Below, piece by piece: positions 1 to 64,000 of a stretch of 64,000 nt of DNA (position 1 is the first letter of the stretch; each line of letters begins with the position of its first letter). The notes below the pieces were generated by a model. It did not search any database and was not told the origin of the DNA. It saw only the letters and a list, made by a program, of their open reading frames with translations. Location: the NCBI GenBank assembly GCA_013359225.1, contig JABWCG010000001.1, forward strand, positions 70,410-134,409. The letters are read 5' to 3'. This DNA is from Candidatus Buchananbacteria bacterium. GTDB lineage: Bacteria; Patescibacteriota; Patescibacteriia; Buchananbacterales; UBA6539. The position numbers and the translations under genes are program-made.

Positions 1-2
1 TT

Positions 3-120
3 GCTGATGTATCCGGCAAGGTTGTTGCGAGCCATCCGCGTTCAGCGTCAAGCGGCGCTTCAGGGTTTAGCGGTGGGTTCAGCGGCGGCGGCTTTGGCGG
101 GGGAGGCGGCGGCAGTTGGT
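3..120 (+). CDS. 3' end of an upstream gene in frame 3, with a glycine-rich C-terminal tail (…SGFSGGFSGGGFGGGGGGSW*). Alternative reading: N-terminal extension of the next ORF.
   Basis: Frame-3 translation ends at TAA 118-120. GC-rich GGN codon run. The following ORF has its own ATG plus signal peptide at 127. Confidence 0.3.
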
Positions 121-126
121 AAATAC

Positions 127-1245
127 ATGCATCAAAAAATAAAATCAAAATTTTTTAGGTTAGTTGTCATTAGCGGCTTAGCTTTATTTTTTTTCGCGCC
201 GGCTGCTTTTGCGGCAACACAAAAAATTATTTTCGATCAGCGAGAGTTAACTAATTCAGATTCAGCCTCAGCTTGGCAAATTTTTAATAATACTGATGAG
301 TCGCTATATCTGCGAGATGGCGGTTTGCTGCTTCATAGCGACGGTGACGCCTATTTAGTATATACCGGTCAGTTTAATTATCAGCAGTATGATCGGATGA
401 AACTGACTATCGCCGTCAATCAGCCGGTACGGTTGACGGTGATTCCTGACGTTTCCACGACCGGATTTAACACCTATGAGCTGCGTCGGTATATCCAGCC
501 GGCATCTCAACCGACAACCGTTGATCTGTCATTGCGGTTGCCATTTTTCAAAAATTCCATTAGTGATCTGGGAATTAATTTTTTCAGCGAGCAGCCGGCT
601 GAAATTATTATTTCGCAGATAATTTTAGAGAAGTCTGGCCCCGCGGAATTGTTTGCGGTTGCGGTTAAAGATTATCTCAGAGTTTTTGAATATTCGCCGT
701 TTACTGTTAATGTTTTTGCCGCGCCAAGAATTTTTGGTCACCCAGCCGCTGCTTATGTAATGCCGATTATTATTGTTTTAATTTTGTTGATGGTATTTAG
801 TAAACGTTGGCGACGCTTAGCAATGGTGCTAATTTTGGTTATCTGGATTATTACAGATGCTCGTATGACTTATGAATTTTTTAGCTATCATTTGGCTGAT
901 TACCGCAGTTATGTAGCGCCGGTGGTAGCCGAAAAGCGCCTTCGAACCTATGGTGATTTTTACCAATTTGCCGATTGGACTACCGCGCATATGCAGCCGG
1001 GGGCTATGATTAATTTCTATAAATCTGGTAGTGCTCATTTTCCGCGCCTGCTGCAGTACCTTACATACCCGTTGGTGATTAACGACGAAGGAACAGAGGC
1101 AAAAACGTATTTGGTGTATAATAGGAAAGATATTGTTTACGATGAATCGTCGCGATTGTTATACCTAAATGGCGTTGCGATTACCGGCGCGGGGCAGGTG
1201 ACTGATCGTTATAATACTTATTCATTTATCTTTCAAGAGGAATGA
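127..1245 (+). CDS. Hypothetical secreted/membrane-anchored protein: N-terminal signal peptide, C-terminal TM segments.
   Basis: ATG at 127, followed by K-rich n-region and hydrophobic core (KSKFFRLVVISGLALFFFAPAAFAA). Hydrophobic stretches near the C-terminus. No recognisable catalytic motif. Confidence 0.45.
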   Translation: MHQKIKSKFFRLVVISGLALFFFAPAAFAATQKIIFDQRELTNSDSASAWQIFNNTDESLYLRDGGLLLHSDGDAYLVYTGQFNYQQYDRMKLTIAVNQPVRLTVIPDVSTTGFNTYELRRYIQPASQPTTVDLSLRLPFFKNSISDLGINFFSEQPAEIIISQIILEKSGPAELFAVAVKDYLRVFEYSPFTVNVFAAPRIFGHPAAAYVMPIIIVLILLMVFSKRWRRLAMVLILVIWIITDARMTYEFFSYHLADYRSYVAPVVAEKRLRTYGDFYQFADWTTAHMQPGAMINFYKSGSAHFPRLLQYLTYPLVINDEGTEAKTYLVYNRKDIVYDESSRLLYLNGVAITGAGQVTDRYNTYSFIFQEE

Positions 1246-2633
1246 TTTTAATGTGGTTTAAAATAATCATGGCATTATTGTTGGTTTGGCCTCGTGGATA
1301 TTTGTTGATTTATCTGATTGACCGAACCAAGAGTTTTAGTTTCGGCTTTAAGTTTTTTGTCGGTTGGCTGCTTGGTCTGGCTGGATTTACTTTGGATATT
1401 TTCGCCGCCCTGGTGTTTGGCGGCCAAACGCTTAATTGGCCGGTGCTGCTATTGTCGGCAACTTCTCAAATTGTCGGCTTTGGTTTCATGATATTTTTAT
1501 TTGAGAAAAAAATTCCGTTGCCACATTTGGGTGCATTAAAGCCTTTCGTGCTTAATCAAATTAATATCATTAGATCTTTTTCTGGAATTGAGAAAACAGT
1601 TTTGTTGTTATTGGTTTTAACACTGTTATTAAGAGTTGGCGCAAGCGTCTGGCAGACTGCTTTGATTCCAACCTATGATTTTGATGCCTGGAATAACTGG
1701 AATTTGCGAGCTAAAGTCATTTATACCGAATCGGTTATCCCGCTTGATCCGGCTAACCCTTTTTATTTAGGCGGTGGTATTAAAAGTTATCCGTTAAATG
1801 ACGCGCTGTTAAAAGTTTGGTTGGCAAAGGCGGCTGGGAATTTTGACGAAGGGGTTATTAATTCGGTTAGCGTCATTTATTACTGCTTATTATTGGCAAT
1901 ATTTTATGTAGCGCTGGGTAGCGTCGTGCCTCGCTTGGTTCGATTGGTGGCAACTTATGCGCTCAGCGGCGTACCGCTGTTATATTTCCACTCTCAGGTC
2001 GCTTACGCCGACTTATATTATTCAATATTTTTATTTGTCAGCCTGCTGTCATTATTTTATTTTTTGTCCAACAATGGGTTGTCGTTTTTCTACTTGTCGG
2101 GCATTATGGCGGCTTTTGCAATCTGGACTAAAAATGAGGGTTTGACTATTTTGTTGCCGGTGCTCCTGCTTATTTCTATGGGTTTGTGGTTTTCCAAAAA
2201 GGTTAAAACTAAGGATTTCTTGCTGCATTGGTTTTTTGCGGCATTAACGATTTTTCCCTGGCTGGCCTTTAGGATAATAAACCGGCTTGATATTTTGAGT
2301 GGCGATTCTAGCAGTTTTAAGCTAGTTTATAATGGTCAATTTGTTACTGAAGTAATGTCCTCAATTTTTTTGCGCAGTCATTTTAATCTGCTGTTTGTAC
2401 TATTTTTCGTTTTAATGTTATTGAAAATAAAAGATGTTTATCGCGATCAAGCATTACGGTTTTTGTTTGCGGTCATTACAACATTATTTTTGATCTATAA
2501 CGGCATTATTATTTTTACTGATAAGGCATATGATTTGAGCGCGGCCACTCGCGTCAATTTACATTTGGTACCATTAATAGTTGCGGCGTTGGCATTCTAC
2601 TATCATAAGTTTTTTGGTAGAATAAAATTATGA
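1242..2633 (+). CDS. Polytopic integral membrane protein (more than 10 predicted TM helices). Possibly a GT-C-like or lipid-carrier-utilising enzyme.
   Basis: ATGA overlap with the upstream gene. Highly hydrophobic throughout. Co-operonic with the downstream glycosyltransferase. Confidence 0.5.
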   Translation: MILMWFKIIMALLLVWPRGYLLIYLIDRTKSFSFGFKFFVGWLLGLAGFTLDIFAALVFGGQTLNWPVLLLSATSQIVGFGFMIFLFEKKIPLPHLGALKPFVLNQINIIRSFSGIEKTVLLLLVLTLLLRVGASVWQTALIPTYDFDAWNNWNLRAKVIYTESVIPLDPANPFYLGGGIKSYPLNDALLKVWLAKAAGNFDEGVINSVSVIYYCLLLAIFYVALGSVVPRLVRLVATYALSGVPLLYFHSQVAYADLYYSIFLFVSLLSLFYFLSNNGLSFFYLSGIMAAFAIWTKNEGLTILLPVLLLISMGLWFSKKVKTKDFLLHWFFAALTIFPWLAFRIINRLDILSGDSSSFKLVYNGQFVTEVMSSIFLRSHFNLLFVLFFVLMLLKIKDVYRDQALRFLFAVITTLFLIYNGIIIFTDKAYDLSAATRVNLHLVPLIVAALAFYYHKFFGRIKL

Positions 2634-3982
2634 CATCAAGAAAATTACACAATCATAAGGCTTGGATTATTTCGGTTGATATGGGGTATGGACACCAGCG
2701 CGCCGCCGCGCCATTGCGACACTTGGCGCAAAACGGTAGAATTGTGACTTGCAATACCTATCCGGGCATTCCGACCAAAGATCGGCGAATCTGGCAGGAG
2801 AGCCGCAAGTTTTATGAATTTATTTCCCGGTTTAAACAGGTGCCGGTGCTAGGCAGTAAAGCCTGGCAAGTGTATGACAGCCTGCAAAAAATTCCTAATT
2901 TTTATCCCAAACGTGATCTTTCTAAAATGAGTTTTCAGGTCAAAAAAATTTATGACCTGATTGAAAATGAAAATTGGGGCAAGCATCTTATTGATCAGCT
3001 GGCTAAAAAACCGCTGCCGCTTGTAACAACTTTTTTTGTTCCGGCGTTTATGGCGGAAGCTTTTAATTATCCCGGTGATATTTATTGTTTGACGACTGAT
3101 ACTGACATTAATCGCGCCTGGGCGCCCAAACATCCGGCGTCAAGCCGCATCAATTATTTTGCTCCGAATTATCGCGTGGTAGAGCGCTTGAAGTTGTATG
3201 GAGTACGCTCAGAACAGATTTTTTTAACAGGATTTCCGCTGCCGCTGGAGAATATCGGTAACGATAAATTAGATGTCTTAAAGGCAGATTTGACAAAGCG
3301 ATTGGTTAATTTAGATCCAAAGAAAAATTATTACAATTTATATCATGAAGTTGTTAAAAAATATTTAGGTATCAAAAAATTGCCGGCTAAAAGCGGCCAT
3401 CGCTTAACGTTGATGTTTGCGGTTGGCGGCGCGGGAGCGCAGCGAGAAATCGGCGCCCAAATTATTACCAGTTTACGAAATGAGGTTATAACCAAAAAAA
3501 TCAGGCTGGTGTTGGTTGCCGGAATACATAACAATGTCAGTAACTTTTTTAAGGCGGCAGCAACAAAGTGTGGTTTAAAACATGAGATTGGCCAGGGCGT
3601 TGAGATTATTTATGACAATACTAAAGATGGCTATTTTCGAAAGTTTAACAAAGCGTTGCGAACGACTGATATTCTTTGGACTAAGCCGTCGGAGCTGAGT
3701 TTCTATGTCGGTTTGGGCGTTCCGATTATTATTGCGCCGCCGATTGGTTCCCAGGAAGATTTTAATCGCAAATGGCTTCGGACTATTGGCGCGGCCGTCA
3801 GCCAAGATGATCCGAAACATGCTAATCAGTGGGTGTTTGATTGGGTTGACAGCGGCTGGTTTGCCGAAGCGGCTATGCAGGGTTTTGTTGAGGCGCCAAA
3901 ATTTGGAACGTATAATATTGAACAAATTATTTTCCACCGTTCAGAAAAAGCCAAGAAGCCAAAGATGGTTTTACAGTATTAA
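2630..3982 (+). CDS. Glycosyltransferase, GT-B fold (MGDG-synthase/GT28-like N-terminal motif).
   Basis: N-terminal SVDMGYGHQRAA resembles the G-rich loop/His motif of MGDG-synthase-like GT28 enzymes. ATGA overlap with the upstream membrane protein. Confidence 0.5.
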   Translation: MTSRKLHNHKAWIISVDMGYGHQRAAAPLRHLAQNGRIVTCNTYPGIPTKDRRIWQESRKFYEFISRFKQVPVLGSKAWQVYDSLQKIPNFYPKRDLSKMSFQVKKIYDLIENENWGKHLIDQLAKKPLPLVTTFFVPAFMAEAFNYPGDIYCLTTDTDINRAWAPKHPASSRINYFAPNYRVVERLKLYGVRSEQIFLTGFPLPLENIGNDKLDVLKADLTKRLVNLDPKKNYYNLYHEVVKKYLGIKKLPAKSGHRLTLMFAVGGAGAQREIGAQIITSLRNEVITKKIRLVLVAGIHNNVSNFFKAAATKCGLKHEIGQGVEIIYDNTKDGYFRKFNKALRTTDILWTKPSELSFYVGLGVPIIIAPPIGSQEDFNRKWLRTIGAAVSQDDPKHANQWVFDWVDSGWFAEAAMQGFVEAPKFGTYNIEQIIFHRSEKAKKPKMVLQY

Positions 3983-4008
3983 TGGTGATGAATATTTTAG
4001 GGGCGCGC

Positions 4009-4039
4009 GCAGTTTAGAAAAGTAAAACTGCTTTTTATT
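4009..4039 (+). terminator. Rho-independent terminator after the glycosyltransferase gene.
   Basis: Stem gcagttt/aaactgc with loop agaaaagta, followed by ttttt. Confidence 0.5.
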
Positions 4040-4043
4040 ATCT

Positions 4044-4072
4044 TTGACACTATTGTAAATGTGTGGTATTAG
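4044..4072 (+). promoter_or_regulatory. Sigma-70-type promoter for the suf operon.
   Basis: TTGACA (4044-4049), 14-nt spacer, then extended -10 TGgTATTAG (4064-4072). Confidence 0.5.
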
Positions 4073-4106
4073 TACTTAGTTGGAATTATTAATTTTTGTA
4101 TATCAG

Positions 4107-4856
4107 ATGGCAACTGTTGTGAAAAAAAATTTAGTAATAAAAAGGTTACGTGCCGGGGTTGATGGGAAAGAAATTTTGCATCAGCTTGATTTGGTTATTA
4201 AACCGGGCAAAGTTGTTGCATTAATGGGCCCTAATGGTTCTGGCAAATCTACATTGGCGCAGGTGTTAATGGGTAATGGTGATTATCAAGTGTTGGGTGG
4301 GCAAGTGTTGTGGCAGGGTAAAAACATATTAAAACTTAAGCCTGACGAGCGTGCCAAGTTGGGGCTATTTATGTCATTTCAGTACCCCTATGAGCTTTCA
4401 GGCATTAATATGTATGAATTTTTATCAACTTCTTTTGCGGCAATTCATGGAGAAAAAAAACATCGCGTGGAATTTGAAAACAGGCTGTACCAATCGCTAA
4501 AAATTTTGCAGTTGTCTGAAACCTATTTGAATCGCTCAGTCAACGAGGGGTTTAGCGGCGGCGAAAAAAAGAAATCAGAAATTTTGCAGCTGTTACTCTT
4601 GAATCCCAAGATTGCCATTTTAGACGAAACTGATTCCGGCCTGGACATTGATGCTTTGAAGCTGATTGCTAAAAGTATCAATGGCTTGCGCTCGGCAACA
4701 AAGGGTTTTTTAGTCATTACTCATTATCAGCGTTTACTTAATTATCTTAAGCCTGACGAAGTGTGGGTGATGTTAGGCGGTAAAATTGTCAAACAGGGAC
4801 CAGTAAATTTGGTCAAGGTTCTGGAAAAAAAAGGGTATGACTGGCTTAAGTCATAA
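4107..4856 (+). CDS. sufC: Fe-S cluster assembly ATPase SufC.
   Basis: Walker [10 protein letters not shown]. SufC-typical [15 protein letters not shown] and [14 protein letters not shown] motifs. ATG at 4107 is preferred over the TTG at 4080 in the ORF track. Confidence 0.9.
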
Positions 4857-4858
4857 AT

Positions 4859-6256
4859 ATGCCATCTAAGACGGTTAATATTAATCAAACTAAATATACT
4901 TTTCGGGATCGCCAGCAATATATTTTTAAGACACCCAAGGGTTTGACGCCGGAAGTGGTGAGAGAAATCTCACGCCAGCATTCCGAGCCGCCTTGGTTAT
5001 TGGATTTGCGATTGCGGGCGCTAGAGATTTTTTTGCAAAAGCCGATGCCGACTTGGGGGCTTGATTTGTCACAGATAAATTTTGACGAGATTACCTACTA
5101 TATCAGACCGTCGGAAAAACAATCAAACACCTGGAAAGAAGTTCCTAAGTATATCAAGACGACTTTTGACCGGCTCGGCGTGCCGCAAGCGGAACGAAAA
5201 TTTTTGGCCGGTGTCGGCGCTCAATACGAATCGGAAATTATTTATCATAACTTAAAAAAACAGTGGGCCGATTTGGGCGTGGTATTTTGTGATATGTCTG
5301 AAGCTGCTAATCTGTATCCCGATTTGGTCAAAAAACATTTTGGCACGGTCGTGCCGGCCGATGACAATAAATTTGCGGCGTTAAACACTGCCACGTGGTC
5401 GGGCGGGTCGTTTATTTATGTGCCCAAGGGTGTTGAAGTTGATTTGCCATTACAGGCTTATTTTCGGATTAATGCGCCGTCAATGGGGCAGTTTGAACGG
5501 ACATTAATTATTGTTGACGAGGGCGCCAGTGTTCACTACATTGAGGGCTGTACCGCGCCAATGTATTCTAAAGATTCTTTGCATGCGGCCGTGGTGGAAA
5601 TGGTGGCGCTGCCAAATGCGCGCGTTCGCTATACTACTATCCAAAATTGGTCGACTAATGTGTATAACCTGGTTACGAAGCGCGCTGTGGCGTATGAGAA
5701 TGCGCTGGTAGAATGGGTGGACGGTAATCTTGGTTCAAAAATGACGATGAAATATCCGGCCGTGTACCTTCGGGGACGACGAGCGAAGGCGGATATTTTA
5801 TCAATTGCGTTTGCCGGCAAGGGTCAGCAACAGGATGCCGGGGGGAAAGTCTTTCATTTTGCATCGGATACTTCGTCTAAGATCGTATCTAAATCAATTT
5901 CTAAAGACGGTGGACGGGCGGCGTATCGTGGCTTAGTTTACGTTGATAAAAATGCTGATCATTGTAAAGTCAAAGTGAATTGTGACGCCTTGATTTTAGA
6001 TGAAAAATCTAGATCCGACACTTATCCGACGATGAAGATTAGAAATAAAAAAGTAAGCATTGAACACGAAGCAACCGTATCTAAAATAAACGAAGGTCAA
6101 TTGTTTTATTTAATGTCTCGCGGTTTGACGCGCCAGGAAGCTGAGCGCATGGTTGTGGCCGGCTTTTTGGAAATTTTTGCTAAAGAGTTGCCACTTGAAT
6201 ATGCGGTTGAATTAAATCGTCTCATTGAAATGGAGATGGAGGGAAGCGTCGGATAG
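4859..6256 (+). CDS. sufB: Fe-S cluster assembly scaffold protein SufB.
   Basis: Position directly after sufC. SufB/D C-terminal beta-helix region (…[24 protein letters not shown]…LFYLMSRGL…). Length about 465 aa. Confidence 0.88.
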
Positions 6257-6257
6257 T

Positions 6258-7121
6258 ATGAGAAAGCCATCAGTTCAGCAATTAATTAAAAAACAAACCG
6301 GTCTTATGCCAGGTGCCGATCAAATTTTTGAAATTAAGGCCAAACCGGGAGCAGTTGTTTATTTAGCTAGTTTAAATTTAGATTTTAATAAGGAAATTTT
6401 TTTAGCGGTCAGTAATAAGAATATTACCATTATTGACGATCACGGCCTTGTAACTAAAAAAAGCCGAGCGTTGCGACTTAATATTTTGACTGGTTTTGAC
6501 AGCAACGTTGATTATGTTATCACTAGTCCGGGGGTTGATTCGTATCAGGCGTTTTATCAGTTTTATCCGGGCGAAGACGCCAGTTTGAATTGCTATGCCT
6601 TAGGTAAATTTCAGGACGAAAATTATCATTTGACTTTGGCGATCAATCAGCATTCATCCGGCAGTATTGGTAATATTATTTGTGCTTTTGATTTTAAAAA
6701 TCAGTCGCGAACAAGCGTTAGTTTAATTAATAATCATCAGGGCCGCGACACGGTTGGTGATATCAAATTTAGAGGGCTTGGTCGTGATGCGGCCAAGGCG
6801 TTGATTGAAGGAATGATCAGTATTGGTAAAAAGGGGAGTAACACTAATTCTTATCTGCAGCAGGATGTGTTGTTGGTTTCGCCGACAGCAAGCATTGATG
6901 CTAAGCCGAATTTAGAAATTTTAAATAATGAAGTCAAAGCTTCGCATGGTGCAACGTTAGCTAGCTTTGATCCGTCGGTGTTGTTTTATCTGGAAAGCCG
7001 CGGACTGGATGAGCGCCAAGCCCAGCAGTTGATTATTAATGGTTTTTTTAATTCGTTGATTGCCAAAGTTGATAACAAAATTATCATTAAACAGTTTAAA
7101 GAATTTTGGCCAACAGTATGA
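6258..7121 (+). CDS. sufD: SufD-like protein: a short SufB/D-family paralog.
   Basis: C-terminal SufBD motif (ASHGATLASFDPSVLFYLESRGLDERQAQQLIINGFF). Sits between sufB and sufS. ATG at 6258 is preferred over the TTG at 6225. Confidence 0.7.
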   Translation: MRKPSVQQLIKKQTGLMPGADQIFEIKAKPGAVVYLASLNLDFNKEIFLAVSNKNITIIDDHGLVTKKSRALRLNILTGFDSNVDYVITSPGVDSYQAFYQFYPGEDASLNCYALGKFQDENYHLTLAINQHSSGSIGNIICAFDFKNQSRTSVSLINNHQGRDTVGDIKFRGLGRDAAKALIEGMISIGKKGSNTNSYLQQDVLLVSPTASIDAKPNLEILNNEVKASHGATLASFDPSVLFYLESRGLDERQAQQLIINGFFNSLIAKVDNKIIIKQFKEFWPTV

Positions 7122-8344
7122 GTAGTATGTCTATAAAAAATATTAAAAAGGATTTTACCATTTTTGCTAAACATAAAAATTTGGTTTATTTAGATTCGGC
7201 TTCAACCAGCCAAAAACCGTTAGTGGTGATTGAAGCTGAAAGCGAGTGGTACAAAAATTATCATGCCAATATTAACCGCGGCGCCTATCGGCTGAGCGAA
7301 GCGGCGACGGGACTATACGAAATGACAAGGTCTCGCGTGGCGAGGTTTATTAATGCAGAGGCGCCAAATACAGTTGTTTTTACCAAAGGTGCCACAGAAG
7401 GGATTAACTTAGTCGCTTGGGCGTGGGCCAGACACAATTTACAAAAAGGAGATGTGATTTTACTTACGGAAATGGAACACCATGCCAATATAGTGCCCTG
7501 GCAAATGTTGGCTCAGGAGCACGGATTGGAATTAAGATTTTGGCCGATCACCGCAACAGGCGAATTGGCAATTAGTGATCTAGCTTCATTGTTTAAAGGG
7601 GTAAAGTTGTTGGCATTAACCCATGCTTCAAATGTTTTAGGAACCGTTAACCCGGTTGAAAAAATTGTTAAGTTAGCCAGTCAACAGGGGATTAAAGTTT
7701 TAGTTGATTCGGCGCAGGCGGCAGGTCACTTCAAAATTGACGTTAAAAAAATTAATCCGGACTTTTTGGTTTTTTCGGCCCATAAGATGTTTGGGCCAAC
7801 TGGTGTCGGCGTGCTGTATATCAAACCAGATCGACACAGTGAATTTGTGCCATACCAAACCGGCGGAGATATGGTGCGGGAAGTAACCAAAACCAAAACA
7901 ACCTTTGAAAAAATTCCGACAATGCTTGAGGCCGGTACCCAGGCCCTGGCCCAGGTTTTTAGTTTTGGTAAAGCTATTGAATATTTGCAGAAAATTAACA
8001 TTGAAGTTGTCGCCAAATATAATCAGGAGCTTATTAACCATGCCTGGCAAGAATTATCTAAAATTAAGGCAGTGACAATCTATGGCCCGAAGGATCGGAT
8101 TAGTTTGATTAGTTTTACCGTGAAAGATATTCATCCGCACGATTTAGCAACTCTGTTGGATCGCCATGGTATTGCTGTTCGGGCCGGACATCATTGCGCG
8201 ATGCCGCTTCATCAGGCGTTGGGGGTTAACGCGACTGTCAGAATTAGTTTGCAAATTTATAACGATAAAAAAGATATTGATTTGTTTATCAAAGCGCTTA
8301 AAGAAATTATTTTACAATGGTCTACCCATATCGCCAAAAAATAA
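7118..8344 (+). CDS. sufS: Cysteine desulfurase SufS (class V aminotransferase, group II).
   Basis: PLP-lysine motif SAHKMFGPTGVGVLY. Active-site Cys in RAGHHCAMP. ATGA overlap with sufD. Confidence 0.9.
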   Translation: MSSMSIKNIKKDFTIFAKHKNLVYLDSASTSQKPLVVIEAESEWYKNYHANINRGAYRLSEAATGLYEMTRSRVARFINAEAPNTVVFTKGATEGINLVAWAWARHNLQKGDVILLTEMEHHANIVPWQMLAQEHGLELRFWPITATGELAISDLASLFKGVKLLALTHASNVLGTVNPVEKIVKLASQQGIKVLVDSAQAAGHFKIDVKKINPDFLVFSAHKMFGPTGVGVLYIKPDRHSEFVPYQTGGDMVREVTKTKTTFEKIPTMLEAGTQALAQVFSFGKAIEYLQKINIEVVAKYNQELINHAWQELSKIKAVTIYGPKDRISLISFTVKDIHPHDLATLLDRHGIAVRAGHHCAMPLHQALGVNATVRISLQIYNDKKDIDLFIKALKEIILQWSTHIAKK

Positions 8345-8679
8345 TGGAGTTGTATCGCCGACCGCTCAATTACGGCACGGTGGCAAAGCCAACTAAAAAA
8401 TTTAAAGGCGCAAATCCCTTTTGTGGTGACGCATTAGAAATTTTTGTTGTGCTTGACCAGGATCAAAAAATCAAAACGGTAAAATGGCAAGGTCAGGGTT
8501 GTGTGATCTCACAAGTGGCTGCCTCCGTTTTGACGGAAATGATTAAGGGTAAGACTTTGGCGGCAGCGCAAAAAATTGAGTCGCAAGTGTTGATTGATCA
8601 CCTGGATTTGGAATTGTCGCCGACCAGACGTAAATGTGCTTTGTTGCCGTTATACACCATTAAGGAAATCCAAGATTGA
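8344..8679 (+). CDS. sufU: SufU/NifU-like zinc-dependent sulfurtransferase/scaffold.
   Basis: Start MELYRRPLNYG is typical of SufU/IscU. Conserved Cys in FCGD, GCVIS and RKCALLP. TAATG overlap with sufS. Confidence 0.75.
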   Translation: MELYRRPLNYGTVAKPTKKFKGANPFCGDALEIFVVLDQDQKIKTVKWQGQGCVISQVAASVLTEMIKGKTLAAAQKIESQVLIDHLDLELSPTRRKCALLPLYTIKEIQD

Positions 8680-8685
8680 TAAATA

Positions 8686-8716
8686 AAAACGCCCCTGAAA
8701 TATCAGAGGCGTTTTT
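8686..8716. terminator. Bidirectional rho-independent terminator between the suf operon and the tRNA.
   Basis: Stem aaaaacgcccctga/tcagaggcgttttt (one mismatch), loop aata, T-run on both sides. Confidence 0.6.
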
Positions 8717-8792
8717 GGTCGGGCTGGCGGGACTTGAACCCGCGACCTCAGCGTCCCGAACGCTGCGCGCTAGCCAACTGCGCTACAGCCCG
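8716..8792 (-). tRNA. tRNA-Pro, anticodon CGG.
   Basis: Reverse complement folds as a cloverleaf: acceptor CGGGCTG/CAGCCCG, D-arm GCGC/GCGC, anticodon stem CAGCG/CGCTG with loop TTCGGGA, T-arm GCGGG-TTCAAGT-CCCGC, discriminator A, encoded CCA. Confidence 0.85.
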
Positions 8793-8840
8793 TAGGTATA
8801 TTTTAGTCTAGTAAGTTTATCAAATAAAATCAAATTTTTT

Positions 8841-8886
8841 TAAAAAAGAATTCGGCCGCCGTCATCCAAGTGGAATCGGGCGGCCG
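8841..8886 (-). terminator. Candidate terminator for the minus-strand membrane-protein gene.
   Basis: GC stem cggccgcc/ggcggccg (8853-8860 / 8879-8886) flanked by an A-run on the plus strand (U-run on the minus transcript). The loop is unusually long at 18 nt. Confidence 0.4.
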
Positions 8887-8908
8887 TGGTGGTAGTGGGG
8901 TGGTGGGT

Positions 8909-9376
8909 TTATCGGATTTCGTAGTTACGTACCACGATGACGTTGCTTTTTCTGAAGCTGATCCGGTTGATGACCCAACCGGTCAGGATCAGAGAAAAGC
9001 AGGTTCCGTACCAGTACACCACTTGTCGCATCGTGGCTTCGTCGGTCATCTCCCAGAGAAGACCAAAGAATCCAAGCATGCAAAGCGGCATACCCCACTC
9101 GTGTTTTGGGTGATCCATCTGCCACCCGACCCAGGCTGCGATTTTTCGCAAAAACCCGACGGTCAGGTAGGCGATGGGGAGGAGGAATCCACCGAGCAGA
9201 TTGATCTGGCAGATCAGCTGAGCAGTGGGGTTGTCGGTGGAAATCGTGACACCGGCGGTGATGATGGAGGTGGCGAGTAGCGCCAAACAAATCTGGGGAA
9301 CCCAGAAGAGTTTGGAATACCATCCCCAAAAAGCAGCCAGCGCCACGTCAATCCCGTGACCAATCCGTTGGAACAT
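8909..9376 (-). CDS. Hypothetical small integral membrane protein (about 4 TM, 155 aa) in a high-GC islet.
   Basis: Minus-strand ORF with coherent TM helices. Overlapping plus-strand ORFs are low-complexity and look like GC artefacts. Local GC is about 55-58% against about 40% in the flanks. Confidence 0.5.
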   Translation of the reverse strand: MFQRIGHGIDVALAAFWGWYSKLFWVPQICLALLATSIITAGVTISTDNPTAQLICQINLLGGFLLPIAYLTVGFLRKIAAWVGWQMDHPKHEWGMPLCMLGFFGLLWEMTDEATMRQVVYWYGTCFSLILTGWVINRISFRKSNVIVVRNYEIR

Positions 9377-9639
9377 TGCAATTCTCCTTCGCGTTGAGCC
9401 GTTGAAAACGGCGTTGATTGTACACCCAATTTGACTTTAAGGAACTTATTTAGTATAGCATATTTTATATATTTTGTCAATATTTAGCGCTTTTGACCTA
9501 AATAGGATTTAAGAGGTAGAATAAAGTAGCCTTTATTTTGCAAAAAAAGCCTATTTTTAGCGAGAAAAAAGCGTTTAAAGGCTTAGTTGTACCAGATTAT
9601 AAAATCAACTTAAAAAGCTCAAAAATTACTTAATTCAAA

Positions 9640-10887
9640 ATGGACTTATTTGATCACAAATTAGCTAAAGATCTCAGCCAAAAAGCTCCTTTGGCTGATC
9701 GGCTTAGGCCGCAAACGTTGAGTGATTTTATTGGTCAAAAAGATGTCGTTGGTGAAGGCAAATTATTACGATCAGCCATTGAGTCTGACGAAATTCCTTC
9801 CATGATTTTTTGGGGACCGCCAGGGACTGGTAAAAGTACCCTGGCGCGCATTATCGCTAAGCTGACCAAGTCAGAATTCATGCAATTGTCAGCGGTGAGT
9901 TCCGGTGTTAAAGAATTTCGGGAAATTGTTAAAGTCGCCTCCGACCGGCGTAAGTTTAATGGCAAACGAACCATTTTATTTATTGATGAGATTCACCGTT
10001 GGAATAAAGCCCAGCAGGATGGACTTTTGCCATACGTTGAGCAGGGCCTTATCACCTTAATCGGTGCTACTACTGAAAATCCAAGTTTTGAAGTTGTTTC
10101 AGCTTTACTTTCGCGTTGTCGTGTTTTCGTTTTGAAACAATTAACCGAGCATGATTTGGAAATAATTATTGAACGGGGGATTAAAGAAGGTTTTGGTGAA
10201 TTAAAAATTAAAGCGGATGAAACCATTATTCGTTATTTGGCGAACCTCGCCAGCGGTGACGCCCGGGTGGCATTAAACGCTTTAGAATTTGCCGTGACTT
10301 CAACCAAGCCGGAAAACGGTAAGGTGGTGTTAAGTCGAGAGGTAATCAGAGAGTCTTTGCAGAAGTCCAGTTTTTTATATGATAAAGACGGTGAACAGCA
10401 TTACAATATTATTTCAGCACTTCATAAATCAGTTCGCGGCGGCGACGCGGACGCGGCGTTATATTGGCTGAGTCGGATGCTGGAGTCGGGCGAAGACCCG
10501 CTGTATGTCGCCAGGCGCTTGGTGCGCATGGCGGTTGAGGATATCGGCCTGGCTGATCCGCACGCCTTGGAACAGGCGGTGGCTTGCTATCAGGGCTGTC
10601 ATTTTATTGGTATGCCGGAGTGCGACGTGATTTTGGCGCAGTGTGTGGTATACCTAGCGCGGGCCAAAAAATCAGTGGAGGTATACCAGGCGTATGGCAA
10701 AGTAAAACAAGACGTCAAGGAAACAATGGACCAGCCGGTGCCGCTTCATTTGCGCAACGCGCCGACAAAGTTAATGAAAGACTTAGCGTATGGCAAAGGC
10801 TATAAGTATTCACCCGATTATGATTGGCAGGAATCGCAGGACTATTTACCGGAGAGTTTGAAAGATAAAAAATATTTAGATTCTTAA
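9640..10887 (+). CDS. rarA: Replication-associated recombination protein A (RarA/MgsA AAA+ ATPase).
   Basis: Walker A GPPGTGKSTLA. RarA-typical N-terminus (LADRLRPQTLSDFIGQ) and C-terminal MgsA helical domain. Confidence 0.9.
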   Translation: MDLFDHKLAKDLSQKAPLADRLRPQTLSDFIGQKDVVGEGKLLRSAIESDEIPSMIFWGPPGTGKSTLARIIAKLTKSEFMQLSAVSSGVKEFREIVKVASDRRKFNGKRTILFIDEIHRWNKAQQDGLLPYVEQGLITLIGATTENPSFEVVSALLSRCRVFVLKQLTEHDLEIIIERGIKEGFGELKIKADETIIRYLANLASGDARVALNALEFAVTSTKPENGKVVLSREVIRESLQKSSFLYDKDGEQHYNIISALHKSVRGGDADAALYWLSRMLESGEDPLYVARRLVRMAVEDIGLADPHALEQAVACYQGCHFIGMPECDVILAQCVVYLARAKKSVEVYQAYGKVKQDVKETMDQPVPLHLRNAPTKLMKDLAYGKGYKYSPDYDWQESQDYLPESLKDKKYLDS

Positions 10888-10890
10888 AGT

Positions 10891-11337
10891 ATGGTTCGAG
10901 AAAAAACAATTGGATTTATTATTTTTCGCCGCCAAGGAAAATCGGTTCGCTATTTGCTGCTACATCATGGAGGTGATTATTGGAATTTTCCTAAAGGGCG
11001 TCAAGAAGCCGGAGAGGATGAAGTTACTTCGGCCAGGCGCGAGCTTGAAGAAGAAACTGGTATAACTGCCATTAACATCATTCCAGATTTTCGTGACGAG
11101 TATGATTACGATTTTGATACGGAAATCAGATCGGGGGTTAAAGAACGAATATATAAGAAAGCAATTTTTTTTATGGCCCAAGCCGAAACCGACGAAGTAA
11201 AAATTTCTGATGAGCATATTGATCACGGGTGGTTTGATTATGACACGGCGTTAAAACGGTTGTTTTTCCAAAATGGCCAAAACTTGTTAAAGCGCGCGCA
11301 TAAGTTCCTTTTAAATAAACAGGATTTTGTGTTATAA
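10891..11337 (+). CDS. NUDIX hydrolase.
   Basis: Nudix box GRQEAGEDEVTSARRELEEETGI. Confidence 0.8.
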   Translation: MVREKTIGFIIFRRQGKSVRYLLLHHGGDYWNFPKGRQEAGEDEVTSARRELEEETGITAINIIPDFRDEYDYDFDTEIRSGVKERIYKKAIFFMAQAETDEVKISDEHIDHGWFDYDTALKRLFFQNGQNLLKRAHKFLLNKQDFVL

Positions 11338-11389
11338 TAAATGAGACGACACAGTTAATTTTAAGTTAGGTGTTTCGTTTAACTCATTT

Positions 11390-12433
11390 ATGGACATAAA
11401 GAAATACTTTAATGAGGCGTTGCGGCGCAAAGCGTCCGATCTTCATCTGGTGGCCGGAAATAAGCCAACCCTGCGGATAGACGGCATTCTTGATGTTTTA
11501 GATAAAGAAAACCTTGATCCGGCAGAATTGGAAATTGCCACTTTTTCTTTGATGAAAGAAAGTGAGATTGAGTTTTATAAAAAACACAAAGAACTTGATT
11601 TTGCTTTAGATATCGCCGGCGGACACTTCCGCGTAAACGTTCACCAACAAGAAGGGCAAATCGGTTTGGCCGCCCGCGTGATTCCGGAAAACATCCCAAG
11701 TCCCAAAGACATTTATTTTGATGAAACGATTTATCGCTTCAGTCACCTAAACCAGGGGCTCATTTTAGTTACCGGTCCGTCTGGTTCTGGTAAATCAACT
11801 ACTTTGGCGGTTTTAATCAACCTGATTAATAAAGAGCGCAAAGCCCATATTATCACCATTGAAGACCCGATTGAATTTATTTTCCACGAAGAACAAAGTA
11901 TTATTGAACAGCGCGAGCTGGGGCGCGATACGCATTCTTTCCAGGAAGCATTGAAGCGAGCATTGCGTCAGGATCCAAACGTGATCATGGTAGGTGAAAT
12001 GCGCGACCCGGAAACTATCTCTGCGACGCTCACCGCGGCGGAAACCGGCCACTTGGTATTATCAACTTTGCACACCAATAATGCGGCGGAAACCATTGAA
12101 CGCATTGTTGATACTTTTCCGGCCCATCGCCAGCAGCAGATTTTAATGCAGCTTGCCTCAACATTGCGCGCGGTCATCTGCCAACAGATGATGCCCAAGC
12201 GCGGCGGCGGGGTCGTTGTCGCCCGGGAGATTTTGATTAATACGCCGGCGATTGCCAACCTGATTCGGGAAGATAAAATCGCTCACATTCCGTCGGCAAT
12301 GCAGACCGGCCGTAGCGAAGGCATGGTGACGATGCGTTCATCAATCAAGAAACTTTTTGAGCAGGGGCTCATCGAAGAACAAGTGTACGTTAATCGTACC
12401 GGCAGTTCGGAAACCCTAAGCACCTATTATTAA
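11390..12433 (+). CDS. pilT: Type IV pilus retraction ATPase PilT (PilT/PilU family).
   Basis: Walker A GPSGSGKSTT. 347 aa, PilT-size rather than PilB-size. Conserved His/Asp boxes and PilT-like N-terminus (LHLVAGNKPTLRIDG). Confidence 0.85.
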   Translation: MDIKKYFNEALRRKASDLHLVAGNKPTLRIDGILDVLDKENLDPAELEIATFSLMKESEIEFYKKHKELDFALDIAGGHFRVNVHQQEGQIGLAARVIPENIPSPKDIYFDETIYRFSHLNQGLILVTGPSGSGKSTTLAVLINLINKERKAHIITIEDPIEFIFHEEQSIIEQRELGRDTHSFQEALKRALRQDPNVIMVGEMRDPETISATLTAAETGHLVLSTLHTNNAAETIERIVDTFPAHRQQQILMQLASTLRAVICQQMMPKRGGGVVVAREILINTPAIANLIREDKIAHIPSAMQTGRSEGMVTMRSSIKKLFEQGLIEEQVYVNRTGSSETLSTYY

Positions 12434-12446
12434 GATAAAAACGACT

Positions 12447-12785
12447 ATGACATCTGAGCGTTGGCAAGAAATTATTGGACACGTTAAAGACAATTTTGAA
12501 TTAATCAACCACGTGACTCAGGATTTGGACGAGGATGCTGGACCCGGTACAATAGAAATTTTGGAATTTCGTACCCCCGTGGGACAGATGAAGCTTGAGT
12601 GGACGACACAGCCGTTAATCATCGATAAGCGGACAATCGGCAGCAAGCGTATTGGCGGCGACGTCACGGTGGAATATAAGTATTCTGATACCGAACAGGT
12701 GCACAAGTTCAAGGCTTTTAAATTCGACGAGGCTCAAGAGGCATGGGTGGAATTGGCAATGGATAAAGGTAACATGTTTTTTTAA
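12447..12785 (+). CDS. Hypothetical protein.
   Basis: Clean ORF with ATG start. No recognisable motif. Confidence 0.4.
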   Translation: MTSERWQEIIGHVKDNFELINHVTQDLDEDAGPGTIEILEFRTPVGQMKLEWTTQPLIIDKRTIGSKRIGGDVTVEYKYSDTEQVHKFKAFKFDEAQEAWVELAMDKGNMFF

Positions 12786-12813
12786 AAAAGATAATTAATA
12801 AAATAAAAAATAT

Positions 12814-13158
12814 ATGATACGACGAAAACAAAAAATCGATGAATCCGAGGTATTAAAATTCGGATTTTTGGGCGGTATCGCTCAAGCCACTTATATTTTG
12901 CTTGTCGCACTGTTTATTCAGGTCATTAGCCTTGCTCGACCGGCAGGAAAGGGCGGAGTTGGCGATGTTATTTTGGTTTTGATTATGTTTGTTTTCAGTG
13001 CGGCGGCGTCGGCCATTATCGTTTTTGGCTACCCAGCGTACCTGGCGGTTCAAAAGCGCTTTGCTGAAAGTCTGATGACGGCGGTCACCACCCTGGTTAC
13101 TTTGGCAATCATCGGTATTTTAATGTTTATCTTACTTTCAATTGTTCAATTTCTATAA
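12814..13158 (+). CDS. Small membrane protein (3 TM).
   Basis: Hydrophobic helices. ATG start. Confidence 0.4.
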   Translation: MIRRKQKIDESEVLKFGFLGGIAQATYILLVALFIQVISLARPAGKGGVGDVILVLIMFVFSAAASAIIVFGYPAYLAVQKRFAESLMTAVTTLVTLAIIGILMFILLSIVQFL

Positions 13159-13571
13159 TGAATAAAAGAGTTGTTTTAGTAGCTATCGGAGGGGTATTTT
13201 TATTAGCAGCACTGGCGTTTGGTAGCAAATTTTTTGGTAAAAATGATCAAATCCCGTTATTAGATAATTCAGCGCCGGTAATTGTTGATGCTAATTCAGC
13301 CGATGAAACTTCCGCCAAGCCCGATGACTATCAGGCAAATGTTCAACAGACGCTCAAGCAGTATTGGCAGACAGGGGAGAGTGCCGGCATCAAAGACCGG
13401 TTGTTAGCATTTACAACTCCAAGTGATTTTTTAGATCTTCACTTAGACTTAGTTATTGCGTTTGAACTTATTGAGCAGGGGCAAAGCGGCAATGATCAGG
13501 AAAAGATTGCCGGTGCCAAGGCAAAATTAGAGGCTTTAAAAACACAATATCCGTGGATCGCTAATTATTAA
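13158..13571 (+). CDS. Hypothetical exported protein (N-terminal signal/TM anchor).
   Basis: TAATG overlap with the upstream gene. N-terminal hydrophobic segment. Confidence 0.4.
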   Translation: MNKRVVLVAIGGVFLLAALAFGSKFFGKNDQIPLLDNSAPVIVDANSADETSAKPDDYQANVQQTLKQYWQTGESAGIKDRLLAFTTPSDFLDLHLDLVIAFELIEQGQSGNDQEKIAGAKAKLEALKTQYPWIANY

Positions 13572-13582
13572 ATCATACATTT

Positions 13583-14065
13583 ATGAATAAGCAGCGAGGT
13601 TTAACTTTAATTGAATTAATGGTTGTTATTTTGATTATTGTTTTTATTGCCACTGTCGCGACGATTGCCGTTAAAAATGCTCGGACTAAAACCCGAGACA
13701 CTAAGCGAATTTATGATATTCAGCAGTATGCCAAAGCAATCCGGCTATATGCTCAGGAAAACCAGGGCCAGTACCCGCTTGAAAACGGTTATTTAGGGCG
13801 TAATGATGCTGTTAACACCGACCTGTCAAAATATCTTCCAAATTTGCCGTCTGACCCGTCTGACAAAGGGGGGACTACTGGCAGTGATTATTATTACTAC
13901 TACGTTGCAAATAATATTTGCAATGGCATTACCCACCCAACAGTCCATGTTCAGAATATTGAAACTTCGCAGGCGGATTTCAATAATAACGGCTGCCCTG
14001 AAGGTTTAGGTGGCAGTGAAAACGGTTACGCCAATGCCGCTGATTACCTTATTGTGATAGATTAG
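13583..14065 (+). CDS. Type IV pilin/pseudopilin with a prepilin-type N-terminal cleavage/methylation domain.
   Basis: Class III signal MNKQRG|LTLIELMVVILIIVFIA, with Glu at +5. Confidence 0.8.
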   Translation: MNKQRGLTLIELMVVILIIVFIATVATIAVKNARTKTRDTKRIYDIQQYAKAIRLYAQENQGQYPLENGYLGRNDAVNTDLSKYLPNLPSDPSDKGGTTGSDYYYYYVANNICNGITHPTVHVQNIETSQADFNNNGCPEGLGGSENGYANAADYLIVID

Positions 14066-14069
14066 TTTT

Positions 14070-14939
14070 ATGGATAAAAAAGAAAAAGGATTTGAAGATA
14101 AATTTTTGGGCTTGGATGAAGCGGCGGATGATGACCGTCCGGTAGTAGCTAAATCTTTAAAAGCCAAAAAAACAAAACAGCCGCGCCAGATAAAAAAAGG
14201 CAAGCGGAATAAAAAGAATATTTGGAAGCGTTTAGGTGTTGTGGTTATGATTTTTTTCGTTGGAGTTTTGGTAGTTTTATGTATCGCTGGGATTGTACGA
14301 GTGCCTGTTTTAAGCAACATTTTATATCAAACACCCTCACCGTCACGGGTGGTGTCCGACGTTGTTTTGGGAGAGATAGACCGGACAAAAAATGGGGTTA
14401 ACTTTGATAAGGAATCAAGCGTACTGTCAGTTAAAATCTCTGAAGAGTATCTTTCTTATTTTTTGCAGCAGCTTCAGCTTAAATCAAATGATCCGTCGTT
14501 TGACCAAAATATTCAGGTGGTTGTTGAAAGTGGAGAAATTGAATTTTACGCGACAATGCTGCGGCCGGTAAAAACCGAAATAACGTTGCGAGTTAAACCA
14601 GACATTGGTTCCGGATTGTCTTTGACAAAATTTTTTAAAGTTACTAAGTTTAAGGTTGGCAATCTGCGACTGCCGTCGTTTGTGGCAGAGCTATATTTGA
14701 AAGAATTGATTGAATCTAAATTAAAGACTTTGACTTCAGCTTTTGGCGGCGCCAGTAACTTGATTACCGCCAAGCCGCCTGTTAGCGTCAAAAATCTCGC
14801 ACTTGAGAATGGTTATGCAGAAATTGATATTTATTTTGATATGGCAAAAATTCAGGAAAATATGAAGCAGCTGCCTCAGCTATTGGAAGAGATTCAAAAG
14901 CGATATCCGGCGGCGGCATCTAAAACTATTCAACCATGA
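14070..14939 (+). CDS. Single-pass membrane protein: basic N-terminus, TM segment, extracytoplasmic domain.
   Basis: K/R-rich N-terminal 50 aa, then a TM helix. No known motif. Confidence 0.45.
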   Translation: MDKKEKGFEDKFLGLDEAADDDRPVVAKSLKAKKTKQPRQIKKGKRNKKNIWKRLGVVVMIFFVGVLVVLCIAGIVRVPVLSNILYQTPSPSRVVSDVVLGEIDRTKNGVNFDKESSVLSVKISEEYLSYFLQQLQLKSNDPSFDQNIQVVVESGEIEFYATMLRPVKTEITLRVKPDIGSGLSLTKFFKVTKFKVGNLRLPSFVAELYLKELIESKLKTLTSAFGGASNLITAKPPVSVKNLALENGYAEIDIYFDMAKIQENMKQLPQLLEEIQKRYPAAASKTIQP

Positions 14940-15700
14940 TTATCATTAACCGTTTAATTCCCTGGCTTTCTGCTTTTTTAATTTTGCTTATCTTGGAGCA
15001 GATTTTAGCGACGCCAAAGCAACTGCATTGGTTGATCGGCATGGCTTTAGCGTTGGTGATTTTGGGCGTCTGGCAGCTAATGGACCGGCAGATATTCAAT
15101 AAGCGCTTCGTTGAGTTAGTAACGACGCCAGTGCTGTTTTTGGGAAGTGGTATTTTGTTTTTGAGTTTTTTGCAAGGTAACTTACTGAAACAGGCGGTTA
15201 TCTTAATTCTGGCGTTACTGATTGGTATCTACCTTGAAGTGATATTGTTTCGTTTTCAAATCAGACCCCGGTATCAGCCTCATTCACTAGACAACATATC
15301 GACGCATTTAGGGTTGTTGGCATTATTTTTCTTAAGCAGCGGTTTGTTTAGTCTGATTGTTTTTTTGGGACTACCGTTGTGGTCAGCTGCTTTAATTTTT
15401 GGCGGCGGCTGTTTGTTGCTTACTAGTCAGCTGCTTTGGGTCAGTGAAACAACATTTGTTCGCAGTTGGCAATTTGTTTTTGTGATTTCTTTAGTGGCAA
15501 TGGAAGTATTTTTGGTTGTCGGCTTCATGCCCACTAGTATCAACGTCAATGCGTTAATCGTTTCCTTGGGGTACTATCTTATGGATGGTTTGGCGCGTAA
15601 TTGGCTTTTAGGGATTAAGGAAAAGAAAGTGATTAGACGCTATTTGCTTATTGCGGTATTTTCATTAATAATAATCTTAGCTACTGCTAAGTGGTTTTAA
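14936..15700 (+). CDS. Polytopic membrane protein (6-7 TM).
   Basis: ATGA overlap with the upstream gene. Hydrophobic throughout. Confidence 0.45.
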   Translation: MIIINRLIPWLSAFLILLILEQILATPKQLHWLIGMALALVILGVWQLMDRQIFNKRFVELVTTPVLFLGSGILFLSFLQGNLLKQAVILILALLIGIYLEVILFRFQIRPRYQPHSLDNISTHLGLLALFFLSSGLFSLIVFLGLPLWSAALIFGGGCLLLTSQLLWVSETTFVRSWQFVFVISLVAMEVFLVVGFMPTSINVNALIVSLGYYLMDGLARNWLLGIKEKKVIRRYLLIAVFSLIIILATAKWF

Positions 15701-15701
15701 C

Positions 15702-16868
15702 ATGATTAAAAAGATTTTAGACAAAAAGAATAGTCAGATTTCTCAGGTGGTTATTTTATCCATGATTTTTGGCTTTGGTTCAGGGGTAGTCGGCCAGATT
15801 GTGGCGGATGTTTATATTGATCCGTGGCGGCAGGATTATATCACGCAAGGTATTTATGACAATACGACTGATGTACCCGAGATTCCGCAACTGCGTCGCG
15901 TGGAACGATTCTTGGGTATTGAGCAGGATTTTGAAGTCAATAAATCAATTACAAAAGTTAATTCCGCATTAGTCGGAATTTATAAAAAGAAAGCGGTTTC
16001 TGGACAGGCAGCCCTAAATCAAGTGTATACGGCCGCTGACTTGGTGGCTAATGGCGTGGCATTGACCAGTGATGGTTGGCTTGCAACCCATCAAAAAGCC
16101 TTGGCGGACTTTGATTTAAAGAATTTAGTAGTCATATTCAACCATCAGTTGTTTGAGGTGAAACAAATGGTGCAGGACGAAACCACCGGTGTCGCATTTA
16201 TTAAAATTTCCGCTGACAACTTGGGCATTGTTACTCTCGGAGATTCGCGAGAGTCCACTCTTGGTCAGCTGGGGGTTGTGACTAATGTTTTGGGCGAAGT
16301 GACGGTGGTTAACGTTAAAGACAACGATTATCGTCAGTTAAGCACTCCTCAAGAGTATGTCTTTTCGTCCGAGCGCTATGATTACTCGCTGTTGATTTCC
16401 AAGGGGCTTGATAGCAATTATTTAGGTAGCCCGGTGGTAAATTTGGGCGGAGAAGTAATTGGCATTGTTTATGAAATACGAGACGATGGCCAGGCTTTGG
16501 CAGTGCCAATCAACCAGTTTAAATCAATTATTCTCGATGTGCTGCGCAGTAATACCGTTAACCGGCCGCTCTTGGGCGTGATGTATGTTGATTTAAGCAA
16601 GGTGGTTGGGTTGAATGTTGCCAATGGCAAAGATTTGAGTCGCGGAGCTTTGATTTACCAATCGCCGAACCGCAATACGCCGGCATTTTCAGCCGGATTT
16701 AAGGAAGGCGATATTATTTTGAGTATTGATGGTCAGTTGGTTGACGAGAACAGTAATTTGACGGAATTGATTCAGCAATATCAAGTTGGTGATGAAGTCA
16801 GCATTGAATATCTAAGAAGTGGCGTTACAGCCACAGTTGATGTAGTCTTATCAGCGGCAGTGCAGTAG
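15702..16868 (+). CDS. Trypsin-like (HtrA/DegP-family) protein with C-terminal PDZ domain. The Ser-protease motif is degenerate.
   Basis: HtrA-like core …YLGSPVVNLGGEVIGIV… where the canonical GNSGGPLVN is shortened to GSPVVN. PDZ-like C-terminus (GALIYQSP…GDIILSIDGQLV). N-terminal TM anchor. Confidence 0.6.
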   Translation: MIKKILDKKNSQISQVVILSMIFGFGSGVVGQIVADVYIDPWRQDYITQGIYDNTTDVPEIPQLRRVERFLGIEQDFEVNKSITKVNSALVGIYKKKAVSGQAALNQVYTAADLVANGVALTSDGWLATHQKALADFDLKNLVVIFNHQLFEVKQMVQDETTGVAFIKISADNLGIVTLGDSRESTLGQLGVVTNVLGEVTVVNVKDNDYRQLSTPQEYVFSSERYDYSLLISKGLDSNYLGSPVVNLGGEVIGIVYEIRDDGQALAVPINQFKSIILDVLRSNTVNRPLLGVMYVDLSKVVGLNVANGKDLSRGALIYQSPNRNTPAFSAGFKEGDIILSIDGQLVDENSNLTELIQQYQVGDEVSIEYLRSGVTATVDVVLSAAVQ

Positions 16869-16889
16869 TTAAAATTATTATATAAAAAT

Positions 16890-16924
16890 AACGCAGTCAG
16901 TTTCGGTTTGAAACAGGCTGCGTT
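16890..16924. terminator. Bidirectional rho-independent terminator between the convergent HtrA-like and purA-like genes.
   Basis: Stem aacgcag…ctgcgtt with inner gtttc/gaaac pairing. T-rich on both flanks. Confidence 0.55.
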
Positions 16925-16945
16925 TTGATTTTGGATTAGCCCTCC

Positions 16946-18250
16946 TTAGAGGGTGATAATTTGGCTTCGTTCGGGTCCGGTGCCAACCATGGTTAGCGGT
17001 ATCTGGTACGGCCGACTGATTGCCTCCAGATATCGTTGAGCGTTTTCGGGCAAGTCTGCCCAAGTGGTGACGCCGGTGATATCTTGAGTCCAGCCGGCAA
17101 ATTCGGTAAGTACCGGGGTGATGTGGTCCAGGTCTTCCACGACTGTCGGGAAAAAATCAACCACTTGGCCGCCGGCTCGATATTCGGTGCAAACCATCAG
17201 CGGGTGGATGTTGGTCAAGACATCTACCTTATTGATGACCAGTTTTGTGCCGCGGCCAACCGTAGCGCAGAATTCGCCGATCATGTTGTCACACCAGCCA
17301 ATGTCGCGCGGCCGCTTGGTAGTGACACCGTATTCGTGGCCGCGTTCGCGAATCAGCGTTGCAAGCCTTTCGGGCATTGGCGCCGTGAGTCCGTGTGGTC
17401 CAACACGAGTGATGTATGCCTTGATGACGACGTAATCTTCGGTAATCCAGCTTGGGTCAACACCGACTCCGGATTGAATTGATCCCGGCCAAGTGTTGGA
17501 AGCCGTGCCGTAGGGATAGATCCCTAAGTCGTGGTCCAGCATACCAGCCTGCGCACCTTCGCCGAGGATGACGCCCTCTTGATTGAGAATACTGTTCAGG
17601 TAGGGGATTTCGTTTCCGGCATACGCCAGAATCTGTTCGCGGCATGCTTCCACTTCTGCTACGACTTGATCGATGCTGATTGGTTCTTGTCCAAAGCAAC
17701 CGGTCAGAATCGCGTTGGTATAGTCAAGCGCCGGAGTGACTTGCCTGACGAATTGGTCCATGTTGCGCAGATGGCCGAGGCGAACGCCTTGATACATCCG
17801 GGCAAATCCGTAGGTCTGGCTAATCGCCTTTTTGGTGGTGCCTTTTTTCCCGGCTCCAGCTTCGCGCGCAGCTTCCAATGCCATATGAAACGACAAAGTG
17901 AGTTGTGCGCCTTCAGAGATCAGGAGATTGTCCGGGCTAACTGGAATGCCTTTGGCGCGTAAGCGCTCAATTTCTGCAAGTACGCGTTGCGGATTAATCA
18001 CCATGCCGCGGCCCATAACGCTCATTACGGGCCGTTCCAGACAGCGAATAACACCTGCCGGAATAGCATGAAGATCAATTTCGGTGTTACCAAAAACAAC
18101 ACTGTGGCCGGCATTATCGCCGCCCTGCCAACGAAACACCGCCTGGACCCTTGGGTCGGCGGTTAAGTGGTCAACAACGCGGGCCTTGCCGTTGTCGCCA
18201 AAAATCGGATCGCGCACGATCCAAACGCCACCGTAACCTGGTTTACCCAC
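16946..18250 (-). CDS. purA: Adenylosuccinate synthetase family protein (PurA-like). Divergent at several substrate-binding motifs and encoded in a high-GC islet.
   Basis: PurA-length (434 aa). Motifs FGDNGKAR (cf. QWGDEGKGK), WQGGDNAGHS (cf. GGHNAGHT), GEGAQAG (cf. FEGAQG), GTTKKAISQ (cf. GTTGRGIGP), VTTKRPRDIGW (cf. TTGRRRRTGW). GTG start with AAGGAG RBS. GC about 58%. Confidence 0.75.
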   Translation of the reverse strand: MGKPGYGGVWIVRDPIFGDNGKARVVDHLTADPRVQAVFRWQGGDNAGHSVVFGNTEIDLHAIPAGVIRCLERPVMSVMGRGMVINPQRVLAEIERLRAKGIPVSPDNLLISEGAQLTLSFHMALEAAREAGAGKKGTTKKAISQTYGFARMYQGVRLGHLRNMDQFVRQVTPALDYTNAILTGCFGQEPISIDQVVAEVEACREQILAYAGNEIPYLNSILNQEGVILGEGAQAGMLDHDLGIYPYGTASNTWPGSIQSGVGVDPSWITEDYVVIKAYITRVGPHGLTAPMPERLATLIRERGHEYGVTTKRPRDIGWCDNMIGEFCATVGRGTKLVINKVDVLTNIHPLMVCTEYRAGGQVVDFFPTVVEDLDHITPVLTEFAGWTQDITGVTTWADLPENAQRYLEAISRPYQIPLTMVGTGPERSQIITL

Positions 18251-18357
18251 ATTTTTTCTCCTTGTGAGGTTAGACCAAAATTAAAGCCAAAATAAAAAGG
18301 ACGTTTACCTCCACTGTTGATTTTGGCAGAAAGTGGCTGAGCGGTCAATTTACGAAC

Positions 18358-18657
18358 TTATTCAGGCTTGATAACCCTGGGTTCTTTTTTATCGATAAGA
18401 TCAGGGTGAGGGGAGTAGAGCTTATTTTTGATTTTCCACTTATCCACATACTGACCTATTCCTTTATTAGCTAGTTTATTTTTTGTTGTAGTTCTTCCCT
18501 GTGACCATTCTAATAGACTGTTGAAGTTAATTTTATATCGTCCCTGAACAACAATGTATTTTAAATCTTGGTGCTGGATTGCGCGTCTGATGGTCTTTTG
18601 ATCAACGCCAAAAAGACGGGACGCTTCAGAAACGGTTACTCGGATTACATTTGTCAT
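18358..18657 (-). CDS. Small helix-turn-helix DNA-binding protein (excisionase/HTH_17-like).
   Basis: N-terminal …VSEASRLFGVDQKTIRRAIQ… matches excisionase-family HTH. 99 aa. Lies upstream of, and co-oriented with, the purA-like gene. Confidence 0.55.
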   Translation of the reverse strand: MTNVIRVTVSEASRLFGVDQKTIRRAIQHQDLKYIVVQGRYKINFNSLLEWSQGRTTTKNKLANKGIGQYVDKWKIKNKLYSPHPDLIDKKEPRVIKPE

Positions 18658-18749
18658 AAAATATAATTTTTGTCCAGACTAGTCTGGACAATTTTAGATA
18701 TTTTCAATGAAGTAGCTTTAAATATATTCTACAATTTATGGTTTTTTAC

Positions 18750-18778
18750 TGCAACATATTTCTTTTTTAAACGTCTTA
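18750..18778 (+). promoter_or_regulatory. ECF-sigma-type promoter motif, distal copy.
   Basis: TGCAAC-N16-CGTCTTA. Identical architecture to the proximal copy. Confidence 0.45.
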
Positions 18779-18898
18779 TTTAGTAACACTTAGTACTCTT
18801 TTATTATTCTTTAATTTTTTAAAAATTAGCTTAAAAAGGGCTAATTTTGACTTTTTTAAAGAAAATCGTTATAGTATAGTCTGTTGCGGTTACCTAAC

Positions 18899-18927
18899 TG
18901 TAACGTTTTTTAAGCTCCTACGTCTTA
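18899..18927 (+). promoter_or_regulatory. ECF-sigma-type promoter motif, proximal copy, immediately upstream of the sigma-factor ATG.
   Basis: TGTAAC-N16-CGTCTTA. Resembles sigW/sigX-type AAC-N16/17-CGTC promoters. The predicted TSS is about 5-8 nt downstream, at or next to the ATG at 18932. Confidence 0.5.
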
Positions 18928-18931
18928 ATTA

Positions 18932-19495
18932 ATGAAATCCTCAAATTTCAAGGAAAAAGCCCTATTAATACGGATAAAAAAGAAGGACCCGCAGGCTTTT
19001 TCTGAAGTGTATGATTTGTACGTTACACCTATATATAGGTTTATTTATTTTAAGGTCGCAACCAAACAGGATGCTGAAGATTTGACCTCGGAAGTTTTTC
19101 TGAAGATCTGGCAATATGTAACCGAAACGGAAGAAGAAATCCAAAATCTGCGCGCACTATTGTACCGCACTGCCAGAAATTTGGTTATTGATTTTTATCG
19201 CCGCAATGCCAAACGGGACTTAACGCAGGATTTGGAAGTGCTGGAAACAATAAAAGATGAACGACAGCAAAGCCTCCTGACGCAGATTGATACGGCGTTT
19301 GACATGAAAAATATTGAAAGCATTTTGCGGCAGCTTAAAGATGAATATCGTGAAGTAATCATTTTACGTTTCATCGAAGAATTATCAATTACTGAAATTG
19401 CAAAAGTTTTAGAAAAATCAAAGGGTTCAGTTAGAGTGCTATTGCACCGGGCGCTAAAAGTCGCCAGAGAACTCCTCAACGAAGATGGAAAATAA
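18932..19495 (+). CDS. ECF-type sigma-70 family RNA polymerase sigma factor.
   Basis: Region 2 (…YRFIYFKVATKQDAEDLTSEVFLKIW…) and region 4 HTH (…ELSITEIAKVLEKSKGSVRVLLHRALK…). Confidence 0.85.
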   Translation: MKSSNFKEKALLIRIKKKDPQAFSEVYDLYVTPIYRFIYFKVATKQDAEDLTSEVFLKIWQYVTETEEEIQNLRALLYRTARNLVIDFYRRNAKRDLTQDLEVLETIKDERQQSLLTQIDTAFDMKNIESILRQLKDEYREVIILRFIEELSITEIAKVLEKSKGSVRVLLHRALKVARELLNEDGK

Positions 19496-20372
19496 CGTTA
19501 TTAACGAAATTAAAAATTTAAAACAACAAGTTGTTCCCCGAGCCGAATGGGTGAGTTCGACGCGGGATTTTTTGTTGCAGCAAATTGCAACTGATGCCGC
19601 TTCAGAAAAAGTTTCAGTTGGTATGACGGGATATTGGTCAATTTTTAACCAGACGTTTCGTCAGCGAATGTTTGAGCCGGCGCTGGTAATGATGTTGTTG
19701 TTAGTTTCTTTTGTTGGCAGCAGCCTGACAATCAATGCCGCTTTTTACAGTCTGCCGGGAGATAGTCTCTATAAAGTAAAATTAGCTTTAGAGCAAACGC
19801 ACGTGGCATTGGTGACTGACGAAGAAAAGAAAGTGGAGCTTAAGATGGAATTTGCTCAGAAGCGCGCAGTGGAATTTGATAAGATTGTTGCTCAGTCAGA
19901 TGTGTCCCCGGAAGCCAAGAAGAAAAAGATTGAAGAGGTGGTCAAGGAATTCAAAAATAATGTTGCTGAAGTAAATACTCATTTATCAAAAATTAACCAA
20001 GAAGCCCCAGAAGCGGATCGCAGTTTGAATGTTAAGATGGCATTAACGATTAGTGAAAAGACCGAAGAACTGGCGAAGAATATTGATAAGACCACTAGTA
20101 ACTTAGGTGAAGTTGATAAGAAAGAATTAGAAGGAATTTTAGCTGAGGCTGTACAGTCAGTTCAGGATGTTGGTTTGGCGGCTCAGCAACTAATTAATGA
20201 TGCGCAAATCCCAGCAGGAGATCAGGAAACCGGAGAAGTGCAGGGTGCAACTAACGATGCTGCTGAAACGCCTGAGACAGGGGATGCTAATAATACCGTT
20301 CAAGATGAAACAAAAACCGACGGCGCTACCGTCGAGGAGGTGGTTGAGCAAGTTGAGCCGGCAGGTAATTAA
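19485..20372 (+). CDS. Putative membrane-anchored anti-sigma factor.
   Basis: Overlaps the sigma-gene stop. Cytoplasmic N-terminal about 50 aa, one TM helix (ALVMMLLLVSFVGSSLTI), then an acidic coiled-coil-like extracytoplasmic domain. Confidence 0.5.
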   Translation: MENNVINEIKNLKQQVVPRAEWVSSTRDFLLQQIATDAASEKVSVGMTGYWSIFNQTFRQRMFEPALVMMLLLVSFVGSSLTINAAFYSLPGDSLYKVKLALEQTHVALVTDEEKKVELKMEFAQKRAVEFDKIVAQSDVSPEAKKKKIEEVVKEFKNNVAEVNTHLSKINQEAPEADRSLNVKMALTISEKTEELAKNIDKTTSNLGEVDKKELEGILAEAVQSVQDVGLAAQQLINDAQIPAGDQETGEVQGATNDAAETPETGDANNTVQDETKTDGATVEEVVEQVEPAGN

Positions 20373-20631
20373 TTTAGAAAACCCGGCCATTAATGGCTCG
20401 AGTTTTAAATAAAGTTCTTAATAATTTTTGGAGCAATTAGGGTCTAATCTCCCCTTGGACTGTTAAAGTAAAGGTCGGTTCGAGCTATTCGAAACTTTAA
20501 TGGACTAAGGATTCTGGAGTTAGATGGCCCCTTAAATAAGGGTCCGTATGATGTTATTAGGTTCGCCTAGGCGTAATATCATCTAAGCCTAACCGAGAAT
20601 ATTTAAGAGCTTAAGAAAGGAATAATTTAAC

Positions 20632-23600
20632 ATGATTAAAAGACTATTGACCTACGCTGTTGTTATTACAACCGTTGTCTGGTCAGTTGGTTTACTAGCC
20701 ACTCCGATTGCAGTTGGTGCTGCTGTCAGCGGTGACTTGATCAAGCTCCAGTGTGCTGCTGGTGCTGACGTCAACGATCCTTGCCGTGCAGTCTACTACT
20801 TGGGTGCTGATGGTAAGCGATATGTCTTCCCAAATGAGAAGACCTACAAAACCTGGTACTCAGACTTCAGCGGCGTTCAGACCGTTTCACAAACCGAAAT
20901 GAGTTCATACCCAATCGGTGGAAACGTTACGTACCGCCCAGGTGTCAAGCTAGTAAAAATTACTACTGATCCAAAAGTATATGCAGTCGGTTCCAATGGC
21001 ACCCTTCACTGGGTAACCACTGGCGAAATCGCCGAGGCTCTTTACGGAGCTACTTGGGCCACGATGGTCGAAGACGTTCCTGATGCCTTCTTCGTCAACT
21101 ACACTGTTGGTAGCGACATTAATGCTGCTGCTGACTACAACAAGCAGACTGAGATGGACAATGCTGCGACAATCAATGATGACAAGAACCTCGGTGGCGG
21201 CGCTTCAACTGGAACCAGCTTGAACGTTGCTTTGGCTTCTGACACCCCAGCTACCGGTTTAATTGTTGGTAATTCAATCAACAACAAATTCACCAAAGTG
21301 AATTTGACCGCTTCAGCTGACGGTGACATGGTCATTGACCAGCTCGTCGTCCGACGCGGTGGCACCATTGCTGCTGACAGTGCGTTCTCATCAATTGCTA
21401 TTATTGATGCTGCCACTGGCGCCAGAATTGGTAACACCAAAACCTTGAATTCACAGCATATGGCTGTCTTCAATGAAGACATCACCGTAGCCGCTGGTAC
21501 CACCAAGTCAATCTACTTGGCCGGTAACATGGCTGCTAGCCTAGCTACTAACGCTGGTGAAATCCCAACCCTCGACTTGTACTCAGTTACTTTGTCAGGT
21601 GGTGGCGCCGTTATCGGCAGCTTGCCAATCGTTGGTAATTACCAGACTTTGAACGGTACTATCACTATTGGTGCTTTGTCAGTTTCTGACGGCTCCAACA
21701 ACCCGGATGCTTCAACCCAGAAGATTGGTACAACTAACTACCTAGTTTCAGGTTTCAAGTTGGTTGCCAACTCAGTTGAAGACTTCCACGTCACTTCAAT
21801 CACCTTTGACCAGGGTGGTACTGCTGCAGACGATGACGTTAGCAACCTCGATCTTATCATCGACGACACTATCGTTAAGACTGTCGCTGCTCCATCAAAC
21901 GGCAAAGTGATGTTTGACTTGTCAGCCAGCCCAGTGTTGGTTGAAAAGGGTAAGACTGTTCAAGTCGACCTACAACTTGACATCGCCGACGGTTCAAGCC
22001 GAACTATTCGCTTTGACATTGAAGACGAGTCAGACATTGTAGCTCGCGGACAGCTTTACGGTGCAGAAGTTAAGGTATCTGACGGTGGCGCAGGTGCTGC
22101 ATCAGATGCTACCCCATTCTGGACTGCTCCAGTGACCACTGTTGATACTGGTTCTCTAAGAATTGGTGCTGCTACTTTGAGCGCTGCCAATATCCCAGAG
22201 GATTCAGATCAGGTTGTTTTGGGTAAGTTCGAATTCGAAGCTAAGGGTGAACCAGTTGAAATTTCTTCATTGCCGATTGGCTTTAGAATTGCTACTTCAA
22301 CAGGAAGTTTGGCAACTGACAGTGGAGTTGATTTGACCAACATCACTGTTTATGATGCGAACGGCGCGATTGTCGCTGGTCCATCTGACCCGACTTACAA
22401 GATTCACACCTCGGATTCCACCGCATTATTGCAAGTAACTTCAACCGACACCTTCACTGTTCCAACCGGTCTACACATTTACACCATTAAAGGTGACGTT
22501 GACTCAGACTTTGGCACCAACGACACAATCGTTGCCCATATTAAGCCAGGTCAGGTTACTGCTAAGGGTGAAACAACCGGTTTGACTGTGACCCCAACTC
22601 CAACCACCAGTGAATTGACCTCAGCTACCATGACTGTTCAGTCAGCCCAGTTAGCTGTTTCCGTTTCTTCATTGCCGGTTGCTCAGAGTGTGGTTGCTGG
22701 TACTAAAGGCTTCACCTTTGCCAACGTGGTCTTAGGTGCTGAATCTTCAGGAGAAGACATTAAAGTTACTTCTCTTAAGGTTCAGGTTGATTGTCTAGCT
22801 ACCTGCAGTCCTTCCCAGACTTCAAACTGGAGTCTCTACGATGGTGCGACCAAGTTGTCAGTCACCAACGATCCAGACTCACAGGTTGGAACCAAGACGA
22901 CTGCTGCTGATGATGCTACTTCAACCTTCAACCTCACCACTCCGTTGGTGATTGCGAAGGGTACTTCAAAGACTTTGACCGTCAAGGCTGATCTCAGCAC
23001 TGACGCCACTTCCGGCACAATCACTGTCGGTATTGAAGACACCACCAGCTCAACCATTACTGCTAAAGGTAACAACAGCGGTTTGGATGCTGCCTTAACT
23101 GTCAGCGTTTCAGACGGTCAGACAATGACCTTGAACTCAGGCGGTGCTTTGACCATCACCCGAGACACTACGTCTCCAAAAGATGGCCTATTGCCTGCTA
23201 ACTCCGAAGGTTTGACCTTCGCTGTGTTCAGCGCTGTTGCCCAGTACGAAGATGTAAATATTGAGAAGCTATACCTCACTGCAGTTCAGGCTAACAGCGG
23301 CGGTCTAGACCAGATCAATAAGGTTTACATCTACAACGGCAGCACCAAGTTGGCTGAAGTTACTCCAACTTCAACTGACGGTACTGACCGAACTGTCTTG
23401 ATCGATGTCACCAACAACCCAATCGTTGTTGCCAAGGACACTAGCGTTAAGTTGACCATCAAGGTTGACACCGCTAACTCCAACTACGAAGTCGGTTCAA
23501 AGGGTGCTTCTGGTCAGGGTCTATGGTTGAAGATTGCTTCCGCTGCTGATGTCACCGCTAAGGGTGCTCAGTCCGGAACAACTTTGGCCACAGCTGCGAA

Positions 23601-24354
23601 GACCATTAACAATGCTTCGTCAACTGCTCAGTACTTGTTCCGATCCGTCCCGACTCTTGCCACCAACGACTTATTGTCAAGTGGTAAGGTCTCAGGCGGT
23701 ACCTTAACTGCTGGTACTGAAGCTTCAAAGAGTTTGTACGCCTTCTCGGTGACTGCAGACTCAAAGGGTGACATTGCTTTGCATCGTGTCAACTTCAACA
23801 TTTCAACCAACGTCGCTACCATCACTAACATGATGATTACCGACGGTACTGAAAATGTTGCATACCAGTTGTCAGCCGGTTCAAGCTTTATCGGCACCAA
23901 CGATGCTGGCACTGATTCCTGGACTGGAGAAGCTCCGTTCTTCTTCGTCAACAATCAGACCGCCCCATCAGCGTACACCGGAACGAACGTTGTTCCTTAC
24001 GTCATTCCTGCCGGTACCACCAAGACCTTCACCCTTAAAGGTGATGTCCAGTGTGCCGCAGTTGGCGGAAGCGACTGTTCAACTTCAAGTGGAAGCGGAT
24101 CACTTAGTATCCAGATGCTCGGCGATACCTCATTGCTAGGTACCGTCCCAACTGGTGCTACTGCTCTTGCTGCCTCTGATGCTAAATTGGGTGACGCTGC
24201 ATTCGTCTGGTCAGATCTATGGCGAACCAGCATCCAGGGTATTTCATCAACAACCGCTTCAACCACCGAACAGTGGTCAAACGGTGCCTACGTTGCTTTG
24301 AGCAATGGCGGTAAGATGATTGCCACCTCTTCAGCTGTTACCTTCAGCCGCTAA
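20632..24354 (+). CDS. Large secreted repetitive surface protein (1240 aa). S-layer/cell-surface glycoprotein candidate.
   Basis: N-terminal signal/TM. About 30% Thr+Ser plus abundant Gly/Ala/Val. Recurring about 100-150-aa units that each end in …(V/I)TAKG(x)2SG…. About 240-nt leader. Strong terminator downstream. Confidence 0.7.
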   Translation: MIKRLLTYAVVITTVVWSVGLLATPIAVGAAVSGDLIKLQCAAGADVNDPCRAVYYLGADGKRYVFPNEKTYKTWYSDFSGVQTVSQTEMSSYPIGGNVTYRPGVKLVKITTDPKVYAVGSNGTLHWVTTGEIAEALYGATWATMVEDVPDAFFVNYTVGSDINAAADYNKQTEMDNAATINDDKNLGGGASTGTSLNVALASDTPATGLIVGNSINNKFTKVNLTASADGDMVIDQLVVRRGGTIAADSAFSSIAIIDAATGARIGNTKTLNSQHMAVFNEDITVAAGTTKSIYLAGNMAASLATNAGEIPTLDLYSVTLSGGGAVIGSLPIVGNYQTLNGTITIGALSVSDGSNNPDASTQKIGTTNYLVSGFKLVANSVEDFHVTSITFDQGGTAADDDVSNLDLIIDDTIVKTVAAPSNGKVMFDLSASPVLVEKGKTVQVDLQLDIADGSSRTIRFDIEDESDIVARGQLYGAEVKVSDGGAGAASDATPFWTAPVTTVDTGSLRIGAATLSAANIPEDSDQVVLGKFEFEAKGEPVEISSLPIGFRIATSTGSLATDSGVDLTNITVYDANGAIVAGPSDPTYKIHTSDSTALLQVTSTDTFTVPTGLHIYTIKGDVDSDFGTNDTIVAHIKPGQVTAKGETTGLTVTPTPTTSELTSATMTVQSAQLAVSVSSLPVAQSVVAGTKGFTFANVVLGAESSGEDIKVTSLKVQVDCLATCSPSQTSNWSLYDGATKLSVTNDPDSQVGTKTTAADDATSTFNLTTPLVIAKGTSKTLTVKADLSTDATSGTITVGIEDTTSSTITAKGNNSGLDAALTVSVSDGQTMTLNSGGALTITRDTTSPKDGLLPANSEGLTFAVFSAVAQYEDVNIEKLYLTAVQANSGGLDQINKVYIYNGSTKLAEVTPTSTDGTDRTVLIDVTNNPIVVAKDTSVKLTIKVDTANSNYEVGSKGASGQGLWLKIASAADVTAKGAQSGTTLATAAKTINNASSTAQYLFRSVPTLATNDLLSSGKVSGGTLTAGTEASKSLYAFSVTADSKGDIALHRVNFNISTNVATITNMMITDGTENVAYQLSAGSSFIGTNDAGTDSWTGEAPFFFVNNQTAPSAYTGTNVVPYVIPAGTTKTFTLKGDVQCAAVGGSDCSTSSGSGSLSIQMLGDTSLLGTVPTGATALAASDAKLGDAAFVWSDLWRTSIQGISSTTASTTEQWSNGAYVALSNGGKMIATSSAVTFSR

Positions 24355-24388
24355 TAGCGAAGCGAGAAGACTAACTAGTCTGTAACCT

Positions 24389-24420
24389 AAAAAGTCCCCT
24401 GCGAAAGTGGGGGACTTTTA
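24389..24420 (+). terminator. Rho-independent terminator after the surface-protein gene.
   Basis: Perfect 10-bp stem aaaagtcccc/ggggactttt, followed by a T-rich tract. Confidence 0.7.
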
Positions 24421-24464
24421 GGTTTGATTATTTCTGATTTTTTTGCTAAATTTAACTTATATTT

Positions 24465-26168
24465 ATGTTGAAATCGCTTTTAAAAATTAAATATCTTTTG
24501 CCAGCTATAGTCTTTGTGATAGCGGCGATTTTAATTTTTGGCGGCCTCACGCGAGCTGACGTTCAGCATGATGATGCAACGTATTCTTTCCGTTCGCTGG
24601 GCTATTTGGATTTTATGAATTCGCAGTTGCAAACCACGCCGTTACAGTGGTTTGAAACCGTTCCGACTTGGTCAAAACTGTCATTTCATGACCATCCACC
24701 ATTAACCTTTGCCCTGCAACATGTTTCTTTCAAGTTGTTTGGCCCGTCGCTGTTTGCGTCGCGCTTGCCTTCTGCGCTGGCCGGAGTGTTTTCGGTTGTT
24801 CTGTTATTTCTTATTGCTAAAAAACAGTATGATTTTAAAACGGCAGCTTTGGCCAGCGCTTTGTTGGGAGTACTAGCAATTCATTCCTGGATGAGTCAGA
24901 TTTCTTATTTAGAACCAGTTGCCGTTTTTCTGATTTTACTGACAGTATATTTATTTATCCTTGCTTTAGAAAAAGAAATATGGTGGCTTGGCTTTGGCGC
25001 CAGTTTGGGTTTAACGCTTTTAACTAAATACACAGTATTATTCATCATTCCGGCGCTGGCAATATATCTTTTATTGTATCACCGTAAAATATTTTTTAAT
25101 AAGTATTTTATTGTTTCTATGGTGTTGGCAGTTCTGATTTTTTCGCCGGTGGTGTACTACAATATCAAAATGTATCAAGCTCGCGGACACTTTGATTTGC
25201 AGCTTTCAGTGTTATTAAATCAGGATCGTTCTGATTGGCCGGGCATATCGCGCAACAGTGCCGGTGTTAATTTTCTTAACAACCTGACGACAATTTTTAA
25301 AGATTTATTTGCTGTTATCTCTTTACCAATGTATTTGATGCTTTGCTTTTTAACAATATATGGCGCCATTATGAGCTTTATTGAGCGTCAAAAAAACAAA
25401 ACCAATTTTATTTTTTTGCTGTTGTTGCTATTTGTAACAATTTTAATTGCCGTCACCGGCGCTGTTGTCCGATTCGATTATCTGCTGCTACCCTTTGTGG
25501 TGGTTATTGCTAGTTGGGCATCGTTTGATATTTATCAGCGTTATATCGCATCTCGGCCTGACCGGAAAGGACGAACGATTATTATCTTGCTGGCTTTGGG
25601 TGCAGTAATAGTATTTGAACTGTTTTACAACATTAATACTAATCTGCTCGCCATACCGCTTGGTGAGCGGGGTAGAGCATACTCGGAATACCGCTGGGAA
25701 AACGGCGGATTTAATGAGTTGGAAGAATATTTGATTAGTCAGGGTCTACATTTTGAAATCACCAATCACGTCGATTCTTTGAGCGACACGATGTTTCAGG
25801 CTGATCAGTTGTCCGGGCAAAAGGTTTTTGTCTATGATCCAAACTTGAATTGGTTTTCAACAATGTGGTATTTTTCAAAGTGGTCGGTGTACAATAGAGA
25901 GTTTTTTATTTCGGCAGCGGATTTGATGCGTATCTTGCCGAACACTAATTGGTTTGATTTCTTTAAGGAGCAGGGAGCTGAAACTATCTATTATATTCGG
26001 GGGGCAAATAAGGTTGTATTCGGCCCGGGTGAAGTAGAGGCGGTGAATCAGCAGTCGGCCAGCGCCTTGGAAAATATTTTTATTTCTTCTGGGGCCAAGG
26101 CGGATTTAGTCCGTAATGCAAATGATGATTTAGCTTTTAAAGTTTATAAAATTAATTTACAAGAGTAA
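24465..26168 (+). CDS. Glycosyltransferase family 39 (PMT/ArnT-like GT-C, polyprenyl-phosphate-sugar-dependent), paralog 1.
   Basis: Polytopic. N-terminal region …LSFHDHPPLTFALQHVSFKLFG…RLPSALAGV… is typical of GT39/GT83 proteins. Large C-terminal soluble domain. Confidence 0.65.
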   Translation: MLKSLLKIKYLLPAIVFVIAAILIFGGLTRADVQHDDATYSFRSLGYLDFMNSQLQTTPLQWFETVPTWSKLSFHDHPPLTFALQHVSFKLFGPSLFASRLPSALAGVFSVVLLFLIAKKQYDFKTAALASALLGVLAIHSWMSQISYLEPVAVFLILLTVYLFILALEKEIWWLGFGASLGLTLLTKYTVLFIIPALAIYLLLYHRKIFFNKYFIVSMVLAVLIFSPVVYYNIKMYQARGHFDLQLSVLLNQDRSDWPGISRNSAGVNFLNNLTTIFKDLFAVISLPMYLMLCFLTIYGAIMSFIERQKNKTNFIFLLLLLFVTILIAVTGAVVRFDYLLLPFVVVIASWASFDIYQRYIASRPDRKGRTIIILLALGAVIVFELFYNINTNLLAIPLGERGRAYSEYRWENGGFNELEEYLISQGLHFEITNHVDSLSDTMFQADQLSGQKVFVYDPNLNWFSTMWYFSKWSVYNREFFISAADLMRILPNTNWFDFFKEQGAETIYYIRGANKVVFGPGEVEAVNQQSASALENIFISSGAKADLVRNANDDLAFKVYKINLQE

Positions 26169-26169
26169 T

Positions 26170-26865
26170 ATGAAATTAAAATTAGCAAACAGTATTGGAG
26201 GGGCTTTGGTATTAATTGCCGTTATTGCCATTGGTGCATACTATTTTTTACCAAAAGATTTTTTGAAATTTACCGATTCGGCCAAAAACTATTTTGAATT
26301 AACTGTTTTGCGAGACGATTTGTCAGCTGAAGACTTGGCAAAGTATCAAGAACAATTTGATTTGGTGGTGGCCCAAATTCAGAGTAATCAGGATTATGTC
26401 GATCCGTGGTTTGATTTGGCTAGAATTAAAAAGTATGTGGGCGATTACCGCGGGTCTGAAGCCGCTTTAATTAAGGCGGGCGAAATTAGGCCAAATAACA
26501 GCACTTCTTTTACTAATTTGGCTGATTTGTATGCTAATTTCCTTGGGGAATATGATAAGGCCGAAATCGCTTACCAGACCGCCATTGCGAACTCTTTGGG
26601 AGAATGGGGTAACGATAAATTGTACCGTGAGTATGCTTATTTTGTGGAAAACCATCTCAAAGACCCTGCTCGGGCAACCTCAATTTTAGTTGACGGTTTA
26701 GAGGATAATCCTCAAAGTATTGATTTGATGACGGTATTAGCAGATCTTTATAAGCGTCAGGGTGACGTTGATAACGCGCTCAAGTATTATCGTGAGGCTT
26801 TGAAGATTGACCCAGAAGATGACGCGATTCGCCAAGAAATTAGCAATCTGCAAAACGCAAAGTAA
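26170..26865 (+). CDS. TPR-repeat protein with N-terminal TM anchor.
   Basis: Several 34-aa TPR-like repeats (…AEIAYQTAI…, …ALKYYREALKIDPED…). Confidence 0.7.
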   Translation: MKLKLANSIGGALVLIAVIAIGAYYFLPKDFLKFTDSAKNYFELTVLRDDLSAEDLAKYQEQFDLVVAQIQSNQDYVDPWFDLARIKKYVGDYRGSEAALIKAGEIRPNNSTSFTNLADLYANFLGEYDKAEIAYQTAIANSLGEWGNDKLYREYAYFVENHLKDPARATSILVDGLEDNPQSIDLMTVLADLYKRQGDVDNALKYYREALKIDPEDDAIRQEISNLQNAK

Positions 26866-26877
26866 GATATTTATTTC

Positions 26878-28539
26878 ATGAATAAAAAATTATTCAGCTA
26901 CTTACTGCTTGGCTTAATAATTTTTACCGCTGGTTTTTTACGTTTTTATCAGTTGGATCATTCTGATGTTATTAATGATGAAGCGATTATTGGTTTTCGC
27001 TCAATCGGGTATATTGATTTTTTCTCGTCGCCATATCAGACCACTCCTTGGGAGTGGTTTTCTGATGTCCCGGCCTGGGCGAGACTGTCATTTCATGATC
27101 ATCCGCCTTTAACGTTTGTGTTGCAGCACATTTCGTTTAAGCTGTTTGGACAAAACCTCTTTGCTTTGCGCTTGCCGTTTGCCCTGGCTGGTGTTGCTTC
27201 TGTTGTGTTGCTTTATCTGATCGCCAAAAATTTGTACGGCAAAAAGTCGGGCATCATTGCCGCCTTATTGCTAGCCGTTAGCAGCTACCACGTATGGGTA
27301 AGCCGAACCGGACTGCAGGAGGCGTTAGTTATTTTCTTTATCTTGTTAACGTTGTTCTTATTTTTGAAAGCTTTGGAAAATGGCCAACATTGGTGGTGGG
27401 GGATTAGTTTAGGGCTTGCGATGCTGACTAAATACACGACATTCATTTTGCCGCTGGGTTTTATTTGTTATTTATTTTTTTTCAAGCGGTCAGTTCTAGT
27501 TAATAAAAAATTTTGGCTGGCAATTTGTTTAGCGGCTTTAATTTTTAGCCCGGTCATTTTTTACAATATAAAAATGTACCAAACAGTTGGGCATTTTGAT
27601 TTGCAATTTTCGTATTTGTTTGGTCAGCAAGTTGCGGAGTGGCAGTCGTTACCTGGCAAAGAACAAATGGGAGATTTTATTGACCGCTTAAAAAATATCA
27701 TACCCGCGATCTACCAGGGATTCTTGTGGCCGATGTTTTTTATGCTGATTGCATCGTTTGGATTTTTAGGATTAAAGATTTTTAAATCAAGAGTTGATAA
27801 CGACGCTAAAAAAAATTGGTTGCCGGTTATTGCGATTATTTTCTATCTTTTATTCTTCTTATTAATTGGCCCGTCGAAAAGATTTGTGGTTATCTTGGTT
27901 CCTTTTGTTATTTTATTAATCGCTTGGTTTATCGGCAGTTTGCCACGAGCCGCAAGAATTATTTTATTGATAATTTTAATCCCGCTTGAAATATTTTTCA
28001 GTTGCAATACTTTATTGGCATATAACCCGATTGGTACAAGAGGCTTAACGTATTCTTATTTAGATATTGAAAATTATAATTGGGGGTATAATCAGCTTGA
28101 TTCGTACTTATCAAATATTTTGGCTGATAAAAAACCAGCATTTAGCCTGGAAACCAAGTATCCATTTTTAGAAACTATTCGTAAAAAATCGCTTAATGAA
28201 GCTAAAAATAAGTCGGAATTAGCGGCGTTAATTGTTTATGATCCAAATTTTTATGACCTTGCGACTTTTTGGACTTTTCATCGAAGATTAGTATATGCGT
28301 CTTGGCCAATTGTCAGCGCTGACGTGTATCTGCAGCAAGGAAAAGATTTTTGGCAATCCCAGGGGATTAGTGACGTTTATTTTTTCAAGATCAAAGACCC
28401 GCTGATTTTAAGCCAGTCAGTTACCGTTTTTTCCACCGCCGCTGAGGAGCTGGCGAATAGTTTTGATAGTATCCAGCCGGATATTATAAAGCGGCCTGAC
28501 GGCCGCGAGGTTTTTGAGGTGTACCACTGGCAATTTTAA
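26878..28539 (+). CDS. Glycosyltransferase family 39 (PMT/ArnT-like), paralog 2.
   Basis: …LSFHDHPPLTFVLQHISFKLFGQNLFALRLPFALAGV… is near-identical in motif layout to paralog 1. Confidence 0.65.
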   Translation: MNKKLFSYLLLGLIIFTAGFLRFYQLDHSDVINDEAIIGFRSIGYIDFFSSPYQTTPWEWFSDVPAWARLSFHDHPPLTFVLQHISFKLFGQNLFALRLPFALAGVASVVLLYLIAKNLYGKKSGIIAALLLAVSSYHVWVSRTGLQEALVIFFILLTLFLFLKALENGQHWWWGISLGLAMLTKYTTFILPLGFICYLFFFKRSVLVNKKFWLAICLAALIFSPVIFYNIKMYQTVGHFDLQFSYLFGQQVAEWQSLPGKEQMGDFIDRLKNIIPAIYQGFLWPMFFMLIASFGFLGLKIFKSRVDNDAKKNWLPVIAIIFYLLFFLLIGPSKRFVVILVPFVILLIAWFIGSLPRAARIILLIILIPLEIFFSCNTLLAYNPIGTRGLTYSYLDIENYNWGYNQLDSYLSNILADKKPAFSLETKYPFLETIRKKSLNEAKNKSELAALIVYDPNFYDLATFWTFHRRLVYASWPIVSADVYLQQGKDFWQSQGISDVYFFKIKDPLILSQSVTVFSTAAEELANSFDSIQPDIIKRPDGREVFEVYHWQF

Positions 28540-29672
28540 TTTTCGTAGACCGCTTTTGTTTTAGCGGTCATTTCTGATAAACTGAATTTCTCTGACATGT
28601 CGGCTTTTGCTTGGGCCGATATTTTTTTTGACAAATTTTCATCTTCTAAGATATTGTCAATTGCTTTTGCCAGTGCGTCGGGGTCTCCAGACTTAACCAC
28701 TAACGCATTTTTTTCATCAGTTAGTAATTCGGGAATACCTCCGACATTGGTGCTGGCAATAGGCAACCCGGCTTTCATGGCTTCAATAATTGAGTAGGGC
28801 AGACCCTCTTTGACAGACGAGCAGACATAAACATCAAACGCTGCTAGATATTGGGAAGCCTGTTCTTTTTCTCCGGCCAGCAAAAAGACGTCTTCTAGCT
28901 TCAGGTTTTTAATTTCGGTTGTTAATTGATTTCTTTGTTGGCCGTCGCCAATGACTACAAAAATGGTTTCTGGATGAAGTTTTGTTACAATATTAGCGGC
29001 TTGAATGAGCGTTTTTAGATCTTTGGTTAAATAAAAATTAGCGATTGTCCCGACAACTTTTTTATTGTCCGGCAAGTGTAGTTGTCGGCGCGCTTCTAGA
29101 CGCGGCAATAATTCAATGGTGTCCAAGCCGTTATGAACAGTGACAAGTTTATTAAGCGGGGCAATTTGGTTTTTGATAGCGCTTTTGCGATCGTAATCGG
29201 ATACGCAAATCAGAGTGTCTTTAAATCGAGCAGAAAATTTTTCGGCCACAAGATAAACAAATTTTTTCCACATCGGCATTGGCTCATTAAAGACAAAACC
29301 ATGGACTGTATATACTACTTTTTTAATTTTTGCACGTTTGGCAGCTAAGGCGCCAATAACTCCGGCCTTGCTACTGTTAAGATGAACGATGTCTGGACGT
29401 ATGGTCTTGATGAGTTTCTTAATTTCAAAATATGCGCGAACATCTTGCCAGGGGTTAATTTCTCGCACCAGATTTTTTAGGGTGTAACTTTTTATCTTTT
29501 TTTCGTCTAATTTAGTGAATAGATTTTTTCCGCGTCCGTCGAATTTTCCGGCGGCCACGGTGATTTCGTAGTTTTCCGGCATCAGCTGGCTGGCTAAATC
29601 AAAAATGTAGCGCTGTGCGCCGCCCCATTCCGCTTGTGTTACGATAAATAGAATTCTGTTTTTTTTAGCCAT
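28536..29672 (-). CDS. Glycosyltransferase family 4.
   Basis: GT-B with EX7E region (EGLPYSIIEAMKAGLPIASTNVGGIPELL). Convergent 4-nt stop overlap with the upstream GT39 gene. Confidence 0.8.
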   Translation of the reverse strand: MAKKNRILFIVTQAEWGGAQRYIFDLASQLMPENYEITVAAGKFDGRGKNLFTKLDEKKIKSYTLKNLVREINPWQDVRAYFEIKKLIKTIRPDIVHLNSSKAGVIGALAAKRAKIKKVVYTVHGFVFNEPMPMWKKFVYLVAEKFSARFKDTLICVSDYDRKSAIKNQIAPLNKLVTVHNGLDTIELLPRLEARRQLHLPDNKKVVGTIANFYLTKDLKTLIQAANIVTKLHPETIFVVIGDGQQRNQLTTEIKNLKLEDVFLLAGEKEQASQYLAAFDVYVCSSVKEGLPYSIIEAMKAGLPIASTNVGGIPELLTDEKNALVVKSGDPDALAKAIDNILEDENLSKKISAQAKADMSEKFSLSEMTAKTKAVYEN

Positions 29673-29694
29673 AAATTACTTATATTGAGCTTGA

Positions 29695-29718
29695 CCCCGT
29701 CACTCGCGAGTGACGGGG
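29695..29718. repeat. Perfect 24-nt GC-rich palindrome (ccccgtcactcg|cgagtgacgggg) flanked by direct TTGACC hexamers, in a divergent intergenic region.
   Basis: Read directly from the sequence. Lies 23 nt upstream of the minus-strand GT4 start and 75 nt upstream of the plus-strand epimerase start. Confidence 0.6.
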
Positions 29719-29792
29719 TTGACCAAAAGATGATTTTATATAATAATATTAAGGTAATTTTCCCTATTAATCAAGTCTTATTTTGCTAAATT

Positions 29793-30749
29793 ATGGTAAT
29801 TCTAGTGACCGGTGGAGCCGGTTTTATTGGCTCTCAAGTGACCAAGTCATTGCTGGAGCGAGGGGATCAGGTAATCATTGTAGACAATTTCAATAATTAT
29901 TACGAGCCCTTATTGAAGGAAGATCGTCTTAATCAGCTACTGGCCGGTTTTAAGCCAGTAGTTTACCGTTTAGATATTGCTGATCAGGTAAAATTGTCGG
30001 AAGTTTTTAAAAATCATAAGATTGATAAAATTTGTCACTTGGCGGCTCAGGCAGGTGTCCGTTATTCCCTGGAAAATCCTGGAGTGTATATTAAGAGCAA
30101 TATTATTGGCACCCATAACCTTTTGGAATTAGCGCGTGAATACAAGATTAAAGATTTTGTGTTTGCTTCTTCGTCTTCGGTGTATGGTGATAATGAAAAA
30201 ATACCTTTCGCCGAAACTGATGTTGTTGACCGGCCAATTTCATTATACGCTGCAACCAAAAAAGCCAATGAGCTTGAAGCATACACTTATCATAAATTAT
30301 TTGGGCTTAATGTTTTTGGTTTGCGGTTTTTTACTGTTTACGGGCCGTGGGGCCGACCGGACATGGCCTATTTTTTATTTACTAAGTCGATTTTGAGCAG
30401 CGAAGAGATAAAAGTTTTTAATCAAGGCAAGATGAAGCGTGATTTCACTTATATTGATGATATTGTCGCCGGTGTTGTTAAGGCGTTAGACCGAGTCGCT
30501 GGATATGAAATAATTAATTTAGGCAACAATCAACCGATTACGCTTGAGGAGTTTATTGGCGTGATTGAAAACGAACTTGGTAAGACCGCTAAGAAAAAAT
30601 ATGATGACCGCCAACCAGGTGACGTGATTGAAACGTACGCTGACATTACTAAAGCTAAAAGAGTTTTAGATTGGCAGCCATCAACTAGTATTAAAGCTGG
30701 ATTAAAAAAATTTATTGGGTGGTATAAGTCTTATTATCAAGTAGATTAA
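29793..30749 (+). CDS. NAD-dependent nucleotide-sugar 4-epimerase (UDP-GlcA/UDP-GlcNAcA 4-epimerase-like; TviC/WbpP/Cap1J family).
   Basis: GGAGFIGS Rossmann motif, YxxxK in YAATKKANE, and NYY(E/D)P signature. Confidence 0.8.
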   Translation: MVILVTGGAGFIGSQVTKSLLERGDQVIIVDNFNNYYEPLLKEDRLNQLLAGFKPVVYRLDIADQVKLSEVFKNHKIDKICHLAAQAGVRYSLENPGVYIKSNIIGTHNLLELAREYKIKDFVFASSSSVYGDNEKIPFAETDVVDRPISLYAATKKANELEAYTYHKLFGLNVFGLRFFTVYGPWGRPDMAYFLFTKSILSSEEIKVFNQGKMKRDFTYIDDIVAGVVKALDRVAGYEIINLGNNQPITLEEFIGVIENELGKTAKKKYDDRQPGDVIETYADITKAKRVLDWQPSTSIKAGLKKFIGWYKSYYQVD

Positions 30750-30752
30750 TCT

Positions 30753-32009
30753 ATGATAAAAGAAAAAATTTGCGTTGTTGGTTTGGGCTATGTCGGCTTG
30801 CCGTTGGCCTGTTTATTGTCGAAACATTTTGAGGTAAGCGGTTTTGATATCAATGAGAAAAAAATTAAAGATTTAGAAAACGGGTTTGACGAAACCGGCG
30901 AAGTTGATGATTTAAAAAAGTATCAGATTAATTATTCTTCAGATCCGGCCGTCATCGGCGAAGCCACATTTATTATTGTTGCCGTTCCAACGCCAATCAC
31001 TGAAACTAATGAACCGGATTTGTCACCCGTTGAAAGTGCGTCAAAAATTGTTGGCCAACATCTCAAACCTGGTGCGGTGGTGGTGTATGAAAGCACGGTG
31101 TACCCCGGCTGTACGGAAGAAATTTGCCTTCCAATTTTGGAACAGGAGTCTGGCTTGAAGCTTGGACGTGATTTCGAAATCGGTTATTCGCCTGAACGGA
31201 TTAATCCAGGAGATAAAGTACACACGGTCGACAAGATTGAAAAAATAATTTCTGCGAGCACACCCGAAGCGCTGGAGCGCTTGAAAAAAGTGTACGGCTT
31301 GATTACTAAAGTTTTTGAAGCCTCGTCAATTAAAGTGGCTGAGGCGGCCAAAGTGATTGAGAACGTTCAGCGCAGCCTTAATATTGCTTTAATGAATGAG
31401 CTGGCATTAATTTTTGACAAACTGGGTATTAGCACCAAAGATGTTTTAGCCGCCGCCGGCACCAAGTGGAATTTTCATAAATACCAACCCGGCTTGGTTG
31501 GCGGCCACTGTATTGGCGTAGATCCCTATTATTTAACACATAAAGCCCAGCAGGTCGGGTATGATCCAAAAATTATTTTGTCGGGGCAAGAAGTTAATGA
31601 ATCGATGGCCGGACTGGTAGCAGATAAATTTGCTGGTAAGAAAAATGTTTTGATTATGGGCATCACTTTTAAGGAAAACGTCCCTGATTCCCGTAATACT
31701 AAAGCCTTAAATGTTATCAAGCGATTAACCGCCCAGGGCATTAAAGTTTTCTGGCATGACCCGGTTTTTACCGCCAAACATAAACCGGAAGTTTTTTCGA
31801 CGTTGCCATATTTGAAGTCGTTTGATGAAATAACTGAAAAGTTTGATGGAATTTTAATTTTCAGTCCCCACGCTGTTTTTGCCGAACCTAAGTATGCACT
31901 GACAAATCTAAGAAATATTTGCAAAGATAACTCGGTCATTTTTGATGTCAAAGGTTTTTACGATAAGACCTCGGCACAAAATTTAGGTTTTACTTATTTA
32001 ACGTTATAA
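30753..32009 (+). CDS. Nucleotide-sugar 6-dehydrogenase (UDP-GlcNAc/UDP-Glc dehydrogenase; TviB/WbpO/WecC-like).
   Basis: N-terminal VVGLGYVGLP. Catalytic Cys in GGHCIGVDPYYL. Confidence 0.85.
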   Translation: MIKEKICVVGLGYVGLPLACLLSKHFEVSGFDINEKKIKDLENGFDETGEVDDLKKYQINYSSDPAVIGEATFIIVAVPTPITETNEPDLSPVESASKIVGQHLKPGAVVVYESTVYPGCTEEICLPILEQESGLKLGRDFEIGYSPERINPGDKVHTVDKIEKIISASTPEALERLKKVYGLITKVFEASSIKVAEAAKVIENVQRSLNIALMNELALIFDKLGISTKDVLAAAGTKWNFHKYQPGLVGGHCIGVDPYYLTHKAQQVGYDPKIILSGQEVNESMAGLVADKFAGKKNVLIMGITFKENVPDSRNTKALNVIKRLTAQGIKVFWHDPVFTAKHKPEVFSTLPYLKSFDEITEKFDGILIFSPHAVFAEPKYALTNLRNICKDNSVIFDVKGFYDKTSAQNLGFTYLTL

Positions 32010-32010
32010 C

Positions 32011-33129
32011 ATGAGAGTTTTGATTTTTTCTTTAGCTTACTTGCCGTTTGTCGGCGGTGCGGAGCTGGCGGTAAAAGAAATAACCGATCGACTGCGCGAT
32101 ATTGAATTTGATATGTTGACGGTTGATTTGGACGGTAAACAACAACCAATTCAACAGATCGGCAATGTTAAAGTTCACCGCGTCGGGAAAGGCAAGCTGG
32201 CCAAGTATTTGTTTCCGTTTGCCGGCTTTACCCAAGCGGTGAAAATGCATCAAATCCAGCCGTATGATGCCGTATGGGCGATTATGGCTAACCAATCTGG
32301 TTTGATTGCTTTAAGATTTAAGAAAAAATTTCCGAGCGTCAAGTATCTGCTGACTTTGCAGGAAGGGGATTCGCTTAAACGAATCTGGAGCCGGACTTTT
32401 TTTATGCGACCCTTTTATAAAAAAATTTATCGGACCGCTGATCATATTCAATCAATTAGTACTTTTTTGGAAGAGCGCGCCTTAAAGTATGGATATGCCG
32501 GCGCTAAAAGTGTTGTCCCAAATGGTGTTGATCTGGAGAAGTTTAAGAAAGAATTTTCGGCTGAAGAGCTCGCAGCACTGCGCCAGCAACTTAATTTGTC
32601 TAAAGATGACAAGGTGATTATTACTACCTCTCGATTGGTCCACAAAAATGGCGTTGATACGTTGATTCAAGCGGTTAAAGATCTGCCGGTGAAATTGTTG
32701 ATTCTAGGTAGTGGTGAATTAGAAATTCAGTTAAAAAGTTTGGCGCAAGAAATCGGCGTGCGAGATAAAATTTTATTTTTAGGCCATATTGATCAGCAGG
32801 ATTTACCAAAGTATTTAAAGCTTTCCAATGTATATGTTCGCGCTTCCAGGTCTGAAGGCCTGGGCTCGGCGTTTTTGGAAGCGATGGCGGCGGGATTGCC
32901 GGTGATTGGTACGAATGTCGGCGGGATACCGGATTTTTTGAAAGACGGTGAAAACGGATTTTTTTGCGAAGTGAACAATCCGCGCGATCTGGCAAACAAG
33001 ATTCAGCTATTGTTGGGCGATGAGAATTTGAGTAGTTATGTGGCCGAGAATGGTCGGGCGATGGTATTTGAGAAGTACGACTGGCGGCAAATTGCGGATG
33101 AGATGAAAAACATTTTTAACCACTTATGA
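32011..33129 (+). CDS. Glycosyltransferase family 4.
   Basis: SEGLGSAFLEAMAAGLPVIGTNVGGIPDFL. Confidence 0.8.
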   Translation: MRVLIFSLAYLPFVGGAELAVKEITDRLRDIEFDMLTVDLDGKQQPIQQIGNVKVHRVGKGKLAKYLFPFAGFTQAVKMHQIQPYDAVWAIMANQSGLIALRFKKKFPSVKYLLTLQEGDSLKRIWSRTFFMRPFYKKIYRTADHIQSISTFLEERALKYGYAGAKSVVPNGVDLEKFKKEFSAEELAALRQQLNLSKDDKVIITTSRLVHKNGVDTLIQAVKDLPVKLLILGSGELEIQLKSLAQEIGVRDKILFLGHIDQQDLPKYLKLSNVYVRASRSEGLGSAFLEAMAAGLPVIGTNVGGIPDFLKDGENGFFCEVNNPRDLANKIQLLLGDENLSSYVAENGRAMVFEKYDWRQIADEMKNIFNHL

Positions 33130-34244
33130 AACATATTTTAATCGCCGCTGAAATTTTTCCGCCGGATATCGGCGGTCCGGCGACATATACTGTCAAAATC
33201 GCTGAAGCTTTGCAGCAAAAAGGTTTTGACGTGGATGTTGTTTGCTATAGTGATAATTCGCAAACAGACGATTTTTCTTTTGCCGTTCACCGTATTTTAC
33301 GAAGCCGGTTTAAGCTGCTTCATTATTTTAATTATTATCGAGCATTGAAAAAATTGGCAAAAAATACAGATGTGATTTATGCCATGGGTCCGGTTAGTTC
33401 CGGCCGGCCGGCGTTGAAAGTTGCCAAAGAACTCAAGAAAAAGTTAGTGGTTAAGGTGGTGGGCGATTACGCCTGGGAGCGGGCCCGTAATTTGAATGAA
33501 ACGCAGCTGTCTATTGATGAATTCCAAACTAAATTTTTTAATGGGAAGATCGGGATGTTGCAAAAGACCGAAAGACAGGTTTGCCGGCAAGCTGATGCCG
33601 TTATTACGCCGAGTGAGTATCTTAAAAAGATTGTAGAGGGTTGGGGGGTGGAAGGATCAAAGATTAAGGTGGTTTATAATTCTTTTGATGCTACTATTTT
33701 AAACCAGACAAAAAAGATAGATGGCAAGAAAATAGTTTCCGCTGCGCGATTGGTTCCTTGGAAAGGCTTTGAAGCCTTGATTGATTTAATGGGAGAATTA
33801 CCGAAAGATTTTAAACTAGAAATTTTTGGCGATGGGCCAGATCAAAAAAAATTAAAGCAAAAAATTATAAATTCTAAGTTAGAAGATAGGGTTTTGTTGG
33901 CGGGACAAGTTTCGCGCGACCAATTGTTTCAAGCGCTGGCTGGAAAAATTTTTGTGTTAAACACTGGTTACGAAGGTTTGTCGCATACTATTTTAGAAGC
34001 ATTTGCTGTTGGTATCCCAGTTATTGCAACGGCTGTCGGTGGAAATCCGGAGTTGATCTCGGATAATGTGAATGGCTTATTGGTTGAATATAACAATAAA
34101 GATCAGATTAAAGAAGCGATTTTAAAATTGAGCGGAGATGAAATTTTGCAAAATAAATTTGTTGAAAATGCTAAAAAGGTTTTAGAAAAATTTTCGGCGC
34201 AAAAAATGATTAATGATACTGTCACGGTCTTAAATTCACTATGA
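33126..34244 (+). CDS. Glycosyltransferase family 4.
   Basis: EGLSHTILEAFAVGIPVIATAVGGNPELI. ATGA overlap. Confidence 0.8.
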   Translation: MKHILIAAEIFPPDIGGPATYTVKIAEALQQKGFDVDVVCYSDNSQTDDFSFAVHRILRSRFKLLHYFNYYRALKKLAKNTDVIYAMGPVSSGRPALKVAKELKKKLVVKVVGDYAWERARNLNETQLSIDEFQTKFFNGKIGMLQKTERQVCRQADAVITPSEYLKKIVEGWGVEGSKIKVVYNSFDATILNQTKKIDGKKIVSAARLVPWKGFEALIDLMGELPKDFKLEIFGDGPDQKKLKQKIINSKLEDRVLLAGQVSRDQLFQALAGKIFVLNTGYEGLSHTILEAFAVGIPVIATAVGGNPELISDNVNGLLVEYNNKDQIKEAILKLSGDEILQNKFVENAKKVLEKFSAQKMINDTVTVLNSL

Positions 34245-35329
34245 AAGTTTTAATGATTTCCATTGATCGCGGACTGCTTGGCACCAATCAGCTTGGTGAT
34301 GTGATTGAACGTCATGCCAAGTATGGCCATAGTGTTGAGAAATTAGATATTTTGATTTTTACCCTGAAAGGTAATAAGCCATACCAAATTTCTAAAAATG
34401 TCACAGCCTACCCAACCAATTCAAATGCTAAATTGCTGTATGGGCTTGATGCCAAGAAAGTAGCCCAAAGTCTGTTTGAAAAAAATCACTATGACTTAAT
34501 AGTAACTCAAGATCCGTTTATCACCGGCCTGGTTGGCGTTTTGCTTAAAACAAAATATAAATCTAAATTGCTGGTTCATTTTCATGGTGATTTTTGGGAA
34601 AACCGTCATTGGCTGAAAGAGAGCAAATTAAATCCGTTATTTTTAATGATTTCTAAGTTCGTCGTCAGCCGCGCGGATGGTGTTCGGGTGATGAGCGAGG
34701 GTCAAAAAGAAAAGTTGTTGAAAGCCGGGGTGGATGAGAAAAAAATTAGGGTAATTTCAACACCAGTTGATTTGGCAAAATATCAGACTAATTCTCAAAA
34801 ACAACACGATCATCCAACGGTGCTGCATGTTAGCCGTTATGACGAAGTCAAAGATTTCAAAACTTTGGCCAGCGCTTGGGAGTTGGTCGCAACTCATTTG
34901 CCCGATGTTAGTTTTATTCAGGTGGGTGCTGGAGGTAGGTTGCGAGAAATTTTTACTGATGTTTTGGTGAAATTAATCCCGAGGACCAATCATCATGAAT
35001 TAGTTAATTTTTATTATCGTTCAGACGTTGTAGTGTTATCTTCAACTTCCGAAAGTTTTGGCAAAGTGTTAGTTGAAGCAAATGCGTGTGGCAAGCCGGT
35101 TGTGTCAACTGCCACTACTGGTGCTAAAGAAATCATTCAGGATGGCTACAATGGATTTTTAGTGCCAATCGGCAACGCTAAGGCCTTGGCCGAAAAAATT
35201 GTTGAACTGTTAAAGAATCCCGAATTGGCAAAAACTATGGGTGAAAATGGTAAAAAATTAGTCACTGAAAAATTTGGCGATAACACGGATAAAATTATTA
35301 ATTTTTGGAAAGAGATTATTAGAGTATGA
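34241..35329 (+). CDS. Glycosyltransferase family 4.
   Basis: ESFGKVLVEANACGKPVVSTATTGAKEII. ATGA overlap. Confidence 0.8.
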   Translation: MKVLMISIDRGLLGTNQLGDVIERHAKYGHSVEKLDILIFTLKGNKPYQISKNVTAYPTNSNAKLLYGLDAKKVAQSLFEKNHYDLIVTQDPFITGLVGVLLKTKYKSKLLVHFHGDFWENRHWLKESKLNPLFLMISKFVVSRADGVRVMSEGQKEKLLKAGVDEKKIRVISTPVDLAKYQTNSQKQHDHPTVLHVSRYDEVKDFKTLASAWELVATHLPDVSFIQVGAGGRLREIFTDVLVKLIPRTNHHELVNFYYRSDVVVLSSTSESFGKVLVEANACGKPVVSTATTGAKEIIQDGYNGFLVPIGNAKALAEKIVELLKNPELAKTMGENGKKLVTEKFGDNTDKIINFWKEIIRV

Positions 35330-36363
35330 AGCTACTAATGATTACTAGAAAGGTTGACCGGACTGAACATTTAGCGGGATTTATTTATAATTGGGTTAAA
35401 AAGCTTGGTAGTCAGCTTGAGGAATTGCGTGTGATTAGTTGGCAGGAAGGCGACAGTTCCGGCTTGCCTAATAATATTAGAGTCTTTCATTTACCGACTC
35501 GACAAAATAAAATTATTAAAATAATCCAGTTTAAAAAATTAGTATGGGAAAATTTAAAGGACGTTGACGGCGTCTTTTGCCACCAGATGCCGATTTATAC
35601 CATTATTGCCGGGCCATTGGCCAAGTTACGCGGTAAAAAAGTGGTGAGCTGGTATATGCATCGCCAAATTGACTGGCGGGTTTGGCTGATGGAAAAAATT
35701 AGTGATGTTATTTTGTCGGCTTCAAAACAGAGTTTTCGGCTAGCTTCAAGAAAATTAGTTACCACCGGCCATGGCATTGATGTTGAAATATTTAGTCCGG
35801 CTAAACATCGGCGCGGCAACTTTTTTAATATTATTAGCGTAGGCAGAATTTCACCGACGAAAGATTACGAATCAATGATCAAGGCAATTGACATTTTGGT
35901 TGACCAGGGGATTACGGATTTAAAACTGACTATTATCGGGGACGCCGGACTTGCGGCCCATCAAAGCTATTTTGAAGATTTGAAATTAATGGTTGAGCGG
36001 ATGAATCTCGGCGGCAAAGTGGAATTTTTGGGCCCCCGGCCGAATACCGAGGTGCCGAGATTTTTGCAACAGTCAGATTTGTTTATCAATATGAGTGGTA
36101 CCGGCAGCCTGGATAAGGCGGTGCTTGAAGCAATGGCCTGTGGTTGTTTGGTGTTGACGAGCAATGAAGCGTTTAAGGATATTCTGGACCCCCGGCTAAT
36201 TGCCAAACAAAACGACCCTAAAAATCTGGCAGAAAAAATTAAAACGCTAAAGATGTTGTCGGATTCAGAATTAATAGTTATTTCCAATGGTTTAATTGCG
36301 GAAGTTAGTACTAATCATAATCTAGATAATTTGGTAAAAAAAATTGTTGATCAATTTCGGTAA
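35326..36363 (+). CDS. Glycosyltransferase family 4.
   Basis: GSLDKAVLEAMACGCLVLTSNEAF. ATGA overlap. Confidence 0.7.
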   Translation: MKLLMITRKVDRTEHLAGFIYNWVKKLGSQLEELRVISWQEGDSSGLPNNIRVFHLPTRQNKIIKIIQFKKLVWENLKDVDGVFCHQMPIYTIIAGPLAKLRGKKVVSWYMHRQIDWRVWLMEKISDVILSASKQSFRLASRKLVTTGHGIDVEIFSPAKHRRGNFFNIISVGRISPTKDYESMIKAIDILVDQGITDLKLTIIGDAGLAAHQSYFEDLKLMVERMNLGGKVEFLGPRPNTEVPRFLQQSDLFINMSGTGSLDKAVLEAMACGCLVLTSNEAFKDILDPRLIAKQNDPKNLAEKIKTLKMLSDSELIVISNGLIAEVSTNHNLDNLVKKIVDQFR

Positions 36364-36366
36364 TAT

Positions 36367-37269
36367 ATGAATTGGCAGGCGTTAAAACTTGAATTCTTCC
36401 ATATTCGTAAAGCTTTTTTTAGTTATCATCAGGGCTGGGACTATGTCCGGGCTAAGTGGTTTTTAGCGCCAAAAATTTTGGATCTGCCAAAGATTTTAGA
36501 ACGGCCGATTAACAGCAAGGATTTATCAGTTCATTTATTAACTTGCCATCGTGATTTATTGATGAGTATCTGGTCGCTCGCTAGCTGGTATCAATCAGCG
36601 ACAATTTTTGGTCAATTAATAATTCATAATGATGGCACGTTGACAAAAGACGATAAGCAGCTGCTGCTTAGTTTTTTCCCATCAGCTAAAATTGTTGAGA
36701 CGTCAAATTTTTTAAAAGAGCATGATGATATTGTTACTCGGTATCCGGCGCTTTATGAATTCCGTTCGCAATATAAAAATTTTTCTTTTAAAAAATTAGT
36801 TGATCCGTATTTTACCTCTTCAACACCGATGAACTTGATTATTGATTCGGATTTGTTCTGGTTTAAGGCTCCAAAGGAAATTGAAGATCAGATTCTTGCC
36901 GGCGGGGCTGTGTCGTTGATGCAGGCTAATAATTCACCGACTGATGTTACATTTAAAAATGATTTTGCCGTTGATAGGCGTTTAACGATGGCGAATGCCG
37001 GCATTATTTTTTACGCTAAGTCTAACTTTAACTTTGAAAAATTGAATATGTTTCTTGGTAGTCTGGACACGACTGATCCCAAAAGTCTTCACTTTGCTGA
37101 CCAGCTTGGATATGCCATTTGTCTGGACAATCTGGAATTGCTTTCGCCCGAGGTATATCCGATTAAGGGGAAGGTAACATCCCGGGTGTCAATCAAACAC
37201 TATACCGGTCCGCGCCGAGTGTTGTTTTATCTAGAAGCTATTACTACTATCGCTAAAAATATTTTATGA
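36367..37269 (+). CDS. Hypothetical protein, possibly a GT-A-like nucleotide-sugar transferase.
   Basis: Only a DSD (DxD-like) segment (LIIDSDLFWF). No other motif recognised. Confidence 0.3.
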   Translation: MNWQALKLEFFHIRKAFFSYHQGWDYVRAKWFLAPKILDLPKILERPINSKDLSVHLLTCHRDLLMSIWSLASWYQSATIFGQLIIHNDGTLTKDDKQLLLSFFPSAKIVETSNFLKEHDDIVTRYPALYEFRSQYKNFSFKKLVDPYFTSSTPMNLIIDSDLFWFKAPKEIEDQILAGGAVSLMQANNSPTDVTFKNDFAVDRRLTMANAGIIFYAKSNFNFEKLNMFLGSLDTTDPKSLHFADQLGYAICLDNLELLSPEVYPIKGKVTSRVSIKHYTGPRRVLFYLEAITTIAKNIL

Positions 37270-37895
37270 TTGAAGACAAAAATAAAGATTTTTCTACTCA
37301 AGACTATTTCGCCAAGGTATATGTCAATAAAGACCGTTGGGTTAGTTACTATTGGCAGACTAAATTAGTGAGTGATTTGATTACCTCTGGCAGTGTTTTG
37401 GAAATCGGCGTTGGCAATGCATTGGTGGCTGATTATTTAAAACATCGGTATCAAGTTTCAACCTTAGACATTAATGATAAATTAAATCCGGATTATATTG
37501 GTTCGGTTGAAGACCTTTCTTTTTTAGCAGAAAAGAAATTTGATGTTGTTGTTTGTGCCGAAGTTTTGGAACATTTGCCGTTTGAAAAATTTAAGCAGAG
37601 CCTGCAGCAAATGCATTCAGTATCAAGACGCCATGTCGTTATTTCACTGCCGTACTGGGGGTACACATTCTATGTGAGAATAAAATTGCCAAAATTAGGA
37701 AAACACACGTTTCAATTTAAACTTAATGGTTTTAAACGTCATCGGTTTAATGGACAGCATTATTGGGAAATCGGTAAAAGGGGGTATTCAGTTAAAAAAA
37801 TTAAAGATGAAATAGTTAATTCCGGATTTAAAATTAAAACGTCATTTTGGGATGTTGATGACCCATACCATTATTATTTTGTCTTAGAAAAATGA
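37266..37895 (+). CDS. Class I SAM-dependent methyltransferase.
   Basis: Motif I VLEIGVGNA. Acidic-loop and post-II motifs (FDVVVCAEVLEHLP). Confidence 0.7.
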   Translation: MIEDKNKDFSTQDYFAKVYVNKDRWVSYYWQTKLVSDLITSGSVLEIGVGNALVADYLKHRYQVSTLDINDKLNPDYIGSVEDLSFLAEKKFDVVVCAEVLEHLPFEKFKQSLQQMHSVSRRHVVISLPYWGYTFYVRIKLPKLGKHTFQFKLNGFKRHRFNGQHYWEIGKRGYSVKKIKDEIVNSGFKIKTSFWDVDDPYHYYFVLEK

Positions 37896-39037
37896 AAAAA
37901 ATAATCTATATTGCCAATGTTCGAATTCCGACCGAGAAAGCGCATGGTTTGCAGATTATGAAAATGTGCGAGGCGTTTGCGGCATCGGGTAGGGAAGTGG
38001 AGCTGATAACCCCGGCCAGGTTAAACGCCGGATTTAAAAACGTTGATCCGTTTTCATTTTTTAAGGTTCGTAACATTTTTCGCATTCATCGTATTATAAC
38101 AATTGATCCGCGATTTTTATTGAAATTCCCCGCTGGGTTTTATATTAAATTTCAATCGTTGTTTTTTATTTTTGGGTTAGTAGCTTATCTGTTAATGAAA
38201 TTAGACCGCCATAGTAGTATTATTTACACTCGCGATCATTATTTATTGCCGGTCTTGAAATATTTTTCTGATCAGTTAGTTTTTGAAATTCACGATATGC
38301 CAAGCAAGCCAAAAAAATATATTTCAGTTTTTGAACAATGTTTTAAAATAGTCGCCATTACTCAGGGATTAAAAGAGGAGTTGGTTAATCTTGGTATCTC
38401 GGAACAAAAAATAATTGTCGCGCCTGACGCTGTGGACCTTAAGGATTTTGAAATAGCTGACGATAAAAATGAGGTTCGTCAAAAATTAGGCTTGCCGCTG
38501 AATCAAAAGTTGGCTGTTTATACCGGTCATTTGTATGATTGGAAGGGCGCTGACACCTTGGCTCATGCGGTAAAATATTTTAATGAAGATGCGTCGGCAG
38601 TTTTTGTAGGAGGTACAGACAGTGATATTAAACATTTCAAGAATCAATTCAGCAACAATGATAAAATCATTATTGTTGGCAGAGTTGACCATAAATTAAT
38701 ACCGTCTTATTTAAAAGCGGCTGATGTTTTGGTGTTGCCGAATTCTGCCAAAAGTAAAATATCAAAGTTATATACATCGCCGATGAAACTTTTTGAATAT
38801 ATGGCTTCTGGCGCGCCGATCGTTGCTTCAAGCCTGCCTTCAATCAGGGAGGTGGTTGGTGAACAAGAAGTACAATTTTTTGAGCCAGATAGCGCTGTTA
38901 GTTTGGCTGAAGCGATAAAAAAGGTTTTGGCCGACATATCGCTGGGCGAACGACTGGCCCAACAAGCTCGGCGGGTTGTATCGCAGTTTACCTGGGATCA
39001 ACGAGCGAAAAAAATAATTTCTACTTTCAATGAATAA
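37892..39037 (+). CDS. Glycosyltransferase family 4.
   Basis: GT-B. C-terminal …SPMKLFEYMASGAPIVAS…. Confidence 0.75.
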   Translation: MKKIIYIANVRIPTEKAHGLQIMKMCEAFAASGREVELITPARLNAGFKNVDPFSFFKVRNIFRIHRIITIDPRFLLKFPAGFYIKFQSLFFIFGLVAYLLMKLDRHSSIIYTRDHYLLPVLKYFSDQLVFEIHDMPSKPKKYISVFEQCFKIVAITQGLKEELVNLGISEQKIIVAPDAVDLKDFEIADDKNEVRQKLGLPLNQKLAVYTGHLYDWKGADTLAHAVKYFNEDASAVFVGGTDSDIKHFKNQFSNNDKIIIVGRVDHKLIPSYLKAADVLVLPNSAKSKISKLYTSPMKLFEYMASGAPIVASSLPSIREVVGEQEVQFFEPDSAVSLAEAIKKVLADISLGERLAQQARRVVSQFTWDQRAKKIISTFNE

Positions 39038-39821
39038 GATTAAACTAAAATTTAAAAAATCTCTTTTATTAAGTTTTTTTGGCGGTAATTTTTTTGATAA
39101 AAGTAAACTGTTTATTTTGCCGTTTTGGATAAGTTTAGAAAAGAAATTTAAATTTGTTCCTAATTTCAGCTTGTGGGTAACCGTCAGTTTAACGGCTCGC
39201 TCAGCTAAAATTAAAATAACAGATGCTTACGATTATGACACATTATACGATGTCTTTGTTAATCGTGAATATTCTTTGCCAAATGATTTTTCCCCAAAAA
39301 CGATTTTTGATCTTGGCGGCCATGTGGGGTATACGGCAGTATATTTTCATTTGATGTATCCGGATGCAACGATATATGTTTTTGAGCCAAGCCATGATAA
39401 CTTTGTCAAATTAAAAGATAATACATCAGCGATTGCGGCAATCAAAATTTTTAATGTTGCAGTGGCCGCCACATCCGGTCAATTACCGTTTTACCATAAC
39501 CCCAAAAAATCAACTTCGTCATCGCTAGTCATTCGGGGTAATGATGGACCGTCGGAAACGGTTGAGGCAAAAACTATTGATCAGCTAATGGATGAATTAA
39601 ATATTTCTAAAATTGATCTTCTGAAATTTGATATTGAGGGCAGTGAGTACGATGTTTTTAAGGGTTCTAATCGTTTGTCTGACATTGCAGTTTTGATTGG
39701 GGAGCTCCACCCCAATCTGATTGGGGTGTCGGTTGATGATTTCTATCATTTATTTAACGGTTTTGAAGTGACAATCGATCAAAAAACCCGTGAAAAGTCT
39801 AAATTTTTAGCCAAAAAGTAG
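39030..39821 (+). CDS. FkbM-family methyltransferase.
   Basis: IFDLGGHVGYTAVYF…LKFDIEGSEYDVFKG. Confidence 0.7.
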   Translation: MNKIKLKFKKSLLLSFFGGNFFDKSKLFILPFWISLEKKFKFVPNFSLWVTVSLTARSAKIKITDAYDYDTLYDVFVNREYSLPNDFSPKTIFDLGGHVGYTAVYFHLMYPDATIYVFEPSHDNFVKLKDNTSAIAAIKIFNVAVAATSGQLPFYHNPKKSTSSSLVIRGNDGPSETVEAKTIDQLMDELNISKIDLLKFDIEGSEYDVFKGSNRLSDIAVLIGELHPNLIGVSVDDFYHLFNGFEVTIDQKTREKSKFLAKK

Positions 39822-39845
39822 TATTTTGATACTTATTGACACTTT

Positions 39846-40121
39846 ATGACACTTATTGATATAATAAGTGATATGTCAGAAGAAATTAAACCAAACGCTG
39901 TTTACACCACCGAAGAGGCAGAAAAACTGCTTAAAGTGAGTAACAGCACTATTAAACGGATGCTTAAACGTGGTCTGATTAAAGCCAATAAGGTTGGTCG
40001 ACAGTACCGGATTTTGGGCAAGGAGATTCTGCGGTTGGTATCGCCGGAAATTGAACAGCAGGCAATTAAGTCTTATTTGAGTATTAAAGGTAAGGTCGTT
40101 AATAAAATAAACAAATGGTAA
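39846..40121 (+). CDS. Small excisionase-like helix-turn-helix protein (HTH_17), embedded in the glycan operon.
   Basis: …YTTEEAEKLLKVSNSTIKRMLKRGLIKANKVGRQYRI…. 91 aa. Its 3' end overlaps the ABC exporter start. Confidence 0.55.
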   Translation: MTLIDIISDMSEEIKPNAVYTTEEAEKLLKVSNSTIKRMLKRGLIKANKVGRQYRILGKEILRLVSPEIEQQAIKSYLSIKGKVVNKINKW

Positions 40122-41923
40122 TGGCTACGCTGGCTTTAAAAGACAATCGGGTTTTGAAATTAATCAAGTTGTCAAAAAAGGCTTATGCCGATTTTAAATG
40201 GCAAATTGTACTTTTGACATTTTTTGGTTTCGTCGGCGGCGTGCTTGAAGGTATCGGTATTAATGCATTAGTACCGCTTTTTTCTTTCTCGCTTGGTTTA
40301 GGCGAAGGGCAAGATGACATTATTTCAAAAACGATCAAAAATATTTTTGAATTTTTTGGAATTAATTTTTCGGTTAAGTACCTATTGGTTTTGATTATTA
40401 TTTTATTTATTCTTAAAGCCTTAGTAACCGTATTTTTAGAATATTTACGTTTATATATAACTTCCGATTATGAAGTTAGAACTCGTAGCCGGTTATTTGA
40501 AAAAATCATCAAAGCCAATTGGCCGTATCATATTAAACAGCGAGCAGGAAATTTAGAAACCATTTTATTGATTGATGTGCCGGCTTCCGGCGGCCTGCTA
40601 AGTCAAATTAGTAGCACGATAATTATTTGCACTAGTTTGATTGTGTACGTTTTTGTGGCAGTCAACATTTCTTTAGTGATTACCCTGATTACGCTTGTGG
40701 TTGGTGCAATAATGTTTTTGGTGCTAAAACCATTAATCTATAAAACAAAAATTTTTGCCGGGCAGCGGGTTAATCTTAATAAAGATATTGCGCATCATAT
40801 CGGCGAAAATATTCAGGGTATCAAAACGGTTAAATCAATGGTTGCTTCTACGGCAGTATGGTCAAAAGGTGTTTTGTTGTTTGAAGAGCTAAAAAGATTA
40901 ACCATCAAATTAGGGATCTTAAAGAGTTTTAATGCTTCATTGATTCAGCCGGTTGGCGTAATTTTTGTTTCCTTGCTGTTTGCTTTTACTTATCAATCAG
41001 AAACTTTCAATCTGGCAATGCTGATCGCTATCGTTTACCTGATTCAACAAATTTTTGTTTATGTCCAGCAATTGCAGCGGACTTTGCAATCAATGAACGA
41101 ATTTCTGCCTCATTTAAATACGGTTATTCAGTATCAGGATTTAGCGGATAAGAATATCGAAGCCGATCAGGGGTCAAAAAACTTTTCATTTGAATCGGAA
41201 CTGGTTTTTTCTCAGGTTGGTTTTTCTTATAATAAAGAAAAACAAATTTTGAAGAATGTAAATTTGAATATCAAGAAAGGTGAAATGCTGGGACTTATTG
41301 GACCTTCGGGGGTCGGCAAAACGACTTTGGTTGATTTGGTTTTAAGGCTTTTACCGCTTCAACAGGGAGCTATTACCATTGATGGTGGTAGCATCAATGA
41401 CATTAAGCTTGACGAATGGCGAAAAAACATCGGCTATGTATCGCAGGACATTTTTTTAGTTAATGCCACGATTGCTGATAATATCAGATTTTATGACAAC
41501 CAGGTAACCCAAGATCAGATTATTTCTGCTGCTAAAATGGCTAATATATATGATTTTATTGATGGTTTACCAGAGAAATTCAATACGATGGTCGGGGATC
41601 GCGGCTTAATGCTTTCAGCCGGCCAGCGCCAGCGCCTGGTTATTGCCAGGATTTTGGCCAGAAATCCTCAAATCTTAATCCTTGATGAGGCGACTAGCGC
41701 TTTGGACAACGAATCAGAGGCGCAAATTCAATCAGTGATTAGAAATTTGAAAGGTAAAATAACGGTTTTAGCGATTGCTCATCGACTTTCAACTATTATG
41801 GATTCGGATCGCCTTGTGGTCTTGGACGCCGGTAATATTGTTGAAGAGGGCGTGCCGGGGGATTTGTTGAAACAAAAAGATTCTTATTTATTTAAAGTGT
41901 ATAATATTAGAAATAATAATTAG
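40115..41923 (+). CDS. ABC transporter, fused permease/ATPase (MsbA/PglK-like type I exporter). Candidate lipid-linked-oligosaccharide flippase.
   Basis: 6-TM N-terminal domain. Walker A GPSGVGKTT, signature LSAGQRQR, Walker B ILILDEATSALD. Confidence 0.85.
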   Translation: MVMATLALKDNRVLKLIKLSKKAYADFKWQIVLLTFFGFVGGVLEGIGINALVPLFSFSLGLGEGQDDIISKTIKNIFEFFGINFSVKYLLVLIIILFILKALVTVFLEYLRLYITSDYEVRTRSRLFEKIIKANWPYHIKQRAGNLETILLIDVPASGGLLSQISSTIIICTSLIVYVFVAVNISLVITLITLVVGAIMFLVLKPLIYKTKIFAGQRVNLNKDIAHHIGENIQGIKTVKSMVASTAVWSKGVLLFEELKRLTIKLGILKSFNASLIQPVGVIFVSLLFAFTYQSETFNLAMLIAIVYLIQQIFVYVQQLQRTLQSMNEFLPHLNTVIQYQDLADKNIEADQGSKNFSFESELVFSQVGFSYNKEKQILKNVNLNIKKGEMLGLIGPSGVGKTTLVDLVLRLLPLQQGAITIDGGSINDIKLDEWRKNIGYVSQDIFLVNATIADNIRFYDNQVTQDQIISAAKMANIYDFIDGLPEKFNTMVGDRGLMLSAGQRQRLVIARILARNPQILILDEATSALDNESEAQIQSVIRNLKGKITVLAIAHRLSTIMDSDRLVVLDAGNIVEEGVPGDLLKQKDSYLFKVYNIRNNN

Positions 41924-41926
41924 CGT

Positions 41927-42910
41927 ATGTTTGACGGAAAAACAATTCTAATCACCGGCGGAACCGGATCATTTGGCCGAACATTTACCAAATATCTTTT
42001 GGATAATTTTAATCCCAAAAAGATTATTATTTTTAGTCGTGATGAATTTAAGCAGCACCAGATGAATATGGATTTTAATGATCAGCGGATTCGATTTTTC
42101 ATCGGTGACGTTCGTGATTTATCGCGACTGCAGCGAGCGCTTAAAGGCGTTGATATTGTTATTCATGCGTCGGCCTTAAAACAAGTGCCGGCGATGGAGT
42201 ATAATCCGTTTGAGGCCATCAAAACTAATGTGCTTGGGTCTCAAAATGTGATTGAAGCAGCTATTGATCAGCAGGTGCCTAAGGTGCTTTTAATTTCAAC
42301 CGACAAAGCTGCTCACCCGATTAATTTGTATGGGGCAACAAAATTATCAGCAGAAAAAATCTTTATTGCCAGTAATTCATATGCGCCAAAGAAAACCGTT
42401 TTTGCCGCCGTTCGATATGGCAATGTCATCGGGAGCCGCGGCAGCGTGATTGATCTGATCAAGCGGGGAGAATTCAGCAGCGAGGCAGTAAAGATTACTG
42501 ACCCAGAAATGACAAGATTTTGGATCACTTTGCGTCAGGCCTGCGAACTGGTGGTTTTTGCTTTAGAAAACATGGAAGGCGGCGAAATTTTTGTCCCCAA
42601 AATTCCAAGCATGAAAATCGCCGATATGTTTAAAGCGGTGTTGCCGAAGGCCAAACAGGAAGTAATTGGTATTCGTCCGGGTGAAAAACTCCATGAGGCT
42701 TTATTAACTCAGGATGAGGCCAGGCATTCAGTTGAACTGGAAAAATATTTTGTTATTTTGCCAGAATTTCATTTTTTCTCTAAGGATGAAGATTTGTACG
42801 CTAAATATTATGACTCAGGCAAAAAACTTGAACCAAATTTTCAGTACACTAGTGACAAGAATCATGATTGGCTGACTGATGAACAGATGAAAGATCTGGT
42901 TAAAAATTAG
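41927..42910 (+). CDS. pseB: UDP-N-acetylglucosamine 4,6-dehydratase (PseB/FlaA1/CapD family).
   Basis: Near-collinear with H. pylori FlaA1 (TILITGGTGSFG…FFIGDVRD…IHAAALKQVP…EYNP…). Confidence 0.85.
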   Translation: MFDGKTILITGGTGSFGRTFTKYLLDNFNPKKIIIFSRDEFKQHQMNMDFNDQRIRFFIGDVRDLSRLQRALKGVDIVIHASALKQVPAMEYNPFEAIKTNVLGSQNVIEAAIDQQVPKVLLISTDKAAHPINLYGATKLSAEKIFIASNSYAPKKTVFAAVRYGNVIGSRGSVIDLIKRGEFSSEAVKITDPEMTRFWITLRQACELVVFALENMEGGEIFVPKIPSMKIADMFKAVLPKAKQEVIGIRPGEKLHEALLTQDEARHSVELEKYFVILPEFHFFSKDEDLYAKYYDSGKKLEPNFQYTSDKNHDWLTDEQMKDLVKN

Positions 42911-42917
42911 AGTTATT

Positions 42918-44018
42918 ATGATCCCATACGGCAGACAAACAATTGATGAAAAAGACATTGCGGCAGTTGTTAAGGTTTTAAAATCAGATTGGCTGACTCA
43001 GGGTCCGAAAGTTTTAGAGTTTGAAACAGCGTTGGCAAAATATTGCGGTGCCAAATATGCCGTGGTTGCCAGCAATGGTACGGCGGCGTTGTTGCTGGCT
43101 TATCTGGCCGGCGGCATTAAAAAAGGTGATGAGGTAATTACGACGCCAAATACGTTTGTTGCGACGAGTAATATGCTTTTGGTTTTAGGTGCCAGACCGG
43201 TTTTTTGTGATATTCGTCTTGACACCTATAATATCGACGAATCAAAAATTGAAAAATTGATCACTAAAAAAACCAAAGCCATTGTTCCTGTTCATTTTGG
43301 CGGCCAACCGGTGGCATTAGACGTTATTAGAAAAATTGCCCGGCGACACAAACTGCTCGTGATTGAAGACGCCTGCCATAGTTTAGGGGCAAAATATAAG
43401 AATAAAAAAATCGGCAGCATTTCTGATATGACCGTTTTTAGTTTTCATCCAGTTAAAAGTATTGCTACTGGCGAAGGTGGGGCGGTTTTGACCAACGATA
43501 AAAATGTATACCATCAGCTAAAGCTATTGCGTAGCCACGGTATCACCAAGGATGCTAAAGGTTTTAATGTTATGACTGAGTTGGGCCATAACTTTCGTTT
43601 GACGGACATTCAGGCAGCTTTGGGAATTAGCCAATTGAAGAAGATAAATCAATTTGTCGCTAAGCGACGACTGTTAGTTAAAAAATATCAGCAACGGTTA
43701 AAAGGCATCGATCAGATAATTTTACCCCAAGAAATTAAAGGTAATTTTAGCAGTTGGCATTTGTATGTTATCAGAACTAAAAAGGCTTCTGACCGTTTGC
43801 CGCTGTATAATTATTTGTTGAGTAAGGGGGTTGGTGTTAATTTTCATTACCCGGCCGTCTATAGTCAGCCCTATTATCGTCGCCACAGATATCAAAAAAC
43901 TAAACTGGAAAACGATGAGTTGTACACTAAGACAGCTATTACCTTGCCGCTTTTTCCAACTTTACGCGACCGGGATCATCAGTATGTGTGCAATCAGATT
44001 AAAAATTTTTTTAATTAG
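42918..44018 (+). CDS. pseC: DegT/DnrJ/EryC1-family PLP aminotransferase (PseC-like UDP-4-keto-6-deoxy-sugar transaminase).
   Basis: DegT motifs (…DWLTQGPKV…, …FSFHPVKSIATGEGG… with PLP Lys). Confidence 0.85.
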   Translation: MIPYGRQTIDEKDIAAVVKVLKSDWLTQGPKVLEFETALAKYCGAKYAVVASNGTAALLLAYLAGGIKKGDEVITTPNTFVATSNMLLVLGARPVFCDIRLDTYNIDESKIEKLITKKTKAIVPVHFGGQPVALDVIRKIARRHKLLVIEDACHSLGAKYKNKKIGSISDMTVFSFHPVKSIATGEGGAVLTNDKNVYHQLKLLRSHGITKDAKGFNVMTELGHNFRLTDIQAALGISQLKKINQFVAKRRLLVKKYQQRLKGIDQIILPQEIKGNFSSWHLYVIRTKKASDRLPLYNYLLSKGVGVNFHYPAVYSQPYYRRHRYQKTKLENDELYTKTAITLPLFPTLRDRDHQYVCNQIKNFFN

Positions 44019-44020
44019 TT

Positions 44021-44695
44021 ATGAACCAAAAAGGCGAAAAAATTTTAGCAGTCATTATCGCCCGGGGAGGTTCAAAGTCAATTCCGGGGAAAAACTTGCT
44101 TGATTTTAAAGGTAAGCCCCTGGTGGCTTGGCCGATTGAATTGGCTAAATCAGTTTCACAGATTGATCGGGTGATTATTTCAACTGATAGTGCCGACATT
44201 GCTGAAACAGCCAAGAAGTATGGCGCCGAGGTACCATTTATGCGTCCGGCTGAGCTTGCGACGGACGACGCGCCAACCCTGCCAGTTTTGCAGCATGCCG
44301 TAAAATTTTTAGAAGAAAACCAAAATTTTAAAGCTGATATTATTTTGTTGTTTTATCCCACTTCACCAATGTTAAGCCGCTCTCGGGTTGAAGAAGCCTT
44401 GTTGATGCTGGAAAGTTCTGATTGTAACAGTGTAGTGAGCGTCGTAGAAGACCATGGGCGGTTCTGGGAAAAAACGGAAGGTGCTTTTAAAGTTTTTTAT
44501 CCCAAAGATCGTCTTAACCGTCAGTATTTTCAGCCACTATATAGAGAAAATGGCGCAATTTATTTTTCGCGCTATGTGGTATTAATGAATCAGAATAAAA
44601 TCATTGACGAATCAGCTGTTAAATTATTGGTGATGGCGCCGGATGAATCAGTTGATATTGATAATTGGGCTGATTTAGCAAAGGCAAAGAGGTGA
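44021..44695 (+). CDS. Acylneuraminate/pseudaminate cytidylyltransferase (CMP-NulO synthetase, PseF/NeuA family).
   Basis: AVIIARGGSKSIPGKNL N-terminal signature. Confidence 0.8.
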   Translation: MNQKGEKILAVIIARGGSKSIPGKNLLDFKGKPLVAWPIELAKSVSQIDRVIISTDSADIAETAKKYGAEVPFMRPAELATDDAPTLPVLQHAVKFLEENQNFKADIILLFYPTSPMLSRSRVEEALLMLESSDCNSVVSVVEDHGRFWEKTEGAFKVFYPKDRLNRQYFQPLYRENGAIYFSRYVVLMNQNKIIDESAVKLLVMAPDESVDIDNWADLAKAKR

Positions 44696-44702
44696 AAAGA
44701 TT

Positions 44703-45314
44703 ATGGATTTTGACGGGTTAATTACTTTTTCAGGAGGATTAAAGCAGAGCAAAGACGGTTCCTGGCGAACTACTAATTTTAATGAAGCGGGCGATAAATC
44801 GGGGGTGCTTGGCGATCGATTACGAATTTTAGCGGCAGCGCATTTAGCAAAAATATACCCGCAGGCGACAGTATTCGTTTTGGGGGGCAGAGGTTATCAG
44901 ACTATTAATCCGCAAGCACCAAAGATTTCTGATGTCATGGAGCGCGAACTTGTTGAATTAGGTGTCGCTAAGAATCGGATAATTAAAGATGGCGAATCAG
45001 GCAGTTCATATGAGCAATTACGGTATGTGAATAGTCTAGTAAAAAACCAGCGTTTGAAAAAAATTGGACTTATTTCTAATCGGTATCATTTGCCAAGGTT
45101 GAAAACGATGATTGAGCATCTGGCTGATTTGTCAGATTTGCAAAACGCTGCACTTGAATTTTTGTCGGCTGAAGATGTGTTGATAGAAAAAAATCCTGAT
45201 CGCTGGAAAAAAGAAATTGACGAAGCGTATCAAACCCCGGCAGTCAAGAAGCGAATTCAGCTTGAAGAGCAGGGGATTACCGATTTAAAAAGCGGTCAAT
45301 ACCGCCTTAAATAA
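44703..45314 (+). CDS. DUF218 (YdcF/ElyC/SanA-family) protein.
   Basis: …VFVLGGRG… and …SNRYHLPR… segments match the DUF218 core. Confidence 0.5.
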   Translation: MDFDGLITFSGGLKQSKDGSWRTTNFNEAGDKSGVLGDRLRILAAAHLAKIYPQATVFVLGGRGYQTINPQAPKISDVMERELVELGVAKNRIIKDGESGSSYEQLRYVNSLVKNQRLKKIGLISNRYHLPRLKTMIEHLADLSDLQNAALEFLSAEDVLIEKNPDRWKKEIDEAYQTPAVKKRIQLEEQGITDLKSGQYRLK

Positions 45315-45316
45315 TT

Positions 45317-46387
45317 ATGAAAATTCCAGATTTAAAAATTATTAGTCCGTTAGGCGAGCGCTTGATTGGCCTCACTCAGCCGGTTTTTATTGTGGCTGAA
45401 ATGTCGGGTAATCATAATCAATCAATTAACCAAGCTAAAAGAATTATTGATGCGGCGGCTCAGGCCGGCGTTGACGCGGTAAAATTGCAGACTTATACTC
45501 CAGACACTATCACTATTGATTCTGACAAAGAATATTTTCAAGTTAAAGTCAACGATACCTGGAAGGGTCAGACACTTTATCAGTTGTATCAAAAAACGTA
45601 TACCCCCTGGGAATGGCATGAAGAATTGCGAGATTACGCGGTGAAACAGGGGTTGATATTTTTCTCAACACCCTTTGATGACACGGCAGTTGATTTTTTG
45701 GAAGGCTTGAATGTTCCCTTGTATAAAATTGCTTCTTTTGAGTTAGTTGACGTACCACTGCTAAAAAAGATTGCTTCAACTAAAAAGCCGGTGATTATTT
45801 CGCGGGGAATGTCTAATGAAGCGGAGATTAATTTGGCGATTAAAACGCTTAAGGATTTTGGGTGTCCGAGCATTTCGTTGCTACACTGTGTCAGCGCCTA
45901 TCCGGCTAAAACCGAAGAAATGAATTTGGCAACGATTGCCGATTTAACCCAGAGGTTTGGCGTCGTTCCCGGTCTATCGGACCATAGCTTGAGTCCGCAT
46001 GTTCCGGCTGTAGCTTTAGGTCTTGGCGCCAAAGTAATTGAAAAACATCTGACGCTTAACCGTGCTGACGGCGGGCCTGACGCCGCTTTTTCGCTTGAGC
46101 CGCAGGAATTTAAAAATCTAGTTGGTACCCTAAGAGATTTAGAAAGGGGCCTGGGCCAGGCGCGCTATGACGTTTTGCCGCAGGAGCAAGAAAATATCAT
46201 TTTTAGAAAATCCTTATTTGTTGTTGCGGATGTTAGGAAGGGGGAAACGTTAAATAAGCAGAATGTGCGCTCAATCAGGCCAGGGCACGGGCTTGAGCCG
46301 AAATATTATGATGAAGTTTTGGGCAAAGAAGCGGCCGTTGATATCAAGCGCGGTACGCCGTTAGCCTGGGGTTTAATTAAAAAGTAG
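45317..46387 (+). CDS. NeuB-family nonulosonic acid synthase (pseudaminic/N-acetylneuraminic acid synthase) with C-terminal SAF domain.
   Basis: …PVFIVAEMSGNHNQSINQAKRIIDAAAQAGVDAVKLQTY…. C-terminal SAF-like region. 356 aa. Confidence 0.85.
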   Translation: MKIPDLKIISPLGERLIGLTQPVFIVAEMSGNHNQSINQAKRIIDAAAQAGVDAVKLQTYTPDTITIDSDKEYFQVKVNDTWKGQTLYQLYQKTYTPWEWHEELRDYAVKQGLIFFSTPFDDTAVDFLEGLNVPLYKIASFELVDVPLLKKIASTKKPVIISRGMSNEAEINLAIKTLKDFGCPSISLLHCVSAYPAKTEEMNLATIADLTQRFGVVPGLSDHSLSPHVPAVALGLGAKVIEKHLTLNRADGGPDAAFSLEPQEFKNLVGTLRDLERGLGQARYDVLPQEQENIIFRKSLFVVADVRKGETLNKQNVRSIRPGHGLEPKYYDEVLGKEAAVDIKRGTPLAWGLIKK

Positions 46388-46389
46388 CT

Positions 46390-46848
46390 ATGACTGAATC
46401 ATCACTGAAAGTACGCCCAGCCGTTCAAGCGGATTCACGCCGAGTGTGGGAAATTCGTAATCATCCGCAGGTTCGCGAAGTTTCTGGCAACCCACAGGCT
46501 TTTAGTTTTGAATCGCACAATGCGTGGTTTGAAAATAAATATTTCAGCGCTGGCGATAACCGTTGTTACGTATTGGAGGTTGCCGAGGTAGTTTCTGGCT
46601 ATTGTCGTCTTGATTTTGATCAGCAAAAAAAGTGGTATGTTATTTCAATTGCCCTTGATCCAGAGTTGCAGGGGAGGGGTTTAGGCAATTATCTGTTGCA
46701 AGAGGTGATTAAGAATTTTGACCGGCAAGTTAAAATTTTTGCGGAAATAAAAAAAACTAATGCTCCTTCGCTAAAACTTTTTGAAAAGAATGGCTTTAAG
46801 ATTTTTGATGAAGACGAAAATAATTTTTATCTGAACTATGGAGAATAA
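46390..46848 (+). CDS. GNAT-family N-acetyltransferase (PseH-like).
   Basis: Start LKVRPAVQADSRRVWEIRNHPQVR resembles PseH. GNAT motif A (QGRGLGNYLL). Confidence 0.65.
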   Translation: MTESSLKVRPAVQADSRRVWEIRNHPQVREVSGNPQAFSFESHNAWFENKYFSAGDNRCYVLEVAEVVSGYCRLDFDQQKKWYVISIALDPELQGRGLGNYLLQEVIKNFDRQVKIFAEIKKTNAPSLKLFEKNGFKIFDEDENNFYLNYGE

Positions 46849-48367
46849 TAATGAATTTAATTTATCGGGCCGACGGGTTTTGATTTTTATCCAGCGTGGA
46901 TGGGGGTTACGGGTCGGTCATTTTTTGGCTAAGAAATTGCAGGCTCAAGGTTGTACTTTGGCGGCGTTAACCTACAAGAAAAGCACTCATCAGTCCGCGC
47001 TTAATCAGACTGAAGTTAAATATGAGATGATTATTAATAACGATGAAGTAATGGAAGACCCCGGAAAATATTTAGCGACTGATGATTATACTTTAGAACA
47101 AATTTGCAGCGATTTAGGGATTGATTCTGTCTGGCCGATTATTGGCACTCTGCGTTGGCACGTTAAAAGTTATCGCGACGCTTATTATTACGGCTATAAG
47201 CAGAATGTTAGCGATGAAGAAATTATCCTTTATGTTAAGGCGGTATATAAATATGTTAATAAAATTTTGGATGAGTTTAAACCGGAAGTTATTATTGCTC
47301 CAAACTTTTTGGAGTTATCGCACATCTTTGTAAATATTTTAGCCGCTAAACGAGGAATCACGATGATGGCGGCAACGGATTGTAAGATTCAGGGCAAAAG
47401 TATTTTTTCGTATAGTTATCTAAATGATCGCGGCCCATTTTATGATTATGTTGACGGATTAAACGATAAAAAGTTCACCAGTCACAACGTGCCCGCTGCT
47501 CAAAAATATATTAAAGAGTTTAGAGAATCGTTTAAAGTGCCAAAATATTCACAGCGCATTAATAAGCGGTATGCTTCGTGGCGGGGCAAAATCAAGCGTG
47601 AATTAAAAGTTTTTTATGATATTTTTAATTATTTTAAATATGGCAAAGTTAATGCCCTGAAAAATATTGGTCCTAGTATTGATTACCGCACACCAAGAAT
47701 TATTCTTCGTGATCATCTGGCCAAGCGGCGTTATCGCCGGGCAGCCGACCATTTCCATTATTATCCCTTTAATAAATTAGACAAGTTTGTCTATTTCCCG
47801 TTGCAGTTCCAGCCCGAAGCTACGATCGATGTTATGGCGGCACGGTTTAATAATCAGATTGAAACTGCCCGGCAAGTTGCAATGTCATTGCCTGATGATT
47901 ATACTCTGGCAGTAAAGGATCATCCCGCGATGCTTGGCATGCGAAGCCGGTCCTATTTGGAGAAGCTAAGCCGAACGCCGAACGTCAAATTAATTGATTA
48001 TCGCATCCCGACTAAAGACATTTTGCAAAAAACTGCTTTAATTATTAGTCCAAGCAGCACTACAGTGGCTGAGGCGGCGTTTTATAATAAACCGGCAATT
48101 CAGTTGGGAGATTTGGGGACAACTTTAAAATTGCCTAACGTATTTTGGCACAATAATTTGGCAACGTTATCAGGTAAAATTAAAGAAATCATCAAGCTTG
48201 ATTTGCACACTGATGAATACGAACGCCGGCTTGAGAATTATGTTGCTGCGGCGATTGACACAGGTTTTGATTTTGATTATGTAAGTGCCTGGGAAGAGGG
48301 TAAGGGAAATCTGGAAGAGTTGTGGCCGGTCTATCGGCGTGAGATTATTAATTGTTTAAAGCCATAA
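46838..48367 (+). CDS. GT-B-fold protein of unknown specificity (TagF/KpsS-Capsule_synth/PseG-like features). Candidate UDP-sugar hydrolase or CMP-ulosonic-acid transferase.
   Basis: N-terminal RVLIFIQRGWGLRVGHFLAKKL (GT-B N-domain G-loop/His). C-terminal …ALIISPSSTTVAEAAFYNKPAI… is shared with the ORF at 49102. Confidence 0.4.
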   Translation: MENNNEFNLSGRRVLIFIQRGWGLRVGHFLAKKLQAQGCTLAALTYKKSTHQSALNQTEVKYEMIINNDEVMEDPGKYLATDDYTLEQICSDLGIDSVWPIIGTLRWHVKSYRDAYYYGYKQNVSDEEIILYVKAVYKYVNKILDEFKPEVIIAPNFLELSHIFVNILAAKRGITMMAATDCKIQGKSIFSYSYLNDRGPFYDYVDGLNDKKFTSHNVPAAQKYIKEFRESFKVPKYSQRINKRYASWRGKIKRELKVFYDIFNYFKYGKVNALKNIGPSIDYRTPRIILRDHLAKRRYRRAADHFHYYPFNKLDKFVYFPLQFQPEATIDVMAARFNNQIETARQVAMSLPDDYTLAVKDHPAMLGMRSRSYLEKLSRTPNVKLIDYRIPTKDILQKTALIISPSSTTVAEAAFYNKPAIQLGDLGTTLKLPNVFWHNNLATLSGKIKEIIKLDLHTDEYERRLENYVAAAIDTGFDFDYVSAWEEGKGNLEELWPVYRREIINCLKP

Positions 48368-48371
48368 GCAT

Positions 48372-49127
48372 ATGAATTTTATGGTTCGACCGTCAAAATC
48401 ATTTTTATTTGACCTGCTGGAGTCTAAATTGTGCCGCTTGTCCGGAGAAGTTGGGTTAGATGCAGCGTGTGATAATATGAAAAACCGGCGGATGTTTAAA
48501 ACCAAAAAATATATTGGCTTAGATATTAATCTTGAGACTTTAATTAAGGTGTCATCGAAATCAACTGTCCTTCAATCGCAGCAGCTGTATTCGGTGCATG
48601 CGGATATGGCGAATCTGAATGGTCTGACAAAAAACAGCTGTGATGTTGTCGTTTCAACTAATACCATCTATCAGATTCCTAAGAACCTTCAAGCTAATGT
48701 AATTTTAAATCTTTGTGAGATGGTCAACAGTCGCGGTACATTCATTTGTGAATTATCACTTAATGATCAATTCGATGAGCTGTTGGCGATTATTAAAAAA
48801 TATTTTGTCAAAATGCAGATATATTACTATAAAAATTGGTTAAGTCAAAAATATGAAAAAATTTTTGAACGAGATGGCTACTTGGGGTCCCATCCCATTG
48901 CGAGTAAAAAATTTTTTAGATTTTTAGCTTGGCTGATTAGTCGGGGTGAATTTTTGACGTATCGTAATCGTCGGGGGAAAAAACACGCCGTTATTATTGC
49001 TACCGCGCGGCACGAAGCAAAGGATGAAGTTTTTAGTTTGTCAGGCGTGCCAATTGTCGCCGGGAATATTTATTCTTTATTTGAATATCAAAGGAATATA
49101 AATGATAATGATGATAAAAAAAATTAA
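48372..49127 (+). CDS. Hypothetical protein, possibly a class I methyltransferase-like protein.
   Basis: Weak motif-I-like YIGLDIN and CDVVVSTNTIYQIP. Low confidence. Confidence 0.3.
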   Translation: MNFMVRPSKSFLFDLLESKLCRLSGEVGLDAACDNMKNRRMFKTKKYIGLDINLETLIKVSSKSTVLQSQQLYSVHADMANLNGLTKNSCDVVVSTNTIYQIPKNLQANVILNLCEMVNSRGTFICELSLNDQFDELLAIIKKYFVKMQIYYYKNWLSQKYEKIFERDGYLGSHPIASKKFFRFLAWLISRGEFLTYRNRRGKKHAVIIATARHEAKDEVFSLSGVPIVAGNIYSLFEYQRNINDNDDKKN

Positions 49128-50415
49128 AGTTAAATTAAGAGACAGCTTTAAGTTTTTGCTTGTTAAGTTGACGGTTGTCATTAATCAACCTGCGCTGACG
49201 GCATTGGTGTTGGCCATGTTTGCCAGCCGATTGGGGCAGAAAAACCAGTACCGAGTTTTGGTAATGGGTCGTAGTATTTTTACCGACGACATCAGGTCAA
49301 TGGTTGAATTCAGCGGACAGATTGAGTATCAGGTTATTCATTTATCATTCTTTCAGGTGATTTTTGATCACTTCGTTTCTCGAACTGATCGGACAAAAAT
49401 AACTGAAAGTAACTACCACAACGTTACCGACGGCGTGATTGGCCGACAGCGATATCGTGCATATTTGGAAAAAATGTTTGAACCGCTAAAGCAGAGACTT
49501 GGTTTTCAGGCGGTTATTTCTGGTAATATCGGTTATATTGTCCAACAAGAATTGGCTAAAATTTGTCTTGAAAAAAATGTTGCCTTTGTGGTGCTTCATA
49601 AGGAGGCGGTAGTGGTATCTCAGGCGTATGGCAATTTTTTGAATGTGTATAAGCACCATCATTTTATGGGGCACAAAGTTATGTTTTATAATAAGCAGTG
49701 TATGCAGGGATTTTTAGATTTGCACATCCCCGGACTGACTCCGGACAAGGCTGTTTGTGTCGGTATCCCGCGGTTTGATAATTATTTTTTGAGAAAGGAA
49801 CCTGACGAGCGGGTGGTAAATCAAGTGGTGTTTTTCAGTTTTTTGCCAAGGTACTCTTCGCGGTTTTTGACCACAAATGAGGCAACTTTACAAAACATTG
49901 AGACAAGAGCTATTGAATTCTTTAAAATTGTTTATGAATGTGCTCAGCGCCATCCGGAAGTGCATTTCATTGTTAAGACCAAAATGTCTTTCCAGTATGT
50001 TGATTTCCCAACAAAAATTTTACGCACTTTTTATCCTGATGGTATAAAAAATCTTTCAATTGTTAATACTGGCGACCCATCAGAATTAATACATAATGCA
50101 TTGGCAGTAATTGGGTTTAATTCAACAACACTCATTGAAGCATTGATTGCCGGTAAACCTATTATTTCTCCATACTTTGGTGATATTATAACCGATCGGG
50201 ATTGGAGTTTTTTCCAGAAATATAGTAGTTTGGTTTGTTATGCCCAAACTAGTGAAGACCTAGAAAATTGTTTATTTAACAAAAGCAATAATTTGGGTTA
50301 TAGTGATGATACTAAAAAAGCATTTTTGGAAGAATATATTTCAATTTCTCACGGCGGTGCCAGTAAATTCGCCGAAGCAGAGATTATTAAAACTATTACT
50401 AATTTGTCTAAATAA
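49102..50415 (+). CDS. GT-B-fold protein, paralogous in its C-terminal domain to the ORF at 46838.
   Basis: …ALAVIGFNSTTLIEALIAGKPIISPYFG… parallels the ORF at 46838. Otherwise unassigned. Confidence 0.4.
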   Translation: MIMMIKKIKVKLRDSFKFLLVKLTVVINQPALTALVLAMFASRLGQKNQYRVLVMGRSIFTDDIRSMVEFSGQIEYQVIHLSFFQVIFDHFVSRTDRTKITESNYHNVTDGVIGRQRYRAYLEKMFEPLKQRLGFQAVISGNIGYIVQQELAKICLEKNVAFVVLHKEAVVVSQAYGNFLNVYKHHHFMGHKVMFYNKQCMQGFLDLHIPGLTPDKAVCVGIPRFDNYFLRKEPDERVVNQVVFFSFLPRYSSRFLTTNEATLQNIETRAIEFFKIVYECAQRHPEVHFIVKTKMSFQYVDFPTKILRTFYPDGIKNLSIVNTGDPSELIHNALAVIGFNSTTLIEALIAGKPIISPYFGDIITDRDWSFFQKYSSLVCYAQTSEDLENCLFNKSNNLGYSDDTKKAFLEEYISISHGGASKFAEAEIIKTITNLSK

Positions 50416-50423
50416 TCAATTTT

Positions 50424-51500
50424 ATGTTTAACTTTAAAAATAACCCACTTGGTAAAATAAAAATTGGCAACAAGTTTGTTGGTCAAGACGCGCCGACTTT
50501 TTTTATTGCTGAAATTGGCAATAATCATAATGGAGATTATTACTTAGCTAAGAAGAGTATTGAGGAAGCGGTAAAGGCCGGTGCCGATGCGGTAAAAATT
50601 CAGAAACGCACGGTTAAGGACGTTTTTGCCCGAGAGCTTCTGGAAAAGCCTCAGACTAAAGACCAGATTTACGGCAAGACGTATGGTGAATATCGCCAGC
50701 GGCTTGAATTAAATGACGACGATATTGTTAAACTTAAACAGTACGCCGATGAACTTGGAGTAATATTTTTTGCCACGCCGTTTGATAAAATCAGTGCCGA
50801 CTTTTTGGAGAGCATCGGTTCTGATTTGTATAAAATTGCTTCATTTGATGTTACTAATTTGCCGTTATTGGAGCATGTTGCTAAAAAAGGTAAGCCAATT
50901 ATCTTGTCGGTTGGTATGTCGGACTGGGATGAAGTAGATGAGGCGGTTGAAACCATCTTAAAATATAATGATCAATTGATCATTAAACACTGCGTGTCAG
51001 TATATCCGACCCCAGATGAAAAGATTAATTTAACCACTATGACAAAATTGCGCGAGCGCTATAATCCTTTGCCGATTGGCTATTCCGGCCACGAGCAAGA
51101 TATTTTGCCGACTTTGGCGGCAGTAGCCTTAGGTGCAAAGACCATTGAGCGGCATTTTACGTTAGATAAACATCTGCCGGGTCCCGATCACGCCACAGTC
51201 AGTATTGAGCCAGAGGAATTTAAAAGTATGGTAGACAGCGCCCGCCGAATTGAAAAGGCCCTTGGTGATGGCTTGTCTAAACTACTTGAAGATGAATTAA
51301 AAGCCAGAGAAAAACATGGTAAAAGTATTGTTAGTGCTACTGACATTAAGGCCGGGCAGGTGATTACGCCGGAAATGGTTACTATTAAGAGTCCTGGATA
51401 TGGTTTGAAACCAAACATGGTTGGGCAGTTGATTGGCAAAACGGCAAAAGTCGATATTGAGTCAGACTCGGTAATTACTAAAGAGCTAATTAATTGGTGA
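50424..51500 (+). CDS. Second NeuB-family nonulosonic acid synthase.
   Basis: …TFFIAEIGNNHNGDYYLAKKSIEEAVKAGADAVKIQKRT…. C-terminal SAF domain. 358 aa. Confidence 0.85.
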   Translation: MFNFKNNPLGKIKIGNKFVGQDAPTFFIAEIGNNHNGDYYLAKKSIEEAVKAGADAVKIQKRTVKDVFARELLEKPQTKDQIYGKTYGEYRQRLELNDDDIVKLKQYADELGVIFFATPFDKISADFLESIGSDLYKIASFDVTNLPLLEHVAKKGKPIILSVGMSDWDEVDEAVETILKYNDQLIIKHCVSVYPTPDEKINLTTMTKLRERYNPLPIGYSGHEQDILPTLAAVALGAKTIERHFTLDKHLPGPDHATVSIEPEEFKSMVDSARRIEKALGDGLSKLLEDELKAREKHGKSIVSATDIKAGQVITPEMVTIKSPGYGLKPNMVGQLIGKTAKVDIESDSVITKELINW

Positions 51501-51502
51501 TT

Positions 51503-52294
51503 ATGACGTATTTAGAAACCCTTTTTGATTTAAAAGATAAAGTGGCAGTAGTGACTGGCGGTTTGGGAATTTTAGGGACTCAGTACTGCGAAGCCTTGTT
51601 GAAATCCGGTGCAAAGGTGGCGGTGATTGATATTAACGAAGTAAAGAGTGATCACTACCTTGCTAATGCTGCTAATGGTGGTGCACTAAAGTTTTTTAAG
51701 GCGGATATTACTAATCGGTTAGAAATGGAACAAGCGTTACATGATATTGAAACGGATTGGTCAACTCCAGAAATTTTGATCAACAATGCTGCGCTGGATT
51801 TTCCTCCCAGCCCGGGCGTCAAGGAAACATTTGAGAATTATCCACTTGATAAATGGAACTCAGTGATTAATGTTAATTTAACTGGTGTGTTGGTGTGCTG
51901 CCAGGTGTTTGGCGGCGCGATGGCGCAAAAGAACGGCGGTAGCATTATTAATATTTCGTCCATTTATGGTATTGTTTCACCGGATCAAAGGATCTATAAA
52001 GACTTTGTTAAGCCGGTTTCTTATAGTGTCACTAAGTCGGGAATAATCAATTTTACTAAATATCTTGCAACATACTGGGCTGCAAAGAACGTGCGGGTAA
52101 ACACCCTAATTCCTGGTGGTGTTTTAGGTAGTCAGGACAAAGGGTTTATTGAAAAATATCAGTCGAAAGTGCCTCTAAATCGTATGGCACAAAAAGATGA
52201 ATATAACGGAGCAATTTTATTCTTAGCCTCCCGAGCTTCGTCGTATATGACCGGCTCCAGCCTGGTCGTTGACGGGGGATTAACCGCTTGGTAA
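51503..52294 (+). CDS. Short-chain dehydrogenase/reductase (SDR).
   Basis: TGGLGILG cofactor motif. YxxxK in YSVTKSG. ATG at 51503 is preferred over the GTG at 51494. Confidence 0.8.
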   Translation: MTYLETLFDLKDKVAVVTGGLGILGTQYCEALLKSGAKVAVIDINEVKSDHYLANAANGGALKFFKADITNRLEMEQALHDIETDWSTPEILINNAALDFPPSPGVKETFENYPLDKWNSVINVNLTGVLVCCQVFGGAMAQKNGGSIINISSIYGIVSPDQRIYKDFVKPVSYSVTKSGIINFTKYLATYWAAKNVRVNTLIPGGVLGSQDKGFIEKYQSKVPLNRMAQKDEYNGAILFLASRASSYMTGSSLVVDGGLTAW

Positions 52295-52301
52295 TGATTA
52301 T

Positions 52302-53060
52302 ATGATTAAAGAATTAAAGCGAAACAATTTAACAATTAAAATGGATGTTGAAACTGATTTTGAGCAACATCGATTTGATACTTTTATTGATAAAGAGCCA
52401 GAAACAATCACCTGGATCGAAACGTTGGTTAAGCCGGGCGAGGTTTTTTTTGACGTTGGTGCAAACATCGGAGTGTATTCTTTGTACGCCGCAACGTTTT
52501 TTAACAAAAATATTTCGGTATACTGCTTTGAACCAGTGTTTCATAATTTCAACAAACTGTGTAAAAATTTGGCTGCTAATGGTTTTGATAAGATTTGCAA
52601 CCCATATGCAATTGCCATTGCCGACGAAACTAAAGTTGATTACATTGATTTAGCGTCGGTAGTTTCCGGTTCGGCAAGCCATGCAATGGCGAATTCGCCA
52701 GAATATGTGATGAAAGACTTTAATTCGCAATTTCGTCAGGGGGTATTTTGTGTCAGTCTTGATGATTTAATCAATCAGTACGGTTTTGCAGTGCCAAATC
52801 ATATTAAGATTGACGTTGATGGTTTTGAGGAAAAAGTCATTGCAGGCGCGGCTGATGTTTTACGTCGCCCCGAATTAAAATCAATTTTAATTGAAATCAC
52901 CGACATTGACGGTGCTGTTGAACGAATTAGTCAAAAAATTATTGCATCTGGATTCAATACTAATCATCCGGTTAATTCTCAGCCTAATCATTCAAGGTTT
53001 CGCCGAGAAAAGTCGGGCAACGGTCATATTAAAAATATTATTTTTGTCCGGGATAATTAA
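52302..53060 (+). CDS. FkbM-family methyltransferase.
   Basis: FFDVGANIGVYSL…IKIDVDGFEEKV. Confidence 0.7.
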   Translation: MIKELKRNNLTIKMDVETDFEQHRFDTFIDKEPETITWIETLVKPGEVFFDVGANIGVYSLYAATFFNKNISVYCFEPVFHNFNKLCKNLAANGFDKICNPYAIAIADETKVDYIDLASVVSGSASHAMANSPEYVMKDFNSQFRQGVFCVSLDDLINQYGFAVPNHIKIDVDGFEEKVIAGAADVLRRPELKSILIEITDIDGAVERISQKIIASGFNTNHPVNSQPNHSRFRREKSGNGHIKNIIFVRDN

Positions 53061-53066
53061 GAGAGT

Positions 53067-54515
53067 ATGCAGTACCCCAAAAAAATCTTGCATTGGGTTA
53101 ATGACACCGAAATTGAAGGGCATTCAAAAGATTTTTTTAGTAAGTTAAACCCGGCCAATGAGCAAAAATTAGCTGATGTGGCCAGCGGCACTCAGGCGGA
53201 TGTTGAATCAGCCGTTGAGTCGGCAGTTGCGGCATTTGATATATGGCACTCCAAACCGGTTGTTGAGCGGGCAAACATTTTACAATCAGCGGCAAAGTTG
53301 TTGGAGGAGAAAAAAAGTGAATTGGCAGAAATTATCAGTCAGGAATGCGGCAAGTCATTAACTGATGCTCTTGGCGAAATTAATGCGGCTATTGAGTGCG
53401 GCCGGTTTATTGCCGAACAAACTCAAAGTTTTGCTCCTGAATTTATCAAAAGTAAGAACCCTGGCCGGACCGTATTTTTAACTCGTAATCCGGTCGGCGT
53501 TGCCGCTTTGATCGTTCCATTTAATAATCCGGCAGCAAGCCTAGCTTGGAAGATTTTTCCGGCCTTGTTTTGCGGCAACACGGTAGTTATCAAAGCTCAT
53601 GAAGATACGCCGTATGTTGCAGTTTGGTTTGCTAAAATTTTTAAAGAAGCCGGATTGCCAAACGGGGTAATATCGGTTGTTCAGGGTCTGGGGCAAGAGG
53701 TTGGTGCAGCGCTGGTTGCTGATAGTCGTGTTGACCTTATCAGTTTTACCGGCAGTGTACAGACTGGCAGGCTGATTATTAAAAATTCTGCCGACCGCTT
53801 AGCAAAAGTTTCAATTGAAGCTGGTGGCAAAAATCCGCTTGTAATTTGTGATGACGCCGATATTGATCTGGCGGTTGCAACAAGCATACAATCAGCTTTT
53901 GTGGATGGCGGCCAGCGTTGTGCTGCTGCTAGCAGAATAGTTATTTTTGAATCGGTGTACGAACAGTTTAAAGAAAAATTTTTGTCGGCGGTAAAGCAGT
54001 TGGTAGTTGGTGTTGCGCCGGGTGCTAATTATGGAGCCATTATTAATGAACGGCGTTTGAATCAGATTCTAGGATTTGTTTCCCGGGCCCGCGAGCAGGG
54101 AATAAAAATTTTAGCAGGCGGCAACAGAATTAGCGGCACAGGATTCTTTATGGAACCAACAGTCTTGGAGGGTGCTAGATTGGAAGATGAGATATCGTGT
54201 TTTGAAGTATTTGGTCCGGTAGTTAATTTATATCAAGTTAAAGATTTAACTGAAGCAATTAGGGTCTCTAATGCGACGCCTTTTGGCCTATCGGGTGCAA
54301 TTCACACCAAAGATCCTGATCGAGTGCAGAAATTTGTTGCTGGGTATCATAGCGGCGTTGTTCGAGTGAACGGTCCGACTCATGGTAGTGAACCGCACAT
54401 GCCATTTGGAGGTGTTAAATTGTCAGGTAACGGTTGGCGCGAACCAGGGCTTAAGGCGTTTGATTTTTATACTGATTGGCGCCAGGTTAGTATTGATAAC
54501 CAAAAATATGAATAA
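53067..54515 (+). CDS. NAD(P)-dependent aldehyde dehydrogenase family protein.
   Basis: Catalytic Cys region GQRCAAASR and Glu region (…LEAGGKNP…). 482 aa. Confidence 0.85.
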   Translation: MQYPKKILHWVNDTEIEGHSKDFFSKLNPANEQKLADVASGTQADVESAVESAVAAFDIWHSKPVVERANILQSAAKLLEEKKSELAEIISQECGKSLTDALGEINAAIECGRFIAEQTQSFAPEFIKSKNPGRTVFLTRNPVGVAALIVPFNNPAASLAWKIFPALFCGNTVVIKAHEDTPYVAVWFAKIFKEAGLPNGVISVVQGLGQEVGAALVADSRVDLISFTGSVQTGRLIIKNSADRLAKVSIEAGGKNPLVICDDADIDLAVATSIQSAFVDGGQRCAAASRIVIFESVYEQFKEKFLSAVKQLVVGVAPGANYGAIINERRLNQILGFVSRAREQGIKILAGGNRISGTGFFMEPTVLEGARLEDEISCFEVFGPVVNLYQVKDLTEAIRVSNATPFGLSGAIHTKDPDRVQKFVAGYHSGVVRVNGPTHGSEPHMPFGGVKLSGNGWREPGLKAFDFYTDWRQVSIDNQKYE

Positions 54516-55233
54516 AGTTATTGCATTAATTCCGGCCCGGTCAGGCTCTAAGCGAATACCAAATAAAAATATTAAAGAGCTACACGGCCATCCTTTGATT
54601 GCTTATACTATTAAAGCTGCTTTAAATTCAAAGATTTTTAGCCGGGTTATTGTTTCAACTGATAGTGAAGAAATCAGAGACATTGCTTTGCGGTATGGCG
54701 CCCAAGCGCCATTTTTGCGACCAAAGGATATGGCGTCTGATACCGCTTCGGACATTGAATGGGTTTCCCATGCCCTTGGAGAATTGGGTGATGATTTGAC
54801 AGATTGTTTTTCAATTTTGAGGCCAACTAGTCCATTTCGTCAGCCTGAAACTATCCAGCGGGCTTGGAAAAAATTTTTAGAGCATCCGAACTACGATTCA
54901 TTGCGGGCAATTGAAAAGGTTAGTCAGCACCCGGGCAAAATGTGGCGTCAGGAAGGTGATTATATTAAACCTTTAATGGAAAATCCAGATAAAAATGATA
55001 CCCCATGGCATTCAAAACAATATCATGCATTGCCGGAAGTGTATGTCCAAAATGCCAGCTTGGAAATTGCCTGGACAAAAGTACCGCTTGAACATGGCAC
55101 AATTGCCGGCGAAAAAATCGTGCCATTTTTTACTGAAGGCTATGAAGGTTTTGATATCAATAAATTTGAGGACTGGATCATCGCGGAGTATTTAATTAAT
55201 AATAATTTAGCACAATTACCAAGTATCAAATAG
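54508..55233 (+). CDS. Second acylneuraminate cytidylyltransferase-family protein (CMP-NulO/CMP-Kdo-like synthetase).
   Basis: MNKVIALIPARSGSKRIPNKNI. ATGAATAA overlap with the ALDH stop. The ORF-track start at 54382 is an upstream alternative-start artefact. Confidence 0.8.
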   Translation: MNKVIALIPARSGSKRIPNKNIKELHGHPLIAYTIKAALNSKIFSRVIVSTDSEEIRDIALRYGAQAPFLRPKDMASDTASDIEWVSHALGELGDDLTDCFSILRPTSPFRQPETIQRAWKKFLEHPNYDSLRAIEKVSQHPGKMWRQEGDYIKPLMENPDKNDTPWHSKQYHALPEVYVQNASLEIAWTKVPLEHGTIAGEKIVPFFTEGYEGFDINKFEDWIIAEYLINNNLAQLPSIK

Positions 55234-55234
55234 T

Positions 55235-57100
55235 ATGAGTAAACTATTTTTTGTTCCGACTAGTGAAATTAACCGAATTAAAGAAAATATTTCTGATAAT
55301 ATAGCCTTGGTTGGGGTGTTGGCCAATATCTTTAGGATTAATACGCTTTCAATGATTAAGGAAGCGGGCTCCGGACATGTTGGAACCAGCTTTAGTTGTT
55401 TGGATATTATGACATGGTTATTTACCAAAGAAATGAAAGCAGATGACGTTTATTTTTCTTCAAAAGGTCACGATGCACCGGGATTGTATGCGGTATTAAT
55501 CGGCTTAGGTCAACTTGATTATGAGTTCATTCACAAGTTGCGCCGGCTTAATGGCCTGCCTGGCCATCCGGATGTCGGAACACCACATATCCAGGCCAAT
55601 ACGGGATCGCTTGGCATGGGTATTTCCAAGGCTCGAGGCATGGCGATAGCAAACCGGCTTAATGGCGTGTCGTCAAAAATTTTTGTTTTAAGCGGTGACG
55701 GTGAATTGCAAGAGGGTCAGATTTGGGAGTCGTTACAGCCAACAGCCAATGGTAAATTCGGTGAGATCACGCTGATTGTTGATCATAATAAAATCCAGTC
55801 AGATATTTTTGTAAAGGATGTCTCCGATTTAGGAGAGTTGGAAAAAAAATTTGCGGCGTTTGGTTGGGAAGTTGCTAGGTGTGACGGCCATGATATTGCG
55901 GCGTTAAAAAATATTTTTGAGAAATTTAATATTATTACTGATCGGCCAAAAGTTTTGATCGCCGACACTGTCAAGGGCAAGGGTGTTGGTCTTATGGAAG
56001 GCGAGCGCGGCTTTGCTGATGGACTTTATAAATTTCACAGCGGTGCGCCAAGTGATGAAATATATTCAGTAGCAATTACCGAGTTAATTGGCAAAGTAAA
56101 TGATACATTACGAGCCTTAAACTTGGATCAATTACGGCTTGAGAGTAATGAATTGATGCCGCGAACATCACCGACTAATCCGCAGCGTTTAGTTGCCTCG
56201 TTTAGCGATGCGTTGGTTAAACTAGGCGAAGAAAACGAAAACATTGTGGCTTTAGATGGCGATTTGGCGCTTGATTGTGGATTATTACCGTTTAAGGCTA
56301 AGTATCCAAGCCGTTTTATTGAATGCGGTATCGCCGAGCAAGATATGGTTTCAGCGGCCGGCGGCTTAGCTTTGAAAGGTAAACTGCCGATTGTTAATTC
56401 ATTTGCTTGTTTTCTTTCAACCAGACCCAATGAGCAGATTTATAATAATGCAACTGAAAAAACCAAGATAATTTATGTCGGCTCTCTGGCTGGTTTATTG
56501 CCGTCGGGACCGGGGCATTCTCACCAGTCGGTTCGCGATGTTTCAATTTTAGGATCAATTCCCGGTTTAACCATGATTCAGCCAAGCTGCGAAACGGAAA
56601 CAGCGCTGGCTCTGGAGTGGGCAGTTAAGCAAAATAATAGCAGCAGTTATTTGCGGCTAGTCAGCATTCCGGTTGCCGTACCATATCAGTTGCCGCCTGA
56701 CTATGTATTAACAAAGGGCAGGGGAGTTAAATTGATTGAGGGTTCGCAGGCAATTATTTTTGCTTATGGCCCAGTGATGCTGGCGCAGGCATATCAGGCG
56801 GCTATTAAATTAAAACAAGAGGACGGACTTTCGGTTGCGGTTATTAACTTGCCATGGCTTAATGAAATTGATCAGGCTTGGCTGGAAGAAATTACTGCGA
56901 AATTCGAAAAGGTATTTAGTATTGATGATCATTATGTGAAATTTGGTCAGGGCGCGCTACTGTCGCAAGTATTAGGCAAAAAAATAACGTACTTAGGATT
57001 AACAGAAATTCCAAAGTGCGGTTGGAACGATGAAGTTTTAGCGTATCACGGTCTGGATGCGCAGGGGATTGCCAAAACAATTCGTGCGACGCTTCAGTGA
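55235..57100 (+). CDS. tkt: Transketolase (full-length, N- and C-terminal domains fused).
   Basis: TPP-binding region (…GSGHVGTSFSCLDIM…, …GDGELQEGQIWE…) and C-terminal transketolase domain. 621 aa. Confidence 0.8.
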   Translation: MSKLFFVPTSEINRIKENISDNIALVGVLANIFRINTLSMIKEAGSGHVGTSFSCLDIMTWLFTKEMKADDVYFSSKGHDAPGLYAVLIGLGQLDYEFIHKLRRLNGLPGHPDVGTPHIQANTGSLGMGISKARGMAIANRLNGVSSKIFVLSGDGELQEGQIWESLQPTANGKFGEITLIVDHNKIQSDIFVKDVSDLGELEKKFAAFGWEVARCDGHDIAALKNIFEKFNIITDRPKVLIADTVKGKGVGLMEGERGFADGLYKFHSGAPSDEIYSVAITELIGKVNDTLRALNLDQLRLESNELMPRTSPTNPQRLVASFSDALVKLGEENENIVALDGDLALDCGLLPFKAKYPSRFIECGIAEQDMVSAAGGLALKGKLPIVNSFACFLSTRPNEQIYNNATEKTKIIYVGSLAGLLPSGPGHSHQSVRDVSILGSIPGLTMIQPSCETETALALEWAVKQNNSSSYLRLVSIPVAVPYQLPPDYVLTKGRGVKLIEGSQAIIFAYGPVMLAQAYQAAIKLKQEDGLSVAVINLPWLNEIDQAWLEEITAKFEKVFSIDDHYVKFGQGALLSQVLGKKITYLGLTEIPKCGWNDEVLAYHGLDAQGIAKTIRATLQ

Positions 57101-57104
57101 TGAT

Positions 57105-58496
57105 TTATTGACCCTGTCTGGTCAGAATGGTTTTAATTGTTTTAAGAGAAATGCTTAGATCAACCGCGAGCGAACGATTTTTGATATAATATAAATCGTA
57201 TTGTAATTTTTGATAACTTTCTTCAACTGAACCACCATACGCCGGACCCATTACTTGAGCCCAACCGGTTAAGCCCGGTTTAACTAGCAATCTTTCTTTG
57301 TAGAAAGGAATTTGATTCTGGAGCTGATTAACAAATTCCGGTCGTTCTGGACGCGGACCGATTAAACTCATTTCCCCGCGTAAAACATTAAACAACTGTG
57401 GAATTTCGTCCAGTCGGGTCTTGCGCATGAATTTACCGACCCTGGTAATTCGTGGATCATTTTTAGCGGCCCATTGGGGGCCGTTTTTTTCGGCTTCAAT
57501 AATCATGGTTCGGAATTTAGTTGCTTTAAAATCTTTGCCGTTTTTGCCGGTTCTGATCTGGCTGAAAAACACTGGACCCTTGCTACTGAGTTTGATAGCC
57601 AGCGCAATAAAAGGGATGATCGGCAGTGAAATAACGAGAATTATCAAAGACGCAACAACATCAAAAAGCCGTTTGATAATTTCGTAAACCCTTTTATTAT
57701 TTTCCGCTAAGTTTTCTAAAAACCAAATTTGTTCGATGGTGTTGATTGGTACGCGCCCCATAATTTTTTCGTAAAAGGTGGCAATATCAAAAAAACTTAT
57801 TTTGAGCGGCAGGCAGGAAAATAGTCCTTTCATTAGTGCCGGATTTTCTCTTGGGTGAACCGTTGAAACGATGGTACTTATTTTATGTTCAAGGCAAATT
57901 TGATGTAACTCTTCCAGATCTTTTTTGATGGCAATTTTTTGCAGTGATTCAGGGACAGCTTGATCGTCAATGGTGATAATGGTTTTTACCCGCAATCCAA
58001 GCTGCGGGGTTTTTTCAATCTGATTGATAATGTCTTGAGCCAAAGAATTTAAGCCGATAATTAGCAGGTTATTTGATATTTTTGATGACTTGGTAATGAA
58101 ATCAAACAGAGTATGCCAGGCGTATATTAGAACGAGGGCAGTAATTGAATTGACCGCCAGTGTAGTTTGGGGACGAATGGTAAACAGCCGGTCTTGTCCG
58201 AGATAGAAAAAGACGACGGCAAAAAACCCACCAATAATGATATCGCGAACAATTCTGACAATCAGTCCGGCGCGGCCCTGGCGAAAACTCAATTCATAGA
58301 TATCGTCAATATAAAATGCCAACAGCCAGATGCCGTATACTACTGTGAATGGCAGGATGTGCCGCGACCAAAGCCACGGTTCATAGTTGCCAAAATACCT
58401 GATAACTAAAGTTAACCAAAGCGAAAAATAGAGGATAGCAATATCCCCGATCATTAAGATGTATTTTCTGGTTTTAATTGCGGTATCTTTTCCCAT
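57105..58496 (-). CDS. Initiating polyprenyl-phosphate sugar-1-phosphate transferase (WbaP/PglB-type bacterial sugar transferase).
   Basis: N-terminal TM bundle. C-terminal domain KRLFDVVASLIILVISLPI…PVFFSQIRTGKNGK…EIPQLFNVLRGEMSLIGPRP. Confidence 0.85.
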   Translation of the reverse strand: MGKDTAIKTRKYILMIGDIAILYFSLWLTLVIRYFGNYEPWLWSRHILPFTVVYGIWLLAFYIDDIYELSFRQGRAGLIVRIVRDIIIGGFFAVVFFYLGQDRLFTIRPQTTLAVNSITALVLIYAWHTLFDFITKSSKISNNLLIIGLNSLAQDIINQIEKTPQLGLRVKTIITIDDQAVPESLQKIAIKKDLEELHQICLEHKISTIVSTVHPRENPALMKGLFSCLPLKISFFDIATFYEKIMGRVPINTIEQIWFLENLAENNKRVYEIIKRLFDVVASLIILVISLPIIPFIALAIKLSSKGPVFFSQIRTGKNGKDFKATKFRTMIIEAEKNGPQWAAKNDPRITRVGKFMRKTRLDEIPQLFNVLRGEMSLIGPRPERPEFVNQLQNQIPFYKERLLVKPGLTGWAQVMGPAYGGSVEESYQKLQYDLYYIKNRSLAVDLSISLKTIKTILTRQGQ

Positions 58497-58573
58497 GAGG
58501 TTTGATTAATTAGCTAAATCATACGATAAAATAGGCAAAAAGTCAATGTTGCAAATCTTGATTAATTGGGGCT

Positions 58574-58600
58574 TGACTGGTAGAATTAAAATGCTATTTT
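58574..58600 (+). promoter_or_regulatory. Candidate sigma-70 promoter for the Wzy_C-TPR gene.
   Basis: TTGACT (58574-58579), 15-nt spacer, then extended -10 TGcTATTTT. Confidence 0.35.
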
Positions 58601-58627
58601 AGCGGGTTATTTTTTAATTTCTATTAT

Positions 58628-61114
58628 ATGAATTTAGACAAATCGAAAGTAAGCGCGTATCTTTTGAATATTATCAAGATTGGAGCTTTGGTTATTGTTT
58701 TTCTCCCGCTGGTAATGAATAGTCAGTATTTTTTTCCGTTCATTGTTTTTAAGAATGTTTTGTTCAGAATTACGACTGAGATAATTTTGGTAGCTTATTT
58801 AATTTTAGCGCAATTTAATCCCAGCTATCGGCCAAAATTTCCGGCTATTGCAATTGCGGTATTTGCCTTGTTGGGTATTTCAGCGTTGTCCACGCTGACG
58901 GGTATCGGTATTTACAGTAGTTTCTGGGGAAACTATGAGCGCATGTCTGGACTATTCCATCAACTTCACCTGGTGGCTTTCTTTTTTGTACTATTCAATG
59001 TGTTTAGAAGTAAAAAAGATTGGTATTCATTATTTACCTTTTCAATTTTTGCCAGTATGCTGATGGCATTTTTAGGATTGGCTCAGTGGCTTGAAGTGCC
59101 ATTTTTGTTGCGTTCCTCAGGAGGTACCCGCTTAACCGGTACGATCGGTAACGCTACTTTTTTTGCCGCCTATTTGATTTTTAACATCTTTTTTGTTCTA
59201 TATTTCTTCGCCAAGGATCGACGGTTCGACCTCAAGCTTTTTGGTGCAAGTTTTTTGGCGTTTGATGCCTACTTATTCATCGGTGCTATTCTATATAAAT
59301 TGTCCGGTGATAGTGATTGGGGGTTCTTGAATGTTTTACGCGTGCCCTTAATTGAGAAATCAATTGAGTATCCGGTTTTCTTGTGGAGTTTTATTATCTT
59401 TCAGTTGGCGCTTTTGGGAACCTGGCTGTGGCGTAATCGGCCGCAAGTGGTCAGGGGATTATTGGGAATAGTTTTTTTGTTTGAATTCTTTATTCTCTAT
59501 AACACGGAAACTCGTGGTGCATTGATCGGGTTAGCGGCTGGCTTGGTGTTGTTGGTTGCCGCTTCAATATTCAAGCCAGGGCTTGATCGGCGTTTAAAAA
59601 TTGCCGGCGTTACGTTCGTGGTTTTAATTTTGCTTTCGCCGTTGATTTTGGTTGCTAATAAGAATTCTAATTTTGTTCAGTCTGATGATACACTGCGCAG
59701 GTTAGCAACAATTTCGTTAACAGATATTACAACAGAATCTCGTATTTTAACCTGGCAGGCAAGTTGGCGCGGCTGGTCTGAGAGCGTCAAATCATTTTTG
59801 ATTGGCTACGGCCCAGAAAATTATTATTACACGTATAATAAGTATTTCCCGGTTGAAATTTATAAAGACAACGGTTCGCAGATTTGGTTTGACAGAGCTC
59901 ATAATGTCATTTTCGATTATGGCGTGACTACCGGTATTTTAGGATTGGGTGCGTATTTGACAATGCTAGGCTTAGCTATTTGGGCGTTGTTTAAACAGTA
60001 TCGTCAGGGTGGCAGTTTTAGTAGTAGCTGGCTTTTTATCGGTTTGATTGTTGCTTATTTCATTCAAAACATTTTTGTCTTTGATACGATGAATACGGAA
60101 ATCCCACTTTATGCAACGCTAGCCTTTGTTGTCTTTTTGTCGCAGTCAAAATCCGCTGAGTCTTTTAGTGAAACTGATGATCTTGGGTATAAACCGATTA
60201 ACTATTTAGCGGTAACCGGCTTGGTATTATTGCTTGGTTTGGGTATTTTTGGCATTAACGTTAAAACCTTGCGTGCTAATCACTATATCTATGAAGCATT
60301 AACTACAAATAACTTGGCCGTCGGAGCAGAGGACGGCTCGTTTGATTTATTAAAAAAATCAGTTGAAGAGTCGGTCGTTGGTAAGTTTGAAGCCAGACAG
60401 CAGCTTTCTAATTTTGTGGCCGGGCTGGTGAGAAACAGTGAAGTTTCCGCCTCTCAAATCAAGCAAGTTTTGAATTATACCGATCAGCAACTGCAAAAAA
60501 GCGTCGCGGAAGAACCGTTGAATATCAGACAGTACCTTTTCTTGTCGACGTATTACAATGCCACCACCAGGGTTAACCAAAATAATCCGCAGCGGGTGTT
60601 GGATTTATTGGAGCCTGCCGTGTATTTAAGTCCGACGCGGCCTCATGTGTATTATGAAATTGCTCAGGCGTACGCTTTCCAGAATAATTTTGAAAAGGCT
60701 GAGGAATATTTCAAAAAAGGGCTGGAATTAGCGCCGTGGGTTAAGGAAGACTATTGGAATGTCTTAACTATTTACATTGTTTTTGAAAAGTATGAGCAAT
60801 CTGATAGTTATATTGAATATATGAAATCCCAGCTTGATTGGGAGCCCGGATTGAATGATTATAAGAAGCTAGCCGATCTTTATTCCCGGGTCAAAAATTA
60901 TGATCGGATGATTAAATATCAGGAAAAGGTAGCTGAGCTTGAGCCAAGCGCCGCTAATTATGCCAAGTTGGCGGCAATGTATGCGGCCATTGGCGAAAAC
61001 CAAAAAGCTAAGGAGCTAACACAGCGGGCGGTGAATCTCAACCCTGATTTTGCTGCAGAAGCGCAAAAGTTTTTAGAGCTCCTGGAGCAAGGTGAATTGC
61101 TCGATCAACAATAA
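58628..61114 (+). CDS. Wzy_C-superfamily (O-antigen ligase/polymerase or PglL-like O-oligosaccharyltransferase) membrane protein, fused to C-terminal TPR repeats.
   Basis: About 12 TM helices with a large periplasmic loop (Wzy_C-like region around …YNTETRGALIGLAAGL…). C-terminal about 250 aa of TPR-like repeats (…YYEIAQAYAFQNNFEKAEEYFKKGLELAP…). Confidence 0.65.
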   Translation: MNLDKSKVSAYLLNIIKIGALVIVFLPLVMNSQYFFPFIVFKNVLFRITTEIILVAYLILAQFNPSYRPKFPAIAIAVFALLGISALSTLTGIGIYSSFWGNYERMSGLFHQLHLVAFFFVLFNVFRSKKDWYSLFTFSIFASMLMAFLGLAQWLEVPFLLRSSGGTRLTGTIGNATFFAAYLIFNIFFVLYFFAKDRRFDLKLFGASFLAFDAYLFIGAILYKLSGDSDWGFLNVLRVPLIEKSIEYPVFLWSFIIFQLALLGTWLWRNRPQVVRGLLGIVFLFEFFILYNTETRGALIGLAAGLVLLVAASIFKPGLDRRLKIAGVTFVVLILLSPLILVANKNSNFVQSDDTLRRLATISLTDITTESRILTWQASWRGWSESVKSFLIGYGPENYYYTYNKYFPVEIYKDNGSQIWFDRAHNVIFDYGVTTGILGLGAYLTMLGLAIWALFKQYRQGGSFSSSWLFIGLIVAYFIQNIFVFDTMNTEIPLYATLAFVVFLSQSKSAESFSETDDLGYKPINYLAVTGLVLLLGLGIFGINVKTLRANHYIYEALTTNNLAVGAEDGSFDLLKKSVEESVVGKFEARQQLSNFVAGLVRNSEVSASQIKQVLNYTDQQLQKSVAEEPLNIRQYLFLSTYYNATTRVNQNNPQRVLDLLEPAVYLSPTRPHVYYEIAQAYAFQNNFEKAEEYFKKGLELAPWVKEDYWNVLTIYIVFEKYEQSDSYIEYMKSQLDWEPGLNDYKKLADLYSRVKNYDRMIKYQEKVAELEPSAANYAKLAAMYAAIGENQKAKELTQRAVNLNPDFAAEAQKFLELLEQGELLDQQ

Positions 61115-61115
61115 A

Positions 61116-63365
61116 ATGAATACATTTAAGAAAGCAGTATTATCTTCGCTTATTGCCGCCGTGCAATTGGTAGGCCTGATGCCAGCACTAACCATGCCGG
61201 TTTGGGCGGCGGAAACCGACCAGTTTAAGGCTGGAGAATTTTTGGTTAAGTTTAAGGGTAATGATGAAATTTATCGGATTAAAACGTCAGCTGACTCAGA
61301 CATTAATCAGATTATCGGCAAGCTTGGAAATCATGCTGAGCTTGAGTATGTTGAACCAAACTACACTTTTGACTATGCCGCATTCCCCAACGATCCGGAC
61401 TATCGGTTTCAATGGTATCACTCTGCAATTGATACTAGGAATTTGTGGTCTAAGGAATTGTTGCTCAGAGAACAGCGTAACATTAAGAGTGAGTCGGTGA
61501 TTGCTGTTTTGGATACGGGAGTTGATTTGGATCACCCTGATTTAGTTTCAAAAATTTGGAAAAATACCGATGAGATTCCCGGAAACGGTCGGGACGATGA
61601 TGCTAATGGCTACGTTGATGATGTTAACGGCTGGGATTTTGTTGATGCCGACGCTGACAGCAATCCATCTTTTGCCCAGGGTTACGTTGAAGATGCGGTT
61701 AAACACGGAACGTTAGTTGCCGGTTTGGCGGCCGCGAGCGTCAACAATGGTGAAGGTATTGCGGGCGTAAGCTGGTATAGCAAAATAATGCCATTGCGGG
61801 TTTTGGACAGCAGCGGTTCTGGCGATGTTTTTTCAGTCGTTCAGGCGATTGATTATGCGGTTAAAAACGGTGCGGATGTTATTAATATGAGTTTTGTCGG
61901 TCAGAATGCGAGCCAAAGTCTGCTATCAGCAATTAAGCGCGCGTACAATAGTAATGTATTGGTAGTGGCTGCGGCCGGGAACACTGATCCGAGTGTAAAT
62001 GGTGTTGATATGAGCATCACTAAATCATATCCGGTTTGTTATGACGGCGATAACGGTGAAAATATTGTTATCGGCGTGGCATCGGTTGGAAAGAATCTAG
62101 TGAAATCAAATTTTTCTAACTATGGTGACTGTATTGATATTGTTGCACCGGGTGACAGTTTTTATACCACGCAGGTCTATGATCAGAAGGTAAACGGGTT
62201 TAATCAAAAGTATTCAGGTTATTGGTCTGGTACCTCGCTCTCAGCTCCCTTGGTGAGTGGTGTTTTGGCGACAATGAAAGAAATTCGCCCTGAGTTGTCC
62301 GCTCCGCAAATCAGGGATCTTTTGCTTGATAATACAATTGATGTGTATGCGTATAACGCTGAGTATAAGGGCAAGCTCGGCCAAGGGTTGCTAAACGCCA
62401 GCCAGGTGCTTGAAGCGACGCTTAAAGAACGTCCGGCACCGGGGATGGCTGGTGAAGGCGGCTATATTGTTGTTGGGCTGGGATCTGGCTCATTTCCTCA
62501 GATTAAAGTGCTGAAACCGGATGGCTCGGTGTTTAAAGAGTTTTATGCCTATAGTCCCTATTTTAAAGGACAAATTAATGTTGCGGTCGGTGATGTTGAC
62601 GGCGATGGTGTTGACGAAATCATCACCGGCGCCGGTTCGCTCGGGGGTCCCCATGTTCGGGTGTTTAATGTTGAGGGTCAGCTAGAGTCAGAATTTTTTG
62701 CTTATAATTCAAAGTTACGCACTGGTGTTACTGTTGCGGTCGGTGATGTTGACGGCGATGGTGTTGACGAAATCATCACCGGCGCCGGACGAGGGACTGG
62801 GCCGGAGGTAAAAGTTTTTGATGCAACCGGAAAAATAAAAAACACTTTTTTGGCCTATGGCGAGAATTTCAAAGGGGGAGTAAAAATTGCCGTTGGCGAT
62901 GTTGATAAAGATGGTGTTGATGAAATCATCACCGGCGCCGGTTCGGGCGGCGGTCCCCATGTTCGGGTATTTGAATCTAACGGAACTTTGTTAGCTCAAT
63001 TTTTTGCCTATAACCAGAATTTCCGGGGCGGCATTAATATTGCGTCCGGTGATATTCATGGTGACGGTCAGGCTGAAATTATGGTTAGTGTGGAGGAAAA
63101 TTCAGTGCCGACGGTTCGGGTGTTTAATTATCAAGGACTGATGCTTTCAAACTTCTTTGTTGATGAACCTAATTTTTTGAAGGGAATTTACGTTGGTGCG
63201 GGAGACCTTGACGGGGACGGTCTTTCCGAAATTGTGGCTGGAAAAAACGTCGGTGGCAATGCGGAAGTAAAAGTTTTTGATTGGCTGGGTAATACTAAAC
63301 ATACGTTAATGGCTCACGTTGAAAGCTATCGTGGCGGCGCCAGGCCGACTATCATCAGTAATTAA
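61116..63365 (+). CDS. Secreted S8-family (subtilisin-like) serine peptidase with C-terminal FG-GAP/VCBS-like repeats.
   Basis: Signal peptide. Catalytic triad motifs AVLDTGVD, HGTLVAG, GTSLSAP. At least 5 repeats of …VAVGDVDGDGVDEIITGAGxxGGPxVRVF…. ATG at 61116 is preferred over the GTG at 61092. Confidence 0.8.
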   Translation: MNTFKKAVLSSLIAAVQLVGLMPALTMPVWAAETDQFKAGEFLVKFKGNDEIYRIKTSADSDINQIIGKLGNHAELEYVEPNYTFDYAAFPNDPDYRFQWYHSAIDTRNLWSKELLLREQRNIKSESVIAVLDTGVDLDHPDLVSKIWKNTDEIPGNGRDDDANGYVDDVNGWDFVDADADSNPSFAQGYVEDAVKHGTLVAGLAAASVNNGEGIAGVSWYSKIMPLRVLDSSGSGDVFSVVQAIDYAVKNGADVINMSFVGQNASQSLLSAIKRAYNSNVLVVAAAGNTDPSVNGVDMSITKSYPVCYDGDNGENIVIGVASVGKNLVKSNFSNYGDCIDIVAPGDSFYTTQVYDQKVNGFNQKYSGYWSGTSLSAPLVSGVLATMKEIRPELSAPQIRDLLLDNTIDVYAYNAEYKGKLGQGLLNASQVLEATLKERPAPGMAGEGGYIVVGLGSGSFPQIKVLKPDGSVFKEFYAYSPYFKGQINVAVGDVDGDGVDEIITGAGSLGGPHVRVFNVEGQLESEFFAYNSKLRTGVTVAVGDVDGDGVDEIITGAGRGTGPEVKVFDATGKIKNTFLAYGENFKGGVKIAVGDVDKDGVDEIITGAGSGGGPHVRVFESNGTLLAQFFAYNQNFRGGINIASGDIHGDGQAEIMVSVEENSVPTVRVFNYQGLMLSNFFVDEPNFLKGIYVGAGDLDGDGLSEIVAGKNVGGNAEVKVFDWLGNTKHTLMAHVESYRGGARPTIISN

Positions 63366-63367
63366 TT

Positions 63368-63832
63368 ATGACATTATTTAATCAAACGTTATCATTTGTA
63401 AGGCGGTATCCTTCTTTCAAGCAGTTTCTTAAATTTTGCATTGTCGGCGGAACTGCTGCAATGATAAATTTTTCTGTTTATTATTCGTTTACTGCCTGGC
63501 TTGAAGTTTGGTATGTGTATTCAGCGATTTGGGCTTTTTTAATTTCGGCTGTTTTTAATTTTACCTCTAATAAATTGTGGACATTTCGTAATAATGAAAT
63601 TGGTCTGCAAGTAGTAAAACAATTGGTTAAGTTTGCAATCGTAATGACCCTTGGTTTGGCAATTAACACTTCAATCATTTATGGTCTGACTGATTTAGTC
63701 AAAATTAACTGGTTGTTATCCTGGGTGGTTGCTACCGGGGTGGTTACTTTTTGGAATTTTGGGTTTAACCGATTATGGACGTTTCGTAAGCGAAAAAACG
63801 AGGCACCGGAATTGCCCTCGACCCAAATTTAG
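63368..63832 (+). CDS. GtrA-family membrane protein (polysaccharide synthesis / flippase accessory).
   Basis: 4-TM, about 150 aa. GtrA-like …FLKFCIVGGTAAMINF… and conserved WTFR segments. Confidence 0.7.
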   Translation: MTLFNQTLSFVRRYPSFKQFLKFCIVGGTAAMINFSVYYSFTAWLEVWYVYSAIWAFLISAVFNFTSNKLWTFRNNEIGLQVVKQLVKFAIVMTLGLAINTSIIYGLTDLVKINWLLSWVVATGVVTFWNFGFNRLWTFRKRKNEAPELPSTQI

Positions 63833-63888
63833 GTTATACTTTTTAGTGTACTTCTAATAAATTTTGAGCTGGTAAAATATCATAAAAT

Positions 63889-64000
63889 ATGCCGAAAAAA
63901 GCAATTTTTGAGAAAAAAAATATTCTAATTACGGGAGGAGCTGGCTTTATTGGTTCTCATCTTTGTGATGAGTTGGTAAAAGACAGCAAGGTGATTTGTA
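63889..64000 (+). CDS. NAD-dependent epimerase/dehydratase (UDP-GlcA decarboxylase/UXS-like). 5' fragment truncated by the window end.
   Basis: ILITGGAGFIGSHLCDEL Rossmann motif. Extended -10 (TGgTAAAAT) about 10 nt upstream. Confidence 0.6.
   Translation, partial: MPKKAIFEKKNILITGGAGFIGSHLCDELVKDSKVIC

What the first reader, a model, noticed from the sequence alone, without database searches (positions are those of the whole stretch)
16880..18660. High-GC islet carrying a divergent adenylosuccinate-synthetase-family gene next to an excisionase-like HTH gene
GC rises from about 40% to about 58% across 16930-18260, which suggests horizontal acquisition. The encoded 434-aa PurA-family protein keeps the catalytic Asp/Lys/His/Gln positions. 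Three nucleotide/aspartate-binding motifs are substituted: GDEGKGK to GDNGKAR, GTTGRGIGP to GTTKKAISQ, and TTGRRRRTGW to TTKRPRDIGW. Either substrate specificity is altered (PurA paralogs such as phage PurZ use dGMP/dATP), or this is a relaxed copy. The upstream neighbour is an HTH_17 (excisionase-type) gene, and bidirectional terminators flank the unit.
Basis: partly seen in the sequence, partly recalled or inferred. Interest (0 to 1): 0.65.

Follow-up and report, generated by a model that had tools for sequence, protein, structure and literature searches.

The report
Accessory divergent PurA gene in CPR bacterium
A GC-rich, fast-evolving but intact adenylosuccinate-synthetase (PurA) gene sits as a single-gene, present-or-absent cassette in a conserved chromosomal slot of a tiny Candidatus Buchananbacteria genome; the neighbouring 'excisionase-like' gene is an unrelated, widely conserved small regulator.

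Summary
The core observation holds. ORF 16946-18250(-) encodes a 434-aa PurA-family protein. It is the strongest GC outlier of 55 window ORFs (0.548 vs 0.405±0.03), and an HTH_17 gene lies upstream. The protein is a full-length AdSS fold (pLDDT 92.5; TM 0.93-0.94 to B. anthracis and E. coli PurA). Every catalytic, aspartate-binding and GTP-binding residue is kept. It is not PurZ.

Two of the three "substituted motifs" are normal in Bacillus-type PurA. The real signature belongs to a small clade found only in CPR bacteria (Buchananbacteria and Doudnabacteria). It rewrites the dimer-interface/IMP-phosphate segment: R143→Y in 19/19, coupled to S240→A, D139/K140 lost, and Arg gained at 141.

The gene is a cassette with its own promoter. 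Five loci sharing the same backbone, including the closest relatives, lack it, and HTH and HtrA there are separated only by a terminator. The gene tree mixes the two CPR lineages, so the gene has been exchanged horizontally, but long ago.

The HTH belongs to the backbone and has its own conserved palindromic site. About 8 of the 14 excess GC points come from amino-acid composition. About 6 come from C-ending codons, and this recurs across the clade without explanation.

The most likely function is an accessory IMP→AMP salvage enzyme. An altered substrate is not excluded.

The parts
16946..18250 (-). PurA-like (adenylosuccinate-synthetase family) CDS, 434 aa, GTG start. It belongs to a small divergent clade found only in CPR bacteria.
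   Evidence: ORF. Pfam PF00709 E=2e-113. Below the NCBIfam purA equivalog cut-offs, 367<402 and 320<396. AF2 pLDDT 92.5; TM 0.93-0.94 to 4m9d and 1cg3. Clade signature.
18320..18348 (-). Sigma-70-like promoter of the cassette (TTGACC-17 nt-CAAAAT, with an extended TG), located in the HTH-PurA intergenic region.
   Evidence: Flagged. By eye, each of the five other distinct group-A intergenic sequences (L001, L002, L004/L005, L007, L008) carries a comparable TTGACx-17-TAxxAT site. This is consensus-level evidence only.
18308..18312 (-). GGAGG pentamer just downstream of the promoter. It is the only invariant block in the leader across the six aligned group-A sequences. Its role is unknown.
   Evidence: Alignment A3: five invariant columns, no consensus RNA structure. 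No Rfam hit in 16700-19000.
18258..18263 (-). Shine-Dalgarno sequence AAGGAG, 7 nt upstream of the GTG start.
   Evidence: Read directly from the sequence.
16880..16924 (.). Bidirectional intrinsic terminator shared by the convergent PurA-like and HtrA-like genes. It is homologous to the terminator found in the PurA-less 'empty' sites.
   Evidence: dG -17.3 kcal/mol, z -2.89, followed by a U run. (+ strand site 16904-16920). The same AAAACGCxG...CxGCGTT-T-run core appears in L001, L004 and L040.
18317..18326 (-). Upstream copy of the 10-nt direct repeat CCAAAATCAA that brackets the cassette. It overlaps the -10 element.
   Evidence: longest word shared by the two flanking spacers; equalled in 4 of 500 shuffles. 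Seen in this genome only (an 8-nt analogue in L008, 35/500).
16925..16934 (-). Downstream copy of the direct repeat CCAAAATCAA, between the stop codon and the terminator stem.
   Evidence: The empty site L040 has a single similar word (CCAAAAAAAC) at the matching position.
18358..18657 (-). HTH_17 small DNA-binding protein, 99 aa. It is a backbone gene, not part of the cassette.
   Evidence: Pfam HTH_17 E=1.2e-7. At least 947 homologous clusters in Parcubacteria, the top 120 at 69% identity or more. Present next to HtrA in loci that lack PurA-like.
18671..18690 (.). Perfect palindrome TGTCCAGACTAGTCTGGACA, 13 nt upstream of the HTH start codon. It is a candidate operator for the HTH protein.
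   Evidence: Single match in the 64-kb window (0.03 expected). One copy upstream of the HTH gene in all 15 backbone-sharing loci and none in the 26 others. Arm changes keep the symmetry.

Best explanation
The region holds an accessory single-gene cassette: its own promoter, a leader and the ORF, ending at a shared terminator. It encodes a divergent but functional adenylosuccinate synthetase. The most likely activity is the canonical one: GTP-dependent phosphorylation of IMP at O6, followed by displacement by L-aspartate to give adenylosuccinate. That would give a nucleotide-scavenging CPR bacterium an optional IMP→AMP route for balancing its purine pools.

The gene belongs to a small clade confined to Buchananbacteria-like and Doudnabacteria-like CPR lineages. 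The clade evolves quickly, has been lost repeatedly and has been exchanged between those lineages. In this clade the dimer-interface segment that normally delivers Arg143 to the IMP 5'-phosphate is rewritten (EDKxxRR becomes A/G-F-A-R-M/L-Y-Q, together with S240A).

The high GC has two sources. One is the Gly/Ala/Arg/Pro-rich composition of the enzyme. The other is a C-ending codon bias that recurs in the clade. I read the bias as a legacy of exchange with GC-richer CPR genomes, possibly reinforced by selection.

The HTH_17 neighbour is an independent backbone regulator with its own palindromic site.

Shown: fold, residue conservation, cassette polymorphism, clade limits and composition statistics. 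Inferred: enzymatic activity, physiological role, the cause of the codon bias and the operator function of the palindrome.
For: Family and fold:
- Pfam full-length match.
- Best PDB sequence hits are bacterial PurA at E=5e-82.
- AF2 pLDDT 92.5 and pTM 0.91; TM 0.93-0.94 and rmsd 1.7-1.9 Å to ligated B. anthracis and E. coli AdSS.

Active site:
- D13, K16, N38, H41, T129, Q224, T239, T301, R303, R305, K331 and D333 are kept in the query. All twelve are retained (T301 as S in 3; R303 missing in 1) in the 19 clade members.
- The 15-sequence clade alignment has 93 invariant columns.

Clade limits:
- 15 clusters at 49-58% identity, then a drop to 38%.
- 4 representatives in the 1.84-billion-protein library.
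- 5 of 185,579 GTDB species.
- Clade monophyly 200/200 bootstraps.

Cassette status:
- The same slot is occupied in L001, L002, L004, L007, L008, L013 and L014.
- The slot is empty in L038-L041 and holds an unrelated gene in L037.
- The flank tree places the window inside the PurA-less group: (window,L040) 200/200, and with (L037,L038) 197/200.

Exchange between lineages:
- A second gene context (methyltransferase / PurA-like / GDH-TrxB) occurs in genomes whose TrxB is 99% identical to a Doudnabacteria protein.
- Context A is monophyletic in only 1 of 200 bootstraps.

Composition:
- Expected GC from the gene's amino acids and the window's codon usage is 0.487; observed is 0.548.
- Observed minus expected is +0.03 to +0.12 in 7 of 10 clade genes. 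It is -0.02 to +0.013 in 15 control CPR/DPANN purA genes (16th, L034, +0.029).

Tolerance of losing R143: the E. coli R143L mutant was crystallised with 6-phosphoryl-IMP (PDB 1cg3 title).

Against: - No activity data exist.
- The protein scores below both NCBIfam purA equivalog cut-offs.
- R143 is Arg in 236 of 243 canonical PurA and is conserved even in PurZ (as R146; PMC8342488). It is Tyr in all 19 clade members. D139 and K140 are also lost. IMP affinity, oligomeric state or the nucleotide substrate could therefore differ.
- No purB, no second purA and no other purine-salvage gene was found by motif scans of the 64-kb window. The rest of the 601-kb genome could not be searched, so the downstream lyase step is unverified.
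- The gene is only 43-57% identical between genomes whose MgsA and T2SSE proteins are 71-80% identical, and it has been lost repeatedly. Both facts fit weak constraint.
- The codon bias persists although synonymous sites are saturated. It is present even in the GC-rich hosts, and it favours C-ending rather than G+C-ending codons. Simple incomplete amelioration explains this poorly.
- All trees are neighbour-joining only.
Confidence: 0.6

Rival explanations
1. Neofunctionalised ligase. The clade keeps the phosphoryl-transfer and aspartate chemistry of AdSS but acts on a different nucleotide, or on the same base with a different 5' end or sugar. Examples are GMP/XMP, deoxy-IMP, a nucleoside diphosphate produced by RNA phosphorolysis, or a changed oligomeric state. 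The rewritten 5'-phosphate/dimer-interface site and the altered P-loop flank would underlie the change.
For: - R143Y in 19/19 members, coupled to S240A (Fisher p=1.7e-5 among non-clade sequences).
- D139 and K140 replaced. G8D, Q10L/I, W11F, E14G/N/C, G134S, T234I, V238T and the 278-280 LVA segment differ at positions that are 85-100% conserved in 243 canonical PurA.
- In PurZ, residues Y21-S23, which on my alignment of the P-loop motifs (not a tool result) correspond to PurA 11-13, lie next to the purine 2-position (PMC8342488).
- Scores fall below the equivalog cut-offs.
- The gene is accessory and fast-evolving.
Against: - Every residue known to contact the base, the ribose, aspartate, Mg2+ and guanine is conserved.
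- Most clade members gain an Arg at position 141 (13/19), which could replace R143.
- G8D and loss of E14 also occur in many other CPR/DPANN PurA that keep R143. Y143/A240 occurs in otherwise ordinary CPR PurA (L019, L035, P0144, P0176).
- The backbone superimposes on ligated AdSS at 1.7-1.9 Å.
Confidence: 0.2
2. Relaxed copy on its way to loss. The gene is a dispensable remnant with no selected function.
For: - Patchy presence with at least two losses.
- Identity of 43-57% where neighbouring housekeeping proteins are 71-80% identical.
- The window, L007 and L008 copies sit on long branches.
Against: - The reading frame is intact at full length in about 20 independent lineages.
- There are 93 invariant columns, including all catalytic residues.
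- The fold prediction is confident.
- Promoter, Shine-Dalgarno site and terminator are retained.
- Synonymous sites are saturated while the protein is conserved, which implies purifying selection.
Confidence: 0.07
3. HTH plus PurA-like form one functional or mobile unit: either an excisionase-bearing islet, or an operon in which the HTH protein regulates PurA-like.
For: - The two genes are adjacent and on the same strand in all group-A loci that carry PurA-like.
- The HTH protein resembles the excisionase/MerR HTH type.
- No terminator is evident between the two genes in the window.
Against: - The HTH gene and its palindrome remain in place in the five loci that lack PurA-like.
- PurA-like occurs without any HTH gene in context B.
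- The palindrome is never found upstream of PurA-like, which has its own promoter-like site.
- No integrase, transposase or adjacent tRNA is present.
Confidence: 0.05
4. The excess GC is maintained by selection on this gene's codons, for example C-ending codons in a highly expressed gene. It is not a trace of foreign origin.
For: - The excess is specific to C-ending codons. NNY codons are 0.57-0.61 C against 0.26-0.38 (0.26 + strand genes, 0.38 the three other - strand genes) (0.27's ORF set). Four-fold sites are 0.42 C. G-ending codons are not enriched.
- NNC exceeds the local reference in all 10 clade genes and in both contexts, including the GC-rich hosts.
- Synonymous sites are saturated, so a purely historical signal should have decayed.
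Against: - No expression data exist, and the sequence held contains no ribosomal-protein reference set.
- An accessory, repeatedly lost gene is an odd candidate for high expression.
- L001/L013 and L004 show almost no excess.
- Part of the C>G asymmetry fits the gene's orientation against the prevailing strand.
Confidence: 0.3
5. A PurZ-like enzyme that makes the 2-aminoadenine precursor from dGMP and ATP.
For: It belongs to the same superfamily, and there is a weak hit to the PurZ HMM (47 bits).
Against: - The cut-off is 300 bits.
- D13 is kept, whereas PurZ has Ser. The GTP motif NKVD is kept, whereas PurZ uses N/F/Q for adenine.
- The protein is a full-length 434-aa bacterial type, not the short archaeal-like type.
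- TM to PurZ, DgsS and PurZ0 structures is 0.52-0.65 with rmsd 5-7 Å.
- No datZ, mazZ or phage genes lie nearby.
Confidence: 0.01

Closest known systems
Bacterial adenylosuccinate synthetase PurA (E. coli 1ade/1cg0/1cg3; B. anthracis 4m0g/4m9d)
   Same: - Full-length fold: TM 0.93-0.94, rmsd 1.7-1.9 Å.
- P-loop Asp/Lys, GGxNAGH His, Gln224, and the IMP ligands N38, T129 and T239.
- Aspartate loop TT-x-R-x-R and the NKxD guanine motif.
- GTTKK and RPR are shared with the Bacillus type.
   Different: - 31-36% structure-based identity to PDB PurA; 37-38% to the nearest non-clade PurA.
- Below the NCBIfam equivalog cut-offs.
- R143→Y, S240→A, D139/K140 lost and R gained at 141.
- G8D, Q10L/I, W11F, E14N, G17A, G134S, P135Q, T234I, and the 276-281 GPFPTE segment rewritten.
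- Accessory rather than core, patchily distributed, with anomalous codon usage.
Other divergent PurA of CPR bacteria and DPANN archaea (for example Parcubacteria L019, Saccharibacteria L035, Woesebacteria L026, Aenigmatarchaeota L016)
   Same: - Many share G8D and loss of E14.
- L019, L035, L032, P0144 and P0176 share the Y143/A240 pair.
- Their hosts are also small-genome symbionts.
   Different: - Only 28-35% identical to the query, and outside the 200/200-supported clade.
- They keep D139/K140, G134/P135 and GPFPTE.
- Their GC matches what is expected from local codon usage (obs-exp -0.02 to +0.013, one control L034 +0.029).
Phage PurZ / DgsS / PurZ0 (2-aminoadenine pathway)
   Same: Same superfamily and the same phosphoryl-transfer-plus-aspartate chemistry. 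Both are AdSS paralogues acquired as accessory genes.
   Different: - PurZ has Ser in place of D13 and an adenine pocket in place of NKxD.
- PurZ has the short archaeal-type architecture and retains the cross-subunit Arg (R146).
- It sits in a datZ/mazZ gene context.
- None of these apply here.

Membership tests
Adenylosuccinate synthetase (PurA, EC 6.3.4.4) | Full-length match to the family profile (Pfam PF00709) | tested here: met
   E=2e-113, residues 17-432 against profile positions 7-416 of 416.
Adenylosuccinate synthetase (PurA, EC 6.3.4.4) | Score above the curated equivalog cut-offs (NCBIfam NF002223, TIGR00184) | tested here: not met
   367.4 bits against a cut-off of 402; 319.6 against 395.55.
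Adenylosuccinate synthetase (PurA, EC 6.3.4.4) | Catalytic residues D13, K16, H41, Q224 and N38 (E. coli numbering) | tested here: met
   These correspond to D19, K22, H49, Q234 and N46. All five are invariant in the 19 clade members.
Adenylosuccinate synthetase (PurA, EC 6.3.4.4) | IMP 5'-phosphate ligands T129 and T239, plus Arg143 supplied by the partner subunit | tested here: not met
   T129 and T239 are kept. R143 is Tyr (Y153) in 19/19 clade members, against Arg in 236 of 243 canonical sequences. A possible substitute Arg is present at position 141 in 13/19.
Adenylosuccinate synthetase (PurA, EC 6.3.4.4) | Aspartate-binding loop (T300/T301, R303, R305) and the GTP base motif (N/T)KxD | tested here: met
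   TTKRPR keeps T, T, R303 and R305. NKVD is kept. S414 is Gly, as it is in 27 canonical sequences.
Adenylosuccinate synthetase (PurA, EC 6.3.4.4) | AdSS three-dimensional fold | tested here: met
   pLDDT 92.5; TM 0.93-0.94 to 4m9d and 1cg3.
Adenylosuccinate synthetase (PurA, EC 6.3.4.4) | Catalyses IMP + Asp + GTP → adenylosuccinate, with an adenylosuccinate lyase (PurB) in the same genome | not testable with these tools
No fumarate-lyase signature was found in the 64-kb window, and the rest of the 601-kb contig could not be read.
PurZ (succino-amino-deoxyadenylate synthase) | Profile NF038379 scored above its cut-off | tested here: not met
   47.1 bits against a cut-off of 300.
PurZ (succino-amino-deoxyadenylate synthase) | Ser in place of D13 next to the purine 2-amino group, and an adenine-specific pocket (N/F/Q) in place of NKxD | tested here: not met
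   The query has D19 and NKVD. The PurZ features are taken from PMC8342488.
PurZ (succino-amino-deoxyadenylate synthase) | Short archaeal-type architecture, and a phage Z-cluster context (datZ, mazZ) | tested here: not met
   The protein is 434 aa. TM to PurZ structures is 0.52-0.65. The neighbours are HtrA, an ECF sigma factor, pilins and the SUF operon.
Integrative genomic island with excisionase | Presence/absence polymorphism against a conserved backbone | tested here: met
   The slot is empty in L038-L041 and holds a different gene in L037.
Integrative genomic island with excisionase | Integrase or recombinase present, and the excisionase gene belongs to the variable segment | tested here: not met
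   No integrase was found among the ORFs scanned (1242-8679, 9640-11337, 14070-26168). The HTH gene stays in place in the empty sites.
Integrative genomic island with excisionase | Flanking att-like direct repeats, or insertion next to a tRNA gene | tested here: inconclusive
   A 10-nt direct repeat brackets the cassette in the window (equalled in 4 of 500 shuffles). It is not found in L001, L002, L004 or L007. The only tRNA gene is 8 kb away.

The most novel reading that the evidence does not exclude
The Buchananbacteria/Doudnabacteria clade could be a previously unrecognised AdSS paralogue in which the cross-subunit Arg143/Ser240 phosphate clamp and the adjoining interface are replaced (Y143/A240, F139, A140, R141). 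The replacement would change what is recognised at the 5' end of the nucleotide, or the oligomeric state. The enzyme might then act on a substrate other than IMP, such as another 6-oxopurine nucleotide or a diphosphate released by RNA phosphorolysis in RNA-feeding CPR cells. On this reading the gene circulates among CPR lineages as a self-contained accessory cassette, and its C-ending codon bias is actively maintained.
Probability: 0.12. Interest if true: 0.7.

Novelty: new variant of a known kind. Interest (0 to 1): 0.4.

Why it matters
Most CPR (Patescibacteria) genomes lack nucleotide biosynthesis, and how these cells balance their nucleotide pools is an open question. This locus is a concrete, experimentally tractable case. 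An AdSS-family gene is optional, is exchanged between CPR lineages, and carries a coordinated change at an Arg that is otherwise conserved in 236 of 243 sampled PurA sequences and retained in PurZ. If the enzyme is a normal AdSS, it identifies which CPR lineages can convert IMP to AMP. It also shows that Arg143 can be replaced in nature. If it is not a normal AdSS, it is a new member of the small set of neofunctionalised PurA paralogues, of which PurZ is the precedent. The persistent, gene-specific codon bias across saturated divergence is a small but clean puzzle about what sets composition in tiny genomes.

Tried and rejected
- **RNA elements.** Rfam found nothing in 16700-19000 at E≤1 and only one tRNA in the whole window. 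RNAalifold on six leader sequences predicted no structure. A riboswitch or structured-RNA explanation for the GC or the leader was dropped.
- **Overlapping nucleotide-level element as the cause of high GC.** Four-fold-site identity among nine orthologues is 0.32, against 0.28 expected from composition, and is flat along the gene. Rejected.
- **Defence-system membership.** PADLOC gave no hit for PurA-like and only a marginal HTH similarity to mad1. Rejected.
- **My interim conclusion that this is not an islet and is purely vertical.** I reached it from six syntenic loci. It was overturned when searching with the HTH protein revealed PurA-less relatives.
- **First palindrome pattern.** It had the wrong spacing and matched nothing. 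The corrected pattern worked.
- **Direct repeats as a general cassette boundary.** The signal is significant only in the window, so it was not adopted.
- **Looking for purB or a second purA.** Motif scans of the window were negative. I found no route with these tools to the remaining ~540 kb of the genome.
- **Literature.** No paper in the library describes this clade. Searches returned only PurZ work and one CPR nucleotide-metabolism preprint.
Full report
**1. What is in the sequence**

The window comes from a Candidatus Buchananbacteria (CPR/Patescibacteria) MAG. The exact protein is on a 601,517-bp contig and is annotated by NCBI as adenylosuccinate synthetase.

ORF 16946-18250 on the minus strand has a GTG start with AAGGAG 7 nt upstream and encodes 434 aa. 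Its GC is 0.548 and its GC3 0.582. The 54 other ORFs of the window average 0.405±0.030 and 0.396±0.042, giving z-scores of 4.8 and 4.4. It is the most extreme gene in the window.

The upstream gene 18358-18657(-) is a 99-aa HTH_17 protein.

A stable hairpin followed by a U run lies between the convergent stop codons of PurA-like and the HtrA-like gene, and it works as a terminator in both directions. The other supposed terminator (18670-18691) is different. It is a perfect palindrome 13 nt upstream of the HTH start codon, and nothing is transcribed into it.

**2. The protein is a full-length AdSS with an intact catalytic apparatus**

Pfam matches end to end at E=2e-113. The best solved relatives are bacterial PurA. 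An AlphaFold model built on 53 sequences has pLDDT 92.5. It superimposes on B. anthracis and E. coli AdSS at TM 0.93-0.94 and rmsd 1.7-1.9 Å. PurZ, DgsS and PurZ0 reach only TM 0.52-0.65.

I verified a recalled E. coli PurA sequence as identical to PDB 1kjx. I then aligned 19 clade members with 243 other PurA sequences. D13, K16, N38, H41, T129, Q224, T239, T301, R303, R305, K331 and D333 are kept in the query. All twelve are retained (T301 as S in 3; R303 missing in 1) across the clade.

PurZ is excluded. It has Ser instead of D13 and an adenine pocket instead of NKxD (PMC8342488). The query keeps D and NKVD, and it scores 47 bits against a PurZ cut-off of 300.

**3. The protein nevertheless belongs to a distinct, narrow clade**

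The protein falls below both NCBIfam purA equivalog cut-offs. Its relatives form a cliff. Fifteen 90%-identity clusters lie at 49-58% identity, and everything else is at 38% or less. In the 1.84-billion-representative library only four proteins score above 330 bits. Only five of 185,579 GTDB species carry a member. Neighbour-joining bootstraps support the clade at 200/200.

The clade differs from canonical PurA at the following positions, which are 85-100% conserved in canonical sequences:

| Position (E. coli numbering) | Change in the clade |
|---|---|
| G8 | D |
| Q10 | L/I |
| W11 | F |
| E14 | G/N/C |
| G17 | A |
| G134 | S |
| P135 | Q |
| D139 | F |
| K140 | A |
| R143 | Y (19/19) |
| T234 | I |
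| V238 | T |
| S240 | A |
| G264 | variable |
| FPT 278-280 | LVA |
| S414 | G |

R143 is the residue the partner subunit inserts onto the IMP 5'-phosphate. Even PurZ keeps it, as R146.

Y143 is statistically coupled to A240 among non-clade sequences (Fisher p=1.7e-5). The pair recurs in a few other CPR/DPANN PurA: L019, L035, L032, P0144 and P0176. In 13 of 19 clade members an Arg appears two residues earlier, at position 141. Canonical enzymes have Ala, Val or Ile there, so this may be a compensating relocation.

G8D and the loss of E14 are common in other CPR/DPANN PurA that keep R143, so the P-loop change is not peculiar to this gene. The PDB title of 1cg3 shows that E. coli R143L still forms 6-phosphoryl-IMP.

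My reading is that the chemistry is retained. The affinity or geometry at the phosphate/dimer site is altered. A change of substrate is possible but not indicated.

**4. The gene is a cassette and the HTH is backbone**

Six diverged relatives show the same gene order. An ECF sigma/DUF5667 pair is transcribed divergently from HTH_17. HTH_17 is followed by PurA-like, which converges on HtrA, DUF5656, pilins, T2SSE, NUDIX and MgsA. At first this looked like plain vertical inheritance.

Searching with the HTH protein changed the picture. The HTH family is large and well conserved in Parcubacteria (at least 947 clusters, the top 120 at 69% identity or more). In the window's nearest relatives the same backbone has no PurA-like gene:
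- L040/L041 have T2SSE 91%, sigma 85% and HTH 86% identical to the window.
- In L038/L039 and L040/L041, HTH and HtrA are separated by only a 66-107-nt terminator.
- L037 has an unrelated 595-aa gene in the slot.

A tree of five flanking proteins (1024 columns) gives (window,L040) at 200/200. That pair joins (L037,L038) at 197/200. All PurA-bearing loci fall outside. This requires either ancestral presence with at least two losses, or one loss and a regain.

Within this context PurA-like identity roughly tracks flank identity. That favours old presence with losses.

The variable segment runs from about 15 nt past the HTH stop to just before the terminator stem. It therefore brings its own promoter-like site, TTGACC-17-CAAAAT. 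By eye, comparable sites are present in the other group-A intergenic sequences listed.

The palindrome GTCYAS-N6-STRGAC occurs once in the window (0.03 expected). It occurs once upstream of the HTH gene in all 15 backbone loci, with or without PurA-like, and never in the 26 other loci. It belongs to the HTH gene and is probably its operator. The ORFs scanned with Pfam (1242-8679, 9640-11337 and 14070-26168) include no integrase or transposase, and the only tRNA is 8 kb away. The left flank is the SUF operon.

**5. A second context, and exchange between CPR lineages**

In L009, L011, L012 and L015 the gene sits between a divergently transcribed SAM-methyltransferase/membrane-protein/UPF0102 group and a convergent GDH-TrxB pair. 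There is no HTH.

The TrxB of L012 is 99% identical to a Candidatus Doudnabacteria protein. Its next named relatives are Parcubacteria and Patescibacteria.

Copies from the two contexts are as similar to each other (60-66%) as the "core" Buchananbacteria copies are among themselves (62-65%). Context A is monophyletic in only 1 of 200 bootstraps. A Doudnabacteria-context sequence from a 57% GC genome (P0123) is basal in 177 of 200. This points to transfer between lineages. These are neighbour-joining results on long branches, so the direction and number of transfers are open.

**6. The GC excess, taken apart**

Using the window's own codon usage, the gene's amino-acid composition alone predicts GC 0.487. 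About 8 of the 14 excess points are therefore simply a Gly/Ala/Arg/Pro-rich enzyme.

The remaining ~6 points are codon choice, and specifically C-ending codons:

| Codon class | PurA-like | Other window genes |
|---|---|---|
| NNY, fraction ending in C | 0.57 | 0.26 (+ strand), 0.38 (− strand) |
| Four-fold sites, fraction C | 0.42 | 0.22-0.30 |
| G-ending codons | not enriched | — |

The same calculation on other loci gives observed-minus-expected of +0.03 to +0.12 in 7 of 10 clade genes. These span both contexts and host genomes from 37 to 56% GC. The value is about 0 in L001/L013 and L004. In 15 control CPR/DPANN purA genes it is -0.02 to +0.013, with one further control (L034) at +0.029.

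Synonymous sites among orthologues are saturated, and no segment is conserved at the nucleotide level. The bias is therefore real, gene-specific and recurrent. Simple incomplete amelioration does not explain it well.

Three candidate explanations remain:
- repeated exchange with GC-richer Doudnabacteria-like genomes;
- translational selection for NNC codons;
- a contribution from the gene's orientation against the prevailing strand.

I cannot separate them with the data available.

**7. Function**

The most likely function is an optional adenylosuccinate synthetase. It would feed IMP, derived from hypoxanthine or inosine salvage or from GMP reduction, into AMP. The host belongs to a phylum in which 93% of genomes lack de novo nucleotide synthesis and the nucleotide-biosynthesis genes are scattered (bioRxiv 10.64898/2026.06.21.733656). 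The gene's dispensability in close relatives fits such a pool-balancing role.

The unverified step is the lyase. Motif scans found no purB signature, second purA or other salvage-enzyme motif in the 64-kb window, and the rest of the genome could not be searched.

**8. Verdict**

The horizontal-acquisition idea is right in a modified form: this is an old, accessory cassette exchanged between lineages. The excisionase/unit idea and the PurZ analogy are wrong.

The finding is a new variant of a known enzyme family, with a modest open question about substrate and oligomeric state and an unexplained codon bias.

Noticed in passing
window 18671-18690, and upstream of the HTH gene in L001-L008, L013, L014 and L037-L041: A 20-bp palindrome (consensus TGTCYAS-N6-STRGACA) lies upstream of the HTH_17 start, directly upstream in most loci but up to about 180 nt in L001/L004/L013, where an insertion intervenes. 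Arm changes preserve the symmetry, for example CCAG/CTGG against CTAC/GTAG. It occurs once per locus and nowhere else. It is probably the autoregulatory operator of a small DNA-binding protein that is widespread in Parcubacteria.
   Followed up: partly
L004 about 6090-6215 and the equivalent position in L001; absent from L005: L004 carries an insertion of about 125 bp relative to L005, with terminal inverted repeats (CCCCGCACCGAAGTC...GACTTGGTGCGGGG). It sits between the palindrome and the HTH start. L004 and L005 encode the identical PurA-like protein (P0006), so this looks like a MITE-like element that is polymorphic between strains.
   Followed up: no
L037 6393-8180 (minus strand): In one relative, the slot between HTH and HtrA that holds PurA-like in the window holds an unrelated 595-aa gene with no Pfam match. 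The slot therefore appears to be a small hotspot for accessory genes.
   Followed up: no
window 18317-18326 and 16925-16934: A 10-nt direct repeat, CCAAAATCAA, brackets the PurA-like cassette. It is equalled in 4 of 500 shuffles. The empty site in L040 has one similar word. L008 has an 8-nt analogue, and the other loci have none. It could be a scar of insertion, a substrate for deletion, or chance.
   Followed up: partly
window 18308-18312; equivalent positions in L001, L002, L004, L007 and L008: An invariant GGAGG lies a few nucleotides downstream of the cassette's promoter-like site and 30-60 nt upstream of the true Shine-Dalgarno site and start codon. In several loci it is followed by a hairpin and a T run that resemble an attenuator. 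RNAalifold found no consensus structure and Rfam gave no hit.
   Followed up: partly
L002 7547-8000: In this relative the HTH-PurA spacer is 454 nt instead of about 100 nt. It contains a GC-rich stretch (52%, including a 68-codon ORF) of unknown nature.
   Followed up: no
L016-L035 (GTDB loci of Woesebacteria, Roizmanbacteria, Saccharibacteria, Aenigmatarchaeota, Woesearchaeota, Nanoarchaeota): Many CPR and DPANN PurA homologues outside the clade also replace the almost universal G8 (with D) and E14 (with N/C/G) of the P-loop region. This may be a shared or convergent feature of PurA in ultra-small symbionts.
   Followed up: partly
window 18932-24354: An ECF sigma factor and a DUF5667 protein (a likely anti-sigma factor), followed by a 1240-aa Thr/Ala/Gly-rich protein with an N-terminal hydrophobic segment, are transcribed divergently from the HTH gene. 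The arrangement is conserved in most related loci (in L004/L007 the large protein is shorter, 864-907 aa). The large protein has the second-highest GC in the window (0.489), driven by GC2.
   Followed up: no
L011, L012, L015, L023-L025 and L027 record titles: Several GTDB-collection MAGs that carry clearly CPR-type loci are titled 'uncultured Gammaproteobacteria bacterium' (binchicken/SRP isolates). For L012 the labelling appears wrong: its TrxB is 99% identical to a Doudnabacteria protein.
   Followed up: partly

What the first reader, a model, noticed from the sequence alone, without database searches (positions are those of the whole stretch)
18750..20372. ECF sigma factor with two tandem TGyAAC-N16-CGTCTTA promoter copies and a membrane anti-sigma candidate, directly upstream of the surface-glycoprotein cassette
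Two sites 149 bp apart share identical architecture: TGCAAC-N16-CGTCTTA (18750-18778) and TGTAAC-N16-CGTCTTA (18899-18927). This is the sigW/sigX/sigM-type AAC-N16-CGTC ECF promoter pattern. The proximal copy places the transcription start at the sigma ATG (18932), implying a leaderless mRNA. Duplicated autoregulatory promoters suggest strong positive feedback. The overlapping downstream gene encodes a single-TM protein with a coiled-coil-like extracytoplasmic domain, a candidate anti-sigma factor. The operon ends about 250 bp before the giant surface-protein gene, so this sigma factor may control envelope glycoprotein expression.
Basis: seen in the sequence. Interest (0 to 1): 0.62.

Follow-up and report, generated by a model that had tools for sequence, protein, structure and literature searches.

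The report
Self-activating ECF sigma module in Patescibacteria
This is a stress-type (ECF) sigma factor gene with a self-recognised promoter placed right against its start codon and a likely membrane anti-sigma partner; the two-gene unit itself is ordinary, but it is conserved across many uncultured Patescibacteria and always sits beside their giant surface-protein gene and a previously undescribed structured RNA.

Summary
Both TGYAAC-N16-CGTCTTA sites exist (2 found, 0.00 expected) and are the only strong sites in 64 kb.

**Supported**
- The gene at 18932-19495 is an ECF sigma.
- The proximal promoter is conserved in 64 of 80 related Patescibacteria loci. In 46 of those 64, CGTN lies exactly 7 nt before the ATG, which is leaderless-mRNA geometry.
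- The overlapping downstream gene (DUF5667, one TM helix) follows the sigma in 74 of 80 loci. It also follows an ECF sigma in 3 of 3 independently sampled distant members. It is a good anti-sigma candidate but matches no known anti-sigma domain.

- The distal copy is intact only in the window and its closest relative, so it is not a conserved design feature.
- An invariant sigma70-type promoter (18847-18875) lies between the two copies.
- A divergent HTH_17 gene with a palindromic operator is part of the module.
- The surface-protein gene is syntenic in 73 of 80 loci but has no ECF promoter. It is preceded by a ~220-nt covariation-supported leader RNA with no Rfam match.

**Verdict:** a known kind of regulatory unit, with an uncharacterised anti-sigma family and an unusually conserved context. 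Moderately interesting.

The parts
18358..18657 (-). Divergent HTH_17 (excisionase/MerR-like) DNA-binding protein gene, 99 aa
   Evidence: Pfam HTH_17 at 1.2e-07. A homolog lies on the opposite strand upstream of the sigma gene in 75 of 80 loci.
18670..18691 (.). Perfect palindrome TTGTCCAGACTAGTCTGGACAA, candidate operator of the HTH_17 protein; it starts 13 nt upstream of that gene's ATG
   Evidence: Seen. Related inverted repeats (TTGTCTAsAC..GTsTAGACAA) track the HTH gene start across the loci. It is the only good match in the 64 kb.
18750..18778 (+). Distal ECF-type promoter-like element: TGCAAC-N16-CGTCTTA
   Evidence: Exact pattern hit, 26.7 bits. Intact homolog only in L084 (21.7 bits); degraded in L083, L002 and L081/82; absent elsewhere.
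18822..18848 (+). 11-bp hairpin (AAAAATTAGC..GCTAATTTT) with a T-run, between the distal element and the sigma70-type promoter; a possible terminator of a short distal transcript
   Evidence: Fold of 18783-18931. A similar hairpin occurs in L084 only. Function untested.
18847..18875 (+). sigma70-type promoter: TTGACT-N17-TATAGT
   Evidence: 10 of 12 consensus matches. Invariant in all 8 aligned close relatives. A similar promoter occurs at -80 to -90 in 27 of 80 loci, against 0 of 74 control regions.
18899..18927 (+). Proximal ECF promoter: -35 TGTAAC (18899-18904), T-rich spacer, -10 CGTC (18921-18924); it places +1 at or next to the A of the ATG at 18932
   Evidence: 32.8 bits. GTAAC-N16-CGTN occurs in 64 of 80 loci, with exactly 7 nt to the ATG in 46 of those 64. 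Logo.
18932..19495 (+). ECF (group IV) sigma factor gene, 187 aa
   Evidence: Sigma70_r2, Sigma70_r4_2 and Sigma70_ECF. TIGR02937 scores 87 bits against a cutoff of 42.9. The best subfamily is TIGR02952 (BldN family) at 128 bits, below its 206 cutoff. Best PDB matches are 6dxo_A (sigma BldN) and 5wuq_A (SigW).
19485..20372 (+). DUF5667 membrane protein gene, 295 aa, candidate anti-sigma. Two to three short cytoplasmic helices, TM helix 63-87, extracytoplasmic helical bundle 96-241, disordered acidic tail.
   Evidence: PF18915. 11-nt overlap with the sigma gene. Synteny in 74 of 80 loci and 3 of 3 independent samples. AF2 model. Conserved N-terminal motif.
20378..20406 (+). Hairpin directly after the DUF5667 stop codon; likely a weak terminator or 5' boundary element
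   Evidence: A hairpin of different sequence occupies the same place in nearly all of the 19 close-clade loci examined.
20407..20622 (+). Conserved structured leader RNA (~220 nt) ending in a strong Shine-Dalgarno sequence, AAGAAAGGAA (20613-20622)
   Evidence: Fold z-score -4.1. 46 pairs, 27 with compensatory changes. 94.3 % of cells paired against 32-54 % in slid controls, and 0 of 500 shuffles reach the observed values. Covariance model hits in 28 sources, always ending at or within a few tens of nt of the surface-gene start. No Rfam match.
20632..24354 (+). Giant secreted surface protein gene, 1240 aa, with a conserved ~200-aa N-terminal domain
   Evidence: tblastn of residues 1-200 hits downstream of DUF5667 in 73 of 80 loci, plus L081, L085, L086 and L088. 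No Pfam or NCBIfam match. Followed by PMT_2, TPR, GT4 and sugar-nucleotide enzyme genes.

Best explanation
Bases 18358-24354 hold a conserved four-gene Patescibacteria module: HTH_17 gene (divergent), ECF sigma, DUF5667 membrane protein, then a structured leader and a giant surface-protein gene.

Proposed mechanism:
1. The sigma gene has two kinds of promoter. A sigma70-type promoter (18847-18875) gives basal, leadered transcripts.
2. An ECF-type promoter (TGTAAC-N16-CGTC, 18899-18927) is recognised by the sigma's own holoenzyme. It starts transcription at, or within a nucleotide or two of, the ATG, so the induced mRNA is leaderless.
3. The overlapping DUF5667 gene is co-transcribed and translationally coupled.
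4. The DUF5667 protein is the cognate anti-sigma. Its short conserved cytoplasmic N-terminal helices hold the sigma at the membrane until an envelope signal, sensed by the extracytoplasmic helical bundle, releases it. That closes a positive feedback loop.
5. The distal copy (18750-18778) is a lineage-specific extra site, probably a duplicate of the promoter plus start region. It may add a second sigma-dependent start in this lineage, but it is not part of the conserved design.
6. The surface-protein gene is functionally linked by conserved adjacency. It has no cognate ECF promoter, so any control by the sigma would be through read-through of the weak hairpin at 20378-20406, or indirect.

Shown: the sequence features, their conservation, the spacing and the synteny. 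Inferred: which sigma uses the promoter, the transcription start, the sigma/anti-sigma binding, and the signal.
For: - **Motif statistics:**
- **ECF identity:**
- **Promoter conservation:** 64 of 80 loci carry GTAAC-N16-CGTN within 120 nt upstream of the sigma gene. The unforced T before GTAAC is invariant, a T-tract follows -35, and positions -80 to -36 carry no information. Conserved motifs upstream of ECF operons are the accepted way to infer the cognate promoter, and AAC / CGT / T-tract are the published ECF hallmarks (PMC5758882).
- **Leaderless geometry:** the 7-nt spacing holds in 46 of 64 loci. There is a precedent in M. tuberculosis sigE, which has a housekeeping P1 and a SigE-dependent P2 that yields a leaderless mRNA (PMC10027907).
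- **sigma70-type promoter:**
- **Anti-sigma candidate:** DUF5667 lies directly downstream in 74 of 80 loci, and the 6 exceptions are mostly contigs that end shortly after the sigma gene. 3 of 3 divergent DUF5667 genes, sampled through their own profile, follow an ECF sigma. In L025 a 26.9-bit site sits between the sigma gene and the DUF5667 gene. The topology is N-in with a single TM helix. Six of the 13 most conserved positions across 65 diverse members lie in the first 34 residues.
- **No other target nearby:** no other strong site in the 64 kb, or in about 590 kb of related loci apart from the sigma-proximal ones.
- **Surface-gene synteny:**
Against: - There are no transcript data, so the start site and sigma dependence are inferred from geometry only.
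- In 18 of 64 loci the spacing differs, so leaderless initiation is not obligatory.
- In many distant loci the -10 reads CGTATAAT, which could also serve the housekeeping sigma.
[quoted passage not shown] No member of 65 hits a known anti-sigma Pfam family, and the profile finds no anti-sigma chain, including RsbN, in PDB at E <= 10. The whole-model fold search gives only generic helical bundles (best E = 0.018).
- The cytoplasmic segment is short (about 60 aa) and modelled at only moderate confidence (pLDDT 59-77).
- Only about 10 % of the genome was visible, so the regulon is unknown.
Confidence: 0.65

Rival explanations
1. The DUF5667 protein is not an anti-sigma. It is an envelope protein co-expressed with the sigma, for example an assembly or anchoring factor for the adjacent giant surface protein. 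The sigma is controlled in some other way: by transcription alone, by the HTH_17 protein, or by an unlinked factor.
For: No similarity to any anti-sigma domain by sequence or fold. DUF5667 is just as tightly syntenic with the surface-protein gene (73 of 80 loci) as with the sigma. Its best-conserved stretch includes an extracytoplasmic juxtamembrane motif, NAAFYSLPGDxLYxxK.
Against: The gene immediately downstream of, and overlapping, an autoregulated ECF sigma gene is the anti-sigma in most studied systems (established knowledge). [quoted passage not shown] The cytoplasmic N-terminal helices are strongly conserved across 20-50 % identical members, which an exclusively extracytoplasmic role does not explain.
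Confidence: 0.2
2. The sigma operon's main purpose is to drive the surface-protein gene. Transcription from the sigma promoters reads through the weak hairpin at 20378-20406 into the structured leader, so sigma, DUF5667 and the surface protein form one stress-inducible transcription unit.
For: The gene order sigma, DUF5667, surface gene is on one strand in 73 of 80 loci. The post-operon hairpin mostly lacks a good U-tract. The consensus scan found no sigma70-type promoter on the + strand in the window's gap. The sigma's nearest characterised relatives (BldN family) control surface-layer proteins in Streptomyces (PMC6101532).
Against: A hairpin at the same place in nearly every close relative looks like a terminator or transcript boundary. 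A TAnAAT-like box lies 5-8 nt upstream of the leader's first conserved helix in most relatives (read by eye), which suggests the surface gene has its own start. A major structural protein is unlikely to depend only on a stress sigma. There is no ECF motif in the gaps.
Confidence: 0.2
3. The two TGYAAC-N16-CGTC sites are recognised by a different ECF sigma encoded elsewhere in the genome (a cascade), or the distal site is a non-functional relic, so there is no duplicated autoregulatory feedback.
For: Only 64 kb of a ~600-kb contig was visible, so paralogous sigmas cannot be excluded. The distal site is decaying in sister lineages. CGTC-type promoters are recognised by several ECF sigmas in B. 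subtilis (PMC5758882).
Against: No sigma paralog in the window. The motif co-varies in presence with this sigma gene across 64 of 80 genomes and is found almost nowhere else in the sampled DNA. Autoregulatory promoters tend to be specific for the cognate sigma (PMC5758882).
Confidence: 0.15

Closest known systems
Bacillus subtilis sigW-rsiW (and sigX, sigM, sigV) autoregulated ECF operons
   Same: Sigma2/sigma4-only sigma of about 187 aa (SigW is the second-best PDB match, 5.6e-19). Promoter with AAC in -35, CGT(C/A) in -10, a 16-nt spacer and a -35-proximal T-tract (PMC5758882; logo). A single-pass membrane protein gene lies directly downstream.
   Different: From general knowledge, RsiW carries a canonical class I anti-sigma domain. 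No DUF5667 protein has one (0 of 65). The B. subtilis genes are not described as leaderless. There is no conserved HTH_17 partner or adjacent surface-protein gene.
Streptomyces sigma BldN - RsbN
   Same: BldN is the best sequence match to the sigma, both in PDB (6dxo_A, 1.3e-20) and in NCBIfam (TIGR02952). RsbN is a single-TM membrane anti-sigma with a short cytoplasmic domain of three helices and no similarity to other anti-sigmas. BldN directs expression of cell-surface layer proteins, the chaplins and rodlins (PMC6101532). The DUF5667 model likewise has two to three cytoplasmic helices before the TM helix.
   Different: The score is below the BldN-family cutoff (128 against 206 bits). The DUF5667 profile does not detect RsbN. 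The cytoplasmic part is about 60 aa against 117 aa. The surface gene here has no cognate ECF promoter.
Mycobacterium tuberculosis sigE promoters P1 and P2
   Same: A housekeeping promoter plus a promoter transcribed by the sigma's own holoenzyme that yields a leaderless mRNA (PMC10027907). This matches the sigma70-type promoter plus ATG-abutting ECF promoter seen here.
   Different: sigE P2 also needs MprA, and a third internal promoter exists. In the window the arrangement is inferred from sequence only, and it is conserved across a whole radiation rather than shown in one species.
Long structured 5' leaders of S-layer and other highly expressed surface-protein mRNAs (general knowledge, not checked here)
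   Same: A ~220-nt structured 5' region and an unusually strong Shine-Dalgarno sequence precede a very large secreted surface protein.
   Different: No sequence or Rfam relationship. The loop and junction sequences are highly conserved, which suggests a specific ligand or protein partner rather than simple stabilisation.

Membership tests
ECF (group IV) sigma-70 family | Sigma2 and sigma4 domains present, sigma3 and sigma1.1 absent, about 170-220 aa | tested here: met
   PF04542 and PF08281/PF04545 hit; no sigma3 family listed; 187 aa. TIGR02937 scores 87.1 bits against a cutoff of 42.9.
ECF (group IV) sigma-70 family | Conserved bipartite promoter upstream of its own operon, with AAC in -35 and a group-specific -10 (CGT) | tested here: met
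   GTAAC-N16-CGTN in 64 of 80 loci; logo; criteria from PMC5758882. Actual use by this sigma was not tested.
BldN subfamily (NCBIfam TIGR02952) | Score at or above the curated equivalog cutoff (206.45 bits) | tested here: not met
   128.1 bits. It is the best-scoring subfamily, but below its threshold.
Class I anti-sigma factors (ASD; zf-HC2, RskA-type) | Recognisable anti-sigma domain at the N-terminus | tested here: not met
   0 of 65 DUF5667 proteins hit a known anti-sigma Pfam family at E <= 0.01. The profile search against PDB finds no anti-sigma chain at E <= 10.
RsbN-type (non-canonical) membrane anti-sigma | Sequence similarity to RsbN | tested here: not met
   No 6dxo RsbN chain among the 44 PDB matches at E <= 10.
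Membrane anti-sigma factors in general (functional class) | Gene adjacent to and co-transcribed with the sigma gene; N-in single-pass topology with a cytoplasmic sigma-binding segment | tested here: met
   Overlap or short gap with the sigma gene in 74 of 80 loci and 3 of 3 independent samples. TM helix at a median position of residue 66, with basic residues before it. Conserved N-terminal helices.
Membrane anti-sigma factors in general (functional class) | Physical binding to, and inhibition of, the cognate sigma | not testable with these tools
   Only single-chain prediction from window or database sequences was available. Needs two-hybrid or pull-down assays, or a multimer prediction.
Pfam DUF5667 (PF18915) | Score above the gathering threshold (27 bits) | tested here: met
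   40.1 bits for the window protein; 65 of 65 aligned homologs hit.
Leaderless mRNA | Transcription start at, or within a few nt of, the start codon | not testable with these tools
   Indirect evidence only: the -10 CGTC sits at -11 to -8 relative to the ATG in 46 of 64 loci. Absence of an SD sequence is uninformative in this genome.
Any Rfam 15 family (for the 20407-20622 leader) | Covariance-model match | tested here: not met
   Nothing at gathering score. The best E-value is 3.4 with permissive filters.

The most novel reading that the evidence does not exclude
DUF5667 proteins are a large, previously unrecognised class of membrane anti-sigma factors (about 8,700 clusters at 50 % identity). 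In Patescibacteria they couple the state of the cell-surface layer to a leaderless, self-amplifying ECF sigma. The sigma operon, a new structured leader RNA and the giant surface-protein gene together form one conserved envelope-homeostasis circuit, which would make this the principal envelope stress response of these reduced genomes.
Probability: 0.2. Interest if true: 0.7.

Novelty: new variant of a known kind. Interest (0 to 1): 0.5.

Why it matters
Patescibacteria (CPR) have tiny genomes and very few regulators, and almost nothing is known about how they control gene expression or their envelope.

- A sigma/anti-sigma pair that is conserved in sequence, promoter and gene order across many candidate phyla, and always sits next to the major surface-protein gene, is a strong candidate for their core envelope-sensing circuit.
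- The parts are small and defined: a 187-aa sigma, a 29-bp promoter and a ~60-aa cytoplasmic anti-sigma segment. They can be tested in E. coli or B. subtilis without cultivating the organism.
- Such a test would assign a function to DUF5667, a family of thousands of proteins.
- The leader RNA is a new, well-supported structured RNA family that deserves its own study.
- The basic logic (an autoregulated ECF sigma with a downstream membrane partner) is textbook, and that limits the surprise.

Tried and rejected
1. My first synteny count for the surface protein (1 of 80 loci) was an artefact, because ORFs that run off a locus end had been excluded. tblastn corrected it to 73 of 80. The apparent conserved minus-strand small ORFs downstream (clusters 3 and 6; no Pfam match) are probably spurious antisense ORFs inside that gene.
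2. Absence of a Shine-Dalgarno sequence was dropped as evidence for leaderlessness, because about 51 of 58 gene starts in the window lack one.
3. Searches for a known anti-sigma relationship all came back negative: single-sequence and profile searches against PDB, Pfam on 65 members, NCBIfam, and Foldseek against PDB. The afdb50 library was unavailable.
It was redone with database proteins. No complex prediction was possible.
5. Literature: no paper mentions DUF5667. No paper links leaderless mRNAs or ECF sigmas to Patescibacteria in a relevant way. The ECF reclassification paper does not mention CPR groups in its main text, and its supplements are not held. So I could not determine whether this sigma already has an ECF group number.
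6. A relaxed search for ECF motifs (15-18 nt spacers) in the gaps before the surface gene gave 2 of 73, which is chance level.
7. A first search for the HTH palindrome used the wrong central spacing and found nothing; the corrected search is.
8. The terminator-like hairpin overlapping the proximal -35 (18882-18905) is not conserved in relatives by eye, so I did not build on it.
9. A metagenome-wide motif scan for regulon members was considered and not run. At 14 specified bases, chance matches would swamp true sites.
Full report
**1. Observation**

The full pattern occurs twice in 64 kb, against 0.00 expected in shuffles. The looser pattern TGYAAC-N16-CGTC with one mismatch is not enriched (8 found against 4.5 expected), so the signal rests on these two sites alone.

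I built a 31-column weight matrix from 63 distinct homologous promoters. It scores the two sites at 32.8 and 26.7 bits. The next best position in the window scores 9.2 bits, equal to the mean of the shuffle maxima (9.2; largest 17.0).

The sigma ORF starts at ATG 18932, 7 nt after CGTC, and an in-frame stop lies immediately upstream. The next ORF (19485-20372) overlaps the sigma stop by 11 nt. The 1240-aa ORF starts 259 nt after that ORF ends.

**2. Identity of the genes and the organism**

- *Sigma (18932-19495).* The product has Sigma70_r2 and Sigma70_r4_2 and no region 3. It passes the NCBIfam ECF superfamily model. Its best subfamily is the BldN family, TIGR02952, at 128 bits, below that model's 206-bit cutoff. 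The closest solved structures are sigma BldN (6dxo) and B. subtilis SigW (5wuq).
- *Organism.* An identical protein is on record from a Candidatus Buchananbacteria MAG, on a contig of 601,517 bp. There are more than 1,000 homologs at E <= 1e-10, from sources named Buchananbacteria, Falkowbacteria, Parcubacteria and Patescibacteria.
- *Downstream product.* It carries only DUF5667 (PF18915).
- *Upstream gene.* The divergent gene at 18358-18657 encodes a 99-aa HTH_17 (excisionase/MerR-like) protein.

**3. The proximal promoter is conserved and locked to the start codon**

I fetched 80 loci from distinct species genomes with a sigma alignment.

- 64 have GTAAC-N16-CGTN within 120 nt upstream of the sigma gene. 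About 0.2 would be expected by chance for eight fixed bases.
- In 46 of those 64, exactly 7 nt separate CGTN from the ATG.
- Aligned on the ATG (its A taken as +1), TGTAAC occupies -33 to -28 and CGT(C/A) occupies -11 to -8.
- The T before GTAAC was not part of the search pattern, yet it is invariant. A T-tract follows the -35 element.
- Positions -80 to -36 carry essentially no information.

So the motif and its register are under selection and are not left over from shared ancestry. AAC in -35, CGT in -10, a -35-proximal T-tract, and the practice of inferring the cognate promoter from conserved elements upstream of ECF operons are all described for B. subtilis sigma W, X, M and V (PMC5758882).

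A -10 element at -11 to -8 with respect to the ATG is the geometry expected if transcription starts at or next to the A. That would make the induced mRNA leaderless. M. tuberculosis sigE offers a precedent, with a housekeeping P1 and a SigE-dependent P2 that gives a leaderless mRNA (PMC10027907).

Two cautions apply:
- Only about 7 of 58 gene starts in the window have a Shine-Dalgarno core. The missing SD before the sigma gene therefore carries no weight.
- 18 of 64 loci have other spacings. Many distant loci read CGTATAAT, which the housekeeping sigma might also use.

**4.

An alignment with the closest relatives (79-89 % identical sigma) shows four conserved blocks:

1. A perfect palindrome, TTGTCyAGACTAGTCTrGACAA (18670-18691), next to the HTH_17 start codon.
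2. The distal ECF-like element.
3. An invariant sigma70-type promoter, TTGACT-N17-TATAGT (18847-18875), with 10 of 12 consensus matches.
4. The proximal ECF promoter.

A sigma70-type promoter at -80 to -90 occurs in 27 of 80 loci, against 0 of 74 control regions. The sigma gene therefore most likely has a basal promoter plus a self-dependent one, as for sigE.

The palindrome family (TTGTCTAsAC..GTsTAGACAA) follows the HTH gene start in loci across the radiation, whatever the distance to the sigma gene. It is unique in the window. Its arms change in a symmetric way between loci. That fits an operator for a dimeric HTH protein that regulates its own gene. Whether it also affects the sigma gene is unknown.

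**5. The distal copy**

It is a genuine high-scoring site (26.7 bits), but it is lineage-specific.

| Locus | Sigma identity to the window | Distal element score |
|---|---|---|
| window | – | 26.7 bits |
| L084 | 89 % | 21.7 bits |
| L083 | 86 % | 9.0 bits |
| L002 | 76 % | 5.4 bits |
| L081 / L082 | 86 % | about 0 bits |
| L085, L003 | 79 %, 76 % | absent |

In the degraded copies the -10 half (AACGTCTT) survives but the -35 half is lost. Among the 80 species genomes no locus has a strong second site upstream of the sigma gene.

Sequence similarity to the proximal copy continues past the -10 element (CGTCTTATTTAGTAAC against CGTCTTAATTAATGAAA). This suggests a duplication of the promoter plus start region in which the ATG was later lost.

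In the window and in L084 an 11-bp hairpin with a T-run lies 45-75 nt downstream (18822-18848). So the distal site might yield a short terminated transcript or a 149-nt leadered mRNA; I cannot tell which. 'Duplicated promoters for strong feedback' is at best a peculiarity of this lineage.

**6. The anti-sigma candidate**

*Synteny.*
- A DUF5667 homolog lies directly downstream of the sigma gene, usually overlapping it by 4-25 nt, in 74 of 80 loci. The six exceptions are mostly contigs that end shortly after the sigma gene.
- A profile search of 1.84 billion representative proteins finds 8,754 clusters at E <= 1e-3, and the top 150 all align from residue 1.
- Three divergent members chosen from that list each sit directly after an ECF sigma gene. 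One of these sigma genes shows the same TGTAAT-N16-CGTC-N7-ATG arrangement.
- In L025 a 26.9-bit promoter site lies between the sigma gene and the DUF5667 gene.

*Architecture.* All members share one layout:
- a conserved N-terminal motif of about 35 aa (…LKxLK…PRxEW…RDxLLxQI);
- a variable linker;
- one TM helix at about residue 65, preceded by basic residues;
- a conserved juxtamembrane motif (NAAFYSLPGDxLYxxK);
- a helical domain.

Six of the 13 most conserved positions across 65 members (20-50 % identical) lie in the first 34 residues.

*Structure model.* The AlphaFold2 model (mean pLDDT 77) gives cytoplasmic helices 2-15, 20-38 and 47-61, a TM helix at 63-87, a confident five-helix extracytoplasmic bundle (96-241, pLDDT above 90) and a disordered acidic tail.

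*Negative results.* No known anti-sigma domain is detectable in any of 65 members. No anti-sigma chain in PDB, including RsbN, is found by the profile. The fold search returns only generic helical bundles (best E = 0.018).

RsbN was in the same position before it was characterised. It is a single-pass membrane protein with three cytoplasmic helices and no similarity to known anti-sigmas, and it proved to be the anti-sigma of BldN (PMC6101532). I therefore rate 'DUF5667 is the cognate anti-sigma' as likely (about 0.65) but unproven, and not as a member of any described anti-sigma class.

An HtrA-like Trypsin_2-PDZ protease with an N-terminal hydrophobic (membrane-anchor-like) segment lies about 2 kb upstream (15702-16868). 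It is a neighbour in 15 close loci. It is a possible site-1 protease, but that is only a lead.

**7. Link to the surface protein**

The first 200 residues of the 1240-aa product are encoded on the same strand downstream of DUF5667 in 73 of 80 loci, and also in L081, L085, L086 and L088. The seven loci without a hit are mostly contigs with little sequence downstream of the sigma gene. The module is therefore: HTH_17 (divergent), sigma, DUF5667, surface protein.

However, no ECF site precedes the surface gene in the window. A relaxed motif occurs in only 2 of 73 gaps. The gap is always at least 200 nt.

In the close clade the gap has three parts:
- a hairpin right after the DUF5667 stop codon, which differs in sequence between loci while the stem persists;
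- an A/T-rich TAnAAT-like box;
- a ~220-nt element ending in AAGAAAGGAAA-N7-8-ATG.

A functional link between the sigma module and the surface protein is therefore well supported. Direct transcription of the surface gene from a cognate promoter is not. Read-through or indirect coupling, such as the anti-sigma sensing the surface layer, remains open.

The genes after the surface gene encode two PMT-family mannosyltransferase-like proteins, a TPR protein, a GT4 transferase and sugar-nucleotide enzymes. The 'glycoprotein cassette' label is reasonable.

**8. The leader RNA (side finding)**

- The window copy folds with a z-score of -4.1.
- In a 15-sequence alignment, RNAalifold predicts 46 pairs in seven helices, and 27 pairs show compensatory double changes.
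- With that structure, 94.3 % of cells are paired, against 32-54 % when the partners are slid by 1-3 columns. 27 pairs show double changes, against 5-13 in the slid versions. 0 of 500 shuffles reach the observed values.
- By eye, an additional outer helix (AGTTCWTT… pairing with …AATGAACT) also co-varies, and it ends right at the SD.
- A covariance model finds the element in 28 of 89 sources, always on the + strand and ending at or within a few tens of nt of the surface-gene start.
- Rfam has no match even at E <= 10.
- Several unpaired stretches are nearly invariant (for example GTAAAGGTCG and GCCTAAC), as is most of the 3' hairpin (GTTAGGTTCGCCTAGGCGTAAC). This hints at a specific partner, though simple mRNA stabilisation or translation enhancement is equally possible.

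**9. Comparison, novelty and verdict**

In how it works, this is an autoregulated ECF sigma with a downstream membrane partner. It resembles sigW-rsiW in promoter type, bldN-rsbN in sigma sequence and in having a non-canonical anti-sigma, and sigE P1/P2 in the two-promoter, leaderless arrangement.

By membership, it is an ECF sigma (met), not a BldN-family equivalog (not met), and its partner belongs to none of the described anti-sigma classes (not met).

I could not check whether the ECF Hub classification already lists this group, and no paper in the library mentions DUF5667. I file it as a new variant of a known kind. The core logic is ordinary. Three things are not:
- the phylum-scale conservation of a leaderless promoter register;
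- an uncharacterised, very large candidate anti-sigma family;
- the fixed association with the main surface-protein gene and a new structured RNA.

Interest is 0.5.

Noticed in passing
window 20407-20622 (also L001-L015, L018, L021-L024, L026, L030, L032, L078, L081, L082, L085): A ~220-nt structured leader RNA precedes the giant surface-protein gene. It has 46 predicted pairs, 27 with compensatory changes; 94 % of cells pair against 32-54 % in slid controls; a covariance model hits 28 sources. It has no Rfam match and ends in an unusually strong Shine-Dalgarno sequence. It appears to be a new RNA family.
   Followed up: yes
window 18358-18657 (-) and 18670-18691: A small HTH_17 gene lies divergent from the sigma gene in 75 of 80 loci. 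A perfect palindrome (TTGTCCAGACTAGTCTGGACAA) starts 13 nt upstream of its ATG. Related inverted repeats with symmetric arm changes follow the HTH gene start across the radiation, and the site is unique in the 64 kb. It is a likely autoregulatory operator.
   Followed up: partly
whole window (58 long ORFs): Only about 7 of 58 gene starts have a Shine-Dalgarno-like core, so this genome mostly initiates translation without SD. The surface-protein gene is a marked exception, with AAGAAAGGAA.
   Followed up: partly
window 14936-16868: A DUF5656 membrane protein gene and an HtrA-like Trypsin_2-PDZ protease gene (with an N-terminal hydrophobic segment) lie about 2 kb upstream of the sigma gene. They are neighbours in 15 close loci. 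The protease is a candidate site-1 protease for the anti-sigma, untested.
   Followed up: partly
window 18822-18848: An 11-bp A/T-flanked hairpin with a T-run lies between the distal ECF-like element and the sigma70-type promoter. It is also present in L084, the only relative with an intact distal element. It could terminate a short sigma-dependent transcript of about 65 nt.
   Followed up: partly
window 18882-18905: A terminator-like hairpin (10 pairs, 3 of them G-T) followed by TTTTTT overlaps the -35 of the proximal promoter, at the predicted 5' end of the sigma70-promoter transcript. It is not obviously conserved in relatives.
   Followed up: no
window 20632-21230 (first ~200 aa of the 1240-aa product): The N-terminal domain of the giant surface protein (signal/TM segment, then SGDLIKLQC…YYLGADGKRYVFPNEKTYKTWY…) is conserved at 31-91 % identity in 77 loci, while the rest diverges. 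It has no Pfam or NCBIfam match. It could be a cell-envelope anchoring domain.
   Followed up: partly
L025 4950-4980: In this locus a 26.9-bit ECF promoter site lies between the sigma gene and the DUF5667 gene, and none was found upstream of the sigma gene. This is an alternative wiring of the same parts.
   Followed up: no
record titles of many loci (e.g. L001, L013, L014, L021): Many records that carry this Patescibacteria-type module are titled 'uncultured Gammaproteobacteria bacterium', and one each 'archaeon' and 'Candidatus Binatia'. The organism names on these MAG records look unreliable.
   Followed up: no
window 8716-8792 (-): tRNA-Pro (CGG) is the only RNA gene detected in the window by ARAGORN and by Rfam at gathering score.
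   Followed up: no
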